This document shows, piece after piece, positions 1 to 64,000 of a DNA stretch of 64,000 bases (position 1 is its first letter; each line of letters starts with the position of its first letter). The notes beneath the pieces were generated by a model. The model saw only the letters and a list, made by a program, of their open reading frames with translations, was not told the origin of the DNA and searched no databases. Where the stretch lies: positions 1-64,000 of IMG/VR virus record IMGVR_UViG_3300005825_000057; one strand, given 5' to 3'. This DNA comes from a virus. The translations under genes were made by a program, and so were the position numbers.

Positions 1-16
1 AACTCCATTTAAAGTC

Positions 17-328
17 ATGGCCTTTATACCAGTTGCCAACGTAGTTCAAAAAGCCTATCCAATTCAAGAAGAGCCTGCTATAGCCACTCCAAATATCGGT
101 GGCGGACAAAGATCAGGCAATACTTTACATTCGCCCACAATCACAAAAAGTGATGTAGAAATTGCGGCTGAAGAAGCTGAGGCAAATGGCACTGGTACAA
201 TTACAATTAAAAGTACCAATCCAAAGAATATTGAAAAGAAAATAAAAGAAATCAGAATGTTCGCTAGTCGCCGTGGCCTAAGAGTTACAGACAATAGAAA
301 TGGCACTGTAACTCTATCCCGTCAATGA
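17..328 (+). CDS. hypothetical protein
   Basis: 103-aa ORF with no recognised motif. Confidence 0.5.
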   Translation: MAFIPVANVVQKAYPIQEEPAIATPNIGGGQRSGNTLHSPTITKSDVEIAAEEAEANGTGTITIKSTNPKNIEKKIKEIRMFASRRGLRVTDNRNGTVTLSRQ

Positions 329-347
329 AAGACGGATTTCTTAGGTG

Positions 348-728
348 TTAGTCTTCTTCATCAACTTCTTTGGGCGGAATCACCATTTCATCCCCCATCC
401 ACAATTCAGAATTAGGGAATTGTTGTTGGAGTTCTTTAAACTCCCCAGCAATAGTAAGTGCCGGTGCCCCTTTTGGACGATGTTTATCAAGTCTTTTTAA
501 AACTGACATCAAGTCAATTTTACAATCATCCTCTAAGTTCTCGGCCCAATTAGAAGCCCAAATTGTCAATATTCTCAATTCATGCCAATTGATTGGCAAC
601 ATAACATCTTGAGAAATTGCCATAGGAATTCCCGGCGTCCCGCAATGAGGACATTTATCGGGATTCAATTCATTTAATTCTTCATCAGAATATTCTGATG
701 CACAACGCAAACAACGTACAGTTTTCAT
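348..728 (-). CDS. hypothetical zinc-ribbon protein
   Basis: CxxC (CLRC) and CPHC pairs; start overlaps the stop of the upstream gene. Confidence 0.6.
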   Translation of the reverse strand: MKTVRCLRCASEYSDEELNELNPDKCPHCGTPGIPMAISQDVMLPINWHELRILTIWASNWAENLEDDCKIDLMSVLKRLDKHRPKGAPALTIAGEFKELQQQFPNSELWMGDEMVIPPKEVDEED

Positions 729-2128
729 GCTGCGAATACCTCTTCGGGCGGAAGTGGGTCCATATTCTTTGGAAATTCCAAAACAATGGAACGTCCACCA
801 CGAGCCTCGCTCATAAAGCGACTAAACAACAATCCCTCAAAGATGGGATCAACATCAGTAATGCCTAAACAATAGCACGTCAAAGCCCCTACAGCACTTC
901 CACGACCGGGACCAACAGCTTGGGTGCCGTCGCCACCCAAAATCTCTTTGCACCAGCGACGAGCCTCATCTGTCATCATTTTTTGAATAAGGAAATAAGT
1001 GCTAAAACCCTTACGAGTAATTAAGCCCAACTCTTCTTTCAAACGATTTACATACTCACGATTTTGAGGAAGATTTCTAGCTTTAAACCCACGCATCACC
1101 TGTTCTTTTAATTTCTCATCAGCATCTGGAAATACTGGCAATTTCAAAGAACGATCAAGCTGTACGCCTTTTGCTCGCTCACAAATCCTAACGGTATTAC
1201 GTTTGGCTTCACAAAACAAATCATAAGGAATAATGTCCTTATAATCTTTGGCCCACTTTTCATTTAATTCTTCTTCTGACTTCATCCACAAGTTTGCATC
1301 TTGTAATTCAAAGAAATCACTGATGCCTTCTTCTTTCATTTTTCTTTCAATATCTTTAACTGTATTTTTGGTTTGCACCATCAACATAAGTCTTTGATAT
1401 TGGCTGTCTTCTTGTTTGCAATAATGACAATCATTTGTAAGAATCAATGGAAGTTTGTATTTGTCGTGAGCTTTGACAATAAAAGCGTCGTATGGTTTTT
1501 GTTTGTTGAAATCCAAGACCATCAATTCCAAGAAGTAATGGTCTTTACCAAACATTTCAACATAGCGTTCAATCATGGCGAAGCCCGCTTCTTCGCCGCC
1601 TTTATCAAATGCTTTTCCGACTTCACTATTGTAGCAACAAGAAGTAAAGAATAAGCCTTCTTTGTATTTGAGAAGTTGTTCGTAGTTGACTCTCGGTTTG
1701 CGATAAAACCCTTTTGTCCAACCCCATGAAGTGAGACGAACCAAATTCTTATATCCGGTTTCGTTATAAGCAATTGCCAGCAAATGTGCGCCTGATTGCT
1801 TGGCTTCAATTTGATCTATCTCGCCAAGTTCAGAGATATATTTTTGCATATCTTTGAGAGACGAGATTTCAGGCTGCAATCGGTTCACATAAAGTTCGCA
1901 AGCAAATATAGGAGAGAGAGCGTCTTTGCCATGTTTGTCACAGATTTTTTCACAGGCTTTAATCTGTCGAGGAACTGCCCCCAACATACCGTGGTCACTA
2001 ATGGTAAGAAATTTCTGATTGATCTGTGTGGCTCGTACAGCATATTCTTCGACCATGCCGTACCCGTCAAGTACGCTAAAATCTGTATGAAGGTGAAGAT
2101 GTTCAAATCCAGTAATTTCAAGCGGCAT
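725..2128 (-). CDS. dnaE: DNA polymerase III alpha N-terminal part (PHP domain plus start of palm), C-terminally truncated
   Basis: HLHLHTDFSVLDG, ISDHG, TNDCHY, GPGRGSAVGAL...LGITDVDP...LLFSRF motifs; ends before the PDID catalytic motif. Confidence 0.9.
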   Translation of the reverse strand: MPLEITGFEHLHLHTDFSVLDGYGMVEEYAVRATQINQKFLTISDHGMLGAVPRQIKACEKICDKHGKDALSPIFACELYVNRLQPEISSLKDMQKYISELGEIDQIEAKQSGAHLLAIAYNETGYKNLVRLTSWGWTKGFYRKPRVNYEQLLKYKEGLFFTSCCYNSEVGKAFDKGGEEAGFAMIERYVEMFGKDHYFLELMVLDFNKQKPYDAFIVKAHDKYKLPLILTNDCHYCKQEDSQYQRLMLMVQTKNTVKDIERKMKEEGISDFFELQDANLWMKSEEELNEKWAKDYKDIIPYDLFCEAKRNTVRICERAKGVQLDRSLKLPVFPDADEKLKEQVMRGFKARNLPQNREYVNRLKEELGLITRKGFSTYFLIQKMMTDEARRWCKEILGGDGTQAVGPGRGSAVGALTCYCLGITDVDPIFEGLLFSRFMSEARGGRSIVLEFPKNMDPLPPEEVFAA

Positions 2129-2186
2129 GTATGGCTCCTTTTTGACCCATCATATAAAATTTACAATCTTGGTCAAGGCGCAATTC

Positions 2187-2468
2187 TTAACCGTCTACGC
2201 CATCATACATTGAACGATCTCCATTATGCCATCGCATGGATGAAATCACGCTACTCAAGATGTTTTGAACTTTTTTTAATTCAGAATAATTACGAATAAG
2301 GTCTTCATGGATTTCATCGCAAGGATTGTTCCTAGACTTATCAATTTGACTTCTAATCAAATTCAATGCGGATTCAATCTTTGCAACTTCGCCAATCACA
2401 ATAAATTGAAGTTCATTTTTATAATCATCAGGCATGTAGCAGGCAACCAATTCGTTATTCTCCTGCAT
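2187..2468 (-). CDS. hypothetical protein
   Basis: ORF in a tightly packed minus-strand run. Confidence 0.5.
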   Translation of the reverse strand: MQENNELVACYMPDDYKNELQFIVIGEVAKIESALNLIRSQIDKSRNNPCDEIHEDLIRNYSELKKVQNILSSVISSMRWHNGDRSMYDGVDG

Positions 2469-2691
2469 CAGTCTTCTCCACTACCACCTTCGTGGCCTCT
2501 TCCTCATGGGATGCCTTCCATTGCTCAAATTCATCGCTCAAAACACTTGCTTCTTTATCTAAAGACTTAATCTGAGATGAAATCCTATCGTAGTATTCTT
2601 TCAATTCAGACTTCAAAGCCTTCTTTTTTGCGTGGATTTCTGCAACCTTTTGTGAAAACGCAACAAATTCATCACTTAGTAGCCAATTCAT
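2455..2691 (-). CDS. hypothetical coiled-coil protein
   Basis: 78-aa charged, helical-looking ORF overlapping both neighbours. Confidence 0.6.
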   Translation of the reverse strand: MNWLLSDEFVAFSQKVAEIHAKKKALKSELKEYYDRISSQIKSLDKEASVLSDEFEQWKASHEEEATKVVVEKTDAGE

Positions 2692-3304
2692 TTTTTTGTT
2701 CCCTTATAAACTTATGATATTTAATCTCTTTATTCTCCTTCAACAAAGCAGGAGGAATAAAGCCTAACAACTTAGGACGGCCAGATTTTCTATCATAATG
2801 CAACCAAACTTCGCAATTTGAGTGCTTTTCTGAAGACAGAACCTTGACTGGCACTCCCTTATTATAGGGCGATTTCTTGATATTTATATCGCCAATAGTA
2901 TCTAATATTTCTTGAATCAAATCTAAAGAAATTTTGTGGATAACCTTGCCACTAGCAACCCTAATCAACTCTTCATCTTTAGACAGCGTAATGTATTGGA
3001 AATATTCATACAGCACATCACGTCCAACCTTGGTGTCTTCATGTTCAAAGCCATAAAAAGGATCACGCAGAGCTACCAATATATCATTCTTGCTTACTCT
3101 GACTTTGATTGCACTTCTTAATCGCTTATCTGCTTTTCCTTTTTGCCAACAATCCGTCTTTTCGTTGGTATCTTCATATTGAGAACTAGGAAGTAAATCA
3201 TATCCTAGATGCCCATAATGCGTATTCAGACATTCTCGTATTTGATCTTCTTTTTCAAGCCCATAAGCAACTCTAGCTGAGGCGTGCATTGCATCTAGTA
3301 ACAT
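2672..3304 (-). CDS. hypothetical protein, possible PD-(D/E)XK nuclease fold
   Basis: G..E helix, ED...KTDCW...AIKVR spacing loosely like restriction-type nucleases. Confidence 0.4.
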   Translation of the reverse strand: MLLDAMHASARVAYGLEKEDQIRECLNTHYGHLGYDLLPSSQYEDTNEKTDCWQKGKADKRLRSAIKVRVSKNDILVALRDPFYGFEHEDTKVGRDVLYEYFQYITLSKDEELIRVASGKVIHKISLDLIQEILDTIGDINIKKSPYNKGVPVKVLSSEKHSNCEVWLHYDRKSGRPKLLGFIPPALLKENKEIKYHKFIREQKNELATK

Positions 3305-3306
3305 AT

Positions 3307-3996
3307 TTATTTCCTTATCTTATCGGCAGTTTCAAATCCTCGACTGCCAATGATTCCATCAGCTAGTCCAAAAAATACAGCCTCTTCAGCACTCAAATTC
3401 CAGTCGCCCAATTTACTCATTCTTTTGTCGATATACGACATAATTTGGACTTCATTCATTTTCTTTGCTTTGAAATACTTTCCGTTAACACAACGGGAGG
3501 CCAAAATCTGTAACATCCTTTTGTTTATTTTCAAATTCCATTTGGCATTTGATTGAACCGTAGATGTATTCCCTTCTAAAGTCACAAACCCCCTGTGAAC
3601 CATTACTTCACAATTGGGAGTCATAACTCTAGTCTTTGCGGCTTGTAAAACAATAACACCCATCGAAGCAACTTCGCCGTAGGCTAGGATGTTGATGGGT
3701 GATTTTGAAAGTTTAATGGCATCATAAATTGCCATCCCACATATCCAATCGCCTCCCGGCGTTTGAAAATGAATCAGGATGCCCTTCTGTTCGACTTTGT
3801 TGAGTATATGAAGATTCTTGATGAATTGAGTCGCCATGCGATATTCAATTCCAGCTTCCTCTTCATCGCTCCCAACTCCAAAATGACTGTGTAAATAAAT
3901 TTCTCTATCGACAATATTCAAATCATAATTATGGACTTGATTCATATAGTCGATCAAGTCCACTTCTGGTTCAGGCTGCTTTTTCTTCGTCGGCAT
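3307..3996 (-). CDS. clpP: ClpP-family protease subunit
   Basis: DREIYL, TPGG...GMAIYDAI, catalytic Ser in VASMG, VMVH, LSAEEAVFFGLAD. Confidence 0.9.
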   Translation of the reverse strand: MPTKKKQPEPEVDLIDYMNQVHNYDLNIVDREIYLHSHFGVGSDEEEAGIEYRMATQFIKNLHILNKVEQKGILIHFQTPGGDWICGMAIYDAIKLSKSPINILAYGEVASMGVIVLQAAKTRVMTPNCEVMVHRGFVTLEGNTSTVQSNAKWNLKINKRMLQILASRCVNGKYFKAKKMNEVQIMSYIDKRMSKLGDWNLSAEEAVFFGLADGIIGSRGFETADKIRK

Positions 3997-4327
3997 TAAA
4001 TATATTCACTCTGGTGATTAGGTCATCAAATGCATGTTGTTGACTTTTTTGTTGCACAAAATCAAGTAAAGCCAAGCATTCTCTTAATTCCGATAAAGCG
4101 AAAACATCAACATTATATGAAATAATTACTGAATCGTTTTCGCAAATTTTGGCTAATGCCCGAAGCCTATCTGCAAGATTGTCAAACGAAGGAAAGTCAA
4201 CTTTGTAATTAAGATTCAAAGTATCTCCATCAGAAATAGTAGGAGATTTGCCATTCAAGATGACATCAAGTTCTTCTTGAAGCAATTTAGTTTCTTCGCC
4301 GGGTATTTGTAAATTTATCAACGACAT
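3971..4327 (-). CDS. hypothetical protein between spoVR and clpP
   Basis: ORF abutting both neighbours. Confidence 0.55.
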   Translation of the reverse strand: MSLINLQIPGEETKLLQEELDVILNGKSPTISDGDTLNLNYKVDFPSFDNLADRLRALAKICENDSVIISYNVDVFALSELRECLALLDFVQQKSQQHAFDDLITRVNIFNADEEKAA

Positions 4328-4330
4328 AAA

Positions 4331-5929
4331 TTACCACATATTTTCCATGTGTTGTTTTCTTGTAACACGTCTCACCTTAGATGAATCGTTGCTGAAACAT
4401 TCATAAATGATTTCAGTGCCATCTTCATCTTGAGTGGCCAAAAATACGTCGTTGCCCCAAATAAATCTAAGACCAGTAAGTACATCCTTTACATACGGAT
4501 CATAAAGCTCACGGCCATCTACGCTATGCTGCAAGAGGAAATAACCTTTGCCACGATAATTGGGTTCAACCAACTTAATGTCGGGCAAACCACCATTTAC
4601 ATGGCGTCTCATCAACAAGCCTTTAATTGTCTTGTAATCATGAGATTCAATTCTGGTTTCGCCATTTCCAAATTTCTTCCATTCAAAATATTCCTGTTCT
4701 CGACAGAAATCTTCTGTGAAATATTCATGGATTAACGTCAGGTCGTCATAATATTTTCTTACTTCAAATATCTTTTCTTTTCCTAAACCAGCTTTGGTAT
4801 CCCAATTTTCACGCTTCCGATAATCTCGACATTCTTCCCATTCTGTGCCAAATCGACCTTTATCCCAACGATCACGAATATCCATTAACAGATAAAAGCC
4901 CAGCTTATATGGGTTTGTCGAATACTTCCCGCCCAACACGCCCATTTTATGAGCAGCATATTCAATAATACCACAATCATGGGTTTTCTGGCCAAGTCCA
5001 ACATAACCCTGTTCTGCCATAATTACATGGTCGGTCAACGAGGCCCATCCTTCGTTCAACACCTTAGTTTGGCGTTGTGGGAAGAAATATAAAGACTCAT
5101 CATAAATCATGGAAAGAATATCTTGTTGCCACGGTTTCAGCGGAGCATTATCACGCAAAAACCCAAGAATATCTTTAGTCGGCTCAGCAAACAAATTCAA
5201 TTCATCAGCAAGTTCACGATTTTTAGCTCGTTCGTTTTCAGTCTTCTTGAAATCTCCGGTATTGATATAAGGTTCCATATAAAGACGTTCATTGGAAACC
5301 TTCAACCGACGAGGATGACGATACGTTCTAGCATCTGAAATAATTGGATTTTTAATTACTTTGTGATGCCATGCTTTTGCACCATCAATCAAAGTATCAA
5401 TTCTAAGCAAATAATCCATGAATTCTGTGACACGTTCTTTACCCCAACGATTCATATATTTACGAATACGGGAACCGTGGTTCGCCATATTGTTCAACAT
5501 ATTCGTGTCTGTTGCAGAAAAATGAATATTATTCTTGAAGAAGTCATTGTGGCCGGTTGCATGAGCAATAACGGTCAAATGGTCAAGAAGTGTATTGGAA
5601 CTTAGAAGCCACTGATAACATGGATTGGTATTGATAACCATCTCATATATTTTGTGCATTCCATATTCATAACCACGTTGGAGTTCTTCGTATTCCATAC
5701 CGAAGGACCAATGTGGGTATCTAACAGGAAAGCCACCATAAGCGGCTATTTCTGAAATTTCGTCATATGTTAGTAATTGAACAACTGTAGGATAAAAGTC
5801 GAGTCCCCATTCTTTGCAAGCATGGAGAATGGTTTGTGCCAAATCCCTAAGCTCTTTAGGCAACTGTACTCCGGGGATAGTGTTATCCCCTAGTAAAATT
5901 GAAGACCCATGAAAAAATTTACTCGCCAT
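4331..5929 (-). CDS. spoVR: SpoVR/YcgB family protein
   Basis: AYGGFPVRYPHWSFG, IYEMVINTNP, AHATGHNDFFKNN, QTKVLNEGWAS, NPYKLG. Confidence 0.95.
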   Translation of the reverse strand: MASKFFHGSSILLGDNTIPGVQLPKELRDLAQTILHACKEWGLDFYPTVVQLLTYDEISEIAAYGGFPVRYPHWSFGMEYEELQRGYEYGMHKIYEMVINTNPCYQWLLSSNTLLDHLTVIAHATGHNDFFKNNIHFSATDTNMLNNMANHGSRIRKYMNRWGKERVTEFMDYLLRIDTLIDGAKAWHHKVIKNPIISDARTYRHPRRLKVSNERLYMEPYINTGDFKKTENERAKNRELADELNLFAEPTKDILGFLRDNAPLKPWQQDILSMIYDESLYFFPQRQTKVLNEGWASLTDHVIMAEQGYVGLGQKTHDCGIIEYAAHKMGVLGGKYSTNPYKLGFYLLMDIRDRWDKGRFGTEWEECRDYRKRENWDTKAGLGKEKIFEVRKYYDDLTLIHEYFTEDFCREQEYFEWKKFGNGETRIESHDYKTIKGLLMRRHVNGGLPDIKLVEPNYRGKGYFLLQHSVDGRELYDPYVKDVLTGLRFIWGNDVFLATQDEDGTEIIYECFSNDSSKVRRVTRKQHMENMW

Positions 5930-5931
5930 CT

Positions 5932-7122
5932 TTAAGCTCCACTAGGATCGGCTTTTTTATCGGCACCCATAAGTTTAGCAATTGCATCCAAAATTTGTCT
6001 GTCTCGGTCTTCTTCTGATAAAGCTCCTGAATCAGAAGAAATTTGTGTAGTGCGAATATTCTCGCCATTTATTTCGCCATTCTCAATGGCGGAATCAACA
6101 ACGTGTTTAACGCTTCCATTATACTGGTACGGCATAATCTGGGTAATGCCAACTAAATTTACAGTGTGTGGTTTAAACTCTTCTTTGAGAGTTTCCAAAA
6201 ACAAAGGATTATCGTCGTCCCAATTATCTCCATCAGTAAAATAAAAGACATAGATATTCCACTTTTGTGGAGTATAACGATTTTCAAATTGTTTTGCAAT
6301 AAACTTTAACGCTGAAGAACAGGTCGTTCCACCACCAAATCGGTATTTATAAAACTTTTCTTCATCGACTTCCATAGCCATTGAATCGTGCCATACAAAA
6401 AGTCGATCTACACGCTTATAAAATCTGCGAATCCAAACATCAATCCACCAAGCCATATCTGACACGACATCGCATTTAAACGCATCCATAGAGCCAGAAC
6501 CGTCTCTAGCGTAAATAATCAGGGCATTTGTCGATGGAAATTTAATCTCGTTATATTGACGATAACGCTTGTCTTTTTGAATTGGCTTAATTGTCCGCAT
6601 CGGAGTTGGGCAACCCGGTACAATTTCCAATTGGTCAATTGTCCCCTCGGCAGCTTGACGCTTGAGAGCCTGCAAGAACGTGCGTCGATTATGACGCAAA
6701 GACTCTGGCCCCACCAAAGAAATATTGTTGTATTTGATTTTTACTTCATCAAATGTATCGCTGGGTTTTGGCTTGAGATTTGGAAGTTCTAATTCATCAG
6801 CCAAAAACTTTAATACTACTTCCAAATCCAAATTGATGGTAATACCTTCGGATTCACCCTGACCAGCACGATCTCCCTTGCCCTTGTCGTCACGACCAAT
6901 TACATCGCCGTCTTTGCCGGGGCCACGACCAATACCTTTGTCATTATTCCCGAATGTAATGTGTGGAATATCAATTTTAGGGATTGATATTTGAATTTTG
7001 CCACGTTTGCCACGATTTCTAACAATCTTGCCGCTCTTGATAAACTTTTTCAAAGCCTTACGAAGACGACCAGACACAACATCAATGAAATCTTTGTGAT
7101 CTTCTTCTATGCGTCTTGGCAT
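5932..7122 (-). CDS. yeaH: YeaH/YhbH (DUF444) vWA-like protein
   Basis: ELELPNLKPK, DGSGSM MIDAS motif, GGGTTCSSA, WNIY...TDGDNW. Confidence 0.93.
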   Translation of the reverse strand: MPRRIEEDHKDFIDVVSGRLRKALKKFIKSGKIVRNRGKRGKIQISIPKIDIPHITFGNNDKGIGRGPGKDGDVIGRDDKGKGDRAGQGESEGITINLDLEVVLKFLADELELPNLKPKPSDTFDEVKIKYNNISLVGPESLRHNRRTFLQALKRQAAEGTIDQLEIVPGCPTPMRTIKPIQKDKRYRQYNEIKFPSTNALIIYARDGSGSMDAFKCDVVSDMAWWIDVWIRRFYKRVDRLFVWHDSMAMEVDEEKFYKYRFGGGTTCSSALKFIAKQFENRYTPQKWNIYVFYFTDGDNWDDDNPLFLETLKEEFKPHTVNLVGITQIMPYQYNGSVKHVVDSAIENGEINGENIRTTQISSDSGALSEEDRDRQILDAIAKLMGADKKADPSGA

Positions 7123-7358
7123 AAAGCACCTTCCTTTATGTTTTTAAGTTCTGTCTTTAACTTCATGTAATGTAAAAGACAACTTCCAATTGCTTCTTCT
7201 AAATTAAAATATCGTGCTGGGCCAACACTAACCACTGAAGATTCAATACCGGCTGGAAGTTCGACTTTGAAGTTTTCTCCGTCATATTTAATGTTAACAT
7301 AAATCGGCTCTTGGAGAAGAGAAAAACTTTCTTGAATTAAATGTTGAACTTGTGACAT
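7107..7358 (-). CDS. hypothetical protein
   Basis: small ORF between prkA and yeaH. Confidence 0.5.
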   Translation of the reverse strand: MSQVQHLIQESFSLLQEPIYVNIKYDGENFKVELPAGIESSVVSVGPARYFNLEEAIGSCLLHYMKLKTELKNIKEGALCQDA

Positions 7359-7579
7359 TATGGATCAATAACCTCAAATACAAAACTCAAATCTCCATCG
7401 TCACTTTCAAAAGTTTTAAGTTTCATATCAAAAAGAAGTTGAGTTTGTTCGTCGGTCAATAAAGCAAATAAATCGCCAAGAGTACCATCATCACTCCATA
7501 CGTCCATTGCCAAAGAATCTATTTCTTTGTGTAAGTCTTTTTTCATTTTAAGATTTAACCAAAAATTACCCGCTAACAT
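7358..7579 (-). CDS. hypothetical protein
   Basis: small ORF with a GGGG SD-like sequence, coupled to the next ORF. Confidence 0.5.
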   Translation of the reverse strand: MLAGNFWLNLKMKKDLHKEIDSLAMDVWSDDGTLGDLFALLTDEQTQLLFDMKLKTFESDDGDLSFVFEVIDP

Positions 7580-7595
7580 TATGCACCCCTAAAAA

Positions 7596-7636
7596 ACTGC
7601 CCTACCAGTCAAGCAATCCCCAACTGATAGGGCAGT
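7596..7636 (-). terminator. putative intrinsic terminator after prkA
   Basis: ACTGCCCTA...TAGGGCAGT inverted repeat followed by a T-run on the minus strand. Confidence 0.65.
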
Positions 7637-7654
7637 GGCGGCTTACATTTTTAA

Positions 7655-9730
7655 TTATTCATCTTCGGCTAAATCGCCACGAGCAAAGATGCCGCCAACA
7701 AAGTCAAGTACGTCTGTAGCGGAACGCTCATTATAACCGTACTGCTTAATCAATCTGGTCTTGATAGCATCAATCTTTTCTTGAATGTCTTTATCAACAA
7801 CAGTTGCACCACTCACATGGAGAGCAGACAACTTAATTGTGTCTTTAACATCCTCGAATAGTTTTGCTTCCAAAGCCTTCTTCAACTTGGCGTTGCTGTC
7901 CCACTTAAACTCTTTGCCCTTGTGGGAAAGATCGCCAATAAAGGCCGCAATTGAACGTCGGAAGTCGTCGGCCCCTTGATCTGGGATGTCGATTTTCGAT
8001 TCAATCTGACGCATCAATCTTTCGTCAGGCTTACGATCTTGACCTGTAATTTGGTCTTTGATCTTCGACTTATTGATATAAGCCATGATGTTGTCGATGT
8101 AATTTCCACACAATCTGATGATTGCGTCTTCATCTCCAACCAAAGCCTTCTGAACTTCAGATTTGAGAATATCTGTCAATTTCTTGACAGCTAAATCAAC
8201 ACACCCGATGTATCGGCCAACTTCGTCCTTGTTATTCAACAAGGAAGAACCTTCCAAGCCTTCACGGATTTCATTCAAGACCATGAACATATTGACATAT
8301 TCATGATTGTTGGCAAGACAGTTAGAAATCTTATCCTGTACATATCGCACAGAAATACCAGTTGTCATGCCTTCGTTGTCATATCGGTCACGAAGCTCTT
8401 TGACTTGTTCCTCAGTCCAACCGGGCAATAGTCTACCATCGTATAGTTCGGCCTTGGCAACCAAGTCAATCTTGCCATCTTTGTCGTCATTAAGACGAGT
8501 CAAAATGGCCCACAAAGCTGCGATTTCCAAAGTATGCGGAGCAACGTGTTGACGAACTCTTTCAGGACCATAATCCTTTTCGAGAATCTTCAATTCCTCA
8601 GACCACTTGAGGGTATAAGGCACGTCAACCTTTACAGTACGGTCACGCAACGCTTCCATATACTGGTTGGAACGCAACTTTTCATATTCTGGATTGTTGG
8701 TGTGAGCGAAGATAGCCTCATCAATTGAAACTTGGCTAAACTTCTTGGGTTTGATGTTTTGTTCTTGAGATGCACCCAACAGGTCATACAAGAATGCCTG
8801 ATCGAGTTTAAGAGCCTCGATGAACTCAATCATTCCACGATTACCAACACAGAATTCGCCGTCGAAATTAAAGCTGCGTGGGTCAGAGTCGGAACCGAAG
8901 TGACTAATACTTCTGAAGTTAATATCACCAGTCAATTCAGTCGAATCTTGGTTCTTTTCATCTTTTGGCTGGAAGGTTGCAATACCGCAACGATCTGCTT
9001 CAGAATAAACTTTGCGAACGACACGGATGTGATTTTCCAAAACTTTTTCAAGATCACCATCGTTTCTCTTGAGAAGTTCATTCATGAAAAACTTGCAGCG
9101 TGGATCAAGTTCCCCATCACATTTAAGATTATACAAATCAATCCGTCGATCTTCGTCAGTCAACTCTCGATGAATATTATTCAATTCAACTAAAAGTGGC
9201 TCACGAATTTCAGGTGGAAGCAACTTCAAGGGTTGCTCATGCATCGGGCAATCGTCTTCAGGATGTGTATAAATACCGTCTACACCCGTTGGAAGATTAA
9301 CCCAGCGGAAAGAATACCAAGCCCCTTCTTCTGTCTTAGAGTAATTCTCTAATTCTCTCTTAAATAATCGGCAGAGAGTTGATTTGGAGCTACCTACAGG
9401 ACCATGCAATAGTAAAATACGCTTCTCAGTACCATAACCCCCCGCAGCACCCCTGATGAATTTCATCAGAGCGTCCTTCGTAGGCGTCAACCCAATAATG
9501 GGATTATGGGGATTATCAAAAAACTTGTAATAGGTATAAGTCTTGCGATACTCTTCCACTTGATAGGTGCCCTTTTCAAGCACCATATCCCAAATCATTT
9601 GCCAAGCATTGCGAATTAGCTTGGGGTTTTTGCAGCACTCATCAACATATTGACCAAAACTCATTTCCGTGTGCAAAACACGGAATTTACTCCGGTCAAA
9701 ATTTCCGAGCAATTTATTCAATGCAGTCAT
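7655..9730 (-). CDS. prkA: PrkA/YeaG family AAA+ ATPase/Ser protein kinase
   Basis: KRILLLHGPVGSSKST Walker A, CPMHEQPL, PKDEKNQDSTELTG, NRGMIEFIE, EALRDR, HVAPHTLE; start set at the ATG with a GGAG SD. Confidence 0.95.
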   Translation of the reverse strand: MTALNKLLGNFDRSKFRVLHTEMSFGQYVDECCKNPKLIRNAWQMIWDMVLEKGTYQVEEYRKTYTYYKFFDNPHNPIIGLTPTKDALMKFIRGAAGGYGTEKRILLLHGPVGSSKSTLCRLFKRELENYSKTEEGAWYSFRWVNLPTGVDGIYTHPEDDCPMHEQPLKLLPPEIREPLLVELNNIHRELTDEDRRIDLYNLKCDGELDPRCKFFMNELLKRNDGDLEKVLENHIRVVRKVYSEADRCGIATFQPKDEKNQDSTELTGDINFRSISHFGSDSDPRSFNFDGEFCVGNRGMIEFIEALKLDQAFLYDLLGASQEQNIKPKKFSQVSIDEAIFAHTNNPEYEKLRSNQYMEALRDRTVKVDVPYTLKWSEELKILEKDYGPERVRQHVAPHTLEIAALWAILTRLNDDKDGKIDLVAKAELYDGRLLPGWTEEQVKELRDRYDNEGMTTGISVRYVQDKISNCLANNHEYVNMFMVLNEIREGLEGSSLLNNKDEVGRYIGCVDLAVKKLTDILKSEVQKALVGDEDAIIRLCGNYIDNIMAYINKSKIKDQITGQDRKPDERLMRQIESKIDIPDQGADDFRRSIAAFIGDLSHKGKEFKWDSNAKLKKALEAKLFEDVKDTIKLSALHVSGATVVDKDIQEKIDAIKTRLIKQYGYNERSATDVLDFVGGIFARGDLAEDE

Positions 9731-9837
9731 TGTATTTCTCCGATTCCGTTTTCGTTCGCAAAGAAGGGATTCCGAATATCCCACGCTAGAATAAATATAG
9801 CGTTAAAAAAAAGATATTCAAGTCTTGGAATAAGAAA

Positions 9838-10182
9838 TTATTTAACTTCGCCCCAATTTTTATCTTTATTCAAATCGTTAATCTTTCTGTATGGAGTAGG
9901 ACCAACGTGCGACTGTTTTTCAGCCGCCGCACGTTGGTCACGAATTCCACCAGCTTTTTCATTTTCGTGTTTGAAACGATAATCATGGCTGTTATTCCAC
10001 CGATCACTGCCAACCGGATTGTCGCCAAAATTAAAATTGCAAAAACCTAATTGTTCGGTTTTTTTCTTTGACTTGCATTTAGGACATTTGCCCTTTTTTA
10101 CATTCTCTTCTTTTTCAGCCATCAAAGACCATATGTCATATACATGCTGGCACTTCTGACATTCAAATTCATATCTTGGCAT
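9838..10182 (-). CDS. FmdB-family zinc-ribbon protein
   Basis: MPRYEFECQKC...CPKC. Confidence 0.8.
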   Translation of the reverse strand: MPRYEFECQKCQHVYDIWSLMAEKEENVKKGKCPKCKSKKKTEQLGFCNFNFGDNPVGSDRWNNSHDYRFKHENEKAGGIRDQRAAAEKQSHVGPTPYRKINDLNKDKNWGEVK

Positions 10183-10475
10183 TATTCTTCCTCTAGTTTT
10201 CGTAACCTTTTGTAAGTTTCGGAAATTCTTTCTAATTGAGTTTCTAAGTTCAAGAATTTCCACCAAAAAGACTTTTCACACATGGATATAGCTCTGGCCA
10301 AAATCTTACGATTCAATTCTCGATGCACAATGTTAATTTGTGCATTTTGAATAGCCTGTTCTTCCTCTGCTATTTTTTTATATTCTTCCGGTGTCATAAG
10401 GGACTCCGAATCGTTGAAGAAATTGTCAATATCCTCATTATTGTGTTCATTATCATCGTAGTTAAATCTTCTCAT
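10182..10475 (-). CDS. hypothetical protein
   Basis: 97-aa ORF coupled to the next gene. Confidence 0.6.
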   Translation of the reverse strand: MRRFNYDDNEHNNEDIDNFFNDSESLMTPEEYKKIAEEEQAIQNAQINIVHRELNRKILARAISMCEKSFWWKFLNLETQLERISETYKRLRKLEEE

Positions 10476-10479
10476 GTTT

Positions 10480-11097
10480 TTATCCTCTCACTGCTAGAAA
10501 TAATGGTGTGAAATCTTTCCACAATTCAGCCAATCGTATCTCGTTTGCAGTCATCTCGGAATCTTCATGCTTCCATAGAGGCGTGATTGGATGAATCTCT
10601 TTATTTATCCACGAAGATGTAACAAACTTCCCCCATCCATTTTCATATGTGATAAAAGTTTCAAAATTATTGCCTTTTGCATCAAATATAAACTCTTTTG
10701 TGTCCGAAAAATTAGGCTCTTCCATTTCTTTAAGAAATAGAGCTTTTTTCGTGGCAACCGATTCTGTGTCAAAAAGAGAAATACTTTCCAATTGCCGAAC
10801 AGCAACTATATCTGGGTCTATGACCAAAAGCGGAAAAGATAAAATATTCTTTTCTATAAAATACTTCGCATGACCTAAACGAGAATCTTCCTTTCGTAAA
10901 ACAAAAGGAACATCACACCTTTTGGGCCAATCAAATATTTGATATTTCATCAATTGACGATTACAGGCAATTGCGACTTTAGCTTCTGGGATGTTTTTAT
11001 AAAACGAATACCACGCCAAACAAGACATCCAATGATGGCAAGGCGTGTAATCACAAGTAATTAGGATACTTAGACTTTTTCCGGTATGTGTAATCAT
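10480..11097 (-). CDS. hypothetical protein, possibly a degenerate GT-A glycosyltransferase
   Basis: LLVIDPD DxD-like motif after an N-terminal beta/alpha pattern. Confidence 0.4.
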   Translation of the reverse strand: MITHTGKSLSILITCDYTPCHHWMSCLAWYSFYKNIPEAKVAIACNRQLMKYQIFDWPKRCDVPFVLRKEDSRLGHAKYFIEKNILSFPLLVIDPDIVAVRQLESISLFDTESVATKKALFLKEMEEPNFSDTKEFIFDAKGNNFETFITYENGWGKFVTSSWINKEIHPITPLWKHEDSEMTANEIRLAELWKDFTPLFLAVRG

Positions 11098-11112
11098 ACC
11101 ATTAAAGTAGTT

Positions 11113-11304
11113 TTACTTCGACAAGTCACGAGAATAAATTTTGCCGGGAATCGTTAAACCCTTATAAGCAGCACCCATAGACATTTTGGCAGGTTTAACT
11201 ACACGAGCTAAGAGCTTTCCGGGCGTATGACCACCCCTAGAGCCAAGACCATATAATTTAACGGTCTTCTCTTTTGCTTCAAGAAATTGCTGGAAAGTTC
11301 TCAT
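11113..11304 (-). CDS. small basic protein with T4 capsid-targeting-like N-terminus
   Basis: begins MRTFQQFLEA. Confidence 0.6.
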   Translation of the reverse strand: MRTFQQFLEAKEKTVKLYGLGSRGGHTPGKLLARVVKPAKMSMGAAYKGLTIPGKIYSRDLSK

Positions 11305-11355
11305 ACCTATATTTAGGACAGTCCGCAAAATAATCTCGAAGGGATATATAATATC

Positions 11356-11625
11356 ATGAAAACATTTAGTCAATTTTTAGAAGCAAAGAAGATGGTTGCC
11401 GAATCGGAAGATGCAGGCAACGATATTATGAAAGCTGCTACCAATATAGGCCAAAAGAATCCAAAAGCCATTATTGGTGCGACCGCTGTAAAAGAATTAC
11501 CGAATGTAATGAAAGATAAGCAAGCACAAGCTCTAGTCAAACAAGACCCAAAAAATGCTGGAAAGCTAGGCCAAGTTTTAACCGGAGTTGATGCTCAAGA
11601 AATCCAAGACAATCCAACAATGTAA
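11356..11625 (+). CDS. small protein with T4 capsid-targeting-like N-terminus
   Basis: begins MKTFSQFLEA. Confidence 0.7.
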   Translation: MKTFSQFLEAKKMVAESEDAGNDIMKAATNIGQKNPKAIIGATAVKELPNVMKDKQAQALVKQDPKNAGKLGQVLTGVDAQEIQDNPTM

Positions 11626-11635
11626 GGAGATTACA

Positions 11636-11983
11636 ATGGTAAAATGCTGTTGCTTTTTAGGTTCATTTTTAGGTGCCCTGCTAGGCGTAGTTGCCAGTTG
11701 GGTTCTCTGTTTCGCTATGTTCCACCCAAATTGCTGCAATGATAACTGCTGTCACGAAGGCTGTTGCAAGCCTTGTGCCTGCTGTGCTTGTTGCGGTTGC
11801 GACTGCTGCAAAGATAAAGTTTGCAAGTGTTGCGATGATTGCAAGTGTGGAACCGATTGCAAATGCACAGCAGAAAATAAATGCTGTGATGCTTGCAAAT
11901 GCCCGATGCACTGTAACAAGTGCTGTAAAGATGGTTGCTGTGAAAAAGGATGCTGCGAAAAAGGCTGCGAAAATCACAAGTAA
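11636..11983 (+). CDS. membrane-anchored or secreted metallothionein-like Cys-rich protein
   Basis: AAGGAG SD; hydrophobic N-terminus then CC/CxC repeats, about 37 Cys in 115 aa. Confidence 0.7.
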   Translation: MVKCCCFLGSFLGALLGVVASWVLCFAMFHPNCCNDNCCHEGCCKPCACCACCGCDCCKDKVCKCCDDCKCGTDCKCTAENKCCDACKCPMHCNKCCKDGCCEKGCCEKGCENHK

Positions 11984-13353
11984 CTTGATATTTTTGTAGT
12001 TGATAATTCTGGAATCATCGGAGAAACGTAGACTTTATCAACTATATCTGCTCCAACAATTAAAGCCGGATCGTACTCGGAACCTTTCACCAGTACATTC
12101 GGCTTTAATTTTTTGATAAGTTCATAAGGCGTATCTTCATCAAACGCCACAACATAATCAACACATTCTAAATTAGCCAATACGGTCATTCTATTTTCTA
12201 AAGTGTTAATTGGACGACCGGGCTTTAACCTCGCAACAGACGCATCGGTATTCACAGCCACAACTAATTTTTCTGCTTTAGATTTAGCAAACTTCAAAGT
12301 CTCTATGTGACCACGATGTAAAATATCAAAACACCCATTAGTAAAACAAAGACTGAAATCTCTAGGCAGTTCTGGAATAATAAACTTGGCTGCTTCTGGG
12401 TCATATTTTTTCAATATTTTAAGTTTAGTAATGGGCGAATTATGTTTTTCTTGTACATATAAAGCTCCCATTTCAAAAGCTAATTCTGCAATCTCGTGTG
12501 GCATAAAATCATGAGCCAATCCCATTGCTGTAAAAGCCATAAAACAATCGCCTGCTCCGATCACACTACTTGGAGAAATTTTAGTTTTAGGTTCATAAGA
12601 AAATTCTCCATCGACCGCTCCACATACCTGACCCACGACTCCATTGCCACCCTTGGTAATCATTACGATTCGACAATCACAAACATCCTCAATATAATCA
12701 ATTTGATCTGCTGTGTTGCAAGTTCCAGTCAAGTCACATGCTTCAGAATAATTTGGTTTAATTAACGTACATCCCTTCCAAAAAGATAAATCTTTTTTAG
12801 GGTCTACAATTCTATAACGACAATTATGAAAATTATTGATTAAATCGTTGGCAACTTCGGGATTAAAAAACCCTTTGTTATAATCAGAAAAAATAAGTAC
12901 ATCAAAAAACTCATTTGAGTTTTTTAATTGTGAAAAAATGGTGGGCCAAACTTCAGATGTGTCTAATTTGTAATTAGTTTCAACATCCCACCTATAAGTA
13001 GGAAAATCTTCACTGTAAAATCGTTTTTTGCGTGGAATAGGCGTAGAAATATGTTTTGAAAAACGAGTGTTAATTCCATGAGAGGAAAACACTTGATGGG
13101 CTGCTGAATCAATGCAGCTTATCAAATGCACATCTGCGTTAAAATGTGCAAATTGATAAGCTACATTTGCGGCCCCGCCCGGAAGACTATAAGAAGGAGT
13201 AGAAGTATCTGAATGCATTACAGGAATAGGAAATTCCGGTGATATTTTTTTGACGTTGACGTAATAATACTCGTCAACCATCGCATCCCCAACCACTCCA
13301 ATTTTAATCTTTTTTTGACTATTTCTTTTTAAAAACTCGGTAAAAATATTCAT
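11974..13353 (-). CDS. hldE: bifunctional heptose-phosphate kinase/adenylyltransferase (HldE/RfaE-like)
   Basis: VGDAMVDEY, ISPEFPIPV, GGAANVA, SDYNKG, GAGD, FTNGCFDILHRGH, VKGSEY. Confidence 0.92.
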   Translation of the reverse strand: MNIFTEFLKRNSQKKIKIGVVGDAMVDEYYYVNVKKISPEFPIPVMHSDTSTPSYSLPGGAANVAYQFAHFNADVHLISCIDSAAHQVFSSHGINTRFSKHISTPIPRKKRFYSEDFPTYRWDVETNYKLDTSEVWPTIFSQLKNSNEFFDVLIFSDYNKGFFNPEVANDLINNFHNCRYRIVDPKKDLSFWKGCTLIKPNYSEACDLTGTCNTADQIDYIEDVCDCRIVMITKGGNGVVGQVCGAVDGEFSYEPKTKISPSSVIGAGDCFMAFTAMGLAHDFMPHEIAELAFEMGALYVQEKHNSPITKLKILKKYDPEAAKFIIPELPRDFSLCFTNGCFDILHRGHIETLKFAKSKAEKLVVAVNTDASVARLKPGRPINTLENRMTVLANLECVDYVVAFDEDTPYELIKKLKPNVLVKGSEYDPALIVGADIVDKVYVSPMIPELSTTKISSYL

Positions 13354-13907
13354 TTGTTGGCAATTTTACGATATTCATCTACATCTACTTCTCCAATTTC
13401 TCCAAACCCGCCGATGAAATAAACACTTTCTATTTCAAGGACGTAAAAATTAAAGTCGCCAAAATCAATAAAGTCCTTGGCATCTGGATGAGTTGCAAGA
13501 TAATCCTTGCGTAGTTTTTCGACACTCTTTTCATCGGTAATTTTGACAAACTTACCAGAAAGTGTAACTCTAGCACCATTAAAGACGTTTCCGGCCTTAT
13601 CAGGCTGAAACACCATGACGCTTACATTTGGATTCTTTTTGATATTATGGGTGTGTACCGCCAAATCGGAGATAAACACATAAGGTGATCCAGCATAAGT
13701 TTTGCAGCATGAAGTCTTTACCAAAGCAAATGGCATCACAGACCCATACGGCTTGGGTTGACCCTTCTTAGAATCAGAAATAGTCGAAACCATTCCTGTG
13801 TTGTGCTTCTGCATCATCTTAAATGCTTGAGAAGCATAAGATTCATCAGCTTTTTCACCGCCTGCTGCAAGCATGGTGGCACCCAATAGAACAATCGTCG
13901 AAATCAT
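13350..13907 (-). CDS. pyridoxamine-5'-phosphate-oxidase-like split-barrel protein (HugZ/CREG type) with signal peptide
   Basis: PYGS, ISDLAVHTHNI...NPNVS, RVTLSG, FGDF, FIGGFG. Confidence 0.85.
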   Translation of the reverse strand: MISTIVLLGATMLAAGGEKADESYASQAFKMMQKHNTGMVSTISDSKKGQPKPYGSVMPFALVKTSCCKTYAGSPYVFISDLAVHTHNIKKNPNVSVMVFQPDKAGNVFNGARVTLSGKFVKITDEKSVEKLRKDYLATHPDAKDFIDFGDFNFYVLEIESVYFIGGFGEIGEVDVDEYRKIANK

Positions 13908-13966
13908 AAAAAAACACTCCTTTAGGAAATTGTGGTTTTCACTAAAGGAGTGTTATTTTGGAAAAA

Positions 13967-14854
13967 TTATTCTAAAACATTCAAGCCGAAACGGGCCGCT
14001 TTCTCTTTCCACTCAGCTTGTTCACGCTTGTTATCAGATTCAAGTGGTGGAGCATGAGTTTCGACATTCCAGCCAACATAACGATTAAGAGCTTCAATCT
14101 CCAATCGACTCAACTTCATAGCGCCACGATGATCGTGATAATCATTCCAAGCCTCTACAGCCCACGGAACAATGGGAGTAATTAAACTCAACATGGCGTC
14201 GGCAAATACTCTAATTTCCCATTGAGCATGAGCATCACATCTAAGGCCAAGAAAGTGAAAAAGATTATGCAAATCAATCTTCCAATACCATTCAGTATAA
14301 AGATTGACCGGCAAGATCATGCGTGACTGCTCACGGGCCACACCATTGTTCAACCCTTGTTCATAAGCCTGATACGATTTTTCACAAATGTCATGCAAAT
14401 TTGACAAGAACCCTTGTGCGTCCATGTCTTCAATTTTGCCTTCACTTCCTTGTTTGTTGGTTTTAGATTGTTGTCGGACGTTATCCATATCAGGCTTATA
14501 AAATTCGTCCTTCATAACTGAATATCGTCCACTATATTCATTGACATTGGCTGTTCTGTGACGAATCCATTGTCGTGCCACAAAGATTGGCATCTTGCAA
14601 TGAAACTTAAATTCAATCATTTCAAATGGCGTAGTGTGAACGTGCCGCATAAGATAGCGAATAAGTCCACGATCTTCATTAACTGATTTGGTGCCATCTC
14701 CATAACTAACTCTGGCTGCTTGGACGATAGCATAATCGGCTGTCTTTTGTGATTCTGGCACAAGCCGAGGCATCACGTCCACCAAAGTAACATGACCATA
14801 ATCAAGACATTTAATTGTCTTTTCGGCAATGTTATTCATAACGTCGTACATCAA
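13967..14854 (-). CDS. thyX: flavin-dependent thymidylate synthase
   Basis: QAARVSY, HTTPFE, VARQWIRHR...NEYSGRY, HAQWEIR. Confidence 0.96.
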   Translation of the reverse strand: MMYDVMNNIAEKTIKCLDYGHVTLVDVMPRLVPESQKTADYAIVQAARVSYGDGTKSVNEDRGLIRYLMRHVHTTPFEMIEFKFHCKMPIFVARQWIRHRTANVNEYSGRYSVMKDEFYKPDMDNVRQQSKTNKQGSEGKIEDMDAQGFLSNLHDICEKSYQAYEQGLNNGVAREQSRMILPVNLYTEWYWKIDLHNLFHFLGLRCDAHAQWEIRVFADAMLSLITPIVPWAVEAWNDYHDHRGAMKLSRLEIEALNRYVGWNVETHAPPLESDNKREQAEWKEKAARFGLNVLE

Positions 14855-15168
14855 GAAATCTCCTTGCGGTATTTTTTCCAGAAAGAAACAACGGCTTTTA
14901 TAGAAATTTTAGCTTCTCTTTTGTCAAATCCGTCTTGTTCCATTTCTTCGACGGTATGAACAGATTTCAAATTAAATTTCTCGTGACGCCGATATTCATC
15001 TCCATCAAGATACCACATCTTTGGGACAGAGTAACAAACAAAACAAATTTGATCGTGTTTTTTCTTTGTGAAAAGAAAAGGCTCTGACATACGCACGCCA
15101 ACATCTATCGGCTGATGACAAATGGGACAGACATCTTCATGTACCTTTTCTTTAGCCATGAGAGGCAT
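14851..15168 (-). CDS. hypothetical zinc-binding protein
   Basis: CPIC and CFVC pairs. Confidence 0.6.
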   Translation of the reverse strand: MPLMAKEKVHEDVCPICHQPIDVGVRMSEPFLFTKKKHDQICFVCYSVPKMWYLDGDEYRRHEKFNLKSVHTVEEMEQDGFDKREAKISIKAVVSFWKKYRKEIS

Positions 15169-15197
15169 TATAGATGAAAAAATACAATGGGTAAAGA

Positions 15198-15401
15198 TCA
15201 GGATTTTTTACGTTTACGTTTCTTTGGCTTTTCGTCTTCTTCATCTGAATCAGCAACTAAAAGTGTTGGGGCCGAGCGAGTAATAAACCCTTGGCCGTCT
15301 CCAAATGGACGTGCAAAAATAGCTATAGAATTTGTACCAGTACCAACCTCTTGAAGTTGTAACCAGTCTTTAAACGAAAATTTACATTGGCGGTGCTGCA
15401 C
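15198..15401 (-). CDS. small hypothetical protein
   Basis: SFKDWLQLQE near the N-terminus, basic tail; start uncertain. Confidence 0.45.
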   Translation of the reverse strand: MQHRQCKFSFKDWLQLQEVGTGTNSIAIFARPFGDGQGFITRSAPTLLVADSDEEDEKPKKRKRKKS

Positions 15402-15858
15402 CGGCCCCTCCTGCGGCTGCTCCCTGTACGGCGGGACTCCAACCTGTTGTTAGAAATTGGATAAGGTCTTTTCTATTTAGGCGATACCGCTGAGTGTCAG
15501 GCATACCTTTGTTAAGTTTATTACCTTTCAAATAGCTTCTATCATTCTTTTGTGGTTTAAGGCGAATATCCGCACCATCCGGGGTCAAAGTGCCCGGAAC
15601 TACCTCCCACGCAGACAATTTATAAAGTATTTCCTTGTCTGGCTTACCCACAGAAAAATGTGAGGATACCCACGGCTGTACCGAGATCATCTTGGCAACA
15701 TCTTTCCATTCGATGCCAAATTCGTCTCCCAAGGCAGAGAAATAGTCCTGAGATTGAGGATCGGTTTGGTCTTCACCTTCACCTTTCTCAATCTTCTTTT
15801 GAGGGTCTAAATCCATTTCCTCGAAAAAATGTTTAAAGCCAGCCAATAAATACTTCAT
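15382..15858 (-). CDS. hypothetical protein, possibly virion-associated
   Basis: GFKHFFEE N-terminal motif; TATATA just upstream. Confidence 0.6.
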   Translation of the reverse strand: MKYLLAGFKHFFEEMDLDPQKKIEKGEGEDQTDPQSQDYFSALGDEFGIEWKDVAKMISVQPWVSSHFSVGKPDKEILYKLSAWEVVPGTLTPDGADIRLKPQKNDRSYLKGNKLNKGMPDTQRYRLNRKDLIQFLTTGWSPAVQGAAAGGAGAAPPM

Positions 15859-15887
15859 AACTTTATATAGAAGAAATAAGGCGAATT

Positions 15888-16556
15888 ATGTTACCATTCC
15901 AGAAGGACAATAATAAAAGAAAATGGATGTGTTTTGTTTGCGGAAGACAATTTGAAGAATATGATCCCTACAAATCACATATCATTGAAAACCACGAGGA
16001 AGGCAGGGAATATGTTATTTGCCCTCTAGTGCGTTGTGCCGCCCCCGTAAGGGACTTGCGATTACACTTCAAGGCCAAACACCCTTCTGAAAAAGAAGTG
16101 CCCAAATTAGGCCAAATGAAGGCTTTGGTGTGGAAAGATCACAGCACAAAAACTGGCAAACTAAAGCAACGAAAGCCAAAATTCAGAGAAGGATACTTAA
16201 TTTCTTCTAAAAATGGCGGCAAAGAAATGCATTATCGAAGCGGATATGAATGTGAAGTATATGAATGCTTAGAATGCTTGCCAGAAATCATACAATATGA
16301 CGTAGAACCCTTCAAAGTAAAATATACTTTTGAAGGAGAAGTACACGATTATAATCCTGATTTAAGTGTATTATTTGAAGATGGACGTGTAGAAATTTGG
16401 GAAATTAAACCTTCTAATCAAACCTCTTTACCAAGGAATACTGCAAAATGGTCAGCCTGCCAACAACACTGCGAAGCGAGAGGATGGGACTTCATAGTAA
16501 TGACGGAGAAGGGAATCGGGAAACTCAAAATGCAAGCCAAGGAAATGAAGAAATAG
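15888..16556 (+). CDS. C2H2 zinc fingers fused to TnsA-like/T4 gp4-like endonuclease
   Basis: CFVC...H...H and CPLVRC...H...H fingers; YRSGYE, YNPD, IWEIKP. Confidence 0.8.
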   Translation: MLPFQKDNNKRKWMCFVCGRQFEEYDPYKSHIIENHEEGREYVICPLVRCAAPVRDLRLHFKAKHPSEKEVPKLGQMKALVWKDHSTKTGKLKQRKPKFREGYLISSKNGGKEMHYRSGYECEVYECLECLPEIIQYDVEPFKVKYTFEGEVHDYNPDLSVLFEDGRVEIWEIKPSNQTSLPRNTAKWSACQQHCEARGWDFIVMTEKGIGKLKMQAKEMKK

Positions 16557-16732
16557 AAGTCCTTGATGAACAAATCCTCTACAAACAAGGCTGCTACGAA
16601 CGCATAAGAAGATGGCTAAAGGGATGTCACCCAAAATTAGGAGTTCTTGTGCAAGGCTGGACAGGTTGGGAAACGGTCCAAGATATAGACCGTATCCGAC
16701 CCATTCATACATTCACAGTAATTGAGCGATAA
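16484..16732 (+). CDS. hypothetical protein
   Basis: fills the gap after the endonuclease; start uncertain. Confidence 0.35.
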   Translation: MGLHSNDGEGNRETQNASQGNEEIEVLDEQILYKQGCYERIRRWLKGCHPKLGVLVQGWTGWETVQDIDRIRPIHTFTVIER

Positions 16733-16741
16733 GTACCCATT

Positions 16742-17113
16742 TTAATCTCCGGGGATAAGTCTAATACTATCACTATCTTCATGATGGGTAGAAAACTCAA
16801 ATATCTTAGTGTTTTCAGTAGCAAGCATTTGATGTCTTAAACCCGTGGGTATATGAAAAGACATGCCCTCCATCAATCGGAGGGAACTAGCTTTTTCTAA
16901 ATCATCAGACCAGCCATATTTTAAAAGAACTTGACCTTCTTGGACATATAACACTTCATCTTTAATTTTGTGATAATGCCAAGAACACTTTTTGTCTTTT
17001 TCAAAGGCTAAAATCTTGCCACAATAATTTGGAAAATTACAAATCCAAACTTCATGGCCCCAACCCTTTTTGACAAAATTACACGGTTGAATTAGTATAT
17101 TTGTGCTGGACAT
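16742..17113 (-). CDS. cupin (mannose-6-phosphate isomerase type II-like)
   Basis: VKKGWGHE, CSWHYHKIKDE, IPTGLRH. Confidence 0.85.
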   Translation of the reverse strand: MSSTNILIQPCNFVKKGWGHEVWICNFPNYCGKILAFEKDKKCSWHYHKIKDEVLYVQEGQVLLKYGWSDDLEKASSLRLMEGMSFHIPTGLRHQMLATENTKIFEFSTHHEDSDSIRLIPGD

Positions 17114-17723
17114 AAGGAATCAATAACCTATCTATTTTAGAATACAAGTCTTCAAGCGATCCATCGTTAATTAAAAAATATTCGTAAAAGCTATAACCTT
17201 CGGGCGCAAAACTCATATTTTCTTCTGTAAGTACAATCGGTCCCTCTTTTTGCGTCTTTACACACCATTCAATAATCGGTCGAATTTGAGCTTCTGAAGG
17301 GTTAGGATCATCATTCAAGAAGCCCGGACGATATAAAACAACATTAAGCCCATTTTTACGATAGGCTTGCTTTGCCTCATTGATATATCTTGAATCTGAA
17401 ATTATCATTTGTTTCGATTCGTCTCTAAGAGCAATTTCAATCCAAATATCTCCTTTAATTTGGCGAAATCCATCTCCTATAAACTGAAGGCTTTTACGCA
17501 CATTCATTAACATACCGGGAGGCGGCTCAGGATTTCGCTTCCATTGCTCAATGAAGTCTCTATCAACGTCAAAAGCATCACAATAAACGTCTTTGACTGC
17601 GTTAGCGAATGCACTACGCACCCAAAGACCAGAATTTCCAATATCATTGAGTTTGGCACAAAGATAATCTGATGCAACATCTTTACCCATGCCTAATTGG
17701 GCAGAAAAAGAAACTATCTTCAT
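17079..17723 (-). CDS. deoxynucleoside monophosphate kinase
   Basis: GMGKD, AFANAVK, RKSLQFIGDGFR, ISDSRYINE, INDGSLEDL. Confidence 0.85.
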   Translation of the reverse strand: MKIVSFSAQLGMGKDVASDYLCAKLNDIGNSGLWVRSAFANAVKDVYCDAFDVDRDFIEQWKRNPEPPPGMLMNVRKSLQFIGDGFRQIKGDIWIEIALRDESKQMIISDSRYINEAKQAYRKNGLNVVLYRPGFLNDDPNPSEAQIRPIIEWCVKTQKEGPIVLTEENMSFAPEGYSFYEYFLINDGSLEDLYSKIDRLLIPYVQHKYTNSTV

Positions 17724-17824
17724 TTTATGACTCCCGTGGGCGAGAAACTATAATAACTCGGTTTATTTTATCTTAACGCCCAGAGATAATCAACATTAAA
17801 CTCAATTAGAAAAGGAGCAATAAA

Positions 17825-18085
17825 ATGAAAAAGAAGAAAGTCGAAGAAATATGCGGCAACTGTATGTTGTACAACCCAGAGAAAGAAGAGTGTAAAGTAG
17901 CCGTGCTAATTGAAGGTAAAGAGTATCATATGCCCGTTTTTCCAAAAGATAAATGTCATATTGAAGAATTAGGAATAGAAATTCAACAAGTACGTTGGTG
18001 GGTTGAAGATGAACACGGAGAACCGACAGCGGGAGATGGCACCGTTAAGATCGAATATCCAGAAGGGTTTTTCAAAGAGGAATAA
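17825..18085 (+). CDS. hypothetical protein
   Basis: AAGGAG SD; CGNC...C...C. Confidence 0.65.
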   Translation: MKKKKVEEICGNCMLYNPEKEECKVAVLIEGKEYHMPVFPKDKCHIEELGIEIQQVRWWVEDEHGEPTAGDGTVKIEYPEGFFKEE

Positions 18086-18088
18086 TAA

Positions 18089-18796
18089 ATGCCTTGTACC
18101 CCGCCACTATGTAATGGCACAGGGAGTTGGTGTGGATGTAATTGTCAATGCTGTCCCCCCGCTGGATGTTGCACCGGAGTTAATCAAACTTGGGAATGCG
18201 GTACTAGCGATGCAGCATGGGAAGGTGGCACTCCGAATAACGGATGTGCCTGTATCAATTACACCGCATCATCCCTATTGTGGTCGGGATTAAACCTTGC
18301 AGAAGCAGAATTAGGAATTCCATTTCCCAATTTTAATTTCGGAATGCTAGATGAAGAAATAGAAAGTCTAGCCGAAGAAGATGGTTTTGTTTGGGCCTTA
18401 CAAGGATGTTCAATCCCGTGCGCCACTGTGTCCGTGAGTATATCTACAGATGGTTGCTGCCTCCAAGTATCAGGAGATAGCATTACCGTTGTTGGTAGCG
18501 GTACGGTCAGTGCCAGTGCAGGAAGTGGACCGGGTGATTGTGGAGCCATCACAGTTTATGTTAATGGCTCTCCGGGCAGTGCTTATTTAAATAATTGCGA
18601 TGGCGTAACCATCAGTTTGTCACCAGAAAATGGAACATGCTGTGGTTGCTGTCTTGTACAAACAACATGCAGTGGAACATTATTTGCACCAATCATTTTG
18701 AGACAAAACAATATTCAGACAGGCACAACCAAAATATATCTCAACAAGAAAAATCTTGTTGATCGAATCAACAAATTACGCCGTCGTAAGCGATAA
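18089..18796 (+). CDS. Cys/Gly/Ser-rich protein, possibly virion-associated
   Basis: GAGG SD; many CC/CxC pairs, beta-rich middle, basic C-terminus. Confidence 0.65.
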   Translation: MPCTPPLCNGTGSWCGCNCQCCPPAGCCTGVNQTWECGTSDAAWEGGTPNNGCACINYTASSLLWSGLNLAEAELGIPFPNFNFGMLDEEIESLAEEDGFVWALQGCSIPCATVSVSISTDGCCLQVSGDSITVVGSGTVSASAGSGPGDCGAITVYVNGSPGSAYLNNCDGVTISLSPENGTCCGCCLVQTTCSGTLFAPIILRQNNIQTGTTKIYLNKKNLVDRINKLRRRKR

Positions 18797-20818
18797 TTGA
18801 TTGGCCTCTTTCAACATTTCTTTGACAATATCTTCTTTCAAATTAAGCAACTTGCGAAGTTTCTCTTCTGACACGTCTGCAAATTCATTCACATTTTTAA
18901 TGCCATAGTCATAAAGTTTCTTAGCTCGCACCTTGCCAATATTAGGAAGCTGACAAAGATTAACCAAATGGGCTGGCACGCCGTTGCGAATGCGATCTTC
19001 TAAAGTTCTAAGGAATCCTGACTGTTCCCATTTACCTGCCATAGAGTCGAGGGCCAACAACACTTGTGACACTCTAGGATAATCAAATTGGTAATTCCTT
19101 TGAACTGCCGCAAAATTCGCACTATTGTTTCCACTCAATAAATTGAAATAACAATAACCCGCTTTGATAACGGAATCTGGATAAGTATATTCGGCACCTG
19201 TAAGAGTTCTTACCCTGTTGCTGAATAAGCTCATCTCTTCTTTTTCGGCCCTAGAAACAATGTTGCTTCTATTTGTATCTGTATTTGCCAAAGCCATTGC
19301 CAAATGATAATCATGATCTTGATTACCTTTGGTGAACAGACGCCAAAAATTATTTCTCAAATCAGCCACATCAAATGGCGAGAAATAAAACATGCTGGCA
19401 ATCATGCCTACTGATGTAACTTTCCAAATATCATCTTCAAATTTCAAAGCACCCTTGTCTTTCAATAAATCAAGAGTCTTTTCAACAACATATTCATGAA
19501 GATTTTTATCTTGGAAATATGCCAATGATCGTTCATACCATTTCTGAACATCGTCATTGGTTTGAATATATCCATGATGAATTTCGCTGACTAAATGGAA
19601 AGCCAAAATCTTATTGTGTTCTCCATCTTTCTCAAGAAGTTGAGATTCAATAAGTTGTGGCTTTTGCAATTTCTTCCGCCACGCTTCTTCTTGAGATTCT
19701 GGAATTAAAACGTAGGCATCCCCAGCAGGGTCAATACCAAGCCGTCCTGATCGGCCTACCATTTGAGTAACATTGTAGGTTTCGACTTCCTGAATGCCTC
19801 TGTGGACTCCTAGAACGATTACACGACGGGCCGGAAGATTAAGACCCCACGCCAAAGTTGGTGTGGCAATAATTACTCTGAATTTAGGGTCAGTACGAAA
19901 ATTGCGTTCCAGAGTAACCCGCTGATCTTTATCAAGATCGGCATTATGAAATTCTGCTTTAATGCCATTCGCTCGCAACGTACTTTTCATCAACTCGCCG
20001 GTACGTTTAGTGTGAGCAAACACTAAAAACTTATCATCTGGATACCAATCTTCAATAATCTCATGGGCCTTTTCAACCTTACTCGCTTCAACTTGGTCAT
20101 ATCGACGTGGCGAATCATCATAAATTTCATAATGAATATTCAAAGGAACGGGTCGATATTGAGAATTCAAAACATAAGTTTGCTTCTTGGTCAAAGAATA
20201 TGAAACCCATTCAGCAATTTGATCGACATTAGGCATCGTAGCAGAAAGCAAAACTATTCTGGACTTTGGATTGATCTCAGTAAACTTCATCAATCCAACT
20301 TCTAGGTGATCCCCACGACCCGGCACGGTTAAAAGATGGGACTCATCAATTACGAGAGTACCTACATCAAGCAACCAATTGTTTTGTTCTGATTTGAAGT
20401 TGCGAGAACGATGATTTAACATTTCAGAAGTCATGATAATCATATCAGCTTCTGCAAGTTCGGCGGCTCGATCTTTAGTTAGACGATAATCGCCTGTGCA
20501 TATAGAAATCTTCAAGTCTTTGAAGTGATATTTAAGATCGGTCCATTGGTCAATCTTTTCTTGGGCCAATGCTCGAAGTGGAGCAAGGAACATACCTTTG
20601 CCGCCACGTTTACGAATTTCTTGAGCCAAAAACATTTCGGCCACAACAGTTTTTCCAGCACTGGTACGGGCGGCAATGAGTGTATTTACATCTTCATTGT
20701 AATAGTCAAATACCCGACTCTGTACTGGATTGAAATTCTCGAAGGGCCATGAGGCGAAAGGATATTTCTTTGATGGAACTAATTCATTCTGATCTGAAAC
20801 TTTGGCAATAGGAGGCAT
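18776..20818 (-). CDS. Ski2/Hel308-like SF2 DNA helicase
   Basis: TSAGKT, APLRALAQEK, DESH, LSAT, FHNADL, ATPTLAWGLNLPA, QMVGRSGRLG, C-terminal HhH LPNIGKVRAKKL. Confidence 0.92.
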   Translation of the reverse strand: MPPIAKVSDQNELVPSKKYPFASWPFENFNPVQSRVFDYYNEDVNTLIAARTSAGKTVVAEMFLAQEIRKRGGKGMFLAPLRALAQEKIDQWTDLKYHFKDLKISICTGDYRLTKDRAAELAEADMIIMTSEMLNHRSRNFKSEQNNWLLDVGTLVIDESHLLTVPGRGDHLEVGLMKFTEINPKSRIVLLSATMPNVDQIAEWVSYSLTKKQTYVLNSQYRPVPLNIHYEIYDDSPRRYDQVEASKVEKAHEIIEDWYPDDKFLVFAHTKRTGELMKSTLRANGIKAEFHNADLDKDQRVTLERNFRTDPKFRVIIATPTLAWGLNLPARRVIVLGVHRGIQEVETYNVTQMVGRSGRLGIDPAGDAYVLIPESQEEAWRKKLQKPQLIESQLLEKDGEHNKILAFHLVSEIHHGYIQTNDDVQKWYERSLAYFQDKNLHEYVVEKTLDLLKDKGALKFEDDIWKVTSVGMIASMFYFSPFDVADLRNNFWRLFTKGNQDHDYHLAMALANTDTNRSNIVSRAEKEEMSLFSNRVRTLTGAEYTYPDSVIKAGYCYFNLLSGNNSANFAAVQRNYQFDYPRVSQVLLALDSMAGKWEQSGFLRTLEDRIRNGVPAHLVNLCQLPNIGKVRAKKLYDYGIKNVNEFADVSEEKLRKLLNLKEDIVKEMLKEANQLSLTTA

Positions 20819-20834
20819 CTTCTTCCCTTTAGGT

Positions 20835-21215
20835 TTATTTTTTGTCTTCTGCGTCATCTGCCTCCAACATAACAATTTCCTCTGGAAATACAATAGAGAT
20901 TCGGTTTTGCTCAAAGTTATTTAGAAGTGCTGTTGCCAAATCTAAAGCAAAAGAAGCAAGCTCGCAATGTGCTTTTGGCTGACGTGGATAGTTTATAACA
21001 GCAATTTCCCAACCCGGCTCATCATAATCGGCCCACACATAAGCAGTGGGCGTAATCCGAACAGGATTCGCTTTTGACAAACCCTGTTCGGATTGATGCG
21101 CTCCAATAAAAGCTCGCAATTCAGCATACGAAAAGGCCGGGCCGTTATATTTACGGCGTGAACCTAAGTAAATGCGAGCCTCGTAGAAGTCCAATTTTTT
21201 AATGGACGCACTCAA
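20835..21215 (-). CDS. hypothetical protein
   Basis: EPG...INYPR...FEQNRISI conserved-looking phage motif. Confidence 0.6.
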   Translation of the reverse strand: MSASIKKLDFYEARIYLGSRRKYNGPAFSYAELRAFIGAHQSEQGLSKANPVRITPTAYVWADYDEPGWEIAVINYPRQPKAHCELASFALDLATALLNNFEQNRISIVFPEEIVMLEADDAEDKK

Positions 21216-21469
21216 GCGGCTGCTCCTTCGTACCGTCTTTTGTGTTCTTTAATGATGTGATCGGCAACTAGGTCAATCATGTCATAAAGTTCATTGGCGG
21301 ACGAAGCGGAAGAAAACCATTTGTCCATTTCTTTAACCATACCCATAAAAGTAAGGGCTTCGGCTAAATCACCGGACATTCTTTGGTTTAAGCACGCATG
21401 TAGTTTTTTGAGGTTATCTTCAGAAAGCCGAGTGCAATACTCTTTTAGATAAACTTCTGGCTTTTTCAT
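21212..21469 (-). CDS. hypothetical protein
   Basis: start set at MKKPE with an AAGGA SD. Confidence 0.6.
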   Translation of the reverse strand: MKKPEVYLKEYCTRLSEDNLKKLHACLNQRMSGDLAEALTFMGMVKEMDKWFSSASSANELYDMIDLVADHIIKEHKRRYEGAAA

Positions 21470-21496
21470 TGCACTGTCCTTTTTAGGAACAAAGTT

Positions 21497-21850
21497 ATGG
21501 ATCAATTACAAGGACTTATAAACACAGATAAATTAGAGGAACTTTTAGTTTCAAAATGGTCACAATTCATTAACGTCTCCAAACTTTTTGAATTTATAGA
21601 AAGCAATATAAAAGTACGCAGGAATGCCTTTGGTATCTTACATGATACCTCTGTAAAAATGAAAGGCAAGCAAATCATGCTTTCTCGGTTTCAGTTAACG
21701 GCCCAAGGCTTTCTTGTATGGGTCGAATTTATGGTGCCGATAGATATAGGAATGGCTATCGGCACCACGGAATTACTCATTAGCACCAAGGGTATTGTAT
21801 CCCATGTTCAAACGCTGGGCAATATTTATTTAGATAATAATTTCAAATAA
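21497..21850 (+). CDS. hypothetical protein
   Basis: AGGA SD; 117 aa. Confidence 0.55.
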   Translation: MDQLQGLINTDKLEELLVSKWSQFINVSKLFEFIESNIKVRRNAFGILHDTSVKMKGKQIMLSRFQLTAQGFLVWVEFMVPIDIGMAIGTTELLISTKGIVSHVQTLGNIYLDNNFK

Positions 21851-22142
21851 CGTCGAGTCTCCGAACGGATTCCCCATTTATGTCTGTAAATCTATCTTCG
21901 AGGACAATAATATTTTCCTCATCGCTAAATCTCAAGCCCAAATTATAAGAATCAATACTTGTTCCACGACCTTCTCTGGATGTAATTACCCAGCAATAAT
22001 CGTCTTTTTTTACAATTTCGCCATTTTTTCCTTCTTGGGTAATTCCGATTTCAAGAGTTACGCCGTCTGGTAAAAGTAGCTCTATTTGTCCATGTTTGAG
22101 CAGATGTGTGACTAGCAAAGATTGGATTTTATTCTTATTCAT
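21843..22142 (-). CDS. hypothetical protein
   Basis: GAGG SD; 99 aa. Confidence 0.6.
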   Translation of the reverse strand: MNKNKIQSLLVTHLLKHGQIELLLPDGVTLEIGITQEGKNGEIVKKDDYCWVITSREGRGTSIDSYNLGLRFSDEENIIVLEDRFTDINGESVRRLDVI

Positions 22143-22230
22143 TTGGACCTCTTCTTTGTTAAAGAAATGCGATTAAAATCGCTACACCGTATATAGTGAT
22201 AAGGATTTTTGATTTGAAAGAAGAAACAAA

Positions 22231-23490
22231 ATGAAAGAGATTTCCTTCAAAATATTTATTGAAAACAGTTACGAAAGTATCCAAGCAGATATTCCACTGC
22301 CAAAGGCCGTATACACATTAAGTGATTTATTCACGCAAAATGGAGCTACGCTTTTCGCCGTAGGGGGCGCAATCCGTGATTATCTGTACCAACAACATCA
22401 TGATTCCCAAGGAAAATATTCTCCAAAGGACGTTGACTTGGCCACAGAAGCACCCCCAGATAAAGTCGTAGAAATTCTGAATTCTGATGCCGCAAAAAGA
22501 CATGGAATAAAAGTTTTTCCAAAAGGAGAAGCATTCGGTGTTATTTCTGCGATTCTCGATGGTGAAGAGTTTGAAATAGCCACATTCCGAGAAGAATGGT
22601 ATGACCCAGAGTCTGGGGATGGTCGTCGTCCAGATAAAGTGTCATATTCGACTCCTGCCAAGGATGCTCAAAGAAGAGACTTAACAATGAATGCGTTGTT
22701 CTATGACATTCACAGCAAAGAAATTCGTGATTACAACGTAAATCATCAAGGAAAAGGACAAGGACTAGAAGACATTAAAAATCTAGTAGCTCGTCCTGTG
22801 GGCAATGCTGCGGATAGATTCCGAGAAGATAAGTTGAGAATACCCAGACTTGTTCGATTTTTTAGTCGATTTAATCCGGGTGAAATTCGTCAACATTTAG
22901 ACCCTCAAACATTACAGGCTATTGAAGAATTTAAAGATTTAGTTGGCGTATCACCAGAAAGAATTGCCAATGAATTTAAATCTGGATTAGAAAAATCAAA
23001 AAATCCAGTTAATTACATTTTGAATTATCAAGCTGTAGGATTGATGCCAGCAGTATTTCCGAATTTACAGGTAGACTTGGAAGATGTTCCGCAAATTGGA
23101 CAAATCAAAAACATCAAGCCTGTTTTGGCGTGGCTCTTAAAAAGCAATCAATCTCCGCAACAAGTTAGAAGTAAATTGAATACTTTAAAATATCCAAATG
23201 ATGTATCTGACACAGTTGCATATCTCATTCAACTTTTGAAATTTGATCCCAAAAATATCATGAATTATTTGAGATATAGAGATGCACGGCCACATTTAGG
23301 AATTGAAAAAGATATTGCAGACCTTGCTAAAATAGCAAATCTTGAGGGAGAATTAGGACACTTTGCAAATTATAAGCAGCGAACAAATTCACAAGATTTC
23401 ATGCATTTAAAAGGCCCAGAAATTGGCAAAGCAATGTCATCGGCTGAAGCAGATGCTTACCAGAAATCTAAAATATATAAACCTGACTAG
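22231..23490 (+). CDS. cca: class II tRNA nucleotidyltransferase (CCA-adding/poly(A) polymerase family)
   Basis: VGGAIRD, DVDLAT, EIATFR, DGRRP, RRDLTMNA, RFREDKLRIPR, SPERI. Confidence 0.93.
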   Translation: MKEISFKIFIENSYESIQADIPLPKAVYTLSDLFTQNGATLFAVGGAIRDYLYQQHHDSQGKYSPKDVDLATEAPPDKVVEILNSDAAKRHGIKVFPKGEAFGVISAILDGEEFEIATFREEWYDPESGDGRRPDKVSYSTPAKDAQRRDLTMNALFYDIHSKEIRDYNVNHQGKGQGLEDIKNLVARPVGNAADRFREDKLRIPRLVRFFSRFNPGEIRQHLDPQTLQAIEEFKDLVGVSPERIANEFKSGLEKSKNPVNYILNYQAVGLMPAVFPNLQVDLEDVPQIGQIKNIKPVLAWLLKSNQSPQQVRSKLNTLKYPNDVSDTVAYLIQLLKFDPKNIMNYLRYRDARPHLGIEKDIADLAKIANLEGELGHFANYKQRTNSQDFMHLKGPEIGKAMSSAEADAYQKSKIYKPD

Positions 23491-23947
23491 GCTGCATGTA
23501 GTAGTAATTCATGCCTTCAAATACACAATTTTCGATTGGAATATCAAAAGGAAATTCCAATGGACGGCCCCTTCTATCAACATAAACTGTCCAGCAATAT
23601 ATCTTGCGGCCTTCTCTAAAAATTTCCACCAGTGAAAGATGATGGGCACCTAGAAATTTCCTAGCTAATTTTGCAACTAAATTGAACGGCATAAATGGAG
23701 CATAATGAGCATACACTTGTAATGTCTCAGTGTAGTATTCATCGAAATCACATTTCTGATAATGCAAATCTAAATTCCAACCATCAACAATTACACTTTT
23801 CTTTTTGAAAAGCAACAACTCATCTTCTTTGCCCGGCAAAGGTGGTTTGGATTTAGGATAATTATGCGGAATCAATGTCTCGCCAACGCTACGCATTGAT
23901 TCTACAATTTCGTCAATTGGTTTGTCTTCAAACATAAGCCTCTCCAT
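23468..23947 (-). CDS. hypothetical protein
   Basis: 159-aa ORF. Confidence 0.6.
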   Translation of the reverse strand: MERLMFEDKPIDEIVESMRSVGETLIPHNYPKSKPPLPGKEDELLLFKKKSVIVDGWNLDLHYQKCDFDEYYTETLQVYAHYAPFMPFNLVAKLARKFLGAHHLSLVEIFREGRKIYCWTVYVDRRGRPLEFPFDIPIENCVFEGMNYYYMQPSQVYIF

Positions 23948-23962
23948 GTCATAATATATAGA

Positions 23963-24994
23963 TTAAATTCTGAAGTTATCTGAATATATCTGTTCTTCTG
24001 AAAGCTCTAATTCATGCTTAATTTGATTAGAAAGCATCACAGTTTCCTTCCAAGCATTAGATCGCCCCACATCGCTCATGACTCCTGTAAGTTGTGTATT
24101 TAAAGTATTCTGTAAGAGCTTCTGTAAAAACCACGATCTAGTTTGTTGAAGTCCTTCTGACAATTCATATTGATTTGGCATAAATCCTAAAAAGTCAAAT
24201 ACCTGTACGGGATCAAGCCATAAATATCCAGACCAAGGATTATTTTCTTCATAACTAATAGGCATTCCTTTTGTCACACATCTTTCAACAAAATGAAGCA
24301 TAAGTCTAACCCAATTTTTGACAACAAATGAATTTACACAGGCCGTGTGATCCATTATTCTGAACTCAAGAGAATGTCTTTTTTTTCTGTGAATGTGATA
24401 AGAGTTGGCAGAATAATATTTGGATTCTCCAAGATTCCTAATCAATGAGGCTGTTGATAAAAAGCCGTCTTCTACCGAGTCCAAGAAGTCGGCTTGACCT
24501 ATAAATTGACAATAACGGTTTCTTTTTCTTGAGGCGGGAACGCTATCCATGAAGACGGGTTCACATTTAATCCACCAAGTTAATATAGAAGCAATTTGAT
24601 CTAGGTTTAAATCTGCCACTTCTACATGCACATGAAGCGAACATCGTTCATCGGCCTGTATCTTGGGGTCTAAAGCGAAGCTGTCAATGACTTTACAAAT
24701 ATTTTTGAGATCATACCAACCTTTAGAAACTGGCGTACACACTTCAATTCCGCAGCTTGCATCAGGTTTTAATATCCATTGATTATTATTGTGGTCATTG
24801 CCCCATTTGTGTATTAAAACGCTTTCTTGACTGGTTTTTTGAACCACATTACCTATATAATGTATCCCATCGGGTAACTTTCCATTCTCATACCCAACTG
24901 GTCGATTTCGCAAATCAAAAGCATTAAGTTCGATTTCGATCCCATACCTACGAAAACAGTCCAAGTTTAATTTTTCTCTAAGAGGATTGTCCAT
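23963..24994 (-). CDS. putative amidoligase (COOH-NH2 ligase family)
   Basis: YGIEIE, W..KPDAS.GIEVCTP, CSLHVHV, LEFR. Confidence 0.85.
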   Translation of the reverse strand: MDNPLREKLNLDCFRRYGIEIELNAFDLRNRPVGYENGKLPDGIHYIGNVVQKTSQESVLIHKWGNDHNNNQWILKPDASCGIEVCTPVSKGWYDLKNICKVIDSFALDPKIQADERCSLHVHVEVADLNLDQIASILTWWIKCEPVFMDSVPASRKRNRYCQFIGQADFLDSVEDGFLSTASLIRNLGESKYYSANSYHIHRKKRHSLEFRIMDHTACVNSFVVKNWVRLMLHFVERCVTKGMPISYEENNPWSGYLWLDPVQVFDFLGFMPNQYELSEGLQQTRSWFLQKLLQNTLNTQLTGVMSDVGRSNAWKETVMLSNQIKHELELSEEQIYSDNFRI

Positions 24995-25072
24995 ATTGAT
25001 TTTTCTCCTTAGAATATTATAGGAATTTTTCTACACAATCCAATTGTCCTTGGCCCACGGAGCAAGAAAAAA

Positions 25073-25540
25073 ATGAAATGTTTATTGATAGAAACTAAAG
25101 ACAAACGAAAATTTATTACACAAGAAAAATATTTGCACCAATTAGTTGAATTTTCAAAAACTTTTGGAGCAACTATCTCAATTATAGAAGCCGAGGATGT
25201 AAAGCCTTTAAAAATCGAAGAATTAGCACCGGCTATATGTAATCAAAACTACAAAAACGAACGACTTAAATACGAAGTATTAGAAACCAAAATCAAAAAA
25301 GAGGTAAAAAATAGGCACAAAATGCTAAAGACAGCCTCTAAAATCCAAGAATATATTTACGGAAAATTCTTACAAAAAGAAACGGTTTCATTGAAAGAAC
25401 TGAAAAAGAGATTCAAGAGATATGAGCTAACTGATGCGGCATTGTGCAACCATGTCAGAAAGACGAAAGAAAGCCTCGAAAAACAAGGACATACCATCCA
25501 AAAAGTCGGCGGCGGAATGTACAGAATTCAATCGAATTAG
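25073..25540 (+). CDS. hypothetical protein with possible C-terminal winged helix
   Basis: helix-helix-beta-hairpin pattern ending KVGGGMYRI. Confidence 0.55.
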   Translation: MKCLLIETKDKRKFITQEKYLHQLVEFSKTFGATISIIEAEDVKPLKIEELAPAICNQNYKNERLKYEVLETKIKKEVKNRHKMLKTASKIQEYIYGKFLQKETVSLKELKKRFKRYELTDAALCNHVRKTKESLEKQGHTIQKVGGGMYRIQSN

Positions 25541-25556
25541 AAATATCAGCAAATAA

Positions 25557-25589
25557 AAAAACCCTGCCATGTGTTGTGGCAGGGTTTTT
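25557..25589. terminator. bidirectional intrinsic terminator
   Basis: AAAAACCCTGCCA...TGGCAGGGTTTTT between convergent genes. Confidence 0.85.
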
Positions 25590-25611
25590 CTTTTAACTAT
25601 TCAATTCAATT

Positions 25612-26865
25612 TCATTCATCATCTTCTTCATTGGCATCGTCACTTGTACGATCCAATTCATCATCAATCATTTCGTCATCTTCATATCCAGTAACATCGG
25701 TTTCAACAACGTCTCCACCGACTTGGAAATCAATAGCGGCCATATAAGGAGCAAGGTATTCTTTAACCTCTTCTTCGCTGGCAGCATCAATTAACGAAGG
25801 ACACTTATACAAGACTTCAATCGGAATGTCATTCCGCTCCAAGGAAGCCTTAAACTTAACTTCCGACCCACCAGCCCAAGGTTCCTTGACCGCAAAGTTC
25901 CCTGCACCTTTGATCTCAATACGCCCTGCGTCCAGCAAACAAGAAAGCAAGCCGCTGATTGGATCAATTCCATAGTCGAATAAAAGTCTAATATTCTCTG
26001 ATTCAACAAATGGATGATGGGTCTTGTTTTTAACATTCTTTACACGAATGTTAATTCCAAGAATTTTCTTTTTCTTGGCAGTAATCTTTCGTTCAATCTT
26101 TTTCATCGTCGAAGTTTCGAGACGACAAGAAGCATAGAACGGTAAAGCGTTACCACCACCAGCAGTCGTTTTAGGATTGCCGTACATTACGCCAATCTTA
26201 TCTCTGGTCTGGTTAAGAATGATAACTGTAGCACCATTCTTTTCCATCACAGTATTTAACTTACGAAACTCCTTAGAACAAATCTTGGCTCTTTCGCCCG
26301 GTTGTTCTTTACCACCCACAATTTTTTTGAATTGTTCTTGAGTGTATTTTTCTGGGAGTTTAATTTCATTCAATTCACGCTCACAAGGACTGACGCCAAT
26401 TGAATCATATACGATTGCAATCTGAACGTCTGGACCTTTCTTGGCACGAATGAATTCAATCGACTTATACATCTTCTTGAAAACCTGCTCTAACGATTGA
26501 GGCGTGTGTCTGACGACTCGCTTCAAATCGCAGTGAGAGGCTGTTTTGATAAACTCTTTGTTAGCAGCGTTTTCGCAATCCTCTAAAACAGGAACGCCAT
26601 TTTTACGCTGACAACCAAAAAGAATATTGGTGCCAATCAAAGATTTACATGAAGAGTTAGGTCCATATACCTCAGTTAGTTTGCCACCCGGCACACCACC
26701 TGTTATGAATTTTCCACTGCAAATATAATTGATGGCCAGACTTCCAGTATCTACAAAATACTTAACAGAATCTATTGCATCAAGAATATCGCCTTGTGTC
26801 TGCTCGGCAAATTCTTGGAAGAAATCCAAGTCATCATCGCCGCTACTTGCTTTTTTTCTGGCCAT
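25612..26865 (-). CDS. recA: RecA/UvsX recombinase
   Basis: DTGSLAIN, GGVPGGKLTEVYGPNSSCKS, IVYDSI, ILNQTRDKIGVMYGNP.T..GGNALPFYAS. Confidence 0.95.
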   Translation of the reverse strand: MARKKASSGDDDLDFFQEFAEQTQGDILDAIDSVKYFVDTGSLAINYICSGKFITGGVPGGKLTEVYGPNSSCKSLIGTNILFGCQRKNGVPVLEDCENAANKEFIKTASHCDLKRVVRHTPQSLEQVFKKMYKSIEFIRAKKGPDVQIAIVYDSIGVSPCERELNEIKLPEKYTQEQFKKIVGGKEQPGERAKICSKEFRKLNTVMEKNGATVIILNQTRDKIGVMYGNPKTTAGGGNALPFYASCRLETSTMKKIERKITAKKKKILGINIRVKNVKNKTHHPFVESENIRLLFDYGIDPISGLLSCLLDAGRIEIKGAGNFAVKEPWAGGSEVKFKASLERNDIPIEVLYKCPSLIDAASEEEVKEYLAPYMAAIDFQVGGDVVETDVTGYEDDEMIDDELDRTSDDANEEDDE

Positions 26866-26890
26866 TGTTTACTCCGTGATTTATAAAAAA

Positions 26891-26925
26891 AGGGATGACT
26901 GTAACCTTATATTACAGTCATCCCT
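26891..26925 (-). terminator. intrinsic terminator after the SSB gene
   Basis: AGGGATGACTGTAA...TTACAGTCATCCCT stem with a T-run on the minus strand. Confidence 0.8.
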
Positions 26926-26937
26926 TTACGAGACAAC

Positions 26938-27951
26938 TTAAACTGCGTCCAATTCCTTCATAAAGTCATCGTCAGCAAGCAATTCTTGCTCTTCAGATGG
27001 CTTAGAAGTTTCAGCCGTTTGAGTTACCAACTCAGAGCGTACTGAATCATCGCCCGCTGTAGCTGCTGGTGTTGAAGTTTCTTCACCAACGCCTGTTGCA
27101 TTGCGGAATTCGTCAAGATCATCATCTTTTTCGGATTCGCCTTCTTGAACCATTCCAAGGTGAACACGCAAAGCGTGTCTCAATTCTTCTTCGGTCTTGA
27201 CCTTACGAAGAGCTTGAAGATCGTGGATGTTTTCGAGCCATGTATCCAACTCATCGGATTCACCGGCAGGAGATTCACCCTCGAACTTGGAAAAGTCGTA
27301 GTTGGGGAATTCACGAGGACCACTCTTGGTGATCTTCTTGACAACCTTGAAATCACGGCCCGAAACAGGATTCGTGATGTCGCCCAAAGGAGTTTCGCCA
27401 GCGTCTTTATCGCCAACAATGGCTCGCATGATTTTGGCATGAACTTGTTTGCCACAAGAATAAATCTTGGGACCAACATTTTTTTGGACTTCACCAGTCT
27501 TCGGGTCTTTTTCTTGGCGAACGATTACGTTGTAGTAATATCGTTCTACAGGCTTAATATCTCTGGCTCTGTTCTGCTGAGCTTCTTGCTCTTTACCACT
27601 CATGGATTCAGACTTTTGCCATAGATCGCTGTAATACTTGCAGATAATGCAGTCGCCCTTCCACGATGGCACGAGCTTGCCATTTCTTTCAATCTGCACC
27701 AATTCTTTTGGACAGTGATATGCCCGTTTTTGTTTGGTGGTAGGATTTGTAAGAGTGTGAGTGCGAGTAGCACAAAACAACTTGGTGCCCTTTTTACGGG
27801 GCAAGAATCTCATCAACACGAAGCCTTCACGCTCAGGCATTCGCACAAATTTGGCAAGATATTCTTCGTTGTTATTTCCGGGTTCGGCGTTCACACGCTC
27901 GGACTCCATCATAACTTCGTTCATATCCAGCGCTTCATAGGCCGTACTCAT
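26938..27951 (-). CDS. T4 gp32-like single-stranded DNA-binding protein
   Basis: RFLP, CP...CIIC, RYYYNVIV, GRDF, NYDFSKF, acidic tail; adjacent to the recombinase. Confidence 0.88.
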   Translation of the reverse strand: MSTAYEALDMNEVMMESERVNAEPGNNNEEYLAKFVRMPEREGFVLMRFLPRKKGTKLFCATRTHTLTNPTTKQKRAYHCPKELVQIERNGKLVPSWKGDCIICKYYSDLWQKSESMSGKEQEAQQNRARDIKPVERYYYNVIVRQEKDPKTGEVQKNVGPKIYSCGKQVHAKIMRAIVGDKDAGETPLGDITNPVSGRDFKVVKKITKSGPREFPNYDFSKFEGESPAGESDELDTWLENIHDLQALRKVKTEEELRHALRVHLGMVQEGESEKDDDLDEFRNATGVGEETSTPAATAGDDSVRSELVTQTAETSKPSEEQELLADDDFMKELDAV

Positions 27952-28118
27952 TTCAGTCTTCTCCTTAGTCGTAAATAAAGTCAGAACAAGTCTTCGTTAA
28001 CGTCACATTTTTCGTCAGCGTCTTGTTCACATTTGCAGTTATAAAGTATATCGGCAGGTTGGTCAATTGACTTTAGTTTATTTTTGGAAAATACAGAAAG
28101 TTGTATGTACAACCTACT

Positions 28119-28322
28119 TTATCGACGGCTCTTATTTTCGACTGCCGCCTCGACCAATAAAGAAACAAGGTCGATAAGGAACTCTTCCCTATCGCCCTTG
28201 TGAAATTTGAGATAAGTTTTAACTCGCTCTTTTGCTTGGACAAAATCCGAATCGTCTGCAAAAAGAATATGAAGAAATTTTTTGTGTTCATCGAACTTTT
28301 TGTTCGTATTTATAAAACGCAT
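28119..28322 (-). CDS. hypothetical protein
   Basis: AGGAGG SD. Confidence 0.55.
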   Translation of the reverse strand: MRFINTNKKFDEHKKFLHILFADDSDFVQAKERVKTYLKFHKGDREEFLIDLVSLLVEAAVENKSRR

Positions 28323-28345
28323 ACACCCTCCTGATGCTAAATTAT

Positions 28346-28774
28346 TTAGGCATCAACAGGTGTTTCTTCCTCACTTTTTACTTCTTCAGGCTGTTCAGCC
28401 TGCATAGCAATTGCCTTCTTGTGTAGAGCATCAAGTTTATCTTTCATGGACATATGACCTTCGGATTCCAAGTCATCATTAACTTGCTTCCGCAATTCTT
28501 GCTCTTTATCATATTCTTCTTCCAAAGCCTGTAACAATTCCAAATTCTTGGCAATTTGCTCTTGGGCACGAGACGCACGAGATTTCTCTCGTTCCTCTTG
28601 AAGAAGAGGATCATTCAAAATAGGCATTGTCTTTGGAGACAATTCTTTCTCCAACTTGTTTTTCGCCTCTTCCTCTTTACGCATAGTTCGTATCATATTT
28701 CTACGATACAAAACACGCTTTTTGGCGATTTTTTCTCTTTCCTTCTTTTTCTTTTCTTTTCTTCTGTTGTTCAT
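28346..28774 (-). CDS. hypothetical coiled-coil protein
   Basis: highly charged 142-aa ORF. Confidence 0.65.
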   Translation of the reverse strand: MNNRRKEKKKKEREKIAKKRVLYRRNMIRTMRKEEEAKNKLEKELSPKTMPILNDPLLQEEREKSRASRAQEQIAKNLELLQALEEEYDKEQELRKQVNDDLESEGHMSMKDKLDALHKKAIAMQAEQPEEVKSEEETPVDA

Positions 28775-28776
28775 TT

Positions 28777-29481
28777 TTACCCTCTAATAATAGGCATATC
28801 GTTTGTTTCGACAGCACCAGCCCAATTAAGTTTGCCGCCGTCTCGTGCTTTCTGAGTTTCAGAAAATCCTAATTCACGATCAGCCAGTAATTTTATATTA
28901 CCGGGGACAAAATAAATGTCCGAAACATTTTGCTCCCTGCCTACATCATCGACAATTTTCAGAATTGTAGACATCCCCATTTGCTCACGGCCAAATACAG
29001 GATATTTTTTATCCGGGGTCAATCTCAAATTCTTCTTTTTGACTTCTGGCATTTGCGGTAATTCTGGCGAGAATATAACAAAATCAATGGGACGACCCAA
29101 AGAAGCACTTCCATTTGGATGGGGTGGTGCCAAATTCTGAGACGCTGTTTGAGCTACCTGCATTTGATTATTTTCAGGTGGCGATTCCACTTCTTGTATA
29201 ATAAGACTTGATGCTTGGTCAAACAAGAATTTTCTATTCTTAATTACAACGCCGCCATTAGCTTCTTTGAAGCTAATCGGCTTTTTAGAAAGCTCTACAA
29301 TTTCCACATCAACAACAAATATGTCTCTTCGAGCAAGCTGCGCCATTACAGCACCAGCTAACTTTTCAAGAGGCACATCTTCAAATGGATCGCCCACTTT
29401 CTTTTTAAGCGATTTCGTTTCTTCTTTATCGTAATCGCCATCTTTTTTCGTGTAATATTTGTAAGTTACTTCAAAACCCAT
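28777..29481 (-). CDS. hypothetical protein
   Basis: GGAGG SD; 234 aa. Confidence 0.7.
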   Translation of the reverse strand: MGFEVTYKYYTKKDGDYDKEETKSLKKKVGDPFEDVPLEKLAGAVMAQLARRDIFVVDVEIVELSKKPISFKEANGGVVIKNRKFLFDQASSLIIQEVESPPENNQMQVAQTASQNLAPPHPNGSASLGRPIDFVIFSPELPQMPEVKKKNLRLTPDKKYPVFGREQMGMSTILKIVDDVGREQNVSDIYFVPGNIKLLADRELGFSETQKARDGGKLNWAGAVETNDMPIIRG

Positions 29482-29483
29482 GA

Positions 29484-30395
29484 TTAAACCTCCGATCCAT
29501 TCTCTTCTTCATAACTTAGTGTTTCTTGCTCAAAGTTATTCAAAGTAATGGAGCCATAATACGAAGCATTGATAAGTTTTTTGTTGTATCGAACCAAAAT
29601 GCCGTTTTCCGAAAGTGAAAATGGCAAATATGGAGAATAAATGTAACCAGAAATATAATGATTTTTTGGATTCTTGTAACCCAACAAAATCTTTTCTACA
29701 GGAACATCAAATTCATACAAATTCCAACGATCATCAAGTTTTGGCCTTAAAACCTCACAAACCTTGGGATTTGCAACAATCCAAGTTGCCTCATAAGGAG
29801 TCTTGGTGCCAATATATGCACTCATGCCTTCTACAAGAGAAAACAAATGATCTTCACCCTGATAATCATATTGTTTATTGTCACATATGCTTAATAAATC
29901 GGTAATGATCTCTTTGGAAATTTCCTTGGCATATTCTTCTGAGAAAACAGCTACCAATTCAGCTTCTCGATCTAAGTTGTAACTAAATCCGTCCGATTCA
30001 CTCTTTTGCCACAAAAGTGGAAGAAATCTAGTCTTCACAGAAGAAAGAGAAGAACGAACTCGCATCTCTTCATTTGTGTAATAAACAAAGTCTTCGGGCT
30101 TGCGAGCAGCTTGAATAGAAACTAACTTGAACCCAAGAAAATCTTGATTAAAAACTCGTCTGACAACTGGAATGCTACAACGCTTCCATTGTTCGCTACC
30201 AGCATAGTTTTCATTCCATAACCGCTGGTTTTCAAGTAGCTCTGATACTTGACGTGCAATATACGGATCGGTGATACCCTTTAACAAGCCAGTCACCTTC
30301 CATTTATTGCAGTTTTCATAACAACCTTTTATGTAATCTTCTGCAAAATTCAAATTGCGAAGTAAACCTACTTCTTCTCTAATTAACTCATCCAT
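29484..30395 (-). CDS. divergent, shortened T4 gp23-like major capsid protein paralog
   Basis: KW..TGLL.G, LLENQ, IPVVRRVF...LVSIQ, EAEL...EI..EII.DL, WIV, ILLGYK, GYIYSPYLP, RY.KK. Confidence 0.8.
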   Translation of the reverse strand: MDELIREEVGLLRNLNFAEDYIKGCYENCNKWKVTGLLKGITDPYIARQVSELLENQRLWNENYAGSEQWKRCSIPVVRRVFNQDFLGFKLVSIQAARKPEDFVYYTNEEMRVRSSLSSVKTRFLPLLWQKSESDGFSYNLDREAELVAVFSEEYAKEISKEIITDLLSICDNKQYDYQGEDHLFSLVEGMSAYIGTKTPYEATWIVANPKVCEVLRPKLDDRWNLYEFDVPVEKILLGYKNPKNHYISGYIYSPYLPFSLSENGILVRYNKKLINASYYGSITLNNFEQETLSYEEENGSEV

Positions 30396-30402
30396 ATTAA
30401 CC

Positions 30403-31032
30403 TCATTTTTGTAAAATGCCTGTACCATAACGAGTCTCAAAAGATATAGGCGGGCGATTTACACTTTCACTAAAAGCAAAAAACGCATCACTTGCGGATT
30501 CATTCCGCTTGACATACTCAGTAACAACTATGCCATTCTCGGCAACATAAGGCCAGATAAATTCCAAATAAGATAAGTGGTCATCATAGTTCATTTCTTC
30601 ATTGATAATGACCATATCCCACTTTATTGGTGAAATTTTCTCCACAAACTCGTCATCATACATATTATTTATGTAGACAGATATTACTCCTTTATAATTG
30701 AGCTTTATGTTGTTTACACCCATCCTAAAAGAAAAGAATTCTTCAGCCGGGCGTCGAAAAGCCATAAAGTGTTCTACACTCTTACAAGAAACCAAAAAAC
30801 TACTTTCTAGTAAGCCAAGTCCAAAATTAAGGGAAAGAATGTTTTTAGGAGAAATGAATTTGCCAAGATGATAATAAAATGGAGCATATCTAGGATCAGA
30901 ATAAGCAGGCGAACGCCGACAAGACTCGTTAATCATAGCCATTCTGTCCAACAATATTTTGCCGTTTACAAATTCTCTTTCCAATAAGATGGAAATATTT
31001 TTCTGAAGAAGTAACAAATCAATTTTTTCCAT
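30403..31032 (-). CDS. class I SAM methyltransferase-like protein (degenerate)
   Basis: PKNILSLNFGLG, WDMVII, ENGIVV pattern. Confidence 0.55.
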   Translation of the reverse strand: MEKIDLLLLQKNISILLEREFVNGKILLDRMAMINESCRRSPAYSDPRYAPFYYHLGKFISPKNILSLNFGLGLLESSFLVSCKSVEHFMAFRRPAEEFFSFRMGVNNIKLNYKGVISVYINNMYDDEFVEKISPIKWDMVIINEEMNYDDHLSYLEFIWPYVAENGIVVTEYVKRNESASDAFFAFSESVNRPPISFETRYGTGILQK

Positions 31033-31063
31033 AACGCTCTAATAGAGTGAGAGGATACAAAAC

Positions 31064-32209
31064 ATGCAGAAATTTGATTTTTTAATTGTGGGGTCTGGGT
31101 TCTTTGGAGCATCGTTCGCAAGAACTGTTGTAGACGCCGGAAAAACCTGTTTGGTCATCGAAAAAAAAGACCATGTTGCGGGGGCTGCTCATGACAGAAA
31201 AGTAAACAATTACTTTGTATCAAGCTATGGGGCACACATCTTCCATACAAAAAGCAAAGATATATGGGATTTTGTTCATCAATTTGGGGATTTTACACCT
31301 TTCGTAAATAGACCAAAAGTCGTGTCTGGGAACAACATTTATTCTTTCCCAATTAACTTGATGACGCTTCACCAATTATGGGGTGTCAAAACGCCAGAAG
31401 AAGCACGATTGAAACTACAAGAAGTAACCGCACCTTATAAAATCAATCACCCTGCCAATTTTGAAGAATGGGCACTCTCAATGGTTGGCGAAGAAATCTA
31501 CCGTACTTTCTTTTATGGATACACAAAAAAACAATGGATGAAAGAACCCAAGGAATTGCCCTCATCTATCATCCAAAGACTACCAATTAGACTGACTTAT
31601 GATGAAAACTATTTTACCACAGAGTATCAAGGAATGCCATCTGAAGGCTATACAAAACTTGTTCAAAATATGCTCGATGGCATAAAAGTCGAAACAAGCG
31701 TAGATTTTCTAAAGGATAAAGACAAATGGTCCAATCTTGCAAAAATGATAGTTTATACCGGCCCCGTGGACGCCTTGTTCAATTACGAACATGGGGAACT
31801 GGAATACAATACACTGAGGTTCGTTCAAGAAGAGAGATATGGCGACGTGCAGGGGAACGCCGTGCTAAACTATGTCTCAGAAGATGTCCCTTACATCAGA
31901 AGTATTGAATATAAGCACTTTTATAAACATGGCGATTTGGTCAAGCACTACAATCCAAATGCTGGACCCAATAAAGACCTAAGCATTATCGCCTATGACT
32001 ATCCTGTGCCCTATAAAGAACAACCCGATCCATTTTATCCAATCAGAGATGCACGAAACTCTGAGATTTATGAAAAATACGCTAACTTAAAAAAGAATTA
32101 TCCCAACATCATCTTCGGAGGAAGATTGGGAGAATACAAATATCTCGACATTGACCAATCTGTGGCTTCGGCCATAACGAAAGCTAAAAAGGTGTTGCCA
32201 AATGTATGA
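31064..32209 (+). CDS. glf: UDP-galactopyranose mutase
   Basis: IVGSGFFG, YGAHIFHT, GYTKKQW, YQGMP..GYT, PFYP, GGRLGEYKYLDIDQ. Confidence 0.95.
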   Translation: MQKFDFLIVGSGFFGASFARTVVDAGKTCLVIEKKDHVAGAAHDRKVNNYFVSSYGAHIFHTKSKDIWDFVHQFGDFTPFVNRPKVVSGNNIYSFPINLMTLHQLWGVKTPEEARLKLQEVTAPYKINHPANFEEWALSMVGEEIYRTFFYGYTKKQWMKEPKELPSSIIQRLPIRLTYDENYFTTEYQGMPSEGYTKLVQNMLDGIKVETSVDFLKDKDKWSNLAKMIVYTGPVDALFNYEHGELEYNTLRFVQEERYGDVQGNAVLNYVSEDVPYIRSIEYKHFYKHGDLVKHYNPNAGPNKDLSIIAYDYPVPYKEQPDPFYPIRDARNSEIYEKYANLKKNYPNIIFGGRLGEYKYLDIDQSVASAITKAKKVLPNV

Positions 32210-33233
32210 TGCAGAATTCCATGTAATGGCCTCAGAAAAAGATGAATTCAATTTCAGAATACACAATTTTCTGGAATATGGACTTTACAATTACAACAAA
32301 TACAAAATCAAAATATTACTGCTTCTCAAAGAGAATCCAGAAAGCACATTGGAAAAAGATTTAGAAAAATATCAAAAAGAAAATTGTGATATTCAAGTAA
32401 TTCGTTTTCCTCAAGACGAACCTTCACACAAAAAATTTACTTATATCACTGAAATATTGCCCAAACACATAGATGATGCTCGCTGGTTTATTGGCATTGA
32501 TGACGACACAATTAACGATATTGATAGGTTGATTGATAGACTTGACGAAGATTTTGATTGGGAAGACAAATACTACGTCTCAACAGAACCCATGAAAAAT
32601 GTTCAACCAATGGAATACGATTTAGCTCTTTTGTTTGGTAAAGAACATTGGTATTGTCCTATTGGTGGACCATATCACGAATGGGAAATATTTTGTTTAA
32701 GTCAAAAGGCTGCAAGAACAATAATAGAAAACGAAAATTCGATGAAACTTCTCAATATGAGAAAGAAAATCTCCAAAGGATGGGGAGATCATTGTATGGG
32801 GGTAGCTGCTAAATTCGCCAAAATTTACCCAATCGGAACAACCTATATCAGTGGTACTCACATGATAGCCGAACACACCATTTTAGATGGATGGATCGTT
32901 CATTGTCATCACATTTATAAATTACCGGGAACCAATCATATTTTGCCAATCTTAAAAGCAAGACAAAATAACAATTTTGGCGGCAAAAAAATCTTCTTAT
33001 CAGAAGTTTCCCAAGACAAAATTGAAGATAGAGGATTCTTTGCTTTAGATAAAAAAGGAGTAATGACTGGTCCTCCAAATTTCAGAGCAGTAGGAATTTG
33101 GAATACTCATTCTGAAAAAAGGCTCGACTTACATTTTTTTGAGGAAGACAAAGTAGTGGAATTCGATTTGACTAAAAGCGATATGTCAAAAGAGAAAAAA
33201 GACCAAAAAAGATTTAGAATCATAACTGCATAA
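32202..33233 (+). CDS. putative glycosyltransferase (GT31/fringe-like)
   Basis: RWFIGIDDDT DxD motif, WGDHCMG; coupled to glf. Confidence 0.65.
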   Translation: MYDAEFHVMASEKDEFNFRIHNFLEYGLYNYNKYKIKILLLLKENPESTLEKDLEKYQKENCDIQVIRFPQDEPSHKKFTYITEILPKHIDDARWFIGIDDDTINDIDRLIDRLDEDFDWEDKYYVSTEPMKNVQPMEYDLALLFGKEHWYCPIGGPYHEWEIFCLSQKAARTIIENENSMKLLNMRKKISKGWGDHCMGVAAKFAKIYPIGTTYISGTHMIAEHTILDGWIVHCHHIYKLPGTNHILPILKARQNNNFGGKKIFLSEVSQDKIEDRGFFALDKKGVMTGPPNFRAVGIWNTHSEKRLDLHFFEEDKVVEFDLTKSDMSKEKKDQKRFRIITA

Positions 33234-33237
33234 AAAG

Positions 33238-33263
33238 ACCCACCAGAGCTTGCACTCTGGTGG
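33238..33263. terminator. stem-loop/terminator
   Basis: CCCACCAGAG...CTCTGGTGGG; T-run on the minus strand. Confidence 0.65.
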
Positions 33264-33359
33264 GCTATGAATACCCGGCTCGCACGGGGTTCGCTTCAAA
33301 ATTGCAACCCTTCGAGTGTAGATATTATATACACTCAATCAGATAAAAATAGGGGTTAT

Positions 33360-33575
33360 ATGAATCTTCCAAGTTTTAACGAATGGCTTTTGGTAAAAGA
33401 AGGTAAAAAGAACAAATTATCACCAGAAGTACGAGCATTCATTGCTGGTAAAACAACTAGCGTAAAATTGCCTGCTGCTCCTGTTGCTCGTGGCCATCAA
33501 GCACATATTAGTGGTGGTGGGGCACACAAAAACAAAAAAGCATATGATCGCAAACAAAAGTGGAATCAAGAATAA
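33360..33575 (+). CDS. small basic protein with capsid-targeting-like N-terminus
   Basis: MNLPSFNEWLLVKE; GGGG SD. Confidence 0.6.
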   Translation: MNLPSFNEWLLVKEGKKNKLSPEVRAFIAGKTTSVKLPAAPVARGHQAHISGGGAHKNKKAYDRKQKWNQE

Positions 33576-33776
33576 AAAAAAGGGACTAAACAACAAGTTT
33601 AAGTCCCTTTATCTTTGGCTAAATTTGTTTGAAACAACCTGACAAATGGCTACAACCATCTTTGCCCTGCAATCGGAACATTTCACTTTTCGAGACACAA
33701 TCAAACATCCTTGCAGACAGTCGGAATGTGTTTTTTCTCAAAAATAGAGATTTTGGTCAATCCAAAGACACCTTAT

Positions 33777-34244
33777 TTATGCATCTGCGAATAAAGACAA
33801 AGGCATAATTTTTACTTCTATTCCCGCTTCTTCAAACATTTGGGAAGAAAGTGCCATATCTTCAGCCCAACGCTCTCGTAAATGCTCTGGAATCTCTGGG
33901 GCCACGCAACGAGTAATTCCAGACTGAATTACCATCGCAGCACATACACTACAACTCATAAAAGGCCAAGTGTATAATGTGCCACCCTCTATGGGGCCAC
34001 GGGCAAACAACAACGCATTTCGTTCACAATGAACAATCATCTTATATTTTAATTCACGATTTGCATACCGCTCTGGGTAATCGTGTACACCTACGGGAAA
34101 GCCATTATATCCCATTGAAACAACTCTTAAATTAGGATCAGTAATTACTGCCCCTGTTTGAGTTGATGGGTCTTTAGACCAACTAGCAACGTGTCGAGCA
34201 AGCTCTACAAATCGCTTATCCCACTTATCCATATCTTTTTTCAC
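33777..34244 (-). CDS. dCMP deaminase
   Basis: SKDPSTQTGAVI, GYNG, HCERNA, CSVC. Confidence 0.92.
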   Translation of the reverse strand: MKKDMDKWDKRFVELARHVASWSKDPSTQTGAVITDPNLRVVSMGYNGFPVGVHDYPERYANRELKYKMIVHCERNALLFARGPIEGGTLYTWPFMSCSVCAAMVIQSGITRCVAPEIPEHLRERWAEDMALSSQMFEEAGIEVKIMPLSLFADA

Positions 34245-34246
34245 GT

Positions 34247-34921
34247 TTAATTTCCTACAAGAGACTTCAAATCTTGAAGTATTTTAAGGTTGAGAATAAT
34301 CTTTTCATTGCCACCCAATGAATCAATTTTACTAAGCAAAACTTGAAGTTGACCTAATCCACCTACCTCGTTGGCTAAATGCCCTACTTCTTTCAAAAGA
34401 TCAACTTCCGATTTTGACTGAATAGTTGGATTGTTCACAAATGGAAACAAAGTTTCAGTAACTTTAGCAGATTCGGTTTTGCCACCTTCAAAATCTATTT
34501 CCTTCTGCTTTGAATTAACTTTAAGCATTCCAATGGATTCATATCTATCTAACGTCAATTTCAACCACTGTTTGGCTTCTTGCCTAGCAAGGTTCAAATT
34601 AAAAACTGGACCATTAGGCCACGTTCCATTACGCCTTCCCGTTGTGACAATCGAACCATAAACTGCTGTAAGAGAAATAACGGTAGTGAACCAGCTACTA
34701 GATTTATTCTTCCCAACAATTCCAGCTTCTTGCCTTAATCTAACAAAAGAAGCGACCTGCATTTCCTTTTCTTGGGCTATTTCTGCGTCTGCTTTTTCAC
34801 AAGCATTCTTACGAGAATTAAGACACCCAGAATAATAAATATAAAGTGTCAACCAAGACTCCCAAGTATCTTGGCTAGAATTTAATTTGGAAACCGTTGA
34901 CTTCAAAGAAAGTTTTTTCAT
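34247..34921 (-). CDS. hypothetical protein
   Basis: long ORF in the minus-strand run. Confidence 0.55.
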   Translation of the reverse strand: MKKLSLKSTVSKLNSSQDTWESWLTLYIYYSGCLNSRKNACEKADAEIAQEKEMQVASFVRLRQEAGIVGKNKSSSWFTTVISLTAVYGSIVTTGRRNGTWPNGPVFNLNLARQEAKQWLKLTLDRYESIGMLKVNSKQKEIDFEGGKTESAKVTETLFPFVNNPTIQSKSEVDLLKEVGHLANEVGGLGQLQVLLSKIDSLGGNEKIILNLKILQDLKSLVGN

Positions 34922-34922
34922 A

Positions 34923-35492
34923 CTAAACACCCTTTTTCCTATAAGATAACCAAATTTCTAAATCAAAATCAGCAACACTCTTTCCGGCTTCATCTGCAAG
35001 TCGCAAAAAATGTTGTTCAAGTTCCACATACTTTTTGCCAGAGGGGGTTGAAACCGGAGCGTCAACCCCCTTCTCCCGCAAAAACTTCAAAATATGCGTA
35101 TCAAGTCCAGCCAACCTTTGATTGCGACGACTATGGATTAAGAAACATCTAGCCGTCTTCGGCCCTATGCCCTTAATGGCTTCCAGATCGTCCACAGTGC
35201 ATTGGTTTAAATCAATTGCACTCTCGGCCAACTGAATAAAGGTAACCGCCTTATTGGTATAACAGCCAATTCCTGCTGCTTTCATTTCTTCAGAAAGATT
35301 CGGAACCTTCCTAATAATCGCAAAGGGTGTACGACCCAAATGCTTCCATTTACTAAGAAGTCTTTCTAAACATCGAGCAGCAGTATTTCCATTTTTACCT
35401 GCGGCACACACCCAAAACAAAATACGAAGTTGTAGCTCTGGGGTTGGACAATTATACAAAGTAATTTGGTCTGGATCGACAAAAAACTTCAT
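34923..35492 (-). CDS. HhH-GPD DNA glycosylase/AP lyase (OGG2-like)
   Basis: IKGIGPKTA HhH with Lys; LDTHI catalytic Asp. Confidence 0.8.
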   Translation of the reverse strand: MKFFVDPDQITLYNCPTPELQLRILFWVCAAGKNGNTAARCLERLLSKWKHLGRTPFAIIRKVPNLSEEMKAAGIGCYTNKAVTFIQLAESAIDLNQCTVDDLEAIKGIGPKTARCFLIHSRRNQRLAGLDTHILKFLREKGVDAPVSTPSGKKYVELEQHFLRLADEAGKSVADFDLEIWLSYRKKGV

Positions 35493-35989
35493 TTTATAAC
35501 CCTCAAAACAAAATCTATCTTGCGAACCACGTTCCAATAATGCCTACGAGCATATTCTTTTTCAGCTTCTGACTTATCAACCCATTCTTCAAAATATGTA
35601 AAAGACACACTTTCGGTTTTCAATTCAGTCGAAACATTCTCGTTGGCACTACCCTTCAAATCACTACTGTCAAAAAATCTAAATGAATGCTCATTAAAAT
35701 GATTCACATGATAAGGATTGACAGCATTAAACAACGAAGAAGAAACATAAGGAACACCAATTTTTATAATCGCATTGGGTTTGCAAACACGCCACATTTC
35801 ATAAAGAACAAGAAGATATTCTTTACAATGCTCCAATACATGATAACAATAAATTTCATCTACTGAATTTTCAGGCCAAGGCCAAGGTTTATTTATATCT
35901 AAACAAACATCTGTCTTCAAGGCCGGATTAACATCTATGTTCACCCAGCCTTCTCTATATTGTTTGCCACAACCAACATTCAACTTCAT
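35489..35989 (-). CDS. class I SAM-dependent methyltransferase
   Basis: KLNVGCG, WPWPENSVDEI..HVLEH, RVCKP. Confidence 0.85.
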   Translation of the reverse strand: MKLNVGCGKQYREGWVNIDVNPALKTDVCLDINKPWPWPENSVDEIYCYHVLEHCKEYLLVLYEMWRVCKPNAIIKIGVPYVSSSLFNAVNPYHVNHFNEHSFRFFDSSDLKGSANENVSTELKTESVSFTYFEEWVDKSEAEKEYARRHYWNVVRKIDFVLRVIK

Positions 35990-36486
35990 TCTTCAACACC
36001 CTGTTTTAAAAAGTCTTCAAAGCTGGTTGTTGATTCAGTTACTTTATCTGTGTAAATATCTTTGTTCAACTTGTCAAGTTCTTTACGCAAAGTATGACCA
36101 CGATTTTGAGCATTCTCGTGATTCTTATCCCATGCCTTTAAGTGAGCTTTAATCAAACCAACCACAGACTTTCTATCAACCTTGTATTCAAAAGCTCTCA
36201 CAACGTCAGGATCAGACGCCGCTTTAGATTTTGCGTAGTTATCTGACCCGCCTTCGTCTTTGGCTTCAACAAACTTTTGGTTGTATAAAGCCTCATATCG
36301 AACATCTGCAATCATGTATTCTTTGGTTGCATGTTCGAGTTGTTTTCCAAAATAATCAATCCATGCATATTCATGGTCCATGTAATCACTTAAAGTGATT
36401 TCATTAAATTTCATACGTTCTGGGTCTAGCACTAACACTTTGCCAGCCACAGTTATTTCGGTTTTTTCTACAGGTGCCGCTTCCAT
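35986..36486 (-). CDS. UvsY-like recombination mediator
   Basis: all-helical, about 160 aa, adjacent to the replicative helicase; assignment by pattern and context. Confidence 0.5.
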   Translation of the reverse strand: MEAAPVEKTEITVAGKVLVLDPERMKFNEITLSDYMDHEYAWIDYFGKQLEHATKEYMIADVRYEALYNQKFVEAKDEGGSDNYAKSKAASDPDVVRAFEYKVDRKSVVGLIKAHLKAWDKNHENAQNRGHTLRKELDKLNKDIYTDKVTESTTSFEDFLKQGVEE

Positions 36487-38018
36487 TATTCGCCTCCGGT
36501 TTCGTCATCAGACGGATCAATGATACTGTTTCTTTTTTGATTTCTTTTTTTGGCAGGTGGATTATATTTGTCCAATTTGAAATCTTCTGCCTTTTTCTCT
36601 TCGGCAGTATTCATCTGCTGTGAATATCTCTCTTTGGAAATTTCAAATATATCCAACGTACCCATTCTATAATCGAAACCAATCTTAAATGGGAAACGAG
36701 AAGAACCATCACGATGTTTGATGACAAACCCACGACCCACTTCTGCGTCCTTCTCTCGACCTTGCTGGTTTATAGACCAGAAAGCATCTAAAGGTTTAAA
36801 TTGGTCGAAAGACGTACCGATATTACTTTCATCAATATATTGATTCAATTCTAACTTTGCGGCACTTGCATTTGGCTGCACACACGTCATGGTGCAATGC
36901 TTCTTCTCAACACCAAAACCTCTTAAATCACGCAAAATTCTATAAGCCGATTCATATTTTTTAACTGATGGATCGTCTTTCATTTCGCCAACATAGTCAA
37001 TGATAACTAAGTTCGGAACCCAACCTCTTACGCCTAGTTGAGCGTGATAAGCTCGAATTCCATTTACATCCATCTGACCACCGGGGAATTGCTTAATTAC
37101 CAGTTGGTTTCGATCATCTTTATCTTTGCCAAATTCCTCAATGGTCTTAATGACCTCATCTTTATTTTGTCTAAGTAGATTGATGTCTAATTTTGCGAAC
37201 TGCGATGTGAACCGTTGGGCAATACCCAACTCATCCATTTCCATCGTGAGATAAAGAACTTTGTGCCCAAGCAAAACATTGGCCACAGCCGCTTTCACAA
37301 GTGCCAAGGATTTACCTGTACCGGGTAAACCAATCCATGCAGCAATTTGTCCGGGGAATAAACCACCACCCGTTAAAGCGTTATCAATGGTTTCAAATGA
37401 CGAAGTAAAACGATCAAGACCTTCATATCGTTTATCCATACGATTAAACATTTCTTGAATATTGATGAAATACTCAAGACCCGGCTCATAATGCCGGTCA
37501 ATCGTCATGGCCTGCCGCATTTCTTCGTAAACAAATCCCCAAGTCTTATCATCTTCGGGAGCTTCATTCATCTTCTCTAAGCAATTGTGGAAAGCCACTT
37601 TGATTGCTTGGACCTTGGCAAAATAAGTAATTTTATCAAGAAGATATTCTCTAGTTTCTAATCCGGGGACGTAATACTCGTAAAGAGTGTGAAGCTCGCC
37701 CGTAAAATAAATTTGAATTGCCTTTTCTCTTTCCTTGAGCTTATTTTGCAATTCATTGTGTAAAATCCATTTGTCGGGAATTACTCTGTGTTTGTCGAAA
37801 TATTCAAACAAAAGAGAACAAATTGTGACATGAGATTCTGTCGAAAAATACATTGGCTTGATCTTATCCACACTCTGAACGAGCATGAAATGATCGGTAA
37901 GCAACATTCCCAGCAATTTTTTCTGGAATGTTTCGTCCCAAGCAAACTTGGTTTGAGTAACATCAGGGTCAGTCAAACTTTCCAGCTTTGCTTGTTCTTC
38001 AGGAGATAATTCACGCAT
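36486..38018 (-). CDS. DnaB/gp41-like replicative helicase
   Basis: GGGL, GLPGTGKS, YLTMEM, LVIKQFP, IIDY, IKHRDG. Confidence 0.92.
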   Translation of the reverse strand: MRELSPEEQAKLESLTDPDVTQTKFAWDETFQKKLLGMLLTDHFMLVQSVDKIKPMYFSTESHVTICSLLFEYFDKHRVIPDKWILHNELQNKLKEREKAIQIYFTGELHTLYEYYVPGLETREYLLDKITYFAKVQAIKVAFHNCLEKMNEAPEDDKTWGFVYEEMRQAMTIDRHYEPGLEYFINIQEMFNRMDKRYEGLDRFTSSFETIDNALTGGGLFPGQIAAWIGLPGTGKSLALVKAAVANVLLGHKVLYLTMEMDELGIAQRFTSQFAKLDINLLRQNKDEVIKTIEEFGKDKDDRNQLVIKQFPGGQMDVNGIRAYHAQLGVRGWVPNLVIIDYVGEMKDDPSVKKYESAYRILRDLRGFGVEKKHCTMTCVQPNASAAKLELNQYIDESNIGTSFDQFKPLDAFWSINQQGREKDAEVGRGFVIKHRDGSSRFPFKIGFDYRMGTLDIFEISKERYSQQMNTAEEKKAEDFKLDKYNPPAKKRNQKRNSIIDPSDDETGGE

Positions 38019-38023
38019 AAGTT

Positions 38024-38509
38024 TTACCCATTTATAAAGGGCGTCTCAATTGGCAATTCAATAGAAATCTTGTGATGATCTACACCAACACTCGACTCCT
38101 GATCTGTAATTCGCCAGCCCTTAACTTCCATCTTTAGTAATGGAATTATTATACGCAAATTAGGCATCAAACGGTAGTCATCTTTTATATCTTCCCAAGC
38201 ATACCAAGCAACTTTTTCAATTTCTTCTGCTCTAGGCTTTGGTTGCTTGTAATAATTCATTTCTGCGAGGAAGCAATGCACCACGCAATCGTTGCCAATA
38301 ATCTCTCCCATCAATGTCATTTTGTCGGCAGGCCATCCTGCCTCTTCTTGTAATTCACGCTCGGCAGCTTCTTGGGGAGATTCACCTTCTTCGACTTTTC
38401 CGCCTACAAGATTAAGTCTTCCTTTTTGCCATGCGGGTTTTTCTTTGAGAACCAATAGGGTTATGTTGGTTTTCCAAGGACGCACATGAATCAAAACGTA
38501 TTCTTTCAT
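38024..38509 (-). CDS. NUDIX hydrolase
   Basis: GGKVEEGESPQEAAERELQEEAG Nudix box. Confidence 0.92.
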   Translation of the reverse strand: MKEYVLIHVRPWKTNITLLVLKEKPAWQKGRLNLVGGKVEEGESPQEAAERELQEEAGWPADKMTLMGEIIGNDCVVHCFLAEMNYYKQPKPRAEEIEKVAWYAWEDIKDDYRLMPNLRIIIPLLKMEVKGWRITDQESSVGVDHHKISIELPIETPFING

Positions 38510-39363
38510 TTTTTCCTCAAAAGCAATTTTTTAGGCAAGAATGTCTTTCGTTCTTGTTGTACCGGAGTTGGCAACTCCATAGTTTTTGGCACATCTATCT
38601 TGGGATATTCTTTGTGAAAAAAATTCAACCAGTTATGAGAGAGAGTATGGAATATCTTGGTCGGCCCTCGATAAAATTCTTTCTCGACATGCGCAGAATC
38701 AAAATACACATAATCAAGCTCGTGATCCAGAGCAAATAATGTAAAAGCCAATTCTTCTCGTCCAGTTGCGTTTTGACTTACTTGATGTATCCATTCACCC
38801 ATAGGGTGAATTTTCTTTTTAAGACTCAAGCAGTAATCATAAACCTCTTCGCCATATTTTCGCAAAAGATGGTTGTTAAACAAAACTACCCCAGAATTGA
38901 AAGAACGAATTGATTTGTTCTTCCAATTGGTGGGGTAGTGATCGCCAAAAGTATTTGTGGTGGCGGCAAAATCAACGTCTTTGTAAATATCAAAAAGACA
39001 AGTTATGTCGCCAAAAATAAAAGTATCCGAGTCAATAAGAATAACTCGTTCGTGCGGACATTCTGCAAAAACAATCCGCTGAGCAGAAAAATAACCCTTC
39101 TCTTCTTTTAAATCCAAATCATGATAAATTTTCAATTCGATATTGAGACTTTTACAAAGTTCAAAAAATTCCTGCTTCTCAACAAGTCGAATGTGACGAT
39201 CAAGAGTGTCTTTATTTGTAATGCCACGACTATCTCGGCAATTATCTTCAACAAAATAAATCGTGACCGGCAGGGTTGGATTGTGCTGACGTAAGGTTCG
39301 TAAGCTGTAGGATGCCATTGTCAAATAAAATGGCTCTTCATTTAAAACATAAACTGCTTGCAT
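38506..39363 (-). CDS. GT-A glycosyltransferase (GT8-like)
   Basis: VILIDSDT, FNSGVVLF, IFH. Confidence 0.75.
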   Translation of the reverse strand: MQAVYVLNEEPFYLTMASYSLRTLRQHNPTLPVTIYFVEDNCRDSRGITNKDTLDRHIRLVEKQEFFELCKSLNIELKIYHDLDLKEEKGYFSAQRIVFAECPHERVILIDSDTFIFGDITCLFDIYKDVDFAATTNTFGDHYPTNWKNKSIRSFNSGVVLFNNHLLRKYGEEVYDYCLSLKKKIHPMGEWIHQVSQNATGREELAFTLFALDHELDYVYFDSAHVEKEFYRGPTKIFHTLSHNWLNFFHKEYPKIDVPKTMELPTPVQQERKTFLPKKLLLRKK

Positions 39364-39524
39364 ATTTTAATCCCAAAGTACAAGAGAATGTGAGACTGCA
39401 ACACTAGGGAGTTCTATAAAACAATAAATTCTAATTTTTAACTTTTTAAACTAACATCAACATATAAAATAAAGTATCCCTCGGCAATCCACTACCCCAT
39501 TCTCAAACAATTATAGGGGAAAAA

Positions 39525-40115
39525 TCACAAAGCACAAATTGCATTGTTATTTGTTTGACCCAAATAGTCGTACTCAGACAAAGAAACCTGACCGGCTCGA
39601 ATTACTTTTTCTTTAGTAATCTTTTTACCCATGTTTTTCTGTCCGTTCCAAACAATAGCTTTGCAATATGTAGCAAACTTAGAATCAATTCTAAGGGGTG
39701 CATCCCTCATCGGTCTTTGAGCCTTGGGAACAATTTTTTTGACAATTCGATCCAACATCAATTCTTGATGCGGACCAAACTTCTGTCGGTTTGCTCCATG
39801 TCGAGTTCTGTTGGCCCACAAGTCCATCAAATTAGCCACAATTCTTGAAAGGAATTTATCTTTGGCAGAATACTTCTTAGCCAAAGTCAAACAACTCTCA
39901 ATATAAGTTTGACGCTTATAGTAAGAGCCTGCTCGAATTATGGAAAGTTGTAGTTCTTGGTTTATGTCATCAAAGTCATCAGTGTAGTTGTTTCTGGAAT
40001 TCTTTTTTTGAAGTTGGTGGGCAGCGTAAAAACAAAGTTTACCAAAGCTGTCATTAAGGTCTGCAAATTCATTATTGGTTATCGGGAAATTAACGCATAT
40101 ATCCTTCATATTCAT
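39525..40115 (-). CDS. sigma70 region-2-like protein (candidate gp55-type late sigma factor)
   Basis: DDINQELQLSIIRA resembles region 2.2 and KFATYCKAIVWN resembles region 2.3/2.4; no region 4. Confidence 0.5.
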   Translation of the reverse strand: MNMKDICVNFPITNNEFADLNDSFGKLCFYAAHQLQKKNSRNNYTDDFDDINQELQLSIIRAGSYYKRQTYIESCLTLAKKYSAKDKFLSRIVANLMDLWANRTRHGANRQKFGPHQELMLDRIVKKIVPKAQRPMRDAPLRIDSKFATYCKAIVWNGQKNMGKKITKEKVIRAGQVSLSEYDYLGQTNNNAICAL

Positions 40116-41431
40116 TCCTTTTTGATTACATTTTTTAATTCATTGAGATTTCTGCCTGCTTTGCATGAAACTTTCAACTTTAAGCCGGGACATAACTCGC
40201 TTTCAGAAGAAAGTGCAAAGATCGCCTTTTGGTAAATTTCCTTCCAATTCTCCTTTGACGCATACACCATGTATCCATCGTGAACGTGGTAGGCCAATTT
40301 AGTCATAGGGACCAAGGCATAATAAAGTTGGATTAGTTTTTCTAAGCAAATAATTGAGGCGGGAGATTGAACGCAAAAATTGCGAACTCTGTATTCTTTA
40401 CCCTCGAAATAACGGCGTTTGCCAAATATGTCATCAGCATAGCCTCTTTCTTTGACCTGATCTTGATAAGCCTGTATCCAAGCTAGAGCAGTCGGGAAAA
40501 GTTCATGGATTCGATTAACAATCGCTTCGGCTGTCGCTTCGGCAATTTTAAGTCTATCAGCCAGTGTATGGGCTGACATCCCATATATAATCGGCAAGAA
40601 GAATTTTTTGCATTTATCTCTTGCTTCTTTTAAATTAGTCTGTTCACCAATTATTTTTTCATATAAAGCAAAATATACATCATTTGCTTTACAAAGTTCA
40701 TTTAATAGCGGGTCTTTAGTCAACCACGCCAACATAAAAACTTCCATGCTGTTAAAATCAAAATACATGAAAAAATTCTCATGCAAAGGTTTTAACGCAT
40801 TTTTCTTTTCCACGGTAAGGTTGTGGGGCACATACCCGTGGCTATAAGCCTTGTGACATAACAACCGCCCATTCTCTTGCCCATCAATTTCATAATAAGC
40901 ATAAGCCTTATTTTCAATATCCGAATCGAGAATGCCTACGGTTTCAAGATGTGGTAAAACCTGAGTCATCAAGGGCAGGTGAATATTTTTATATATCTTT
41001 GAAGATTCTTTGTAATTTGGCTCAGCAATAACTTTTTTCATTCGAGCTAGAGCTTCGCCCAAACTTTTTGGTGCTTGATTTTTAATTCCCAGATATGATT
41101 CGATTATTTTCAAATCAATAATTGCAGCATCACAAAAAATTGGCTTTCCGGTTTTCGCCAAAATATAACTTGCGAAATTTTTCCAATTCCAAGTTACAAT
41201 CCTAGCGCCCTTGGCCAAAAGGTTGAATCTCGTGATCTGACAGAAACGATTCAAATCCTCTTCCTCGTTAATTGCAAGCGAATAAGACTTTCCACCAGTT
41301 GCGTGAATATGCAAAAAATTCTCAGACTTTACACTAAAGTCCAAGATTTCTGGATCAAATATAAAAAGACAATTTTGTGTTTCCAAATCTCCAAGAAACT
41401 CGGAAAACTTCAAGTAGTCCATTTGGCGCAA
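40112..41431 (-). CDS. polA: compact family A DNA polymerase
   Basis: NGRL, motif A DFNSME, motif B R..CK.....IYG, FGKRR, RNFCVQS, motif C VHDG. Confidence 0.88.
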   Translation of the reverse strand: MRQMDYLKFSEFLGDLETQNCLFIFDPEILDFSVKSENFLHIHATGGKSYSLAINEEEDLNRFCQITRFNLLAKGARIVTWNWKNFASYILAKTGKPIFCDAAIIDLKIIESYLGIKNQAPKSLGEALARMKKVIAEPNYKESSKIYKNIHLPLMTQVLPHLETVGILDSDIENKAYAYYEIDGQENGRLLCHKAYSHGYVPHNLTVEKKNALKPLHENFFMYFDFNSMEVFMLAWLTKDPLLNELCKANDVYFALYEKIIGEQTNLKEARDKCKKFFLPIIYGMSAHTLADRLKIAEATAEAIVNRIHELFPTALAWIQAYQDQVKERGYADDIFGKRRYFEGKEYRVRNFCVQSPASIICLEKLIQLYYALVPMTKLAYHVHDGYMVYASKENWKEIYQKAIFALSSESELCPGLKLKVSCKAGRNLNELKNVIKKE

Positions 41432-41649
41432 CCATTTTAATCTTCGTGATCTTAGAAAAACCTAAAGTTAAGTATATCTTCGAGAATGTATTTAAGCAAG
41501 TACAATTTGCCAATTTATTCTCTTCTCTACTATACTCTATTCTTCTCTATTATTTATCCATAGGTACTTCTCTATGATATGCGCACACCGAGTCGCCGGT
41601 TAAGTTATACTTATTTAAAAGAATAAATACTATAGAATAGATTTATTTC

Positions 41650-42020
41650 TTTTTGTTTTAGTAGAGGGAGAAAAACTTTCTACTAAAACACAAGCATAAC
41701 ATAACCCTAGTCCATAGATTTCTCTATGGAGAGTCAGTGTACCCAATAAAAAATGCAGCAACCAAACCCAAGACTAGATCGCTTTCTCGTCAAAAAGCGA
41801 ATGGCTTTTTTGTCTAATCTAGGCACACCTACACTGCTGAGCCGGATGATTCTCGTGGATCAATCCTGATACCTGTCAAGGCGCTCGGTTTTTTCACCCA
41901 AATTTCTTCAAAGGGGTACTCGTGAATACTTTTTGAATGGGAAGAAACGGTAACTAGCCGTTTATACCTTTCGGTAATTTAGAGCTTCCATCTCAGTTTA
42001 TTTTTAAGTAGAGTGACGAG
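41650..42020 (-). ncRNA. structured RNA or long 5' leader upstream of polA
   Basis: nested stems and two GAAA tetraloop hairpins on the minus strand, downstream of a TTGAAC-16-TATATT promoter. Confidence 0.5.
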
Positions 42021-42029
42021 GCTAGAGTC

Positions 42030-42057
42030 AATATAGCAAAATATTTGCGTTGTTCAA
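42030..42057 (-). promoter_or_regulatory. sigma70-type promoter
   Basis: TTGAAC, 16-nt spacer ending TGc, TATATT. Confidence 0.55.
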
Positions 42058-42106
42058 CCCCTGAATCATAAATATTTGGATTGATCTTTTCTGCGCATGA
42101 GGTACA

Positions 42107-42835
42107 ATGGCCAAAAATAAGAATCCCAATTTTTCTGAGGACGAAGATATGCCCCTTCTTGATGCAATTGCGTATTATGGCATGGATTCTATGGAATCTG
42201 CTGCCTATAAATTGAGCATTATCTGGGTAGAAAAGAGCAGAAAGTTTTTTCCTGATTACGAGCATGGCCGAATCAAAAAAGGTGATCCTCGAAAATCTTT
42301 GATGTTTAAAGTATGTTACAAATTAGTCCGAGAAACACAAGGGATTTTAAAAGAAGAAGATTATCCCTTGTACGTCCGGGCACAATTGGATATATTGAGA
42401 AATATAAACATGGGCAGTGAGCATCCCCTTATTGACCCAAACTGTCTTGTTGGCGAAAAAGCGTGGAAACGCTGGAAATTGTGGAAGAAAAAATATGATT
42501 GCGTTGTTGAACAAAAAGGCTTCAATATCAAAATTACGATTTCATCCCAAAAAATCGTGGAAGCGCTTGAAAAAACAAAAGAGTTTATTTTCAAAACTCT
42601 CGGTGCCGAACCATCCATCGAACGCTACAAAGAAGCAATCATCAACAAAAATTTGTTCCGATGGATTAACTTTGGGAAAATCTCGCCGTATTATCTCGTT
42701 ATGTCGCCGTACATTAAACAACTTGTGTCTGAAGAAGATTTGAAAAAAATCAATTTCGACCTTGAAGTTTATAAACCCTGTGCTACCAATGAAATATTGG
42801 CCCTTTTCAAAGAAAAGTTCAAATATGAGTTCTGA
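42107..42835 (+). CDS. hypothetical protein
   Basis: GAGG SD; 242 aa; divergent from polA. Confidence 0.7.
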   Translation: MAKNKNPNFSEDEDMPLLDAIAYYGMDSMESAAYKLSIIWVEKSRKFFPDYEHGRIKKGDPRKSLMFKVCYKLVRETQGILKEEDYPLYVRAQLDILRNINMGSEHPLIDPNCLVGEKAWKRWKLWKKKYDCVVEQKGFNIKITISSQKIVEALEKTKEFIFKTLGAEPSIERYKEAIINKNLFRWINFGKISPYYLVMSPYIKQLVSEEDLKKINFDLEVYKPCATNEILALFKEKFKYEF

Positions 42836-42847
42836 AAGAGTGTCAAA

Positions 42848-43195
42848 ATGGCAGTCAAAAACCGATCTGTCGAATGTGATTGTGGAGAATTATTCCACGA
42901 AAACAATAAAGGCGAATTAACTGGCAATTTGATCTACTCGCCTTGGCGACTTAAACACAATAAAGTTCGTCAGACAAAATCTGCAAATCAATGCGATATT
43001 ATGCTTTGTATATTTGAGCGTGCTGTAGGATGCGCCAAATGCAAGCAAGAAATATTTCGTGACAAGAAACAGTATGAGATTACCCCGCCAATAGGCAAAG
43101 AAGATTTGCCCATCACTTCGTATTCATCTAAAGAATACGTTTACTCGGATAAAACAGAATTCGTAGAGCCAACAGAAGATTCTACAAAAGCATAA
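42848..43195 (+). CDS. hypothetical Cys-containing protein
   Basis: CDC and CAKC. Confidence 0.55.
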   Translation: MAVKNRSVECDCGELFHENNKGELTGNLIYSPWRLKHNKVRQTKSANQCDIMLCIFERAVGCAKCKQEIFRDKKQYEITPPIGKEDLPITSYSSKEYVYSDKTEFVEPTEDSTKA

Positions 43196-43202
43196 ATATT
43201 TT

Positions 43203-43982
43203 ATGCTAAAGCTCCCACAAACAAAAATATGGGTCAGAAGAACAGAAGATTGGTCAATTATGACCAATGATAAACTTATCAATCAAATTGAAAGCAAATC
43301 TCTGAATCGTCCATATGCTAATCCAAATAAATATATTCAAAATGTTGTATTGTGGAATAATACAATGAATATTAGTTATTTTGCATATAGACAAGAAATT
43401 AAAGACATAGCATTTAAGAGTTTTTCAGCCACTAAATTAAAAACAATAGTTGGAAATTTTACCTTCATTGATGCAATTAAAAATTCTATAACCCTTCCTA
43501 CTGACGACGATGATTGGTATCATCCAAATATAGCAGATTACACAGAAGAATGTTTTCAAAATCCAAAAATCAAAATGGTATTCTGGCAGGCATGGATTTA
43601 TCATTTGAGTAAAAATTCAACTTATGATAAGAAGAATTTTTTTACATTCACAGAAAGACATGGTAAGTGGATGGCAAGTAATGGATATGCTATAAGAACA
43701 AATGAATTTAGCAAATTACATTGCCACATAAGAAATAGATTAGACGATTATGCTCCCAATGAGGTTATTTATATTGATAAGCCGCTTAGTATTTGGGTGC
43801 AAAATCCAGCATCTATTTGGGAATTGCAAAGTTTCGATCTTGATATTAAATTGACTGAATGGGAGCCTATACCAAAAGAATTGATGTGGGCCGAAGAATA
43901 TATTGAAAAATCTTACCAAAGCACACAACAAATAAAAAAGGCACCTTTCGGTGCCCTTAATCAGCTTATGCAGCCAATTTGA
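43203..43982 (+). CDS. hypothetical protein, possibly glycosyltransferase-like
   Basis: PTDDDDWYHP acidic motif. Confidence 0.45.
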   Translation: MLKLPQTKIWVRRTEDWSIMTNDKLINQIESKSLNRPYANPNKYIQNVVLWNNTMNISYFAYRQEIKDIAFKSFSATKLKTIVGNFTFIDAIKNSITLPTDDDDWYHPNIADYTEECFQNPKIKMVFWQAWIYHLSKNSTYDKKNFFTFTERHGKWMASNGYAIRTNEFSKLHCHIRNRLDDYAPNEVIYIDKPLSIWVQNPASIWELQSFDLDIKLTEWEPIPKELMWAEEYIEKSYQSTQQIKKAPFGALNQLMQPI

Positions 43983-44208
43983 TTCCAAAGAGTTGACCAC
44001 TCTCAATTAGCTTCTTGAGATAGGCCGCTTCCGAACCCATGCGGGTAAATTGATCGCCGTGTTTGCCGGTTACAAATGGTGTTCCACCATGTTTGCCGAC
44101 TGGCAAATAAATTGTTTTTTGTTCGTTGGTGACTTCCAGCTTTTCCGAAGCTGTTTGGAACGCATTACCTGCGTGCAATAGGTCGATTTCAAAAGTTACT
44201 GTGTACAT
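43966..44208 (-). CDS. hypothetical protein
   Basis: AAGGAGG SD; TATATA upstream. Confidence 0.65.
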   Translation of the reverse strand: MYTVTFEIDLLHAGNAFQTASEKLEVTNEQKTIYLPVGKHGGTPFVTGKHGDQFTRMGSEAAYLKKLIESGQLFGIKLAA

Positions 44209-44242
44209 ATTCCCTCCTTAATGGCTTACATTATATATGCAT

Positions 44243-44722
44243 TTAAGATTCAAGTTGTTTTAGGCAAACCAAGACTTCGGTTAAATATTCCTTAACTGCC
44301 TTGTAAGTGCCCGGAGCCGTCTGTTCTGAATTCCCTGCTATATTAAGTGTTTCTATATTGTTTTCTATTACCCATTTTGCCACTTCTTTTGGTGTAATGG
44401 GTGTAGCTAAATTTACATCAATATGTGGTTTGTCATACTTGACAATTGCTTTTAAAGTGCATTTTTCACCAGCCGACCCAAAATTAAATGCTAAACGAAT
44501 TGTGCCGTCAGCATCTTGCACATTTTTGTGGGTTCGGGGGACATAGCTTTCAGACGCATGTTCTTCGATTCCAAAAAGTTTGGCATAATCTGGTTTTGGT
44601 CCTTCAAGGGTTTTGAATCCTTTTGGCATACTTCCACCTGTAGCCAAACCAGATTTCTTTGCTACGACCAACCCAGCTATATCGGCACCAGTTTGACCGC
44701 CAGAAATCATTTTTTTGAGCAT
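44243..44722 (-). CDS. putative molybdenum-carrier/SLOG-family protein
   Basis: ISGGQTGADIAGL, RTHKNVQDADGT, LNIAGN. Confidence 0.85.
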   Translation of the reverse strand: MLKKMISGGQTGADIAGLVVAKKSGLATGGSMPKGFKTLEGPKPDYAKLFGIEEHASESYVPRTHKNVQDADGTIRLAFNFGSAGEKCTLKAIVKYDKPHIDVNLATPITPKEVAKWVIENNIETLNIAGNSEQTAPGTYKAVKEYLTEVLVCLKQLES

Positions 44723-44723
44723 G

Positions 44724-45278
44724 TTATCTTCCAAAAAGCCATGACAAGAATCCTTGGCTCTTACCCCAACGACCCATCACCCAATTGATAAAATCTTCTG
44801 GGTCTTTATATCCTGACCCATCACGCAATGTGTTTTCGTCTTTGTCAATCAAAACATAAGCTGGAATGCCACGAACAGAATACTTGCGAGCAATGTCTTT
44901 TCTGTTGTCTGTATCCACATAAATTTCAATGATACCTGCTTCGGCAACAGTTTTGATTACTTTATCGTTGCTCAAGGTCTGGCTTTTTAGTTTTGTACAC
45001 CAGCCACACCACTTGGCACCAAACACAACAAGAACCTTTTTATCAGTTCTTTTGGCTTCTGCCAAGGCTTGTTCATAACTTGTGATTTGAATGGGTATAT
45101 TCTCAATCGGCGGCTGTACAATTGGAGGTTGAACAGGATTGGGATTGTTGTTTTGTACATTTTCCCAAATGTTATTCTGTGGCCCAGAATGATTGAAACT
45201 TTCTTTGCTAAAGTAAATTGCGGCGACCAGTAACAATAAACCGGCAATGACAAAATTTAGGATATTCTTCTTAAACAT
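44724..45278 (-). CDS. membrane-anchored thioredoxin-family protein
   Basis: N-terminal TM; AKWCGWC; RGIP. Confidence 0.88.
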   Translation of the reverse strand: MFKKNILNFVIAGLLLLVAAIYFSKESFNHSGPQNNIWENVQNNNPNPVQPPIVQPPIENIPIQITSYEQALAEAKRTDKKVLVVFGAKWCGWCTKLKSQTLSNDKVIKTVAEAGIIEIYVDTDNRKDIARKYSVRGIPAYVLIDKDENTLRDGSGYKDPEDFINWVMGRWGKSQGFLSWLFGR

Positions 45279-46161
45279 GGTTTAGTAACTCCATTAGTAT
45301 CGCTATTCGTATATATAGACCGTTTCTAATTTGTTTGTCCTTAAAGACAGCACGGCTATCCTCATCCACATCCGTATCTATTTCACTTCGCCTCGGAAGA
45401 GGATGCAAAATTCTTGCGTTATTACTCAATTTTTTAACCAAGTTTTTTGTTAAAATGGGGTATTTGATTTCTCCGACATCCCCAAATCTTTCATCTTGAA
45501 TTCTGGTCATGTAAATAACGTCTACATCTAATCTATCTTCAATATTTTCTATATAATTTCCAAATTCTTCTTGATATTTGAAGTCATAATTTTCACATTT
45601 GGCAGGGCAGAAAACAATTTCGTTGTTTTCGTAAAGTTCAAGAAGTTGAACAAGGGAACGAATAGTGCGGCTATTTTTTAGGTCGCCACAAAAAAGAACT
45701 TTGAGATTATCTGTTCTGCCAAATTCTTTGTGAATAGTTAACATATCCAACATCGCTTGGGTTGGATGTTCATCGCTGCCATTCCCAGCATTTATGATTG
45801 GAACGGTAGCGGCATTTACTTCGTGAATCCAATTTTGATCTGGATGTCTAAAGACTATCACATCTGAATATTGAGATAGAGTATAAAAAGTGTCACGGAT
45901 AGTTTCGCCTTTTCTTAAAGAAGAAGAGGCTGATGCGTCAGCAGCAGTGATGACTTTGCCGCCGAGCCATAACATGGCTGATTCAAAAGAAAGCCTCGTT
46001 CTTGTAGATGCTTCTCCAAAGAACGAGGCCATAGTTTTATTTGAAAAGAATTTAGGGTATCTCCAAGGATGGTAAAATATCTTTTCTACTTCCTTGGCCG
46101 TCTCGATCAGATTATCAATCTTCTCACGGTCCAGTTGCTTCACCGACAAGAAGTTTTTCAT
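45271..46161 (-). CDS. pyrB: aspartate carbamoyltransferase catalytic subunit
   Basis: STRTRLSFE, KGET, INAG, HPTQAMLD, YMTRIQDER, HPLPR. Confidence 0.93.
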   Translation of the reverse strand: MKNFLSVKQLDREKIDNLIETAKEVEKIFYHPWRYPKFFSNKTMASFFGEASTRTRLSFESAMLWLGGKVITAADASASSSLRKGETIRDTFYTLSQYSDVIVFRHPDQNWIHEVNAATVPIINAGNGSDEHPTQAMLDMLTIHKEFGRTDNLKVLFCGDLKNSRTIRSLVQLLELYENNEIVFCPAKCENYDFKYQEEFGNYIENIEDRLDVDVIYMTRIQDERFGDVGEIKYPILTKNLVKKLSNNARILHPLPRRSEIDTDVDEDSRAVFKDKQIRNGLYIRIAILMELLNHV

Positions 46162-46211
46162 TTCATGGGTTCTCCAAGATGAGTCCAAAACTGTTTATTT
46201 ATAACATTTTT

Positions 46212-47030
46212 TTAGTACGTCATCAAGATAATTTTTATGCACTCAACAATTTTTTTGATGTCTTGAGTTGGTGCGAACCATTCTTCAAAATCAGATGGTT
46301 GAATTGTCCATGTGTGTTGTCTCATTTTGGAGTCGATGTTATAACCCCAACATTTCATAAGTCCCTTATTTTTATCCCAAAATAAATCAATGTTAAATTG
46401 TTCAGCACGACTTGCGGTAGGAGCTTCAACTCCATGTCCTCGAAATTCATAAATGATTTTAAAATATCCTTCATCCATTTTCTTCATGCCAATAGGAAAC
46501 ATGCAATAGGCCGGATAATGTCTTTTGACTTCGTTGAAAAGTTTATAAGCCAAAGTGTCAAACTCTGGATATTCCATTTTGGGTGAATCATATTCATTTT
46601 TGTTTATTTCTATCAAACAATCATAAATTTCATGAGCCAAAGGGATTTCGTTTTTATTGTGTTCATTTTCACTAAAATCAACAACATCTTTGCAAATCCA
46701 TGTGGCTTCGCCTTGCAAATCTCTCGTCTTTCTACGAATGATCGTTTTATACGAACCAAGTGGACTGATATAAACTTGCAAAGCCCCAACATCATACCCC
46801 CATTCAAGTATGTTTGACATTTTGGCACGAGGCGAGAAATAACCCAATGCTGGCAATCTAATCAATTCATTCATAATCATTTCGGAATCCACTGGATCAA
46901 TTGGGTTTGCTCCTTCTGCTGGTACAGTACCACCCAAGCTGTCCGACTTCATATCGGCCAGTTTTTTCTCAAATCCAAAATCAGCCCACTCCTTGAGAGT
47001 TTGCCATCGTTTAAAACTTAATTTATTCAT
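46212..47030 (-). CDS. hypothetical protein with capsid-targeting-like N-terminus
   Basis: MNKLSFKRWQTLKE; TATATA upstream. Confidence 0.65.
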   Translation of the reverse strand: MNKLSFKRWQTLKEWADFGFEKKLADMKSDSLGGTVPAEGANPIDPVDSEMIMNELIRLPALGYFSPRAKMSNILEWGYDVGALQVYISPLGSYKTIIRRKTRDLQGEATWICKDVVDFSENEHNKNEIPLAHEIYDCLIEINKNEYDSPKMEYPEFDTLAYKLFNEVKRHYPAYCMFPIGMKKMDEGYFKIIYEFRGHGVEAPTASRAEQFNIDLFWDKNKGLMKCWGYNIDSKMRQHTWTIQPSDFEEWFAPTQDIKKIVECIKIILMTY

Positions 47031-47073
47031 GTTAACCTATATATCAGCAGAACCTACTTGTTTATGAGGACAT

Positions 47074-47205
47074 ATGAAAAACGAAGGAATTATAGCAATG
47101 ATTATTGGCATAATTATTGGGTTTGCAGCCGGTTATTACGTTGGTCATGAGCGAGCAATTCAAGATAATAATACTTTTAGATTTGAACTAAGGTCTGACA
47201 GATAA
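47074..47205 (+). CDS. small membrane protein
   Basis: GAGGA SD; 43 aa with one hydrophobic helix; below the ORF-track cutoff. Confidence 0.55.
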   Translation: MKNEGIIAMIIGIIIGFAAGYYVGHERAIQDNNTFRFELRSDR

Positions 47206-47486
47206 TGCAATTCCGCACATGGTTATTTGAGAACGAACAAAAAAACTTTGACTTTTACAAAGATGTCATGTTAAATTATCTAGGCTTGGACCCGACTAAA
47301 GGTCTATCTCAAAGCCTTGATACTTTTAATAAAGACAATTTGAAACAAAAGTTACAAGGTTTGGGGGAGTTTTCTGCATTGCCTGACCATGTGCAGGCCG
47401 ATATTCTGTCGAGGCTTGATAGCTCTCAGAGTGGTACAATGGGCGACATTATTAGATTGATGGCATCCAGAAGAGGAAATGTATGA
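47205..47486 (+). CDS. small protein with capsid-targeting-like N-terminus
   Basis: MQFRTWLFENE. Confidence 0.6.
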   Translation: MQFRTWLFENEQKNFDFYKDVMLNYLGLDPTKGLSQSLDTFNKDNLKQKLQGLGEFSALPDHVQADILSRLDSSQSGTMGDIIRLMASRRGNV

Positions 47487-48286
47487 AGTTCTTGATGTGC
47501 GATCCTAAGTTTTATGACATCCAATATGAAATCAATCCTTGGATGAAAATAGAAAATAAGCCATCAAATCATTTAGCCGTCGAACAATGGACAAAATTAG
47601 TAGAATTACTTAGAAAATTAGGTGCGACTGTAGAAATTATGGTCGGCAAAGCCAGCGTCCCAGATATTGTTTTTACTGCTAATGCGGCATTGATGGTTGG
47701 CGAAACAGCATATTTATCTAATTTTTCACATCCAGAAAGACGTGCTGAAACTCAACTTTATAAAGTTTGGTTTGAACAAAATTACTACCAAATAGTCGAA
47801 GTAAAAGATTTTTTTGAAGGGGCGGGAGACGCCCTTTTTGATTATAATAGACGATTATTTTGTGGTCACGGATTCAGATCGTCAGATGGAGCATTACTTA
47901 GAGATAACAACTTTCTTTCCCAAATTGGCGGTGTTCCTGTTCATTATTTGAAACTTGTTAATTCTTACTTCTATCATCTCGATACTTGTTTTTGCCCTCT
48001 GAAAGATGGATTTGCTTTGGCTTTTCCTCCTGCTTTTGATACAGAATCATATGAAATAATTCAATACCACATGGATGTCATTGAAGTTTGCGAAGAAGAC
48101 GCCAAGAAATTCGCTTGCAATGCTGTCTGTATGGGAAATCAAGTGGTCATTCCGAGTGGTTGTGATTCAACTTATAGACAGCTTGAAAGTGCAGGCTTTG
48201 AAGTGTATCATACGGATGTATCAGAATTTATCAAAGCAGGCGGTGCCTGTAAATGTCTTACTTTACGATTGGATGATTTTGCATGA
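47483..48286 (+). CDS. amidinotransferase/dimethylarginine dimethylaminohydrolase-family enzyme
   Basis: YEINPWM, PDIVFTAN, FEGAGD, FYHLDTCF, EFIKAGGACKCLT. Confidence 0.9.
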   Translation: MKFLMCDPKFYDIQYEINPWMKIENKPSNHLAVEQWTKLVELLRKLGATVEIMVGKASVPDIVFTANAALMVGETAYLSNFSHPERRAETQLYKVWFEQNYYQIVEVKDFFEGAGDALFDYNRRLFCGHGFRSSDGALLRDNNFLSQIGGVPVHYLKLVNSYFYHLDTCFCPLKDGFALAFPPAFDTESYEIIQYHMDVIEVCEEDAKKFACNAVCMGNQVVIPSGCDSTYRQLESAGFEVYHTDVSEFIKAGGACKCLTLRLDDFA

Positions 48287-48858
48287 CAGAGCGTATTCTT
48301 GTTCGACATGGACAAAGTGAACACAATATTGGACTCACCAGAAATTTGGATAGTAATCTTACGCCATTCGGTATCGAGCAAGCTACAAAAACTGGACTTT
48401 ATCTGCGAGACAACTTTTCAGATATAAAGGAATTTGTCGGTATAACTTCTCCATATCATCGTTGCTTGCAAACTTCAAATATTATCCACTCTTTGACTGG
48501 CATTTCTTTTCAAGTTAAGCCCGGCCCTAGAGAAATAATGATGAGTTACGACGAATGTAAAGTTGTTAATCGAAAAGATAAATTCAATCATTTTCATTGG
48601 CACCATGAAGAAGATTTTCATTTTATTCAGGAAGATGAAGGCGAATTTGTTTTCCGAATGCGTGAATATATTCACAGTGAAGATCATCCAAAATTATTGA
48701 TTGTTTCGCATGGATCGCCCATTAAAGCGATGTTTGATGCTCTGTTGGGTTCAGAAGTTTTGCCAAATTTACATGACTATCCAGATAATTGCAGCGTTAA
48801 TTATGTTAGAAATAAAGAGCCTGTTTGCTTCAATCTCAAGCCTTGGGATGCATCGTAA
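48283..48858 (+). CDS. histidine phosphatase family protein
   Basis: LVRHGQS, SPY.RC.QT, IVSHG. Confidence 0.9.
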   Translation: MTERILVRHGQSEHNIGLTRNLDSNLTPFGIEQATKTGLYLRDNFSDIKEFVGITSPYHRCLQTSNIIHSLTGISFQVKPGPREIMMSYDECKVVNRKDKFNHFHWHHEEDFHFIQEDEGEFVFRMREYIHSEDHPKLLIVSHGSPIKAMFDALLGSEVLPNLHDYPDNCSVNYVRNKEPVCFNLKPWDAS

Positions 48859-48864
48859 TCTTGC

Positions 48865-48893
48865 TTTACAACCATTCTTTTCTGTGGTAAGAT
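48865..48893 (+). promoter_or_regulatory. sigma70-type promoter, probably giving a leaderless mRNA
   Basis: TTTACA-17-TAAGAT with extended TG; ATG 7 nt downstream and no SD. Confidence 0.65.
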
Positions 48894-48900
48894 ATACCAC

Positions 48901-49614
48901 ATGAAACCTTTTACGTCCCAAAAACGAATTATTCCTGAATTTCCGAGGACTCGCCATCTTCCGTGGAAGCCGAATACGGTACGGGGTGATTTAGTCGTTT
49001 CCGAGGATGACGCCAAGGTAATTTTTGAAAATCCTTTTACCTACGTTCAAGAAAAGGTTGACGGGGCGAATTCTGGCATGGCCCTTGTGAATGATGAACC
49101 GATTGTCCGCAATCGGGAACACATTCTCCGCAAAGGCTTTATGAAGGATACCCCGGCCAAGAAACAATTCGCTTCAATCTGGGGCTGGTTTTACGACCAC
49201 AAAGAGAATTTTCAAAAACTCAATGATCTTCTCGGCCCGGTTTCCGTTTATGGCGAGTGGATGGTGCAAATTCATGGTATGGTTTATGAAAATTTGCCCG
49301 ATTGGTTCCTCGCCTACGACGTTTATGATTATGAAGTTGAGAAATTCCATGATCCCAAAGTTTCTATGGAAGCCTTGGTAGAATGTGGCTTTTCTGTCGT
49401 GCCTACTCTTAAATCCGGGCCTACTTCCTACGAAGAATTAGAGAAGTTTGCTAACGAACCTTCGGCTTTTGCTCCCACTCCAAGAGAAGGGGTTTATGTA
49501 AAAACCTCAGACGGACAATGGCAGACTGATCGCTTCAAGATGGTTCGCCAAGGCTTTGTTCAAGGTGGACTTTTTGATAATAAGGTACTTCGCAAAAATC
49601 GTTTGGCGAAGTGA
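48901..49614 (+). CDS. ATP-dependent RNA ligase family protein
   Basis: EKVDGAN (KxDG), YGEW, FLAYDV, EGVY, FKMV. Confidence 0.85.
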   Translation: MKPFTSQKRIIPEFPRTRHLPWKPNTVRGDLVVSEDDAKVIFENPFTYVQEKVDGANSGMALVNDEPIVRNREHILRKGFMKDTPAKKQFASIWGWFYDHKENFQKLNDLLGPVSVYGEWMVQIHGMVYENLPDWFLAYDVYDYEVEKFHDPKVSMEALVECGFSVVPTLKSGPTSYEELEKFANEPSAFAPTPREGVYVKTSDGQWQTDRFKMVRQGFVQGGLFDNKVLRKNRLAK

Positions 49615-49654
49615 TACTTGAATTCGACGTACCGTATTGTCATTGGAGGAAAAT

Positions 49655-49861
49655 ATGCTGTCGAAACTAATTGAAGCACTTCAAATTTTTCTGAAATATG
49701 GTGACGTGAGTTATCCAACTCATTGTGAGCATGACGTGCTTACAGTCTGTGTTGACCCAAGTGTAGTTTCAGAGGAAGATAAATCTGCTTTGAATTCACT
49801 TGGATTCATTGTTGATGAATCCGAGGATTGTTTTAAATCTTACCGATATGGTTCAGCTTGA
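49655..49861 (+). CDS. hypothetical protein
   Basis: GGAGG SD; PTHCEHD motif. Confidence 0.6.
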   Translation: MLSKLIEALQIFLKYGDVSYPTHCEHDVLTVCVDPSVVSEEDKSALNSLGFIVDESEDCFKSYRYGSA

Positions 49862-49872
49862 GGGAAAATTCC

Positions 49873-50211
49873 ATGCTTCGCAGCGGTCTTACTGTAATTG
49901 AATTGTTGATTATCTTAGTCATCATTCTGATTGTTGGTTCTCTTATTTTTGCAGGCGTCGGCGGCGGCGGTTTTCTGTCAGAGACTTTTGATGGCAAGGT
50001 TGTCGAAAAGTGGACTGATGTAGATTGGGAAGGTGGAAAGATTTATCGGGTTCAAGTAATGAAGCCCGATGGCGAAGTTGATACATGGGACTCATGGTGG
50101 GTTCACAATAAAGTACAAAAAGGCACTTGGTATAAATTCAAGACCCTTAGTGGTCAAATCAGTGGAGTTGAGAATACACCACAACGAGTCGAGGTTGAAA
50201 ATGGACATTAG
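49873..50211 (+). CDS. protein with type IV prepilin-like N-terminus
   Basis: MLRSG/LTVIELLIILVII with Glu at +5. Confidence 0.7.
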   Translation: MLRSGLTVIELLIILVIILIVGSLIFAGVGGGGFLSETFDGKVVEKWTDVDWEGGKIYRVQVMKPDGEVDTWDSWWVHNKVQKGTWYKFKTLSGQISGVENTPQRVEVENGH

Positions 50212-50752
50212 TTGGCTGAAAAGCCCGGAAAACAACAAAGTTTTGATTTTGATGCGGGGAGTTCCCGCAGCAGGAAAGAGCTATCGTGCCAAGGAATTGG
50301 CTGGCGATACTCCTGAAATCATCTTCTCGGCAGACCATTTCTTTGGTGCTACTTCTGAAGAGTATGTCAAGAATTGGTGTATCGAGCAACTTGGCAATGC
50401 TCATAAGCAGTGTCAAAAGAATACTCGTATGGTTATGCAGCGGCAGGGGCCGTTGGTAATCGTGGACAACACGAATACGCAAATTCGTGAAATGATGCCA
50501 TATTTCGATATGGCGGTTCAGTATGGGTATCGTTTGGATATTCATGAGCCGACTTCTCCGTGGTGGGTCGAGCAGATTGCTCCGTATCTAACCGACAAGG
50601 AAGGTAATCGTAAGCACTTGGAGAAGATGGCTGAACTTCTCTGGAAGAAGAATCAGGAAACTCACTGTGTTCCTTTGGAAAGCATTAAGAAAATGCTTTT
50701 CCGATTCCAGCCGAACGTCACGGTTGACGATCTTGCAAGGTGTTCAAAATGA
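50201..50752 (+). CDS. P-loop polynucleotide-kinase-like protein (AAA_33/N4BP2 type)
   Basis: LILMRGVPAAGKS, SADHFF, IVDNTN, H.VP. Confidence 0.85.
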   Translation: MDISWLKSPENNKVLILMRGVPAAGKSYRAKELAGDTPEIIFSADHFFGATSEEYVKNWCIEQLGNAHKQCQKNTRMVMQRQGPLVIVDNTNTQIREMMPYFDMAVQYGYRLDIHEPTSPWWVEQIAPYLTDKEGNRKHLEKMAELLWKKNQETHCVPLESIKKMLFRFQPNVTVDDLARCSK

Positions 50753-50925
50753 TTCGCCAAGCATTGATTTTTGGAGCCGTGACTGGCACTCTATTTTGGG
50801 TACTTGGTTTTCCAAGCACTTCTTGGGGACACACCATGTTCGATTGGGCATGGTGTGTCGGTGCCATGTTCACTGGATGTGTGCTTGTGGATATTTTAAA
50901 AAATGGGAAAAAGGTGGGATGGTAA
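50749..50925 (+). CDS. small membrane protein
   Basis: two hydrophobic segments; coupled to neighbours. Confidence 0.5.
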   Translation: MIRQALIFGAVTGTLFWVLGFPSTSWGHTMFDWAWCVGAMFTGCVLVDILKNGKKVGW

Positions 50926-51309
50926 ATGCTCGCCATGCTCAAGCACTTAGACAAGGAATATCCCTTTAAGGATGCTCTTAAAAGGGAAGGGGTTTGTCGT
51001 ATTCAAATATTTCAAAAAGCATCAGTGTCATTTTACATGGTGTTTTTTACCGAATTGAAAAAAAACACAGGACCAAGTGTTACCAATTCAATTGAATATT
51101 TGATTAAATCTATTTTTGATGGAAGAAATGGCCCTCTTGGTTTTATAGACCCGGATGATGCCATTTTTTTGTTTGCTGAGCGATACGAAGAGCATCCCGA
51201 ATACTTTGATTGGGTACAATTAGGAAGTAATGGCTCGCCTGTGTGGACACGGGCAACTTCCGAAGAAATCAAAACTATTTTGCCACATTTGGATTTTCCA
51301 CATGCTTAG
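50926..51309 (+). CDS. hypothetical protein
   Basis: N.GPSVTNSIE motif. Confidence 0.6.
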   Translation: MLAMLKHLDKEYPFKDALKREGVCRIQIFQKASVSFYMVFFTELKKNTGPSVTNSIEYLIKSIFDGRNGPLGFIDPDDAIFLFAERYEEHPEYFDWVQLGSNGSPVWTRATSEEIKTILPHLDFPHA

Positions 51310-52366
51310 AACATTTACTTTGTTTACATTTAAGGGTATCGACCTCAAGATTAGTTGGTCGTTTCAAGTATTTTTAACCCTTATTTTTGTTATGGGTTTC
51401 ATTGCTGGCTTGAGCAAAGGCGTCCCGGTTGCTTTGGCATCTGGATGCACTATTCTTTTTATGCTTGTTTTTGCTTATGGATTTGTGACGATCCATGAAT
51501 ATGGACACGCATTAGCTGCGAAACATTTAGGATATAAAACTAGAGACATTGCTTTGTATCCTATGGCGGGCTTGGCTTCTATTTCTGGGGATTGGCACAA
51601 AAATCCTTGGCATGAATTTATCATTACTGTTTTCGGGCCGCTAACAAATGTTGTTATGGGCGGTGTTGCATTTATTGTTTTACAATTTTGTCCTCCTGAA
51701 ACTTTGCAACATGCTCTCGTTAATTTTGCATTTAAAGTTAATTTTACTTTACTTATTTTCAATTTGATTCCTGTATACCCAATGGATGGCGGTAGAATCT
51801 TTCGCTCTATTGTAGGTGGGATCACTAATGATTGGTGGCTTGGCACAATTTGGGCAACACGAGTTTCTTTCATTTGTGGGCTAATAGCTGTTCCTCTTGG
51901 GTTTTATTTTGATTACGCAATTGCAGGCTTAATGATTGGTTTTATGGGCTTATTGGCTTCCCAAGCTGAATTGAGCCATTTAAAAAACATTCGAGAAATT
52001 GAACAGATTGAAGAAGAGCGACTTTTGTTATTTGAAATGCTTTTGCGGGGCGAATCAGAGAAGTTGTGGTCGAATGATAAAGAAAAACAAAATGAATTTA
52101 TTTCAACAATGTTGGGATTTCATAAGTTTTTAATGAGATTTGTGAATTGGGCCGTTAAAGAAAAAATTCCTGTTGAGAAGTTTGAACGAGCCATAGCTCA
52201 TCTTTTTTCTACCATTTATAATGATGAAGAACAAAGGTTGGCGTTGAACAAAAAGGCAACTTATGATGAGGTTGCCGTATTTGAAGAAATTTGTGAGGCG
52301 TCCGATGAAGATCAGTCAGTTGATGGTGACCCACAACCACTTGAGGCACAAAGAGAATCTGCATGA
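51302..52366 (+). CDS. site-2 protease (peptidase M50, SpoIVFB-like)
   Basis: HEYGH, GP..N, FNLIPVYPMDGGRI, several TMs. Confidence 0.92.
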   Translation: MLRTFTLFTFKGIDLKISWSFQVFLTLIFVMGFIAGLSKGVPVALASGCTILFMLVFAYGFVTIHEYGHALAAKHLGYKTRDIALYPMAGLASISGDWHKNPWHEFIITVFGPLTNVVMGGVAFIVLQFCPPETLQHALVNFAFKVNFTLLIFNLIPVYPMDGGRIFRSIVGGITNDWWLGTIWATRVSFICGLIAVPLGFYFDYAIAGLMIGFMGLLASQAELSHLKNIREIEQIEEERLLLFEMLLRGESEKLWSNDKEKQNEFISTMLGFHKFLMRFVNWAVKEKIPVEKFERAIAHLFSTIYNDEEQRLALNKKATYDEVAVFEEICEASDEDQSVDGDPQPLEAQRESA

Positions 52367-52898
52367 AATGATTCGCTTTGTGTCTGAGGGTGGTATTTGG
52401 ACTAAAGGTCATCTTGAACAATATAGCCGAGAAAAAGGCTTAGACCGTGTTTCGCCTTTAATTCAGCTTTCTCAATTTGATGATGGCAAGTTATTTTTAC
52501 ATGACGGCCATCATCGAGTTGTTTCAACTTTCTTGGCCGGGCGTGATGTTCTTGAGTCAACTGAATATGAAATTTCTAACTGGAAATATCCAGATTATTT
52601 AGAAATCAATCATGGCAATGGTTGGTACACTCCATTTGATCCGAGGATTCATACTCGCACACCAGACTTTGGAAAATTTAAAAAGATTGCTAGAGAGCGA
52701 TTTGCCGATGATCCAATTGGGGCCGAGAAGTGGATTCTTGAAAATCAAAATCTTTATCGAGAGGATCGTCGGTTTTGGTTTGCCCCGGAGTTAGCTGAAG
52801 AAGTTCTTTGGTTAATTCAGAAAGGTGTAGACCCCGTTACTGGCAAAATGTGGCTTACTACTCGAATGAAGCGTGAAGCCAATGAGGTCAATTTATGA
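52305..52898 (+). CDS. ParB/Srx-like domain protein
   Basis: PLI...LHDGHHRV. Confidence 0.6.
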   Translation: MKISQLMVTHNHLRHKENLHEMIRFVSEGGIWTKGHLEQYSREKGLDRVSPLIQLSQFDDGKLFLHDGHHRVVSTFLAGRDVLESTEYEISNWKYPDYLEINHGNGWYTPFDPRIHTRTPDFGKFKKIARERFADDPIGAEKWILENQNLYREDRRFWFAPELAEEVLWLIQKGVDPVTGKMWLTTRMKREANEVNL

Positions 52899-53154
52899 TT
52901 CTTGGGAAGTCACAAAGGTAAAGCCAACGCCTTTTGAACCTATTCGATTTGTTCAAGAGAATTTAGCTCCTTGTTTTACTTCCGAAGAATATGTTGAATA
53001 TATCAACAAATACAAGGTTCAAGCAATTCACGAATACGATGAAGATCATCGTATGCCGGGGCATTACATTCACGCAGAAATTGTAGATGGGGAAGTTTGG
53101 GTGATCTTTCAACCAGAAAAAGTTGGAAAATATTGGATTAGTTTAGCAAAATAA
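52873..53154 (+). CDS. hypothetical protein
   Basis: last ORF before the terminator. Confidence 0.5.
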   Translation: MKPMRSIYDSWEVTKVKPTPFEPIRFVQENLAPCFTSEEYVEYINKYKVQAIHEYDEDHRMPGHYIHAEIVDGEVWVIFQPEKVGKYWISLAK

Positions 53155-53182
53155 AAAGCCCCTGATTTCTCAGGGGCTTTTT
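53154..53182. terminator. bidirectional intrinsic terminator
   Basis: AAAAGCCCCTGA...TCAGGGGCTTTT between convergent genes. Confidence 0.85.
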
Positions 53183-53416
53183 TTATAAACGTCCACCCAG
53201 CATCCAAACTCTAATTGATTCTAACAATTCTAATTGAACACCAAATATACGTTCCGCTGACCACGCACACATATGTCTGTAGCCGATTCCGTCGCCCGGC
53301 AAAACATATAGGTCTTCTTCGTTGGTCCGCCCGACATTCTTTTTAATTGGTTTATGTTGCGTAAGCATGTATAAACCATTGCGTTGTCTGGATAGCCAAC
53401 AGGGAATTCTTCTCAT
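53183..53416 (-). CDS. hypothetical protein
   Basis: start set at MRRIP, overlapping the upstream stop. Confidence 0.5.
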   Translation of the reverse strand: MRRIPCWLSRQRNGLYMLTQHKPIKKNVGRTNEEDLYVLPGDGIGYRHMCAWSAERIFGVQLELLESIRVWMLGGRL

Positions 53417-53670
53417 TTCTTTAGGCACTCGACCTTTTCGGTCAAGCCCAACGCCGAGAGTTTTTCCCCCAAGCCATTCTCCACGGCTTGCATGACCCCT
53501 ACATCGTTTAAATGGCCGAGCCATTCGATTAAAGAGGCTTCAATGGCTACGACTCCATCCAATCCAATGTCATGATAAGTCAAGACATTATCAAAAAAGT
53601 TAGTCGCAACGCCGTCTTTGACTTCTTTTACGTTAAAGTCAATTCGGATTTCAAATCTTTTATCTTTCAC
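53413..53670 (-). CDS. hypothetical protein
   Basis: AAGGAG SD 9 nt before GTG. Confidence 0.6.
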   Translation of the reverse strand: MKDKRFEIRIDFNVKEVKDGVATNFFDNVLTYHDIGLDGVVAIEASLIEWLGHLNDVGVMQAVENGLGEKLSALGLTEKVECLKK

Positions 53671-53809
53671 CGCTCATTTCTCCTTAGAGAGACATAGAAA
53701 GTTTTACGACGTTTACACCAACGTCGTTTCAATGATGTTAGAAAGATAATCGAAATCCACAAGAACTAGATTGATGCATTAAAGAACTAGAAAATATAGA
53801 CCTACCCTC

Positions 53810-53881
53810 CCATTCGTGGTAGTTCCTCATGCCAAAAACATTGAGAAATCATCTAGTTCCCCCTACCATTCGTGGTAGTTC
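53810..53881. repeat. 16-bp direct repeat, two copies
   Basis: CCATTCGTGGTAGTTC at 53810-53825 and 53866-53881. Confidence 0.85.
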
Positions 53882-54005
53882 TTTATTTTTTTCAAATTCT
53901 GCAAAAATATTATTGCAAGGGTAGACTTGACAACTCAATCTAATTTGGTAAGTTGTTGCAACCATCAATGGTGATGGGATTTTTTGTTTCAAGGAGGCTT
54001 GTGGA

Positions 54006-54227
54006 ATGAAGACTTTTGCCGCTATCGCTTGTTTGTTTGTAGTATTGGCTTTTTCTGGCACGGCTGAGGCCGGTGTTAGAGGGCATCGTTGTTGCAGACA
54101 AAAAGTGGTTGTTTGCAACTCTTGTTGTTGCAAAACGCACACTCCTGTTAGAACTGCAATTAAGGCGGTCGGGAAGACGGTTCGTGCCGCACTTCCGCCT
54201 TATCGTTGTGGGAAGTGTTGCAAATAG
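54006..54227 (+). CDS. small secreted Cys-rich basic protein
   Basis: AAGGAGG SD; signal peptide ending AEA/G; CC and CCC motifs. Confidence 0.75.
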   Translation: MKTFAAIACLFVVLAFSGTAEAGVRGHRCCRQKVVVCNSCCCKTHTPVRTAIKAVGKTVRAALPPYRCGKCCK

Positions 54228-54506
54228 TTAATCCCACTTTTCTACATCATCAATCCAATAATGTAGAATCCATCGACCGGAAGTTGAAAAATACTTCCGG
54301 TCGATTTTTATTTGCCCACTATGAATTTTGCGATGGCAATTAGAGCAAGCCACGACAGTATTATGGTCGGTATATTTTCCGCCATCTTCGCCGGGTATTA
54401 TGCGGTGACAATCGAGAACTGAATAATCATTTTCACCACAGAAGTAACATTTCTTTTCAGATTTTTTCTTTGTTACTTTGTTTATCAGTGTTTTGCGGCG
54501 TCCCAT
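54228..54506 (-). CDS. HNH endonuclease
   Basis: CYFC, HRI, N...CSNCH..IH. Confidence 0.85.
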   Translation of the reverse strand: MGRRKTLINKVTKKKSEKKCYFCGENDYSVLDCHRIIPGEDGGKYTDHNTVVACSNCHRKIHSGQIKIDRKYFSTSGRWILHYWIDDVEKWD

Positions 54507-54993
54507 TATTCTCGCAGCTATTTAATTCAGATATTCTAACATTATAACAACTGGCCTTTACCCTCCAAGGCGTGCCGGGTTCGATCTGCCCCTTTTTGAG
54601 ATAGAAGGCTTTGTTATAGAAATCTTCTTTGGGCAACCAACCTAAGACAAATGCTTTAGTTGGATTTTCAAGAGGATATAAACTTACAAAAATATAATTG
54701 TCACATTTTTGTTTTGTATTATATTCAGCTACAGAGCAGTTGTATTTTTCGAGCGGCACAACATTGCGTGCTTTTGTTTTTACTTCCCAACTTTTTTCTT
54801 CTTTTAAGATGTCGTAGTCATAAGATTTGCCACTTACGATTTTTCCTTTTATAACTTTATTTGCAGCCATTTCTCCAAGAAAGCCGGTGATATTGCCTTC
54901 ACCTTTGCGAATTGAATTTTTCAGCTTGCCAAGTTCTTCGGCCTTTCTCTTTGCTACTTTCAACATTGCTGGTGTAATTGGTATTTCTATCAT
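54457..54993 (-). CDS. PD-(D/E)XK nuclease-like protein
   Basis: G.LGE, YDYD, WEVKT. Confidence 0.65.
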   Translation of the reverse strand: MIEIPITPAMLKVAKRKAEELGKLKNSIRKGEGNITGFLGEMAANKVIKGKIVSGKSYDYDILKEEKSWEVKTKARNVVPLEKYNCSVAEYNTKQKCDNYIFVSLYPLENPTKAFVLGWLPKEDFYNKAFYLKKGQIEPGTPWRVKASCYNVRISELNSCENNGTPQNTDKQSNKEKI

Positions 54994-55307
54994 AAATTCC
55001 TCAAAAGATTTTGTAGATCGTCGTCTTTACCTCGAATCTTGAATGCTCTCTTTTTAGATTGCTTTTCAATATATTCTTTGACGAGCTTTTTATCATAGAT
55101 GCCCCACTCTACAGCTTCTTTGAGGGTTTCTTCCAACCCAGCTAAAAATGCCCAAATTTTATATTCGTCATCTTTAAAGAAGTCTTTGGTTCGTTGATAG
55201 AACTTATCCCAATTCAAACGACACTTCATTTTAGCGAATGTCTTTGAATATCGCAGAGCCATCATTTCATTTTGCTTATCGTAGAATTCTTTTGGTAAGT
55301 CTTTCAT
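54990..55307 (-). CDS. hypothetical protein
   Basis: AAGG SD; coupled to neighbours. Confidence 0.6.
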   Translation of the reverse strand: MKDLPKEFYDKQNEMMALRYSKTFAKMKCRLNWDKFYQRTKDFFKDDEYKIWAFLAGLEETLKEAVEWGIYDKKLVKEYIEKQSKKRAFKIRGKDDDLQNLLRNL

Positions 55308-55315
55308 AAGTTACC

Positions 55316-56755
55316 TTAAAAGTCGAAGTTGTCTTTAATTATAACTTTGTGGCCTTGTGCTTTCAAGATTTTGATGCGCTTTTGGCTATGCTCTAAAAGG
55401 TAGGGATTTATATTGAATAAGAAATCATAGTAGTTAAGTTCTTCTTTATCATCGGCGGTTCTTAGACCACGACCCATTCTCTGAATGATTTGGTGATCTG
55501 CCTGACCACCAGCCGCATTGATAAGATTATGAATAAATACGTTAATGCCTGTGTTGAAAATCTGTTGCGTGGCAATTGCAATTATATTTTCTTTTGATTT
55601 CTGTAATGTTTGAATAACGCTTTTTCTTGTCTTTGAATCATCTTTACCTTGTACCCACAAAGACCCCGGCAATAAATTGTGTAAAGCATCACCGTGAGCA
55701 ATACGGTCCACTAAAATAAGGGTTCTACCGGATTGTTTTTTGGCTAGTTTTTTAACTATCTTGTGAAAGTGAAAACTTTCTGCGATGCCACGGGTGACCG
55801 CATCAATATAAATATCGTGTGGAATTGAAGGTTCATCAATTGGAAAGAAGGTACAATTAGATGAAGACAAGATTCCACGATCTTGAAGTTCTTTTGTTGT
55901 AAGAACGCCAGCTTCCGCAGATTTAATTTTCAATACTGGTCCAAAGAATCCTTTTACATAATGTTTTTGTACTTTATCTTTCTCTCCAAATTTGAATGGC
56001 GTTGCACTAAGGGCTACTCGTATATCGCAACCTTTGAGTCTTCGATATACAGCTTTAGGCAAAGCACTCATCATATCGTGAATTTCGTCCACGATTAACA
56101 CTTTGATTTTTGGCAATACTTTTTCCATTTTGGAAATAGATTGTACACTGGCAACTGTAATCATATTTGGTTTAACATTGCCGCCCCATAAGGTTCCTAC
56201 ATTTGGAATGCCCCATTTTGTAATTTCAGAATAATTTTGTTCAGCTAAACCAACTCTATTTTGCAGAACCAATGTGGGTGTATTGGGAGGCAGAGCTTTA
56301 AGAACGCCAAGCATCATAAAGGTTTTGCCAGCACTTGTCGGAGCGAATATAACCCCTCTACGATATTTAAGAACTTGATTTACCAAGTCTACTTGATAAT
56401 CGTGTAGCTTGATTGGATCAAAACCTTCGGGAAGGCATGTGTTAAAAAAGTCATCTTGTATTTCAGAAAGCAAGAGAGGGGTTTTGTTTCTTTCATCTAA
56501 GACTTCATATGGAATATTGAAGTGCTTTAATGCATGGACAACTTCTGGAAGCAGGCCAGTTAGAAACTTTCCATTTTCTTGTTTGAAAAATTCTGTATAG
56601 CCATCCCACATGCCCATTTTATATCGCCGGTTATGAAAGTAGTTTCTTTCACGGAAGCGAAGGCAATCCCAAATTTTATGTTTAATCGTAGTCTGATCCG
56701 TCATCAAATACGAATAATCATTGTTGATTTTGAGTATTGCTTTGTTGTTGGTCAT
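55316..56755 (-). CDS. uvsW: UvsW-like SF2 helicase
   Basis: WDG, DYQ, PTSAGKT, DEIH, SATP, TGIN, QRMGRGLR, YYDF, HS..R. Confidence 0.9.
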   Translation of the reverse strand: MTNNKAILKINNDYSYLMTDQTTIKHKIWDCLRFRERNYFHNRRYKMGMWDGYTEFFKQENGKFLTGLLPEVVHALKHFNIPYEVLDERNKTPLLLSEIQDDFFNTCLPEGFDPIKLHDYQVDLVNQVLKYRRGVIFAPTSAGKTFMMLGVLKALPPNTPTLVLQNRVGLAEQNYSEITKWGIPNVGTLWGGNVKPNMITVASVQSISKMEKVLPKIKVLIVDEIHDMMSALPKAVYRRLKGCDIRVALSATPFKFGEKDKVQKHYVKGFFGPVLKIKSAEAGVLTTKELQDRGILSSSNCTFFPIDEPSIPHDIYIDAVTRGIAESFHFHKIVKKLAKKQSGRTLILVDRIAHGDALHNLLPGSLWVQGKDDSKTRKSVIQTLQKSKENIIAIATQQIFNTGINVFIHNLINAAGGQADHQIIQRMGRGLRTADDKEELNYYDFLFNINPYLLEHSQKRIKILKAQGHKVIIKDNFDF

Positions 56756-56887
56756 TTGTTATCCTTTTCTGTCGCTTGTTTTTTTCAAGCGAATTACGAA
56801 CTATCTTACCAGATACCGAGGGCTTCCGTCTAGGCTTTTTTCTTTTTCCACAACTAGAACATGCCATAATTCCTCCTATATTTATGT

Positions 56888-57202
56888 ATGGAACCAGAGT
56901 TACAGATAGATAGTCAAGTTATTGTGCCAAAAGCACGAAAATTAAAGGCGATTTGGTCATATGAAGCTCAGCAAGATTTGCGCCAATTTCACAATATTGA
57001 TGCGGAGAAAGAGTTATCAAAAATATTAGCAGAAGAAATAAGTAAGGAAATTGACCAAGAAATTCTCAATGATCTACGAAGTGCATCTGAAAAAGGCCAA
57101 GAAACAGAAAGAAAGATAATAAGCGGTAAAATTAAGAAGAAGAAAATTAAAGTAAGTTGGAGTTCTGTATTTGACGATTTTGAACCAACTAAAAAGGATT
57201 AA
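56888..57202 (+). CDS. mini-protein containing the conserved gp23 capsid segment
   Basis: KARKLKAIWSYEAQQDLRQFHNIDAEKELSKILAEEISKEIDQEIL matches the T4-type gp23 core motif. Confidence 0.8.
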   Translation: MEPELQIDSQVIVPKARKLKAIWSYEAQQDLRQFHNIDAEKELSKILAEEISKEIDQEILNDLRSASEKGQETERKIISGKIKKKKIKVSWSSVFDDFEPTKKD

Positions 57203-57204
57203 AT

Positions 57205-57582
57205 ATGGCTATTCTTAGAGGTTTTCCTCCATCAAACTCGATTTTTCCAACCACTTATATTCCAGATATAGTTGAAACCTCAATAAAAATTGGCAATTTA
57301 GAAGTAGAAGAAAAATTTCGTACTGAAGATGGTTCAGAATACTTGAAATTGAAAAATGCTTCTTGGGAATGTAGAGCAATTTGTTATAAAAGCAAAACAA
57401 ACGAAGCAGGAGCTATTTATGGTTTTGATATTAACAGAGAAGTTATTTGGCTTAGAAAGAGTTACAAGCATGTGCCTTTGACAGACGTAAGTTGTTGCCA
57501 AAAATGCGGTGAAAAATTGATTATTGATGAATTTTCAAACCAATATGGAGATTGGTGCCCAAATCCATCTTGTTCAAACTAA
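57205..57582 (+). CDS. hypothetical protein with C-terminal zinc ribbon
   Basis: AAGGA SD; CQKC...CPNPSC. Confidence 0.6.
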   Translation: MAILRGFPPSNSIFPTTYIPDIVETSIKIGNLEVEEKFRTEDGSEYLKLKNASWECRAICYKSKTNEAGAIYGFDINREVIWLRKSYKHVPLTDVSCCQKCGEKLIIDEFSNQYGDWCPNPSCSN

Positions 57583-57914
57583 CAATTTCTTAGTGCGGCC
57601 AAGGCAGCAACTTTTAAGTCTTCAAAATATATTGTTGCCAAATCCACAGCTTCTTGGTGCGTACAAAGTTCTTCTTCGTTGTAATAAGCGTTAAATGTAT
57701 CTTGGTAGAGAGGAATAACTTGTCCGCCAGTTCTGTAACCCTGTTTTAGAATTACTTTTTTGATTGCGATTTTTTCTAAAACTCCACGAACTGCTTTGTA
57801 CCGTAAAAATACGATGGAATTTTCACCGTATTTATAGGTGTAATAATTCGATTGTTTTATTCGGGCACAACCGAAAATATTGATGCCGCCTGAGCCTGTG
57901 TATTGCATTGCCAT
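57579..57914 (-). CDS. hypothetical protein
   Basis: start set at MAMQY. Confidence 0.55.
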   Translation of the reverse strand: MAMQYTGSGGINIFGCARIKQSNYYTYKYGENSIVFLRYKAVRGVLEKIAIKKVILKQGYRTGGQVIPLYQDTFNAYYNEEELCTHQEAVDLATIYFEDLKVAALAALRNC

Positions 57915-57952
57915 GATTTTATTTAGTTTAGCTGATCTCAAACTTTTACTTC

Positions 57953-57981
57953 TTTACAAGTCTTTTGATTTGTGCTAGAAT
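57953..57981 (+). promoter_or_regulatory. sigma70-type promoter
   Basis: TTTACA-17-TAGAAT with extended TG. Confidence 0.65.
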
Positions 57982-58019
57982 ATTGCGAAATCCACTTCTC
58001 TTTTCTCAGGAGGCTTTCC

Positions 58020-58844
58020 TTGAATACCTATCTCACCCTAGACAATGTGACTGTTTCGTTTCGTGATGAAAGCGGCACGCTTTGTGCCTTGCGAAAGGCC
58101 AAACATTATAAAAGAGAACGGCCCCGGTCATGGCAAGATGATGACTTTTATCTTGTCGTCCATACTGATGGCGAAATTTATGCAAATGTCGAAGGCAATG
58201 GAGCGGTTCTTCTGAATGAAGAATCGGTTGGCGATCTGCCAGTAAAAGATTTGCCTTTACATAAGGCTACAAATAAATTCTTGGTGACTTCAAAAGGCAA
58301 AGTTTATACTTTTACCGTTCACTTGGTTCTTTGTAAAGAAAACACAAGTGTGTCGCCTGAAATTAGATCGAAGGGAATATCCTACAATCAAGAAGATGAT
58401 TGTTGGTTTTTTGATAATGTCGGATTTTTCTACAGTTTGTTTTGGTTATTCTCTGATGCATATCAAGATGACTATCAAGACGATTTCTCTATTGAAGGTA
58501 TTCGAGAGGATCAATTTGAACAGCCCCCTTTTGAGGAAGAGGGGCAGGTCAATGTTCCTGTCGAACATGATTTGAGTTTGGCGGGAGAATCAGAAAAATC
58601 TGACGAATCCAGCGAACCTTCTGTTACGGAAAGCGTCCAACATAGTGAACCTGAGCCGACTCGCAGCGAGCCGGAACCAACGCATCATTCGGAGCCAGAG
58701 CCAACCCATTACAGCCCATCAAGTTACGACGATTCACATCGTAGCTACGATCCCGGTCCCAGCCATGATTACGATCATGGGTCGAGTTACGATAGCGGAT
58801 CAAGTTACGATAGCGGTGGGGATTCTGGTGGAAGTTTTGATTGA
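58020..58844 (+). CDS. hypothetical protein with acidic low-complexity tail
   Basis: AGGAGG SD before TTG; SEPEPT x3 and SYD(S/P)G repeats. Confidence 0.65.
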   Translation: MNTYLTLDNVTVSFRDESGTLCALRKAKHYKRERPRSWQDDDFYLVVHTDGEIYANVEGNGAVLLNEESVGDLPVKDLPLHKATNKFLVTSKGKVYTFTVHLVLCKENTSVSPEIRSKGISYNQEDDCWFFDNVGFFYSLFWLFSDAYQDDYQDDFSIEGIREDQFEQPPFEEEGQVNVPVEHDLSLAGESEKSDESSEPSVTESVQHSEPEPTRSEPEPTHHSEPEPTHYSPSSYDDSHRSYDPGPSHDYDHGSSYDSGSSYDSGGDSGGSFD

Positions 58845-58915
58845 TCGTTGCAAGAAATTCGTCTTTCATTGACGAACGGATGTGATACGAGATTGTGGTT
58901 GACCGTATTGGTTGT

Positions 58916-58947
58916 GTTCCCGGCGAAAAAAAAGATTCGCCGGGAAC
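58916..58947. repeat. perfect 12-bp inverted repeat abutting a -35 box
   Basis: GTTCCCGGCGAA-N8-TTCGCCGGGAAC. Confidence 0.8.
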
Positions 58948-59035
58948 TTTACAACGCCGAAAATTGTGGTACAATAACGGCAGACGAGAAAAAAATTCTG
59001 AATCTCTTGAAAAAACGAATTAGTGACACTACTAT
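58948..59035 (+). promoter_or_regulatory. tandem sigma70-type promoters of the tRNA array
   Basis: TTTACA-16-TACAAT with extended TG (58948-58975) and TTGAAA-17-TACTAT (59007-59035). Confidence 0.65.
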
Positions 59036-59063
59036 AGTGTTACACAAGACAAAAGGTGCAATC

Positions 59064-59144
59064 GTGAACAAGTTCTCTTATCAGCTTAGCAGTTTATCAT
59101 CCTCGTTGCTATTTAGCAACGACAGGGGAGGCTGTGTCCGCTGA
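59064..59144 (+). CDS. putative attenuator leader peptide MNKFSYQLSSLSSSLLFSNDRGGCVR
   Basis: AAGGTG SD, GTG start, all six Ser codons, stop lies inside the antiterminator domain. Confidence 0.7.
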   Translation: MNKFSYQLSSLSSSLLFSNDRGGCVR

Positions 59145-59216
59145 GTAAGAGGACATAACGGGTTTAACCCCGGTAGCCCCCCAAGATGTTTGGGACTAGG
59201 CTACCGGGGTTTTTTT
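59125..59216 (+). terminator. attenuator: antiterminator/terminator switch
   Basis: 13-bp stem 59166-59178 with 59199-59211 plus T7; alternative pairing 59125-59134 with 59174-59182. Confidence 0.75.
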
Positions 59217-59227
59217 GTGGGATAATT

Positions 59228-59527
59228 ATGAGTTGGGCCACACATTACATCGAAAAACTTCGCAAGGGTGAAACGGTTAGTTTCAGGCCAAGGGGAGGTT
59301 CGATGAAAGGCAAAATTGAATCCGGGCAATTATGCACGGTGGAACCTGTAAAGGGTGAACTTGAAGTTGGTGATATAGTTTTATGTAAAGTTGGCGGAAG
59401 TCAATATTTACATTTGATTAAGGCAATCCAAGGTCAAAGGTATCAAATCGGAAATAACCGAGGCGGTATCAATGGGTGGATTGGGATGAATTCGATCTTT
59501 GGCAAATTGGTAGAAATCAATGAGTAA
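59228..59527 (+). CDS. small S24/S26 peptidase-like domain protein
   Basis: G.SM...I..G....V.P....VGDIV....H pattern. Confidence 0.6.
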   Translation: MSWATHYIEKLRKGETVSFRPRGGSMKGKIESGQLCTVEPVKGELEVGDIVLCKVGGSQYLHLIKAIQGQRYQIGNNRGGINGWIGMNSIFGKLVEINE

Positions 59528-59915
59528 TACGGACGAAAGTGCCAGTATGACTAGCGATTGGGCTGTGGGTGCATTCAAACCCAAGTCTATTCCAAGTCAA
59601 TCAGAGGAATTTTTAACTCAATTGGCCAAAGATATAGCGATGAACTTGGTCTTTACATCAGACCATGTTAATCGTGAACAGTGGGACAACCTTCTCGGTA
59701 TGATATTCATGCCGGTGGTTTTGGGAGCCTTTTCGGATTATACCGAGGAAGCCCGCAAAGACATTGGAATGATTTATGAATATTGGGATAAAGCTGGACC
59801 ACGATCAATCAACGGGTATCCAATTTTCTTTTCTTTCGCAATTGTGAATGTAAAAGACAGATTGTTTGTCTGGGAGAAAGTAGAAAAAATTCGGAAGGTT
59901 CTGGAAGCCGTATAA
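59520..59915 (+). CDS. hypothetical protein
   Basis: YEY..KAGPRSINGYP.F conserved-looking motif. Confidence 0.65.
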   Translation: MSNTDESASMTSDWAVGAFKPKSIPSQSEEFLTQLAKDIAMNLVFTSDHVNREQWDNLLGMIFMPVVLGAFSDYTEEARKDIGMIYEYWDKAGPRSINGYPIFFSFAIVNVKDRLFVWEKVEKIRKVLEAV

Positions 59916-59916
59916 C

Positions 59917-59999
59917 GGGAGTGCTAATGCTGTGGGAAGCTACGCTGGCTGTAACCCAGCCGCCTTAATGGATAAGGGGTTCGATTCCTCACACTCCCA
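59917..59999 (+). tRNA. tRNA-Tyr(GTA), atypical D-arm
   Basis: GGGAGTG/CACTCCC acceptor, GCTGG-CTGTAAC-CCAGC, GGTTCGATTCC. Confidence 0.8.
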
Positions 60000-60012
60000 C
60001 TTGAGAAAAGAA

Positions 60013-60231
60013 ATGAAAGCATACTTGCTGGATAAACGTGGAATAAGCAAAGTATATCTTGTCTTCGGAGAAGATTGTGTCTCTGCTGCCAAGGTACTAG
60101 CTGAAAAGCTAGGTTGTGATTACGAAGATTTTTCAGTAGGTGGTTCATGGGATGTTGACCCGAATGAGCCTATAAATTTAAGTCAACTATGGCCTTATTT
60201 TACAAATGCCCCCGGAAGGCATAGTACATAA
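60013..60231 (+). CDS. hypothetical protein within the tRNA array
   Basis: fills the space between two tRNAs. Confidence 0.5.
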   Translation: MKAYLLDKRGISKVYLVFGEDCVSAAKVLAEKLGCDYEDFSVGGSWDVDPNEPINLSQLWPYFTNAPGRHST

Positions 60232-60239
60232 GGAAAAAT

Positions 60240-60321
60240 GGCCTCGTGGTGGAATTGGCAGACACGCCAGACTCAAAATCTGGTGCCGCAAGGCGTGTGG
60301 GTTCGAGTCCCACCGAGGCCA
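60240..60321 (+). tRNA. tRNA-Leu(CAA), canonical
   Basis: full cloverleaf with variable arm. Confidence 0.95.
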
Positions 60322-60322
60322 C

Positions 60323-60413
60323 TGGTAGATGGTGGAAGTTAGACACGGCCCCGTGTAGGGGTTGGTAGGCCGATCACCTACCGTGCAGGTATCGAATCCT
60401 GCTCTACCAACCA
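60323..60413 (+). ncRNA. non-canonical tRNA-like RNA with encoded CCA
   Basis: TGGTAGA/TCTACCA-A-CCA, Leu-type D-arm, aberrant anticodon loop, 7-bp variable stem, 8-nt T-loop. Confidence 0.7.
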
Positions 60414-60415
60414 CG

Positions 60416-60488
60416 GGACAGGGAGCTAGTGTGGTCATAGCACTGGACTGAAAATCCAGCAAAATCAGTTCGATTCTGATCCTGTCCA
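60416..60488 (+). tRNA. tRNA-Phe(GAA)
   Basis: GGACAGG/CCTGTCC, CTGGA-CTGAAAA-TCCAG. Confidence 0.88.
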
Positions 60489-60505
60489 CTGTGAAAGGAA
60501 AATTT

Positions 60506-60670
60506 ATGGCTAGATCATTGTGTAAAGACCCAAGTATATCTCAAAAAAACGATGCGAGTTGCATCGGAAATAAACGGGGTATGGCTCGCAGAGCTAAGAG
60601 AAATAGCAACAAAAGGGATCGACAAAAACTAGACAAAGATTTGAAAGAAAGAATTGCACTTGTTCGGTAA
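60506..60670 (+). CDS. small Arg/Lys-rich protein (54 aa)
   Basis: AAGGA SD; MARSLCKD...RRAKRNSNKRDRQ; below the ORF-track cutoff. Confidence 0.55.
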   Translation: MARSLCKDPSISQKNDASCIGNKRGMARRAKRNSNKRDRQKLDKDLKERIALVR

Positions 60671-60704
60671 TCCGTTGCATATATACTTCTTAAAAGGAGT
60701 CTAT

Positions 60705-61112
60705 ATGTTTCAAGATACGAACAACACTTTGAATCAAGGCGGCGTTGGGTTAGCGAGGGCGATATATGAGTATCAAAGATTGGGGTACACAGTTTGTTTA
60801 CCTTTAGTTGATGCTCAAGATTACGACCTTGTAATTGAAAAGGATAAAAAGTGGGAGTCTGTTCAATGCAGAACAACTTCTACCAAAGCAAGAAGTAGAA
60901 AAGGCGGATTTATTGATGGTAGGTATGAAGTTAGTTTGAGGACCATAAAAACTAATACAAAAGAGACTACCATTAAAAAGAAAGGTAATTTTGATTTGCT
61001 TTTTGTGATGTGTGATAATGGCGATTGTTATTCGGTGCCGAATAAAGAATTGCCTGAATCTGGCACCACGGTCGGCGGTCCAAAATACGAAAAATACAAA
61101 ATTGGAAGCTAG
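60705..61112 (+). CDS. free-standing PD-(D/E)XK homing endonuclease (tRNA/group I intron-associated type)
   Basis: AAGGAG SD; G..G...A, GY.V..P, YDLVIE, VQCRT, FDLL. Confidence 0.8.
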   Translation: MFQDTNNTLNQGGVGLARAIYEYQRLGYTVCLPLVDAQDYDLVIEKDKKWESVQCRTTSTKARSRKGGFIDGRYEVSLRTIKTNTKETTIKKKGNFDLLFVMCDNGDCYSVPNKELPESGTTVGGPKYEKYKIGS

Positions 61113-61192
61113 GCAACTGCTGGTTTGTTGCACCGCTTTGCTAAAGCGGCCCGGTCTAAACCCCGGCGAGGGTTCGATTCCCTTGGCTTCCG
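61104..61192 (+). tRNA. tRNA-Ser(GCT), 8/4-compatible
   Basis: GGAAGCTA/TGGCTTCC-G, CCGCT-TTGCTAA-AGCGG, long variable arm. Confidence 0.88.
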
Positions 61193-61193
61193 C

Positions 61194-61274
61194 TTGCTCA
61201 AATGCCCGAAGGGATTACATTCTTGAAAAGTGTGTACCGAAAGGTAAACTATCTCTTTATTATTCGTTGAGCAA
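61194..61274 (+). ncRNA. structured ncRNA copy A (possible Y-RNA-like)
   Basis: 8-bp terminal stem; shares AAATGC, GGAnTACATT, CTCTT and ATTCGTT with 62259-62370. Confidence 0.55.
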
Positions 61275-61278
61275 ATAT

Positions 61279-61350
61279 GGATCAGTAGCTTAGATGGCAA
61301 AGCGTCTGTCTGAACAACAGAAGAGTGGAATTCGAGCGTCCATTGATCCA
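61279..61350 (+). tRNA. degenerate tRNA-Phe(GAA)-like
   Basis: acceptor, D and anticodon arms present; C37 and a distorted T-arm. Confidence 0.55.
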
Positions 61351-61355
61351 CTTAT

Positions 61356-61434
61356 GGCCTTGTACGCAAACTTATGGCAAAGCGGCTTCTTTCAAAAAGA
61401 AGTGATTTTGTGGGTTCGACTCCCACCAAGGCTA
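61356..61434 (+). tRNA. tRNA-Leu(CAA) lacking long variable arm
   Basis: CTTCT-TTCAAAA-AGAAG, variable region TGATTTT, G1-U72. Confidence 0.8.
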
Positions 61435-61523
61435 CTATGATGAAATTTTGTGGTGTATGTGGATTTCAATTACAAGGAAAAGGTGTTAAAAGATATAAGA
61501 CCTGTCCTGAATGCGAAGAAAAT

Positions 61524-61617
61524 GCCCGTGTACGCAAATTGGCACAGCGGACTACCTCAGAAGTAGTTGTCTCCCCTTCAACAAGGGATACTGTCGGTTC
61601 GAGTCCGACCACGGGTA
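61524..61617 (+). tRNA. tRNA-Leu(CAG) with extra-long variable arm
   Basis: ACTAC-CTCAGAA-GTAGT, about 25-nt variable region, G1-U72. Confidence 0.8.
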
Positions 61618-61620
61618 CTT

Positions 61621-61785
61621 ATGGGAAAGAAAAATAAAAGATATTGTATCCGGGCTAATCCGCCAAAAGGTTGGCAGATATGGGATCGGAAATTGGCAAG
61701 ATGGTGGGGAAATCCTACAAAGGAATTTCCTTATACAGTCTTGCAGAAATTGAATGAAGGAAAGCAGAGTGAATTGAAGTATTAA
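61621..61785 (+). CDS. small hypothetical protein
   Basis: fills the gap between tRNAs exactly. Confidence 0.45.
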   Translation: MGKKNKRYCIRANPPKGWQIWDRKLARWWGNPTKEFPYTVLQKLNEGKQSELKY

Positions 61786-61787
61786 AT

Positions 61788-61867
61788 GGCCGGGTACGCA
61801 AACCTAATGGCAAAGCGGCGAAGCTCAGAACTTCGTGATTTTATGGGTTCGACTCCCATCCCGGCTA
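61788..61867 (+). tRNA. tRNA-Leu(CAG) lacking long variable arm
   Basis: CGAAG-CTCAGAA-CTTCG, TGATTTT. Confidence 0.8.
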
Positions 61868-61868
61868 C

Positions 61869-61985
61869 TGTTTAATTTGGTGTAACGGTAGCATTCCCCC
61901 GGAAGGGGCAAGAACGGTTCGACTCCGTATATTAGTGTAACGGCAGCACAGAAATGAGGATCGGTTCGACTCCGAAAATTAAACA
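61869..61985 (+). ncRNA. double D-arm/T-arm tRNA-mimic RNA
   Basis: 10-bp closing stem around two GTGTAACGGYAGCAY...CGGTTCGACTCCG modules with no normal anticodon arm. Confidence 0.7.
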
Positions 61986-61991
61986 ATTTAT

Positions 61992-62067
61992 GGCCTTATA
62001 CGCAAAATGGCAAAGCGGCTTGTTTTAAAAATAAGTGATTTTGTGGGTTCGATTCCCACTGAGGCTA
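61992..62067 (+). tRNA. tRNA-Leu(TAA) lacking long variable arm
   Basis: CTTGT-TTTAAAA-ATAAG, TGATTTT. Confidence 0.78.
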
Positions 62068-62080
62068 CTATCCACCCAAT

Positions 62081-62162
62081 GGCCCCGTGGTGGAACCGGC
62101 AGACACGCTGGACTTAAAATCCGGTGCCTTCGGGCGTGAGGGTTCAAATCCCTCCGGGGCCA
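62081..62162 (+). tRNA. tRNA-Leu(TAA), canonical
   Basis: full cloverleaf with variable arm. Confidence 0.95.
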
Positions 62163-62168
62163 CTTTTT

Positions 62169-62256
62169 GGAAGCTAGGTCAGATGTTGGTTCGCTGCACC
62201 TGTCTTGAAAACAGGACCGGGTAAAACCGGCGAGGGTTCGATTCCCTTGGCTTCCG
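62169..62256 (+). tRNA. tRNA-Ser(TGA), 8/4-compatible
   Basis: CCTGT-CTTGAAA-ACAGG; same body as Ser(GCT). Confidence 0.88.
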
Positions 62257-62258
62257 CT

Positions 62259-62370
62259 TGCTACAAATGCAAATTAGGAGTACATTGACAAAAGTAAAGT
62301 CGTCGGGCAAAACCCGATATATGTGGGTATCGAATCCCACTGTAACCTCTTGGTTAAATTCGTTGTAGCA
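62259..62370 (+). ncRNA. structured ncRNA copy B with tRNA-like T-arm (possible Y-RNA/YrlA-like)
   Basis: TGCTACAA/TTGTAGCA stem; internal GTGGG-TATCGAAT-CCCAC arm. Confidence 0.6.
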
Positions 62371-62376
62371 TTTTTT

Positions 62377-62458
62377 GGAAGATAAGCGAATGGTTAGCGG
62401 TCACACTGGAAATGTGATGCCCCGCAAGGGGTTGCGGGTTCGAGTCCCGTGTCTTCCG
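62377..62458 (+). tRNA. tRNA-Ser(GGA), short D-arm
   Basis: TCACA-CTGGAAA-TGTGA, variable arm, G73. Confidence 0.85.
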
Positions 62459-62472
62459 CTGGGAGAAAATAA

Positions 62473-62700
62473 ATGGTCACTGTAAAAATTGTTGGTCCCG
62501 GTTTGGTTGTGAATAAACCGGCTGCGATAATTTACAAAGCATTGACTGAGGCTGGTTACAAAGTTGATCTTGAAGAATTTGCTGGACAACATCAGTATGT
62601 TCCAAAAGACGAATGGCCAGAGAAAGAATTAGTTGATACAGAACGCCAAAAGGGTATGGAAGTCAAAGTGGATGTTGATCCACTCCCTTGGGGCGGATAA
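62473..62700 (+). CDS. hypothetical protein within the tRNA array
   Basis: GGGAG SD; ends PWGG. Confidence 0.6.
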   Translation: MVTVKIVGPGLVVNKPAAIIYKALTEAGYKVDLEEFAGQHQYVPKDEWPEKELVDTERQKGMEVKVDVDPLPWGG

Positions 62701-62701
62701 T

Positions 62702-62790
62702 GGAGAGTAGGCAAATACTGGTTTGTTGCATCTGATTGGAAATCAGACCCGGTTTAAAACCCGGTGAGGGTTCGATTCCCTTGCTCTCCG
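62702..62790 (+). tRNA. tRNA-Ser(GGA), 8/4-compatible
   Basis: GGAGAGTA/TGCTCTCC-G, TCTGA-TTGGAAA-TCAGA. Confidence 0.88.
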
Positions 62791-62793
62791 CTC

Positions 62794-62906
62794 GCACAGA
62801 TGAAGGGCGTTCCCCTTAAATGAGAAATTGGCATCGAGGGCCAGTGAGCCGTAAGGCGAAGGGCCGGGGCTATGTGGGTTCGAGTCCCATCGCCTTTCAT
62901 CTGTGT
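62794..62906 (+). ncRNA. tRNA-like RNA with a 15-16-bp closing stem
   Basis: CACAGATGAAGGGCG/CGCCTTTCATCTGTG plus canonical T-arm GTGGGTTCGAGTCCCAT. Confidence 0.65.
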
Positions 62907-62926
62907 TTTTATAAGTAGGGAAGCTA

Positions 62927-63127
62927 ATGCACGCCAAAGTTTTTTATACTTTAGGGCAAAGAGATACGATTGCCGGTCTTTTTGCTATGATAAGATCAAA
63001 AGGAATAAATTCGACTTTGGCAGAACTTGCGGCTGAATATACTAAAGCATTTGATGAACCAAATCCCCATGTGGAATGGTGGATAAAACAAAATGAAAAG
63101 AAAGAAGATGTAGTTGAAAATGGATAG
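62927..63127 (+). CDS. hypothetical protein within the tRNA array
   Basis: AGGGA SD. Confidence 0.5.
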   Translation: MHAKVFYTLGQRDTIAGLFAMIRSKGINSTLAELAAEYTKAFDEPNPHVEWWIKQNEKKEDVVENG

Positions 63128-63204
63128 GTTGAGCAATTGGCTGGCTCGCCAGACTGTAAATCTGGTCCCTTCGGGGCATGTGGGTTCGAGTCCCACCCTA
63201 TCCA
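63122..63204 (+). tRNA. tRNA-Tyr(GTA)
   Basis: CCAGA-CTGTAAA-TCTGG, variable arm. Confidence 0.92.
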
Positions 63205-63213
63205 CTGGTTTTT

Positions 63214-63291
63214 GGCTGGGTACGCAAACTTCGGCAAAGCGGCCACTTCGAGAGAGTGGTGATTTTGTGGGTTCGACTCCCATCCCAGCTA
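63214..63291 (+). tRNA. tRNA-Leu(GAG) lacking long variable arm, C33
   Basis: CCACT-TCGAGAG-AGTGG, TGATTTT. Confidence 0.72.
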
Positions 63292-63293
63292 CT

Positions 63294-63521
63294 ATGCATA
63301 AGAATTATTACAACCACGATGAATCTGAGAAACATTATCGAAGACATATATCAAACCTTGCGTACCGATATAAATTTAAGGTAATTTACGAAGACGAAAG
63401 AATTTTGAAGAAAGAGAATGGCGAAACAACAGTAATTGTGGATATAACAGAAACACCCCGCAATACTTTATGTTGGAAGGCTTGGCTCAAACTTCAAAAT
63501 GAATACGAAAATGGATTCTGA
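63294..63521 (+). CDS. hypothetical protein
   Basis: starts immediately after the tRNA. Confidence 0.45.
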   Translation: MHKNYYNHDESEKHYRRHISNLAYRYKFKVIYEDERILKKENGETTVIVDITETPRNTLCWKAWLKLQNEYENGF

Positions 63522-63696
63522 AAAGATCGTGATTGATACACAAGAAAAACTTTTGGAACACTTTGGGAAACCAGAGAAAGATTTTTTTGGTATATCTGGT
63601 CTTTATATGGATTCATTAGAGAATGGACGAAGAATGCAATCGAGGATGGTGGATAACTATTTAAGATTGATATTTAAATTACAAAATGGAAGCTAG
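63511..63696 (+). CDS. hypothetical protein
   Basis: overlaps the previous stop and the next tRNA 5' end. Confidence 0.4.
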   Translation: MDSEKIVIDTQEKLLEHFGKPEKDFFGISGLYMDSLENGRRMQSRMVDNYLRLIFKLQNGS

Positions 63697-63774
63697 GCAG
63701 ATGTTGGCTTGCTGCACTTGTCTCGAAAACAAGACCGGGTAAAACCGGCGAGGGTTCAATTCCCTTGGCTTCCG
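63688..63774 (+). tRNA. tRNA-Ser(CGA), 8/4-compatible
   Basis: CTTGT-CTCGAAA-ACAAG; same body family. Confidence 0.88.
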
Positions 63775-64000
63775 CTGGGCACTAAAAGTGTCGTTCAAAA
63801 AAGTAAACTATTTCATGTAGAAATAAACTTGCTCCGACACAAAAACAAGAAAGGGCAATTAGAGGGTAGAAATTAAAGTGTAAAAATCCCCAACCCAAAA
63901 ATAAAAAAATCCATGCTATAATTTGTATTTTTCTCATACACTATTGTAGTATATAATGAAGAAAATGGGGTCGCACGGCGAATTAGTTTGGTAAGGCACA

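Follow-up and report, generated by a model that had tools for sequence, protein, structure and literature searches.

The leader and the tRNA operon behind it

Between positions 58948 and 59216 of the window (the whole 64-kb stretch of DNA that was analysed) lie two predicted promoters, a Shine-Dalgarno sequence (SD), a 26-codon uORF and an intrinsic terminator, and behind them follow two small protein genes and a long array of tRNA genes (Table 1). The parent IMG/VR virus record has 101,533 bases, of which the window takes up the first 64 kb, and its CheckV completeness is 21%, implying a genome of about 480 kb. A UvsW-type helicase and a gp23-like fragment in the record indicated a T4-like giant phage.

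Table 1. Coordinates of the leader elements, predicted RNA structures and downstream genes (positions in the window)
Feature	Position	Strand	Basis or remark
Promoter P1, TTTACA-16-TACAAT, TG before -10	58948-58975	+	Consensus scan, 10/12
Promoter P2, TTGAAA-17-TACTAT	59007-59035	+	Consensus scan, 9/12
Shine-Dalgarno AAGGTG, 5 nt before start codon	59053-59058	+	Read directly
Leader uORF, 26 codons, GTG start, TGA stop	59064-59144	+	Read directly
Region 1:2, long irregular hairpin enclosing run and stop codon	59072-59154	+	MFE folds
Regulatory codon run, 14/15 Phe/Ser/Tyr/Leu, 13 distinct	59073-59117	+	Counted by frame
Small 8-bp hairpin, CGTTGCTA/TAGCAACG, inside region 1:2	59104-59121	+	Read directly
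Antiterminator 2:3, G-rich strand 59125-59134 with terminator 5' strand 59174-59182	59125-59182	+	Constrained folds
Intrinsic terminator 3:4, T7	59166-59216	+	-31.1 kcal/mol fold
99-aa S24-like protein, first gene of gated operon	59228-59527	+	Weak, borderline Pfam Peptidase_S24 match
131-aa protein, second gene	59520-59915	+	No family; overlaps S24-like gene, ends 2 nt before tRNA-Tyr
tRNA array, typed genes Leu/Ser/Tyr/Phe only	59917-64000, on to 64131 beyond window	+	ARAGORN and Rfam

A blastn search of GenBank phages with region 58850-59950 in distant mode gave no match. Searches with exact and degenerate leader patterns retrieved only G001 from the viral contigs and none from the genome contigs, and the sole locus arising from a promoter-pattern search (L093) proved to be unrelated, having neither leader nor tRNA. 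The divergence of the tRNA-Tyr sequence between lineages was too great for exact-pattern probing. Six related copies were recovered via the neighbouring S24-like gene, from IMG/VR (G001, L094 and L095) and from metagenomes (L013, L014 and L016), with S24-like protein identities of 77-92% across them. Including the window, these made seven sequences of four lineages (window/G001/L013; L014; L016; L094/L095), all from uncultured giant phages. In addition, a few low-depth contig pieces identical to the phage were found in four estuary metatranscriptome runs (2018), which indicated that a near-identical phage was present in those samples; the pieces lie outside the leader.

The two promoters proposed in an earlier reading of this DNA, made from the letters alone (hereafter the sequence-only reading), both matched the consensus. 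P1, which we take to resemble a T4 early promoter, was nearly invariant in G001, L013 and L014 and absent from L016, L094 and L095. P2 was the only extended-motif match within the window, and its arrangement was found in 6 of the 7 sequences, the -35 element of L014 being CTGAAA. The SD and the 26 codons of the uORF were exactly as quoted in that reading, and the GTG start codon also stood, at 59064-59066, one base before the position it had implied (59065); the TGA stop codon occupies 59142-59144. The SD was unpaired in the MFE fold of the window, and AAGGTG, AAGGA or GGAG was found at similar spacing in the relatives. SD, start codon and uORF were kept together in 6 of the 7 sequences, with ATG as the start codon in L014 and L016. 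The seventh, L013, carried GAG at the position of the start codon and no alternative start near the SD, and may represent either a real super-attenuated variant or an error in a 1.5-kb metagenome contig.

No match to the promoter consensus was found between the T-run of the terminator and the S24-like gene, and promoter-like matches inside the array were at chance level, weak internal promoters being possible. Between 59917 and 64131 we counted 17 tRNA genes, 15 of which were typed as Leu, Ser, Tyr or Phe by ARAGORN; another (61356-61434) was found by Rfam only and types as Leu. The 17th element (60323-60413) is 91 nt long and was called 'Thr' by ARAGORN, with a non-canonical anticodon loop and without Rfam support. 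Apart from this unsupported 'Thr' element, the claim that the four amino acids of the leader are those of the downstream tRNAs held for all typed tRNAs. The anticodons of the array are CAA, TAA, CAG, GAG and TAG for Leu and GCT, TGA, GGA and CGA for Ser, plus those for Tyr and Phe. In all lineages the typable downstream tRNAs were likewise Leu, Ser, Tyr or Phe, and in a 223-kb record (G002) all 16 tRNA matches fell in this one array, the 14 typed by ARAGORN being all Leu, Ser, Tyr or Phe.

That the leader stands in front of the array, as the sequence-only reading had it, does not hold strictly for the window, where two ORFs intervene. It does hold for L016, L094 and L095, in which tRNA-Tyr directly follows the terminator, starting 5-10 nt after the T-run, so that this tRNA would be made only by read-through. 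The S24-like gene lies inside the array in L014, L016, L094 and L095.

RNA structures and codon run of the leader

Three regions of pairing in the leader RNA, 1:2, 2:3 and 3:4, were found to be mutually exclusive and of similar strength in every lineage (in silico constrained folds of all seven sequences). MFE folds of the leader gave z = -5.8 and -6.5. The 1:2 topology was common to all the relatives, with energies of -31 to -39 kcal/mol, and it contains the 8-bp hairpin that the sequence-only reading had noticed, present at 59104-59121; compensatory pairs were observed both in this small hairpin and in the basal stem of 1:2. The 13-bp terminator with T7 described there was confirmed as well: the 13 bp form its outer stem, the inner stem has 5 bp and the T7 run follows. 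In all seven sequences the terminator had an energy of -31 to -39 kcal/mol and ended in a T6-T7 run, and the outer stem was conserved through compensatory changes, T-A to C-G among them. RNAalifold analysis of the seven sequences showed double-sided changes in 7 of the 24 consensus pairs, which belong to the terminator and the small hairpin.

The antiterminator was assessed by per-sequence constrained folds, because MAFFT misaligns the variable inner part of the terminator. It is a three-way junction closed by the 2:3 helix, with two small hairpins inside. The competing helix put forward in the sequence-only reading was recovered in these folds: GGGG(A)GGCT (59125-59133) pairs with AGCCCCCC (59175-59182) over 8 bp with one bulged A. 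Antiterminator energies were -27 to -35 kcal/mol as compared with -18 to -23 kcal/mol when the upstream sequence was shuffled, and shuffles equalled the antiterminator in 0 to 2.7% of trials (P <= 0.03). The helix was kept despite changes in both strands across lineages. The window has its bulged A, L014 pairs GGCTAC with GTAGCC, L016 has a continuous helix of 11 bp, and in L094 an extra A in region 2 is matched by an extra pyrimidine in region 3. The two elements whose loss from homologs would have spoken against the sequence-only reading were both found there, the competing helix in 7 of 7 sequences with compensatory changes and the uORF, with its SD and start, in 6 of 7. The 1:2 hairpin, the antiterminator, the terminator and a P2-type promoter (in L014 with its variant -35) were common to all seven.

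Region 2 lies 8-17 nt upstream of the stop codon, and the final codon of the run ends 8 nt before region 2. Modelled footprints hid the G-rich strand when the ribosome stood at the stop codon and left it free when the ribosome was stalled in the run. When a footprint was masked at the run codons, the MFE structure of the nascent RNA was the antiterminator in 7 of 7 sequences. Masking at the stop codon covered region 2, and the full-length fold retained the terminator; in the stop-masked nascent folds of the window and of L094/L095, the terminator 5' strand paired with other upstream RNA, not with region 2. For the full-length RNA at equilibrium the terminator was always preferred, and antitermination would therefore have to be kinetic, as in trp.

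A recount by frame confirmed that 14 of the 15 codons at 59073-59117 are Phe, Ser, Tyr or Leu, with every one of the six Ser codons, four of the Leu codons and the two Phe codons represented, and that 24 of the 26 uORF codons are distinct, AGC and AAC occurring twice each. All 13 distinct codons of the run were matched by a cognate anticodon in the array. Between lineages the runs were permuted and divergent in sequence (FSYQLSSLSSSLLFS, LSSLSLSYLSSLFS and LSLSLSLSYSSLYLFS are examples) yet made almost entirely of Leu, Ser, Tyr and Phe (13/14, 14/14 and 16/16 in the relatives), the 14/14 being that of L016 (LSSLSLSYLSSLFS) and the 16/16 that of L094/L095 (LSLSLSLSYSSLYLFS), in the uORF frame only. 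Leader composition tracked array content in every lineage, a comparison that the sequence-only reading had suggested. Such a permutation of residues within one set of four amino acids fits selection on codon class, not on peptide or RNA sequence.

The changes seen in L014 were of the coding type: its start codon is ATG, 3 nt are deleted in frame and three substitutions are synonymous. Two of these substitutions replace G-C by A-U at one pair of the small hairpin and are thus compensatory. In L016 and L094/L095, the first half of the uORF differs both in nucleotides and in peptide. Among the close relatives, the leader was far better conserved than the flanking protein gene, with an invariant block of 47 nt as against about 70% identity over the whole 1.3-kb match, which is mostly the upstream protein gene.

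A count of 14 in 15 was reached at three loci of the 101.5-kb record when its six frames were scanned, so the run alone is not unique. The other two loci are T-rich and lack an SD or start. The setting of the leader run, with a promoter and an SD before it and a terminator behind it, is unusual. A second Leu/Ser/Tyr/Phe-rich frame (41506-41565), considered as a possible second leader, was rejected as an intergenic T/C-rich repeat without SD or start. This repeat belongs to a 560-nt intergenic region (41432-41992) that also contains several hairpins.

Codon diversity within the run was also greater than expected by chance. The probability of finding 13 of 14 run codons distinct was about 5e-4 under phage codon usage and 0.005 under uniform usage, and that of 14 distinct codons in the 16-codon run was about 3e-4; codons rare in the phage are used within the leader. 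The enrichment was specific for the frame, with 14 such codons in the uORF frame, against 7-9 when the two alternative frames were counted across the entire uORF. Since the run pairs with a purine-rich strand, pyrimidine-rich codons are favoured by the pairing itself. We therefore used a structure-preserving null, in which the run was randomised with every base pair still possible, and asked how often the observed count was reached in the absence of a stop codon. The mean of this null was about 9 Leu/Ser/Tyr/Phe codons, that is, about 60% of the run, and the P values of the observed counts were 6.5e-4 (window), 1.1e-3 (L014), 1.1e-3 (L016) and <5e-5 (L094). RNA structure accounts for part of the enrichment but not for all of it.

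Attenuation as the proposed control

All the sequence-level features of a leader-peptide attenuator were found together at this locus: a promoter with a uORF, matched codons, a terminator, exclusive folds and a suitably placed stop codon. Given the anatomy observed here, its conserved and covarying parts and the agreement of the leader codons with the tRNAs of the array, we consider it likely that the leader is a trp-type, multivalent, ribosome-mediated transcription attenuator gating the tRNA operon. The trp-type logic invoked in the sequence-only reading is thus supported by comparative evidence and by geometry. The gated unit, two small genes plus the tRNA array, is likely in its turn to be an early operon, and slow reading of Leu, Ser, Tyr and Phe codons by ribosomes is probably the condition under which the phage makes the corresponding tRNAs. 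From the sequence we infer translation of the uORF, kinetic coupling and a response to the supply of charged tRNAs.

Under this model, transcription would start from P1 or P2 and a ribosome would load on the 26-codon uORF. If Leu, Ser, Tyr and Phe codons were decoded fast, the ribosome would reach the stop codon and cover region 2, the 3:4 terminator would form and transcription would end at the T-run. The terminator would also form if the uORF were left untranslated, the 1:2 hairpin then holding region 2. A stall on any of about 15 consecutive Leu/Ser/Tyr/Phe codons would break 1:2 and set region 2 free, and free region 2 could pair with the terminator 5' strand before the 3' strand is made, allowing the polymerase to read into the S24-like gene and the tRNAs. 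The new tRNAs would then speed up decoding and close a negative feedback loop.

An attenuator of the same architecture would also be expected if the leader sensed general translation capacity (ribosome shortage, slow-down or inhibitors) and the run were merely a long slow stretch, and the inducible tRNA array of Anabaena does respond to general translational stress (PMC8421152, PMC10272220). A sensor of this kind, however, has no need for a run limited to the four amino acids of the array, nor for in-frame synonymous-codon diversity maintained across diverged lineages, and we regard it as unlikely.

The strong folding of the leader (the z values given above), its 47-nt block invariant among close relatives, the lack of a start codon in L013 and a structure-preserving null that already yields about 60% Leu/Ser/Tyr/Phe could also be accommodated by a structured small RNA of about 175 nt, running from P2 to the terminator, or by an RNA-only switch, with the frame being incidental to the pairing of a pyrimidine with a purine strand. 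This explanation seems rather improbable to us in view of the ORF, SD and start (ATG or GTG) retained in 6 of the 7 sequences, the in-frame indel and an enrichment that is frame-specific and exceeds the structure null. Moreover, tRNA-Tyr located 5-10 nt past the terminator in three relatives needs read-through, and no Rfam family was found over the leader, the sole match being the 3' part of RybB, on the terminator alone and below threshold (25.4 bits; gathering score, 40; E = 0.088). A small protein gene encoding a functional peptide of 23-27 aa, for which the conserved ORF with its SD, own promoter and own terminator might speak, is very improbable, as the residues are permuted within one set and the C-terminal part changes too, the opposite of peptide conservation, and codons rare in the phage are used.

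Within the attenuation model that we favour, a more specific role can be advanced only tentatively. Sampling 11-14 codons, the leader might act as a sensor of individual isoacceptors, such that loss of any one decoding capacity would bring about the full replacement set of tRNAs as an inducible counter-defence. Leu, Ser and Tyr tRNAs are the long-variable-arm (class II) tRNAs of bacteria, and the scope of such a sensor might be these class II tRNAs together with tRNA-Phe, lost for example through host defence nucleases, among which anticodon nucleases, the trigger proposed in the sequence-only reading, are plausible. If so, negative feedback would be built into the counter-defence.

Two explanations have been given for phage tRNA genes, namely that they supplement codon usage or that they replace tRNAs which host defences destroy. 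An attenuator based on reading speed at the array's own codons would give the phage a direct and self-limiting measure of its tRNA supply. The leaders of enterobacterial operons (thr, with Thr and Ile codons; ilvGMEDA, with Ile, Leu and Val codons; trpL, hisL, leuL and pheL) likewise combine a promoter with a short leader of regulatory codons, exclusive 1:2, 2:3 and 3:4 structures, an intrinsic terminator and a stop codon placed for masking of region 2, and the multivalent thr and ilvGMEDA leaders appear, by analogy, to be the nearest cellular relatives. Unlike these leaders, which gate biosynthetic enzymes and repeat one codon, the phage leader gates tRNA genes and two small ORFs and samples 11-14 synonymous codons of four amino acids; it also differs in being borne by a phage and in having a three-way junction as its antiterminator.

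By function, the nearest system is presumably the pheM leader of the E. coli pheST operon, which exerts attenuation control over phenylalanyl-tRNA synthetase. In pheM too, a leader peptide controls a component of decoding through the reading speed of its own codons, but the component is a synthetase and not tRNAs, a single amino acid is sensed and the system is cellular. T-box riboswitches are likewise transcription attenuators that report tRNA charging and control aminoacylation genes; they bind the uncharged tRNA directly and have no uORF, in contrast to the phage leader, and no T-box match was obtained in a cmscan of 56000-64000 (E <= 1).

The trn operon of Anabaena sp. PCC 7120, a long tRNA array induced by translational stress, is under promoter control through direct repeats bound by the repressor TrcR (PMC8421152, PMC10272220). 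As is proposed for the phage array, it is an accessory tRNA array that is off until translation is impaired, but attenuation, a leader or a terminator is not mentioned for it (PMC8421152, PMC10272220). A full-text literature search found no publication in which tRNA arrays are combined with leader-peptide attenuation. Here leader-peptide attenuation, a known mechanism, would have a new application in a phage tRNA operon whose leader samples several codons, and would be extended from amino-acid metabolism to tRNA genes. With a small construct it becomes testable why full Leu, Ser and Tyr sets together with tRNA-Phe occur in this clade and which tRNAs limit during infection, and the leader would provide a compact natural means of sensing codon-specific translation speed.

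Neighbouring genes and elements

Upstream of the leader, gene 57972-58844 encodes a low-complexity protein with Ser/Tyr/Asp/Gly repeats and of no family, whose position is conserved in G001 and L014; no relative of this 290-aa protein was found among the viral contigs. A conserved 10-bp hairpin (58916-58947), with compensatory changes in G001, comes next, and the regions matching this gene and hairpin lie at about 4560-4660 in L014 and 2250-2370 in L004. An element of about 60 nt, with no Rfam match and not found in the window, is common to L016 (4440-4580), L094 (3560-3625) and L095 (3560-3630), just upstream of the leader promoter. In L016 a tRNA-Met gene (CAT; 4584-4654) comes after this element, just upstream of the promoter and outside the gated unit. 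Further upstream in the window, the gp23-like fragment is a 104-aa ORF (56888-57202), distant from any structural gene cluster, whose match to the T4 major capsid protein gp23 (Pfam Gp23, E = 1e-19) is confined to an internal block of that protein.

Relatives of the S24-like protein at 65-80% identity number more than 6,000 and come from very diverse bacteria as well as from many giant phages. The gene neighbourhoods in bacteria revealed no common theme; in this phage clade, the gene is always inside the tRNA operon. Within the array, the tRNA-like element at 60323-60413, located between tRNA-Leu and tRNA-Phe, has a long variable arm and an encoded CCA, and its position is conserved in L016 (7299-7390); the ARAGORN label for it is 'Thr(tgt)' or '???'. 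The array also contains a 152-aa PD-(D/E)XK endonuclease ORF (60654-61112), which may be a homing endonuclease like those of T4-type tRNA regions. In G001 (L003 1002-2950), an IS607-type element interrupts the S24-like gene after about codon 27 and encodes a serine recombinase with a MerR-type HTH and a TnpB (OrfB_IS605).

Follow-up and report, generated by a model that had tools for sequence, protein, structure and literature searches.

The 64,000-nt viral window analysed here (positions 1–64,000 of a 101.5-kb contig) ends in an array of tRNA genes that serve just four amino acids, namely Leu, Ser, Tyr, and Phe, which raises the question of what such a selective set is for. An earlier note had considered it a diversified backup against a defence that targets class II (long-variable-arm) or A37-modified tRNAs, and not an adaptation to codon usage. 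As a whole, this reading turned out to be partly supported. We consider it rather probable that the array represents the demand-switched class II (Leu, Ser, Tyr) plus Phe supply module within a near-complete set of tRNAs; it is best read not as a small special-purpose set, but as one module in a full translation-takeover kit.

Composition of the array

The array comprises 16 tandem, canonical cloverleaf tRNA genes, all on the + strand as in other phage tRNA gene clusters (Table 1). The seven Leu, five Ser, and two Tyr genes counted previously were recovered, while Phe occurs twice instead of once, giving 16 genes rather than 15. That all 16 genes serve four amino acids cannot be put down to chance. 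ARAGORN reported 15 genes at 59917–63775, each of them on the + strand, with no others in the rest of the 64-kb window; one of these ("Thr-tgt") is no decoder, and an Rfam search added two short-arm Leu genes (CAA and, with approximate ends, CAG). The array continues past the window, as had been suspected, by one further gene, a long-arm class II Leu-TAG at contig positions 64049–64131. Besides an isolated Leu-TAA (90731–90817), no further tRNA gene was found on the 101.5-kb contig. The ORFs between the tRNA genes all lie on the + strand as well.

Table 1. Features of the window (positions within the window).
Feature	Position	Strand	Basis or remark
tRNA nucleotidyltransferase, CCA-adding family	22231..23490	+	PF01743, 4.7e-23; phrog_2244, 8.4e-39
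Putative RNA repair trio: histidine phosphatase, RNA ligase, P-loop polynucleotide-kinase-like protein	48283..50752	+	family-level matches
Promoter-like site TTTACA, 16 nt, TG-TACAAT	58948..58975	+	10/12 consensus matches, extended -10; consensus match only
Leader ORF VNKFSYQLSSLSSSLLFSNDRGGCVR	59064..59144	+	read directly from sequence
Intrinsic terminator, 11-bp GC-rich stem, then T7	59168..59216	+	hairpin -29 kcal/mol
Small ORF, weak Peptidase_S24-like similarity	59228..59527	+	E 7.5e-5, just under Pfam cut-off
131-aa ORF, function not assigned	59520..59915	+	class II-set tRNA genes downstream in relatives
tRNA-Tyr(GTA) body a, C8, loop CUGUAAC	59917..60000	+	ARAGORN; under Rfam tRNA cut-off
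tRNA-Leu(CAA), long-arm class II body	60240..60322	+	ARAGORN, Rfam 60.2 bits
tRNA-like RNA, class II-shaped ("Thr-tgt")	60323..60413	+	5-nt "anticodon" loop, 8-nt T loop, encoded CCA
tRNA-Phe(GAA) body a, G8	60416..60489	+	ARAGORN, Rfam 56.9 bits
PD-(D/E)XK endonuclease gene inside array	60705..61112	+	PF11645, E 8.3e-14
tRNA-Ser(GCT), Ser body a, A8	61104..61193	+	ARAGORN; 31.8 bits
tRNA-Phe(GAA) body b, C37	61279..61351	+	ARAGORN, Rfam 45 bits
tRNA-Leu(CAA), short variable arm	61356..61434	+	Rfam 45.5 bits
tRNA-Leu(CAG), 95 nt, long arm, short family's D arm	61524..61618	+	ARAGORN, Rfam
tRNA-Leu(CAG), short variable arm	61788..61867	+	Rfam 22 bits, below cut-off; clear paralogue
tRNA-Leu(TAA), short variable arm	61992..62068	+	ARAGORN, Rfam 50.6 bits
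tRNA-Leu(TAA), long-arm body	62081..62163	+	ARAGORN, Rfam 58.2 bits
tRNA-Ser(TGA), Ser body a	62169..62257	+	ARAGORN
tRNA-Ser(GGA), Ser body b, 83 nt	62377..62459	+	ARAGORN, Rfam
tRNA-Ser(GGA), Ser body a, 90 nt	62702..62791	+	ARAGORN, Rfam
tRNA-Tyr(GTA) body b, U8, canonical loop	63122..63205	+	ARAGORN, Rfam 55.9 bits
tRNA-Leu(GAG), short variable arm, C33	63214..63292	+	ARAGORN; identical loop in L009
tRNA-Ser(CGA), Ser body a	63688..63775	+	ARAGORN

All 16 genes terminate as discriminator + C + T and none encodes CCA, in line with the earlier note and with the CCA-adding enzyme gene of the phage. Within the array, which also holds five tRNA-like oddities, an encoded CCA occurs solely on the "Thr-tgt" RNA, which has a 5-nt "anticodon" and an 8-nt T loop and is no decoder; its homologue in the related genome G001 lies directly 3' of a Leu gene and is mislabelled "Pyl-cta" by ARAGORN. 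A long variable region (>10 nt, with stem-loop) is present in all five Ser, both Tyr, and three Leu genes (CAA, CAG, TAA), as well as in the Leu-TAG past the window. Class II shape is, however, not universal: in four Leu genes (CAA, CAG, TAA, GAG) the variable loop measures 7 nt, and both Phe genes belong to class I, so that the array is defined by amino acid and not purely by shape.

Twin bodies and short-arm Leu tRNAs

Two distinct bodies exist for Leu CAA, CAG, and TAA, Ser GGA, and Tyr GTA, confirming a claim of the earlier note, and likewise for Phe GAA. These twin types are old, conserved paralogues, as illustrated by the short-arm Leu and C8 Tyr bodies. Compensatory pair changes were seen in short-arm Leu (at 19 of 23 pairs; 11 sequences from five contigs) and in both Tyr types, with Tyr body a being kept in this manner in L004, L005, and LR756511. 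Conservation of the short-arm Leu copies extends to six contigs or more, and long-arm Leu genes persist alongside; among the amino acids of the array, such copies exist for Leu only, while Ser and Tyr retain long arms. Clear paralogue families are formed by Ser body a (four members, 80% column identity) and short-arm Leu (four members, 84%). Unusual loops occur in some copies (Leu-GAG with C33, Tyr a with C38, Phe b with C37), and A36-A37-A38 is retained in most anticodon loops. In L004, the orthologue of Phe body b has A37 instead of C37, and that of the 95-nt Leu(CAG) bears the anticodon TAG.

With their Leu anticodons, short variable loops, and selected cloverleaves, the short-arm copies resemble the type I tRNA-Leu of Streptomyces coelicolor and mitochondria, which likewise lack the variable stem, occur beside long-arm Leu, and keep A73 and U8 (PMC6614811). 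They differ in a variable loop of 7 rather than 5 nt, in being phage-encoded with four anticodons, and in that their charging with leucine is putative; E. coli LeuRS charges type II tRNA-Leu only (PMC6614811). No LeuRS was found in the related genomes G000, G001, or LR756511.

A fragment of a huge phage, and the partitioned tRNA repertoires of its relatives

CheckV rated the contig as linear and about 21% complete. The assignment to a phage is based on its CheckV/IMG-VR status and its huge-phage relatives, and the contig is best read as about a fifth of a genome of roughly 0.5 Mb. Synteny links it to positions 470–520 kb of the related genome G001 (532.7 kb). The complete relatives (533 and 595 kb) hold 59–60 tRNAs for nearly all amino acids (59 matches in G001, 60 in LR756511), with totals of 45–60 among the relatives; up to 67 tRNAs are known from huge phages (Al-Shayeb et al. 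2020, PMC7162821). The restricted repertoire proposed at first is thus an effect of the incomplete contig. Judging from the relatives, class I tRNAs presumably lie elsewhere in the unrecovered remainder of the genome; the first 34 kb of the contig (1–34 kb) share no synteny with the part of G001 in which the class I array is located.

The proposed link to class II tRNAs, on the other hand, holds up and is conserved. In the complete relatives, the Leu, Ser, and Tyr genes (plus Phe in the clade of this phage) occupy a cluster of their own (Fisher p ~4e-12 and ~2e-12). The genes at 473–499 kb in G001 are exclusively Ser, Leu, Tyr, and Phe (p 4e-12), as compared to 0 of 36 genes at 0–36 kb, and LR756511 has 12 Leu/Ser/Tyr genes at 427–437 kb and 44 class I genes at 233–278 kb. 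A like membership is found in L004, L009, G002, and L110, and it persists despite shuffled gene order, spacing from 4 to 26 kb, and anticodon swaps in orthologous slots. Class I tRNAs inside the clusters are Phe (own clade) and Cys (LR756504). Trp lies in the other array of both complete relatives, as do Cys and Phe in LR756511; no Cys tRNA was found in G001.

A candidate attenuator and neighbouring protein genes

Upstream of the array, a short leader ORF has Phe, Ser, Tyr, or Leu at 14 of 15 consecutive codons and draws on 13 of the 16 codons that specify these residues, a richness matched by just 3 of the 2060 short ORFs of the contig. Such a regulatory-codon-rich ORF with an intrinsic terminator just downstream occurs in six lineages (this one and five others), but neither the L005 nor the L004 lineage showed a clear leader. 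The 3' part of the leader carries the sequence GGCTGC, which complements the 5' arm of the terminator, GCAGCC, in L009, G001, and G002; in this contig, where the minimum-free-energy fold contains a leader hairpin and the terminator, the complementarity is partial. Leader composition roughly follows cluster content; for example, the leader ILSLCLSLSLSL of LR756504 precedes a Leu/Ser/Cys cluster. Exceptions are G002, with a Ser-rich leader yet no Ser tRNA found on its 146-kb fragment, and LR756511, whose leader has one Phe codon though its Phe genes sit elsewhere. Two scans of the class I arrays revealed no clear equivalent, one weak candidate in LR756511 being set aside. Exact pieces of the unit are present in estuary RNA libraries, whose contigs can derive from DNA.

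The Peptidase_S24-like ORF between candidate attenuator and tRNAs is conserved in L009 and G001. The 131-aa ORF is followed by class II-set tRNA genes in every relative with at least 52% identity, with Tyr directly downstream in four lineages and others about 0.7 kb on; its AlphaFold2 model (pLDDT 87) matched no PDB fold. The endonuclease inside the array is probably a mobile homing-type nuclease. Further upstream, the putative repair trio (AAA_33/phrog_505, His_Phos_1, and PF09414; no PDB sequence matches) is syntenic in G001, L009, and G002. In the heal-and-seal repair of T4 (Pnkp + Rnl), the phosphatase of Pnkp is of the HAD type and not His_Phos_1.

From these features, we infer attenuation control of the tRNA unit. 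Promoter, leader ORF, and terminator, followed by two genes for small proteins and ~17 tRNA genes among which small ORFs and tRNA-like RNAs are interspersed, would form a single +-strand unit. Shortage of Leu-, Ser-, Tyr-, or Phe-tRNA would stall the ribosome in the leader, the terminator would not form, and full isoacceptor sets would be transcribed for exactly these amino acids; once supply is restored, transcription would again end at the terminator. Maturation would depend on CCA-adding enzymes, one of them phage-encoded, and the paralogous twin bodies would have distinct properties.

Comparison with known systems

The tRNA clusters of large and huge phages such as T4 and T5 likewise consist of tandem one-strand genes interrupted by small ORFs and a homing-type nuclease gene, on genomes that also encode a CCA-adding enzyme and an RNA ligase. 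In T4 and T5 the classes are mixed, whereas here the repertoire is split, with the Leu/Ser/Tyr (+Phe) unit lying at a distance from the class I genes or oriented divergently to them; we found no description of a class-split phage repertoire in the literature searched. Amino-acid operon attenuators (trp, leu, pheA/pheL, thr, ilv; for pheL see PMC3082878) share the regulatory-codon-rich short ORF directly before an intrinsic terminator and a leader segment complementary, in this contig partly, to its 5' arm. The cargo here, however, is tRNA genes and not biosynthetic enzymes, and the leader covers four amino acids with 13 codons in place of a run of a single codon type. No paper on leader-peptide attenuation of tRNA genes was found in the literature searched.

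Phage tRNAs also act against host defence: T5 tRNA-Tyr counters the retron PtuAB (PMC11555353), a phage tRNA-Lys counters PARIS (PMC11464382), and others evade tRNA-cutting defence via the anticodon loop (PMC10264068). The copies described here could similarly substitute damaged host tRNAs, and some of their loops are unusual, but the known cases are single tRNAs set against a known nuclease, unlike whole isoacceptor sets within a full repertoire.

Alternative explanations

The array could be a counter-defence backup: an effector of the host or a rival element that recognises the variable arm would disable Leu, Ser, and Tyr tRNAs, and the phage would sense the shortage and deploy resistant copies, including arm-shed Leu tRNAs. 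The nearby putative repair trio and the short-arm Leu genes lend this idea modest plausibility, with phosphatase, RNA ligase, kinase, and CCA enzyme lying within 40 kb and syntenic in relatives. The candidate attenuator, a would-be shortage reporter, was seen clearly only for this cluster. SerRS requires the variable arm. The conserved short-arm copies are limited to Leu, whose synthetase can dispense with the variable-arm stem (PMC6614811). [quoted passage not shown] However, no class II-specific bacterial immune nuclease was found in the literature searched; the single bacterial Schlafen characterised in that literature, RorSlfn5, cuts the anticodon arm, with no class II preference reported (PMC13056530). 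Ser and Tyr are still long-armed, and long-arm Leu is kept beside the short. Isodecoder duplication, missing CCA, and non-U8 bodies also characterise the relatives' class I arrays and are thus no class II-specific mark, contrary to the earlier view of redundancy as backup; since the full sets are equally redundant, nothing marks class II as the attacked class. Instead of a small set matching a defined nuclease, the relatives cover nearly all amino acids, and neither a defence system nor a matching nuclease was identified. On this evidence, we regard counter-defence as unlikely. Similarly doubtful is a broader version in which infected cells specifically lose long-variable-arm tRNAs, be it to a host effector or to the phage's own shut-off; the leader would report this loss and the operon answer with resistant copies, which could be the arm-less Leu tRNAs and the variant Tyr and Phe bodies. 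If this holds, it would mark the first known case of a class-directed tRNA conflict in bacteria.

Supply on demand also has to be weighed against a historical by-product, in which local duplication and anticodon change created a grouping that is functionless in itself. Four-member paralogue families, anticodon changes in orthologous slots between close relatives, and the homing-type endonuclease gene fit such a history. We nevertheless find it distinctly improbable, as the Leu, Ser, and Tyr bodies belong to separate families, class I Phe and Cys are found inside clusters, membership outlasts extensive reshuffling across lineages, and a composition-matched leader is conserved upstream.

Least credible, in agreement with the earlier note as regards codon usage but not its MiaA idea, is tuning towards codons poorly read by the host or towards i6A37-dependent (UNN-reading) tRNAs: the class I joiners Phe and Cys are both UNN readers and most loops keep A36-A37-A38, but the sets are complete regardless of codon use (two Leu-CAG genes serve CTG, at 3.5 per thousand codons), the array includes Leu-CUN and Ser-AGY readers, and the relatives place the UNN readers Trp (both) and Cys and Phe (LR756511) in the other array.

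Gene content and body types of the array

ARAGORN placed 15 genes at 59917-63775, all on the plus strand, and none in the rest of the window; most of them were confirmed by Rfam. According to the alignment, the short-arm Leu-CAA, Leu-CAG, Leu-TAA (61992) and Leu-GAG (63214) constitute a four-member paralogue family with 84% column identity, in which a 7-nt variable loop replaces the arm typical of the class II (long-variable-arm) tRNAs. The earlier tally of seven Leu, five Ser and two Tyr genes was upheld, whereas its single Phe gene has to be raised to two. Since every tRNA gene ends in discriminator + C + T, none of them encodes CCA, in line with what had been claimed, and the suspected continuation of the array was borne out by one further gene (Leu-TAG, 64049-64131), with an isolated Leu-TAA at 90731 as the only other tRNA in the remainder of the 101.5-kb contig.

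The short-arm Leu family recurs in at least six contigs with its cloverleaf kept and compensatory changes in 19 of 23 pairs. The C33 loop of the short Leu-GAG reappears in the related contig L009, and C37 of Phe b (the second of two body types sharing one anticodon) does not recur in the close relative L004. It was reported that LeuRS can charge tRNA-Leu of type I as well as of type II in Streptomyces coelicolor, and that of E. coli type II only (PMC6614811); a search of G000, G001 and LR756511 yielded no LeuRS. Both Tyr bodies noted earlier (type a with C8 and loop CUGUAAC, type b with U8 and loop CUGUAAA) are present here as well as in the huge phage LR756511, with compensatory changes, and the duplication is thus older than the lineage split. 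Position 8 is A in all five Ser genes (61104-63775), C in Tyr a and G in Phe a, and in relatives about one in four class I tRNAs likewise has a non-U8 body. The earlier note had taken the redundant bodies for a diversified backup against a defence that targets class II or A37-modified tRNAs. In relatives, the class I arrays show isodecoder duplication, missing CCA and non-U8 bodies just as often, and class II is not set apart by any of these.

A separate cluster in related phages

The viral record is linear with a CheckV completeness of 21%, and contig positions 35-81 kb are syntenic with 470-520 kb of the related phage G001 (532,729 bp, rated 100% complete). Among named records, those of uncultured huge phages (595 and 636 kb) are nearest; they stem from a study in which huge-phage genomes were described with as many as 67 tRNAs each (PMC7162821). 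G001 gave 59 tRNA matches: its minus strand at 473-499 kb carries Ser, Leu, Tyr and Phe genes only, together with a tRNA-like element, and its plus strand at 0.1-36 kb carries 36 genes, none of them for these four amino acids (Fisher p 4e-12). The latter array comprises Trp, Gly, Pro, Gln, Ile, Asp, Ala, Val, Arg, Met, Asn, Thr and Glu, as well as one gene given no amino acid by ARAGORN. Its long Rfam matches are class I genes carrying inserts, none being Leu, Ser or Tyr; several class I tRNAs of G001 have 12-25-nt anticodon-loop inserts (L040 4872-4970, 13184-13278), and one of the long matches is a gene of class II shape that combines a long variable arm with the anticodon TAT (L041 7217-7314, i.e., G001 27217-27314). 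In LR756511 (60 matches), 12 Leu/Ser/Tyr genes at 427-437 kb are separated from 44 class I genes at 233-278 kb (p 2e-12), both Phe genes being within the class I array. Comparable sets were found in L004 (Leu/Ser/Tyr/Phe only), L009 (Ser, Phe, Leu), the 146-kb fragment G002 (eight Leu, Tyr, three Phe) and L110 (Tyr, Ser), while LR756504 is looser, with a Leu/Ser cluster plus one Cys and long tRNAs elsewhere too.

The restricted repertoire proposed earlier probably does not hold for the phage as a whole: relatives with complete genomes possess near-complete tRNA sets with Leu/Ser/Tyr(/Phe) as a separate cluster, and the limitation to four amino acids would therefore characterize the module. This also cautions against reading tRNA repertoires off partial viral contigs. 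As judged from the sequences, module membership is conserved while gene order, spacing (4 kb here vs 26 kb in G001) and slot anticodons vary; for example, L004 has TAG in the slot where the 95-nt Leu of the present array has CAG, and CGA in a Ser slot that has TGA here.

Leader, terminator and expression

Fourteen of the 15 codons in the body of the leader ORF specify Phe, Ser, Tyr or Leu, with 13 different codons used, and among 2060 short ORFs of the contig no more than 3 reach such a content of these residues. The cluster is headed by a corresponding leader, with a strong terminator behind it, in L009, G001, G002, LR756511 and LR756504; the leader sequences vary among lineages, their composition is kept. 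That of LR756504 reads ILSLCLSLSLSL, with Leu, Ser and Cys genes behind it. In three lineages, GGCTGC in the leader is complementary to GCAGCC in the terminator, the pairing that would be expected of an antiterminator. Leader and cluster do not always correspond: the G002 leader is Ser-rich, yet the fragment yielded no Ser gene, and the LR756511 leader has one Phe codon and its Phe genes are elsewhere. A clear leader is absent from the L004 and L005 lineages, and two scans revealed no convincing one in the class I arrays of G001 and LR756511; one weak candidate (VIISHSVSELVVY) lies ahead of a Val/Gly/Lys group.

Four estuary metatranscriptome libraries include short contigs that match parts of the unit exactly. 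Being contigs, these data give no readable transcript ends or read-through, and uncovered stretches are uninformative; they show that the phage is present in the habitat and are compatible with transcription, but prove neither transcription nor attenuation.

Features of the tRNA operon and its surroundings (window positions unless stated otherwise)
Feature	Position	Strand	Remark
PrkA kinase / DUF444 (YeaH-like) / SpoVR triad	4331-9784	-	
CCA-adding-family enzyme	22231-23490		
Histidine phosphatase (His_Phos_1), RNA ligase (PF09414), P-loop kinase (polynucleotide-kinase PHROG match)	48283-50752	+	adjacent
Promoter-like site	58948	+	
Leader ORF	59064-59144	+	GTG AAC AAG, then 15 codons
11-bp GC-rich hairpin + T7	59168-59216	+	
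Conserved class II-shaped tRNA-like RNA	60323-60413; L043 1736-1826 (-)		abuts Leu gene
Short-arm Leu-CAA	61356-61434	+	added by Rfam
Short-arm Leu-CAG	~61788-61867	+	weak Rfam match
Tandem D-arm/T-arm element	61869-61985		
T-arm remnant with 8-nt loop	62278-62349		
12-bp acceptor-like stem + T arm	62800-62905		
80-nt tRNA-like RNA	63967-64000, on to contig 64046		promoter-like TATAAT ahead

The 131-aa ORF directly ahead of the first tRNA gene (59520-59915, plus strand) has no family in Pfam or PHROG, and a comparison of its confident model with known folds by Foldseek and VIA-align produced no match (best Z 4.0); unnamed clusters were all that the Atlas gave, and a metagenome scan returned short contigs only. 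Homologues below 50% identity mostly lack tRNAs after them and never precede class II-set tRNAs, and the gene is therefore not a general marker of the module; closer homologues occur on contigs of 164 kb and 673 kb.

tRNA-like elements

The element at 60323-60413, called Thr-tgt by ARAGORN, was rejected as a decoder due to a 5-nt loop closed by CCCC/GGGG and the absence of U33, as was its G001 homologue, called Pyl-cta (5-6-nt loop closed by C/G runs, no U33). The window element is class II in shape, with an 8-nt T loop (TATCGAAT) and the sole encoded CCA in the array, an end carried by the window copy only. In a relative, its homologue lies immediately after a Leu gene, and its T arm is found again at 62326-62343. 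The 80-nt tRNA-like RNA features G3:U70 and A73 (alanine identity) and matches the tmRNA 3' end in Rfam (E 7.8e-5), with the mRNA-like part absent. Additional tRNA-like pieces are located between the array genes (see Table).

Possible functions of the module

Phage tRNA genes are usually treated singly, either as codon compensation or as an antidote to one anticodon nuclease. Here, a half-megabase phage clade sorts a near-complete tRNA set by class and provides Leu, Ser and Tyr (plus Phe or Cys) with their own leader and terminator. We favor, as the somewhat more probable interpretation, a demand-switched supply operon inside a full takeover kit, in which leader and terminator would place the switch of tRNA supply under the control of translation. 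If the switch works as read, tRNA supply would be subject to feedback by translation itself, a control of tRNA genes of which no description was found in the literature.

The main rival, an attack directed at long-variable-arm tRNAs, appears rather unlikely: the tRNA-Ser variable loop is used by MenT3 (PMC11541572) and a putative RNA repair trio is encoded nearby, but no such bacterial defence was found in the literature. The phosphatase/ligase/kinase trio looks like an RNA heal-and-seal cassette; it lies about 9 kb upstream of the operon, and its synteny is kept in G001, L009 and G002; PDB sequence searches with its kinase and ligase gave no match, and RtcB was looked for and not found. Ranked after class-directed conflict, and improbable, is a class II grouping that arose as a by-product of gene duplication. 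Codon tuning, already dismissed in the earlier note, fits poorly with the codon usage: Leu, Ser, Tyr and Phe make up 22.6% of codons, the tRNA sets are complete whatever the codon frequency, and two Leu-CAG genes serve the rarest Leu codon. Finally, the notion of MiaA-modified UNN readers is contradicted by the Leu-CUN and Ser-AGY readers in the array and by Trp (both G001 and LR756511) and Cys (LR756511) outside the cluster, even though the class I tRNAs joining clusters (Phe, Cys) are UNN readers.

The conserved short-arm Leu and paired Tyr bodies offer natural test cases for the need of a long variable arm and may serve as orthogonal tRNA scaffolds.

Further genes

The window codes for bacterial-type replication proteins, and the PrkA/DUF444/SpoVR triad represents a bacterial stress-response gene set within a phage contig. 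Stop-codon recoding was discarded, as open frames of at least 100 aa already take up 89% of the contig under the standard code. The N-terminal coiled-coil arm of SerRS is the part that binds the long variable arm. The only SerRS in G001 is an arm-less core (46687-47421), and LR756504 contains a free-standing 121-aa ORF (LR756504.1 587038-587388, W02) that matches this arm only and lies 1.4 kb upstream of its Leu/Ser/Cys cluster. The ORF right after the last tRNA (contig 64150-64530, L001 150-530) carries CPC and CHC motifs, which, read by eye, are like those of the ferredoxin-thioredoxin reductase catalytic subunit.
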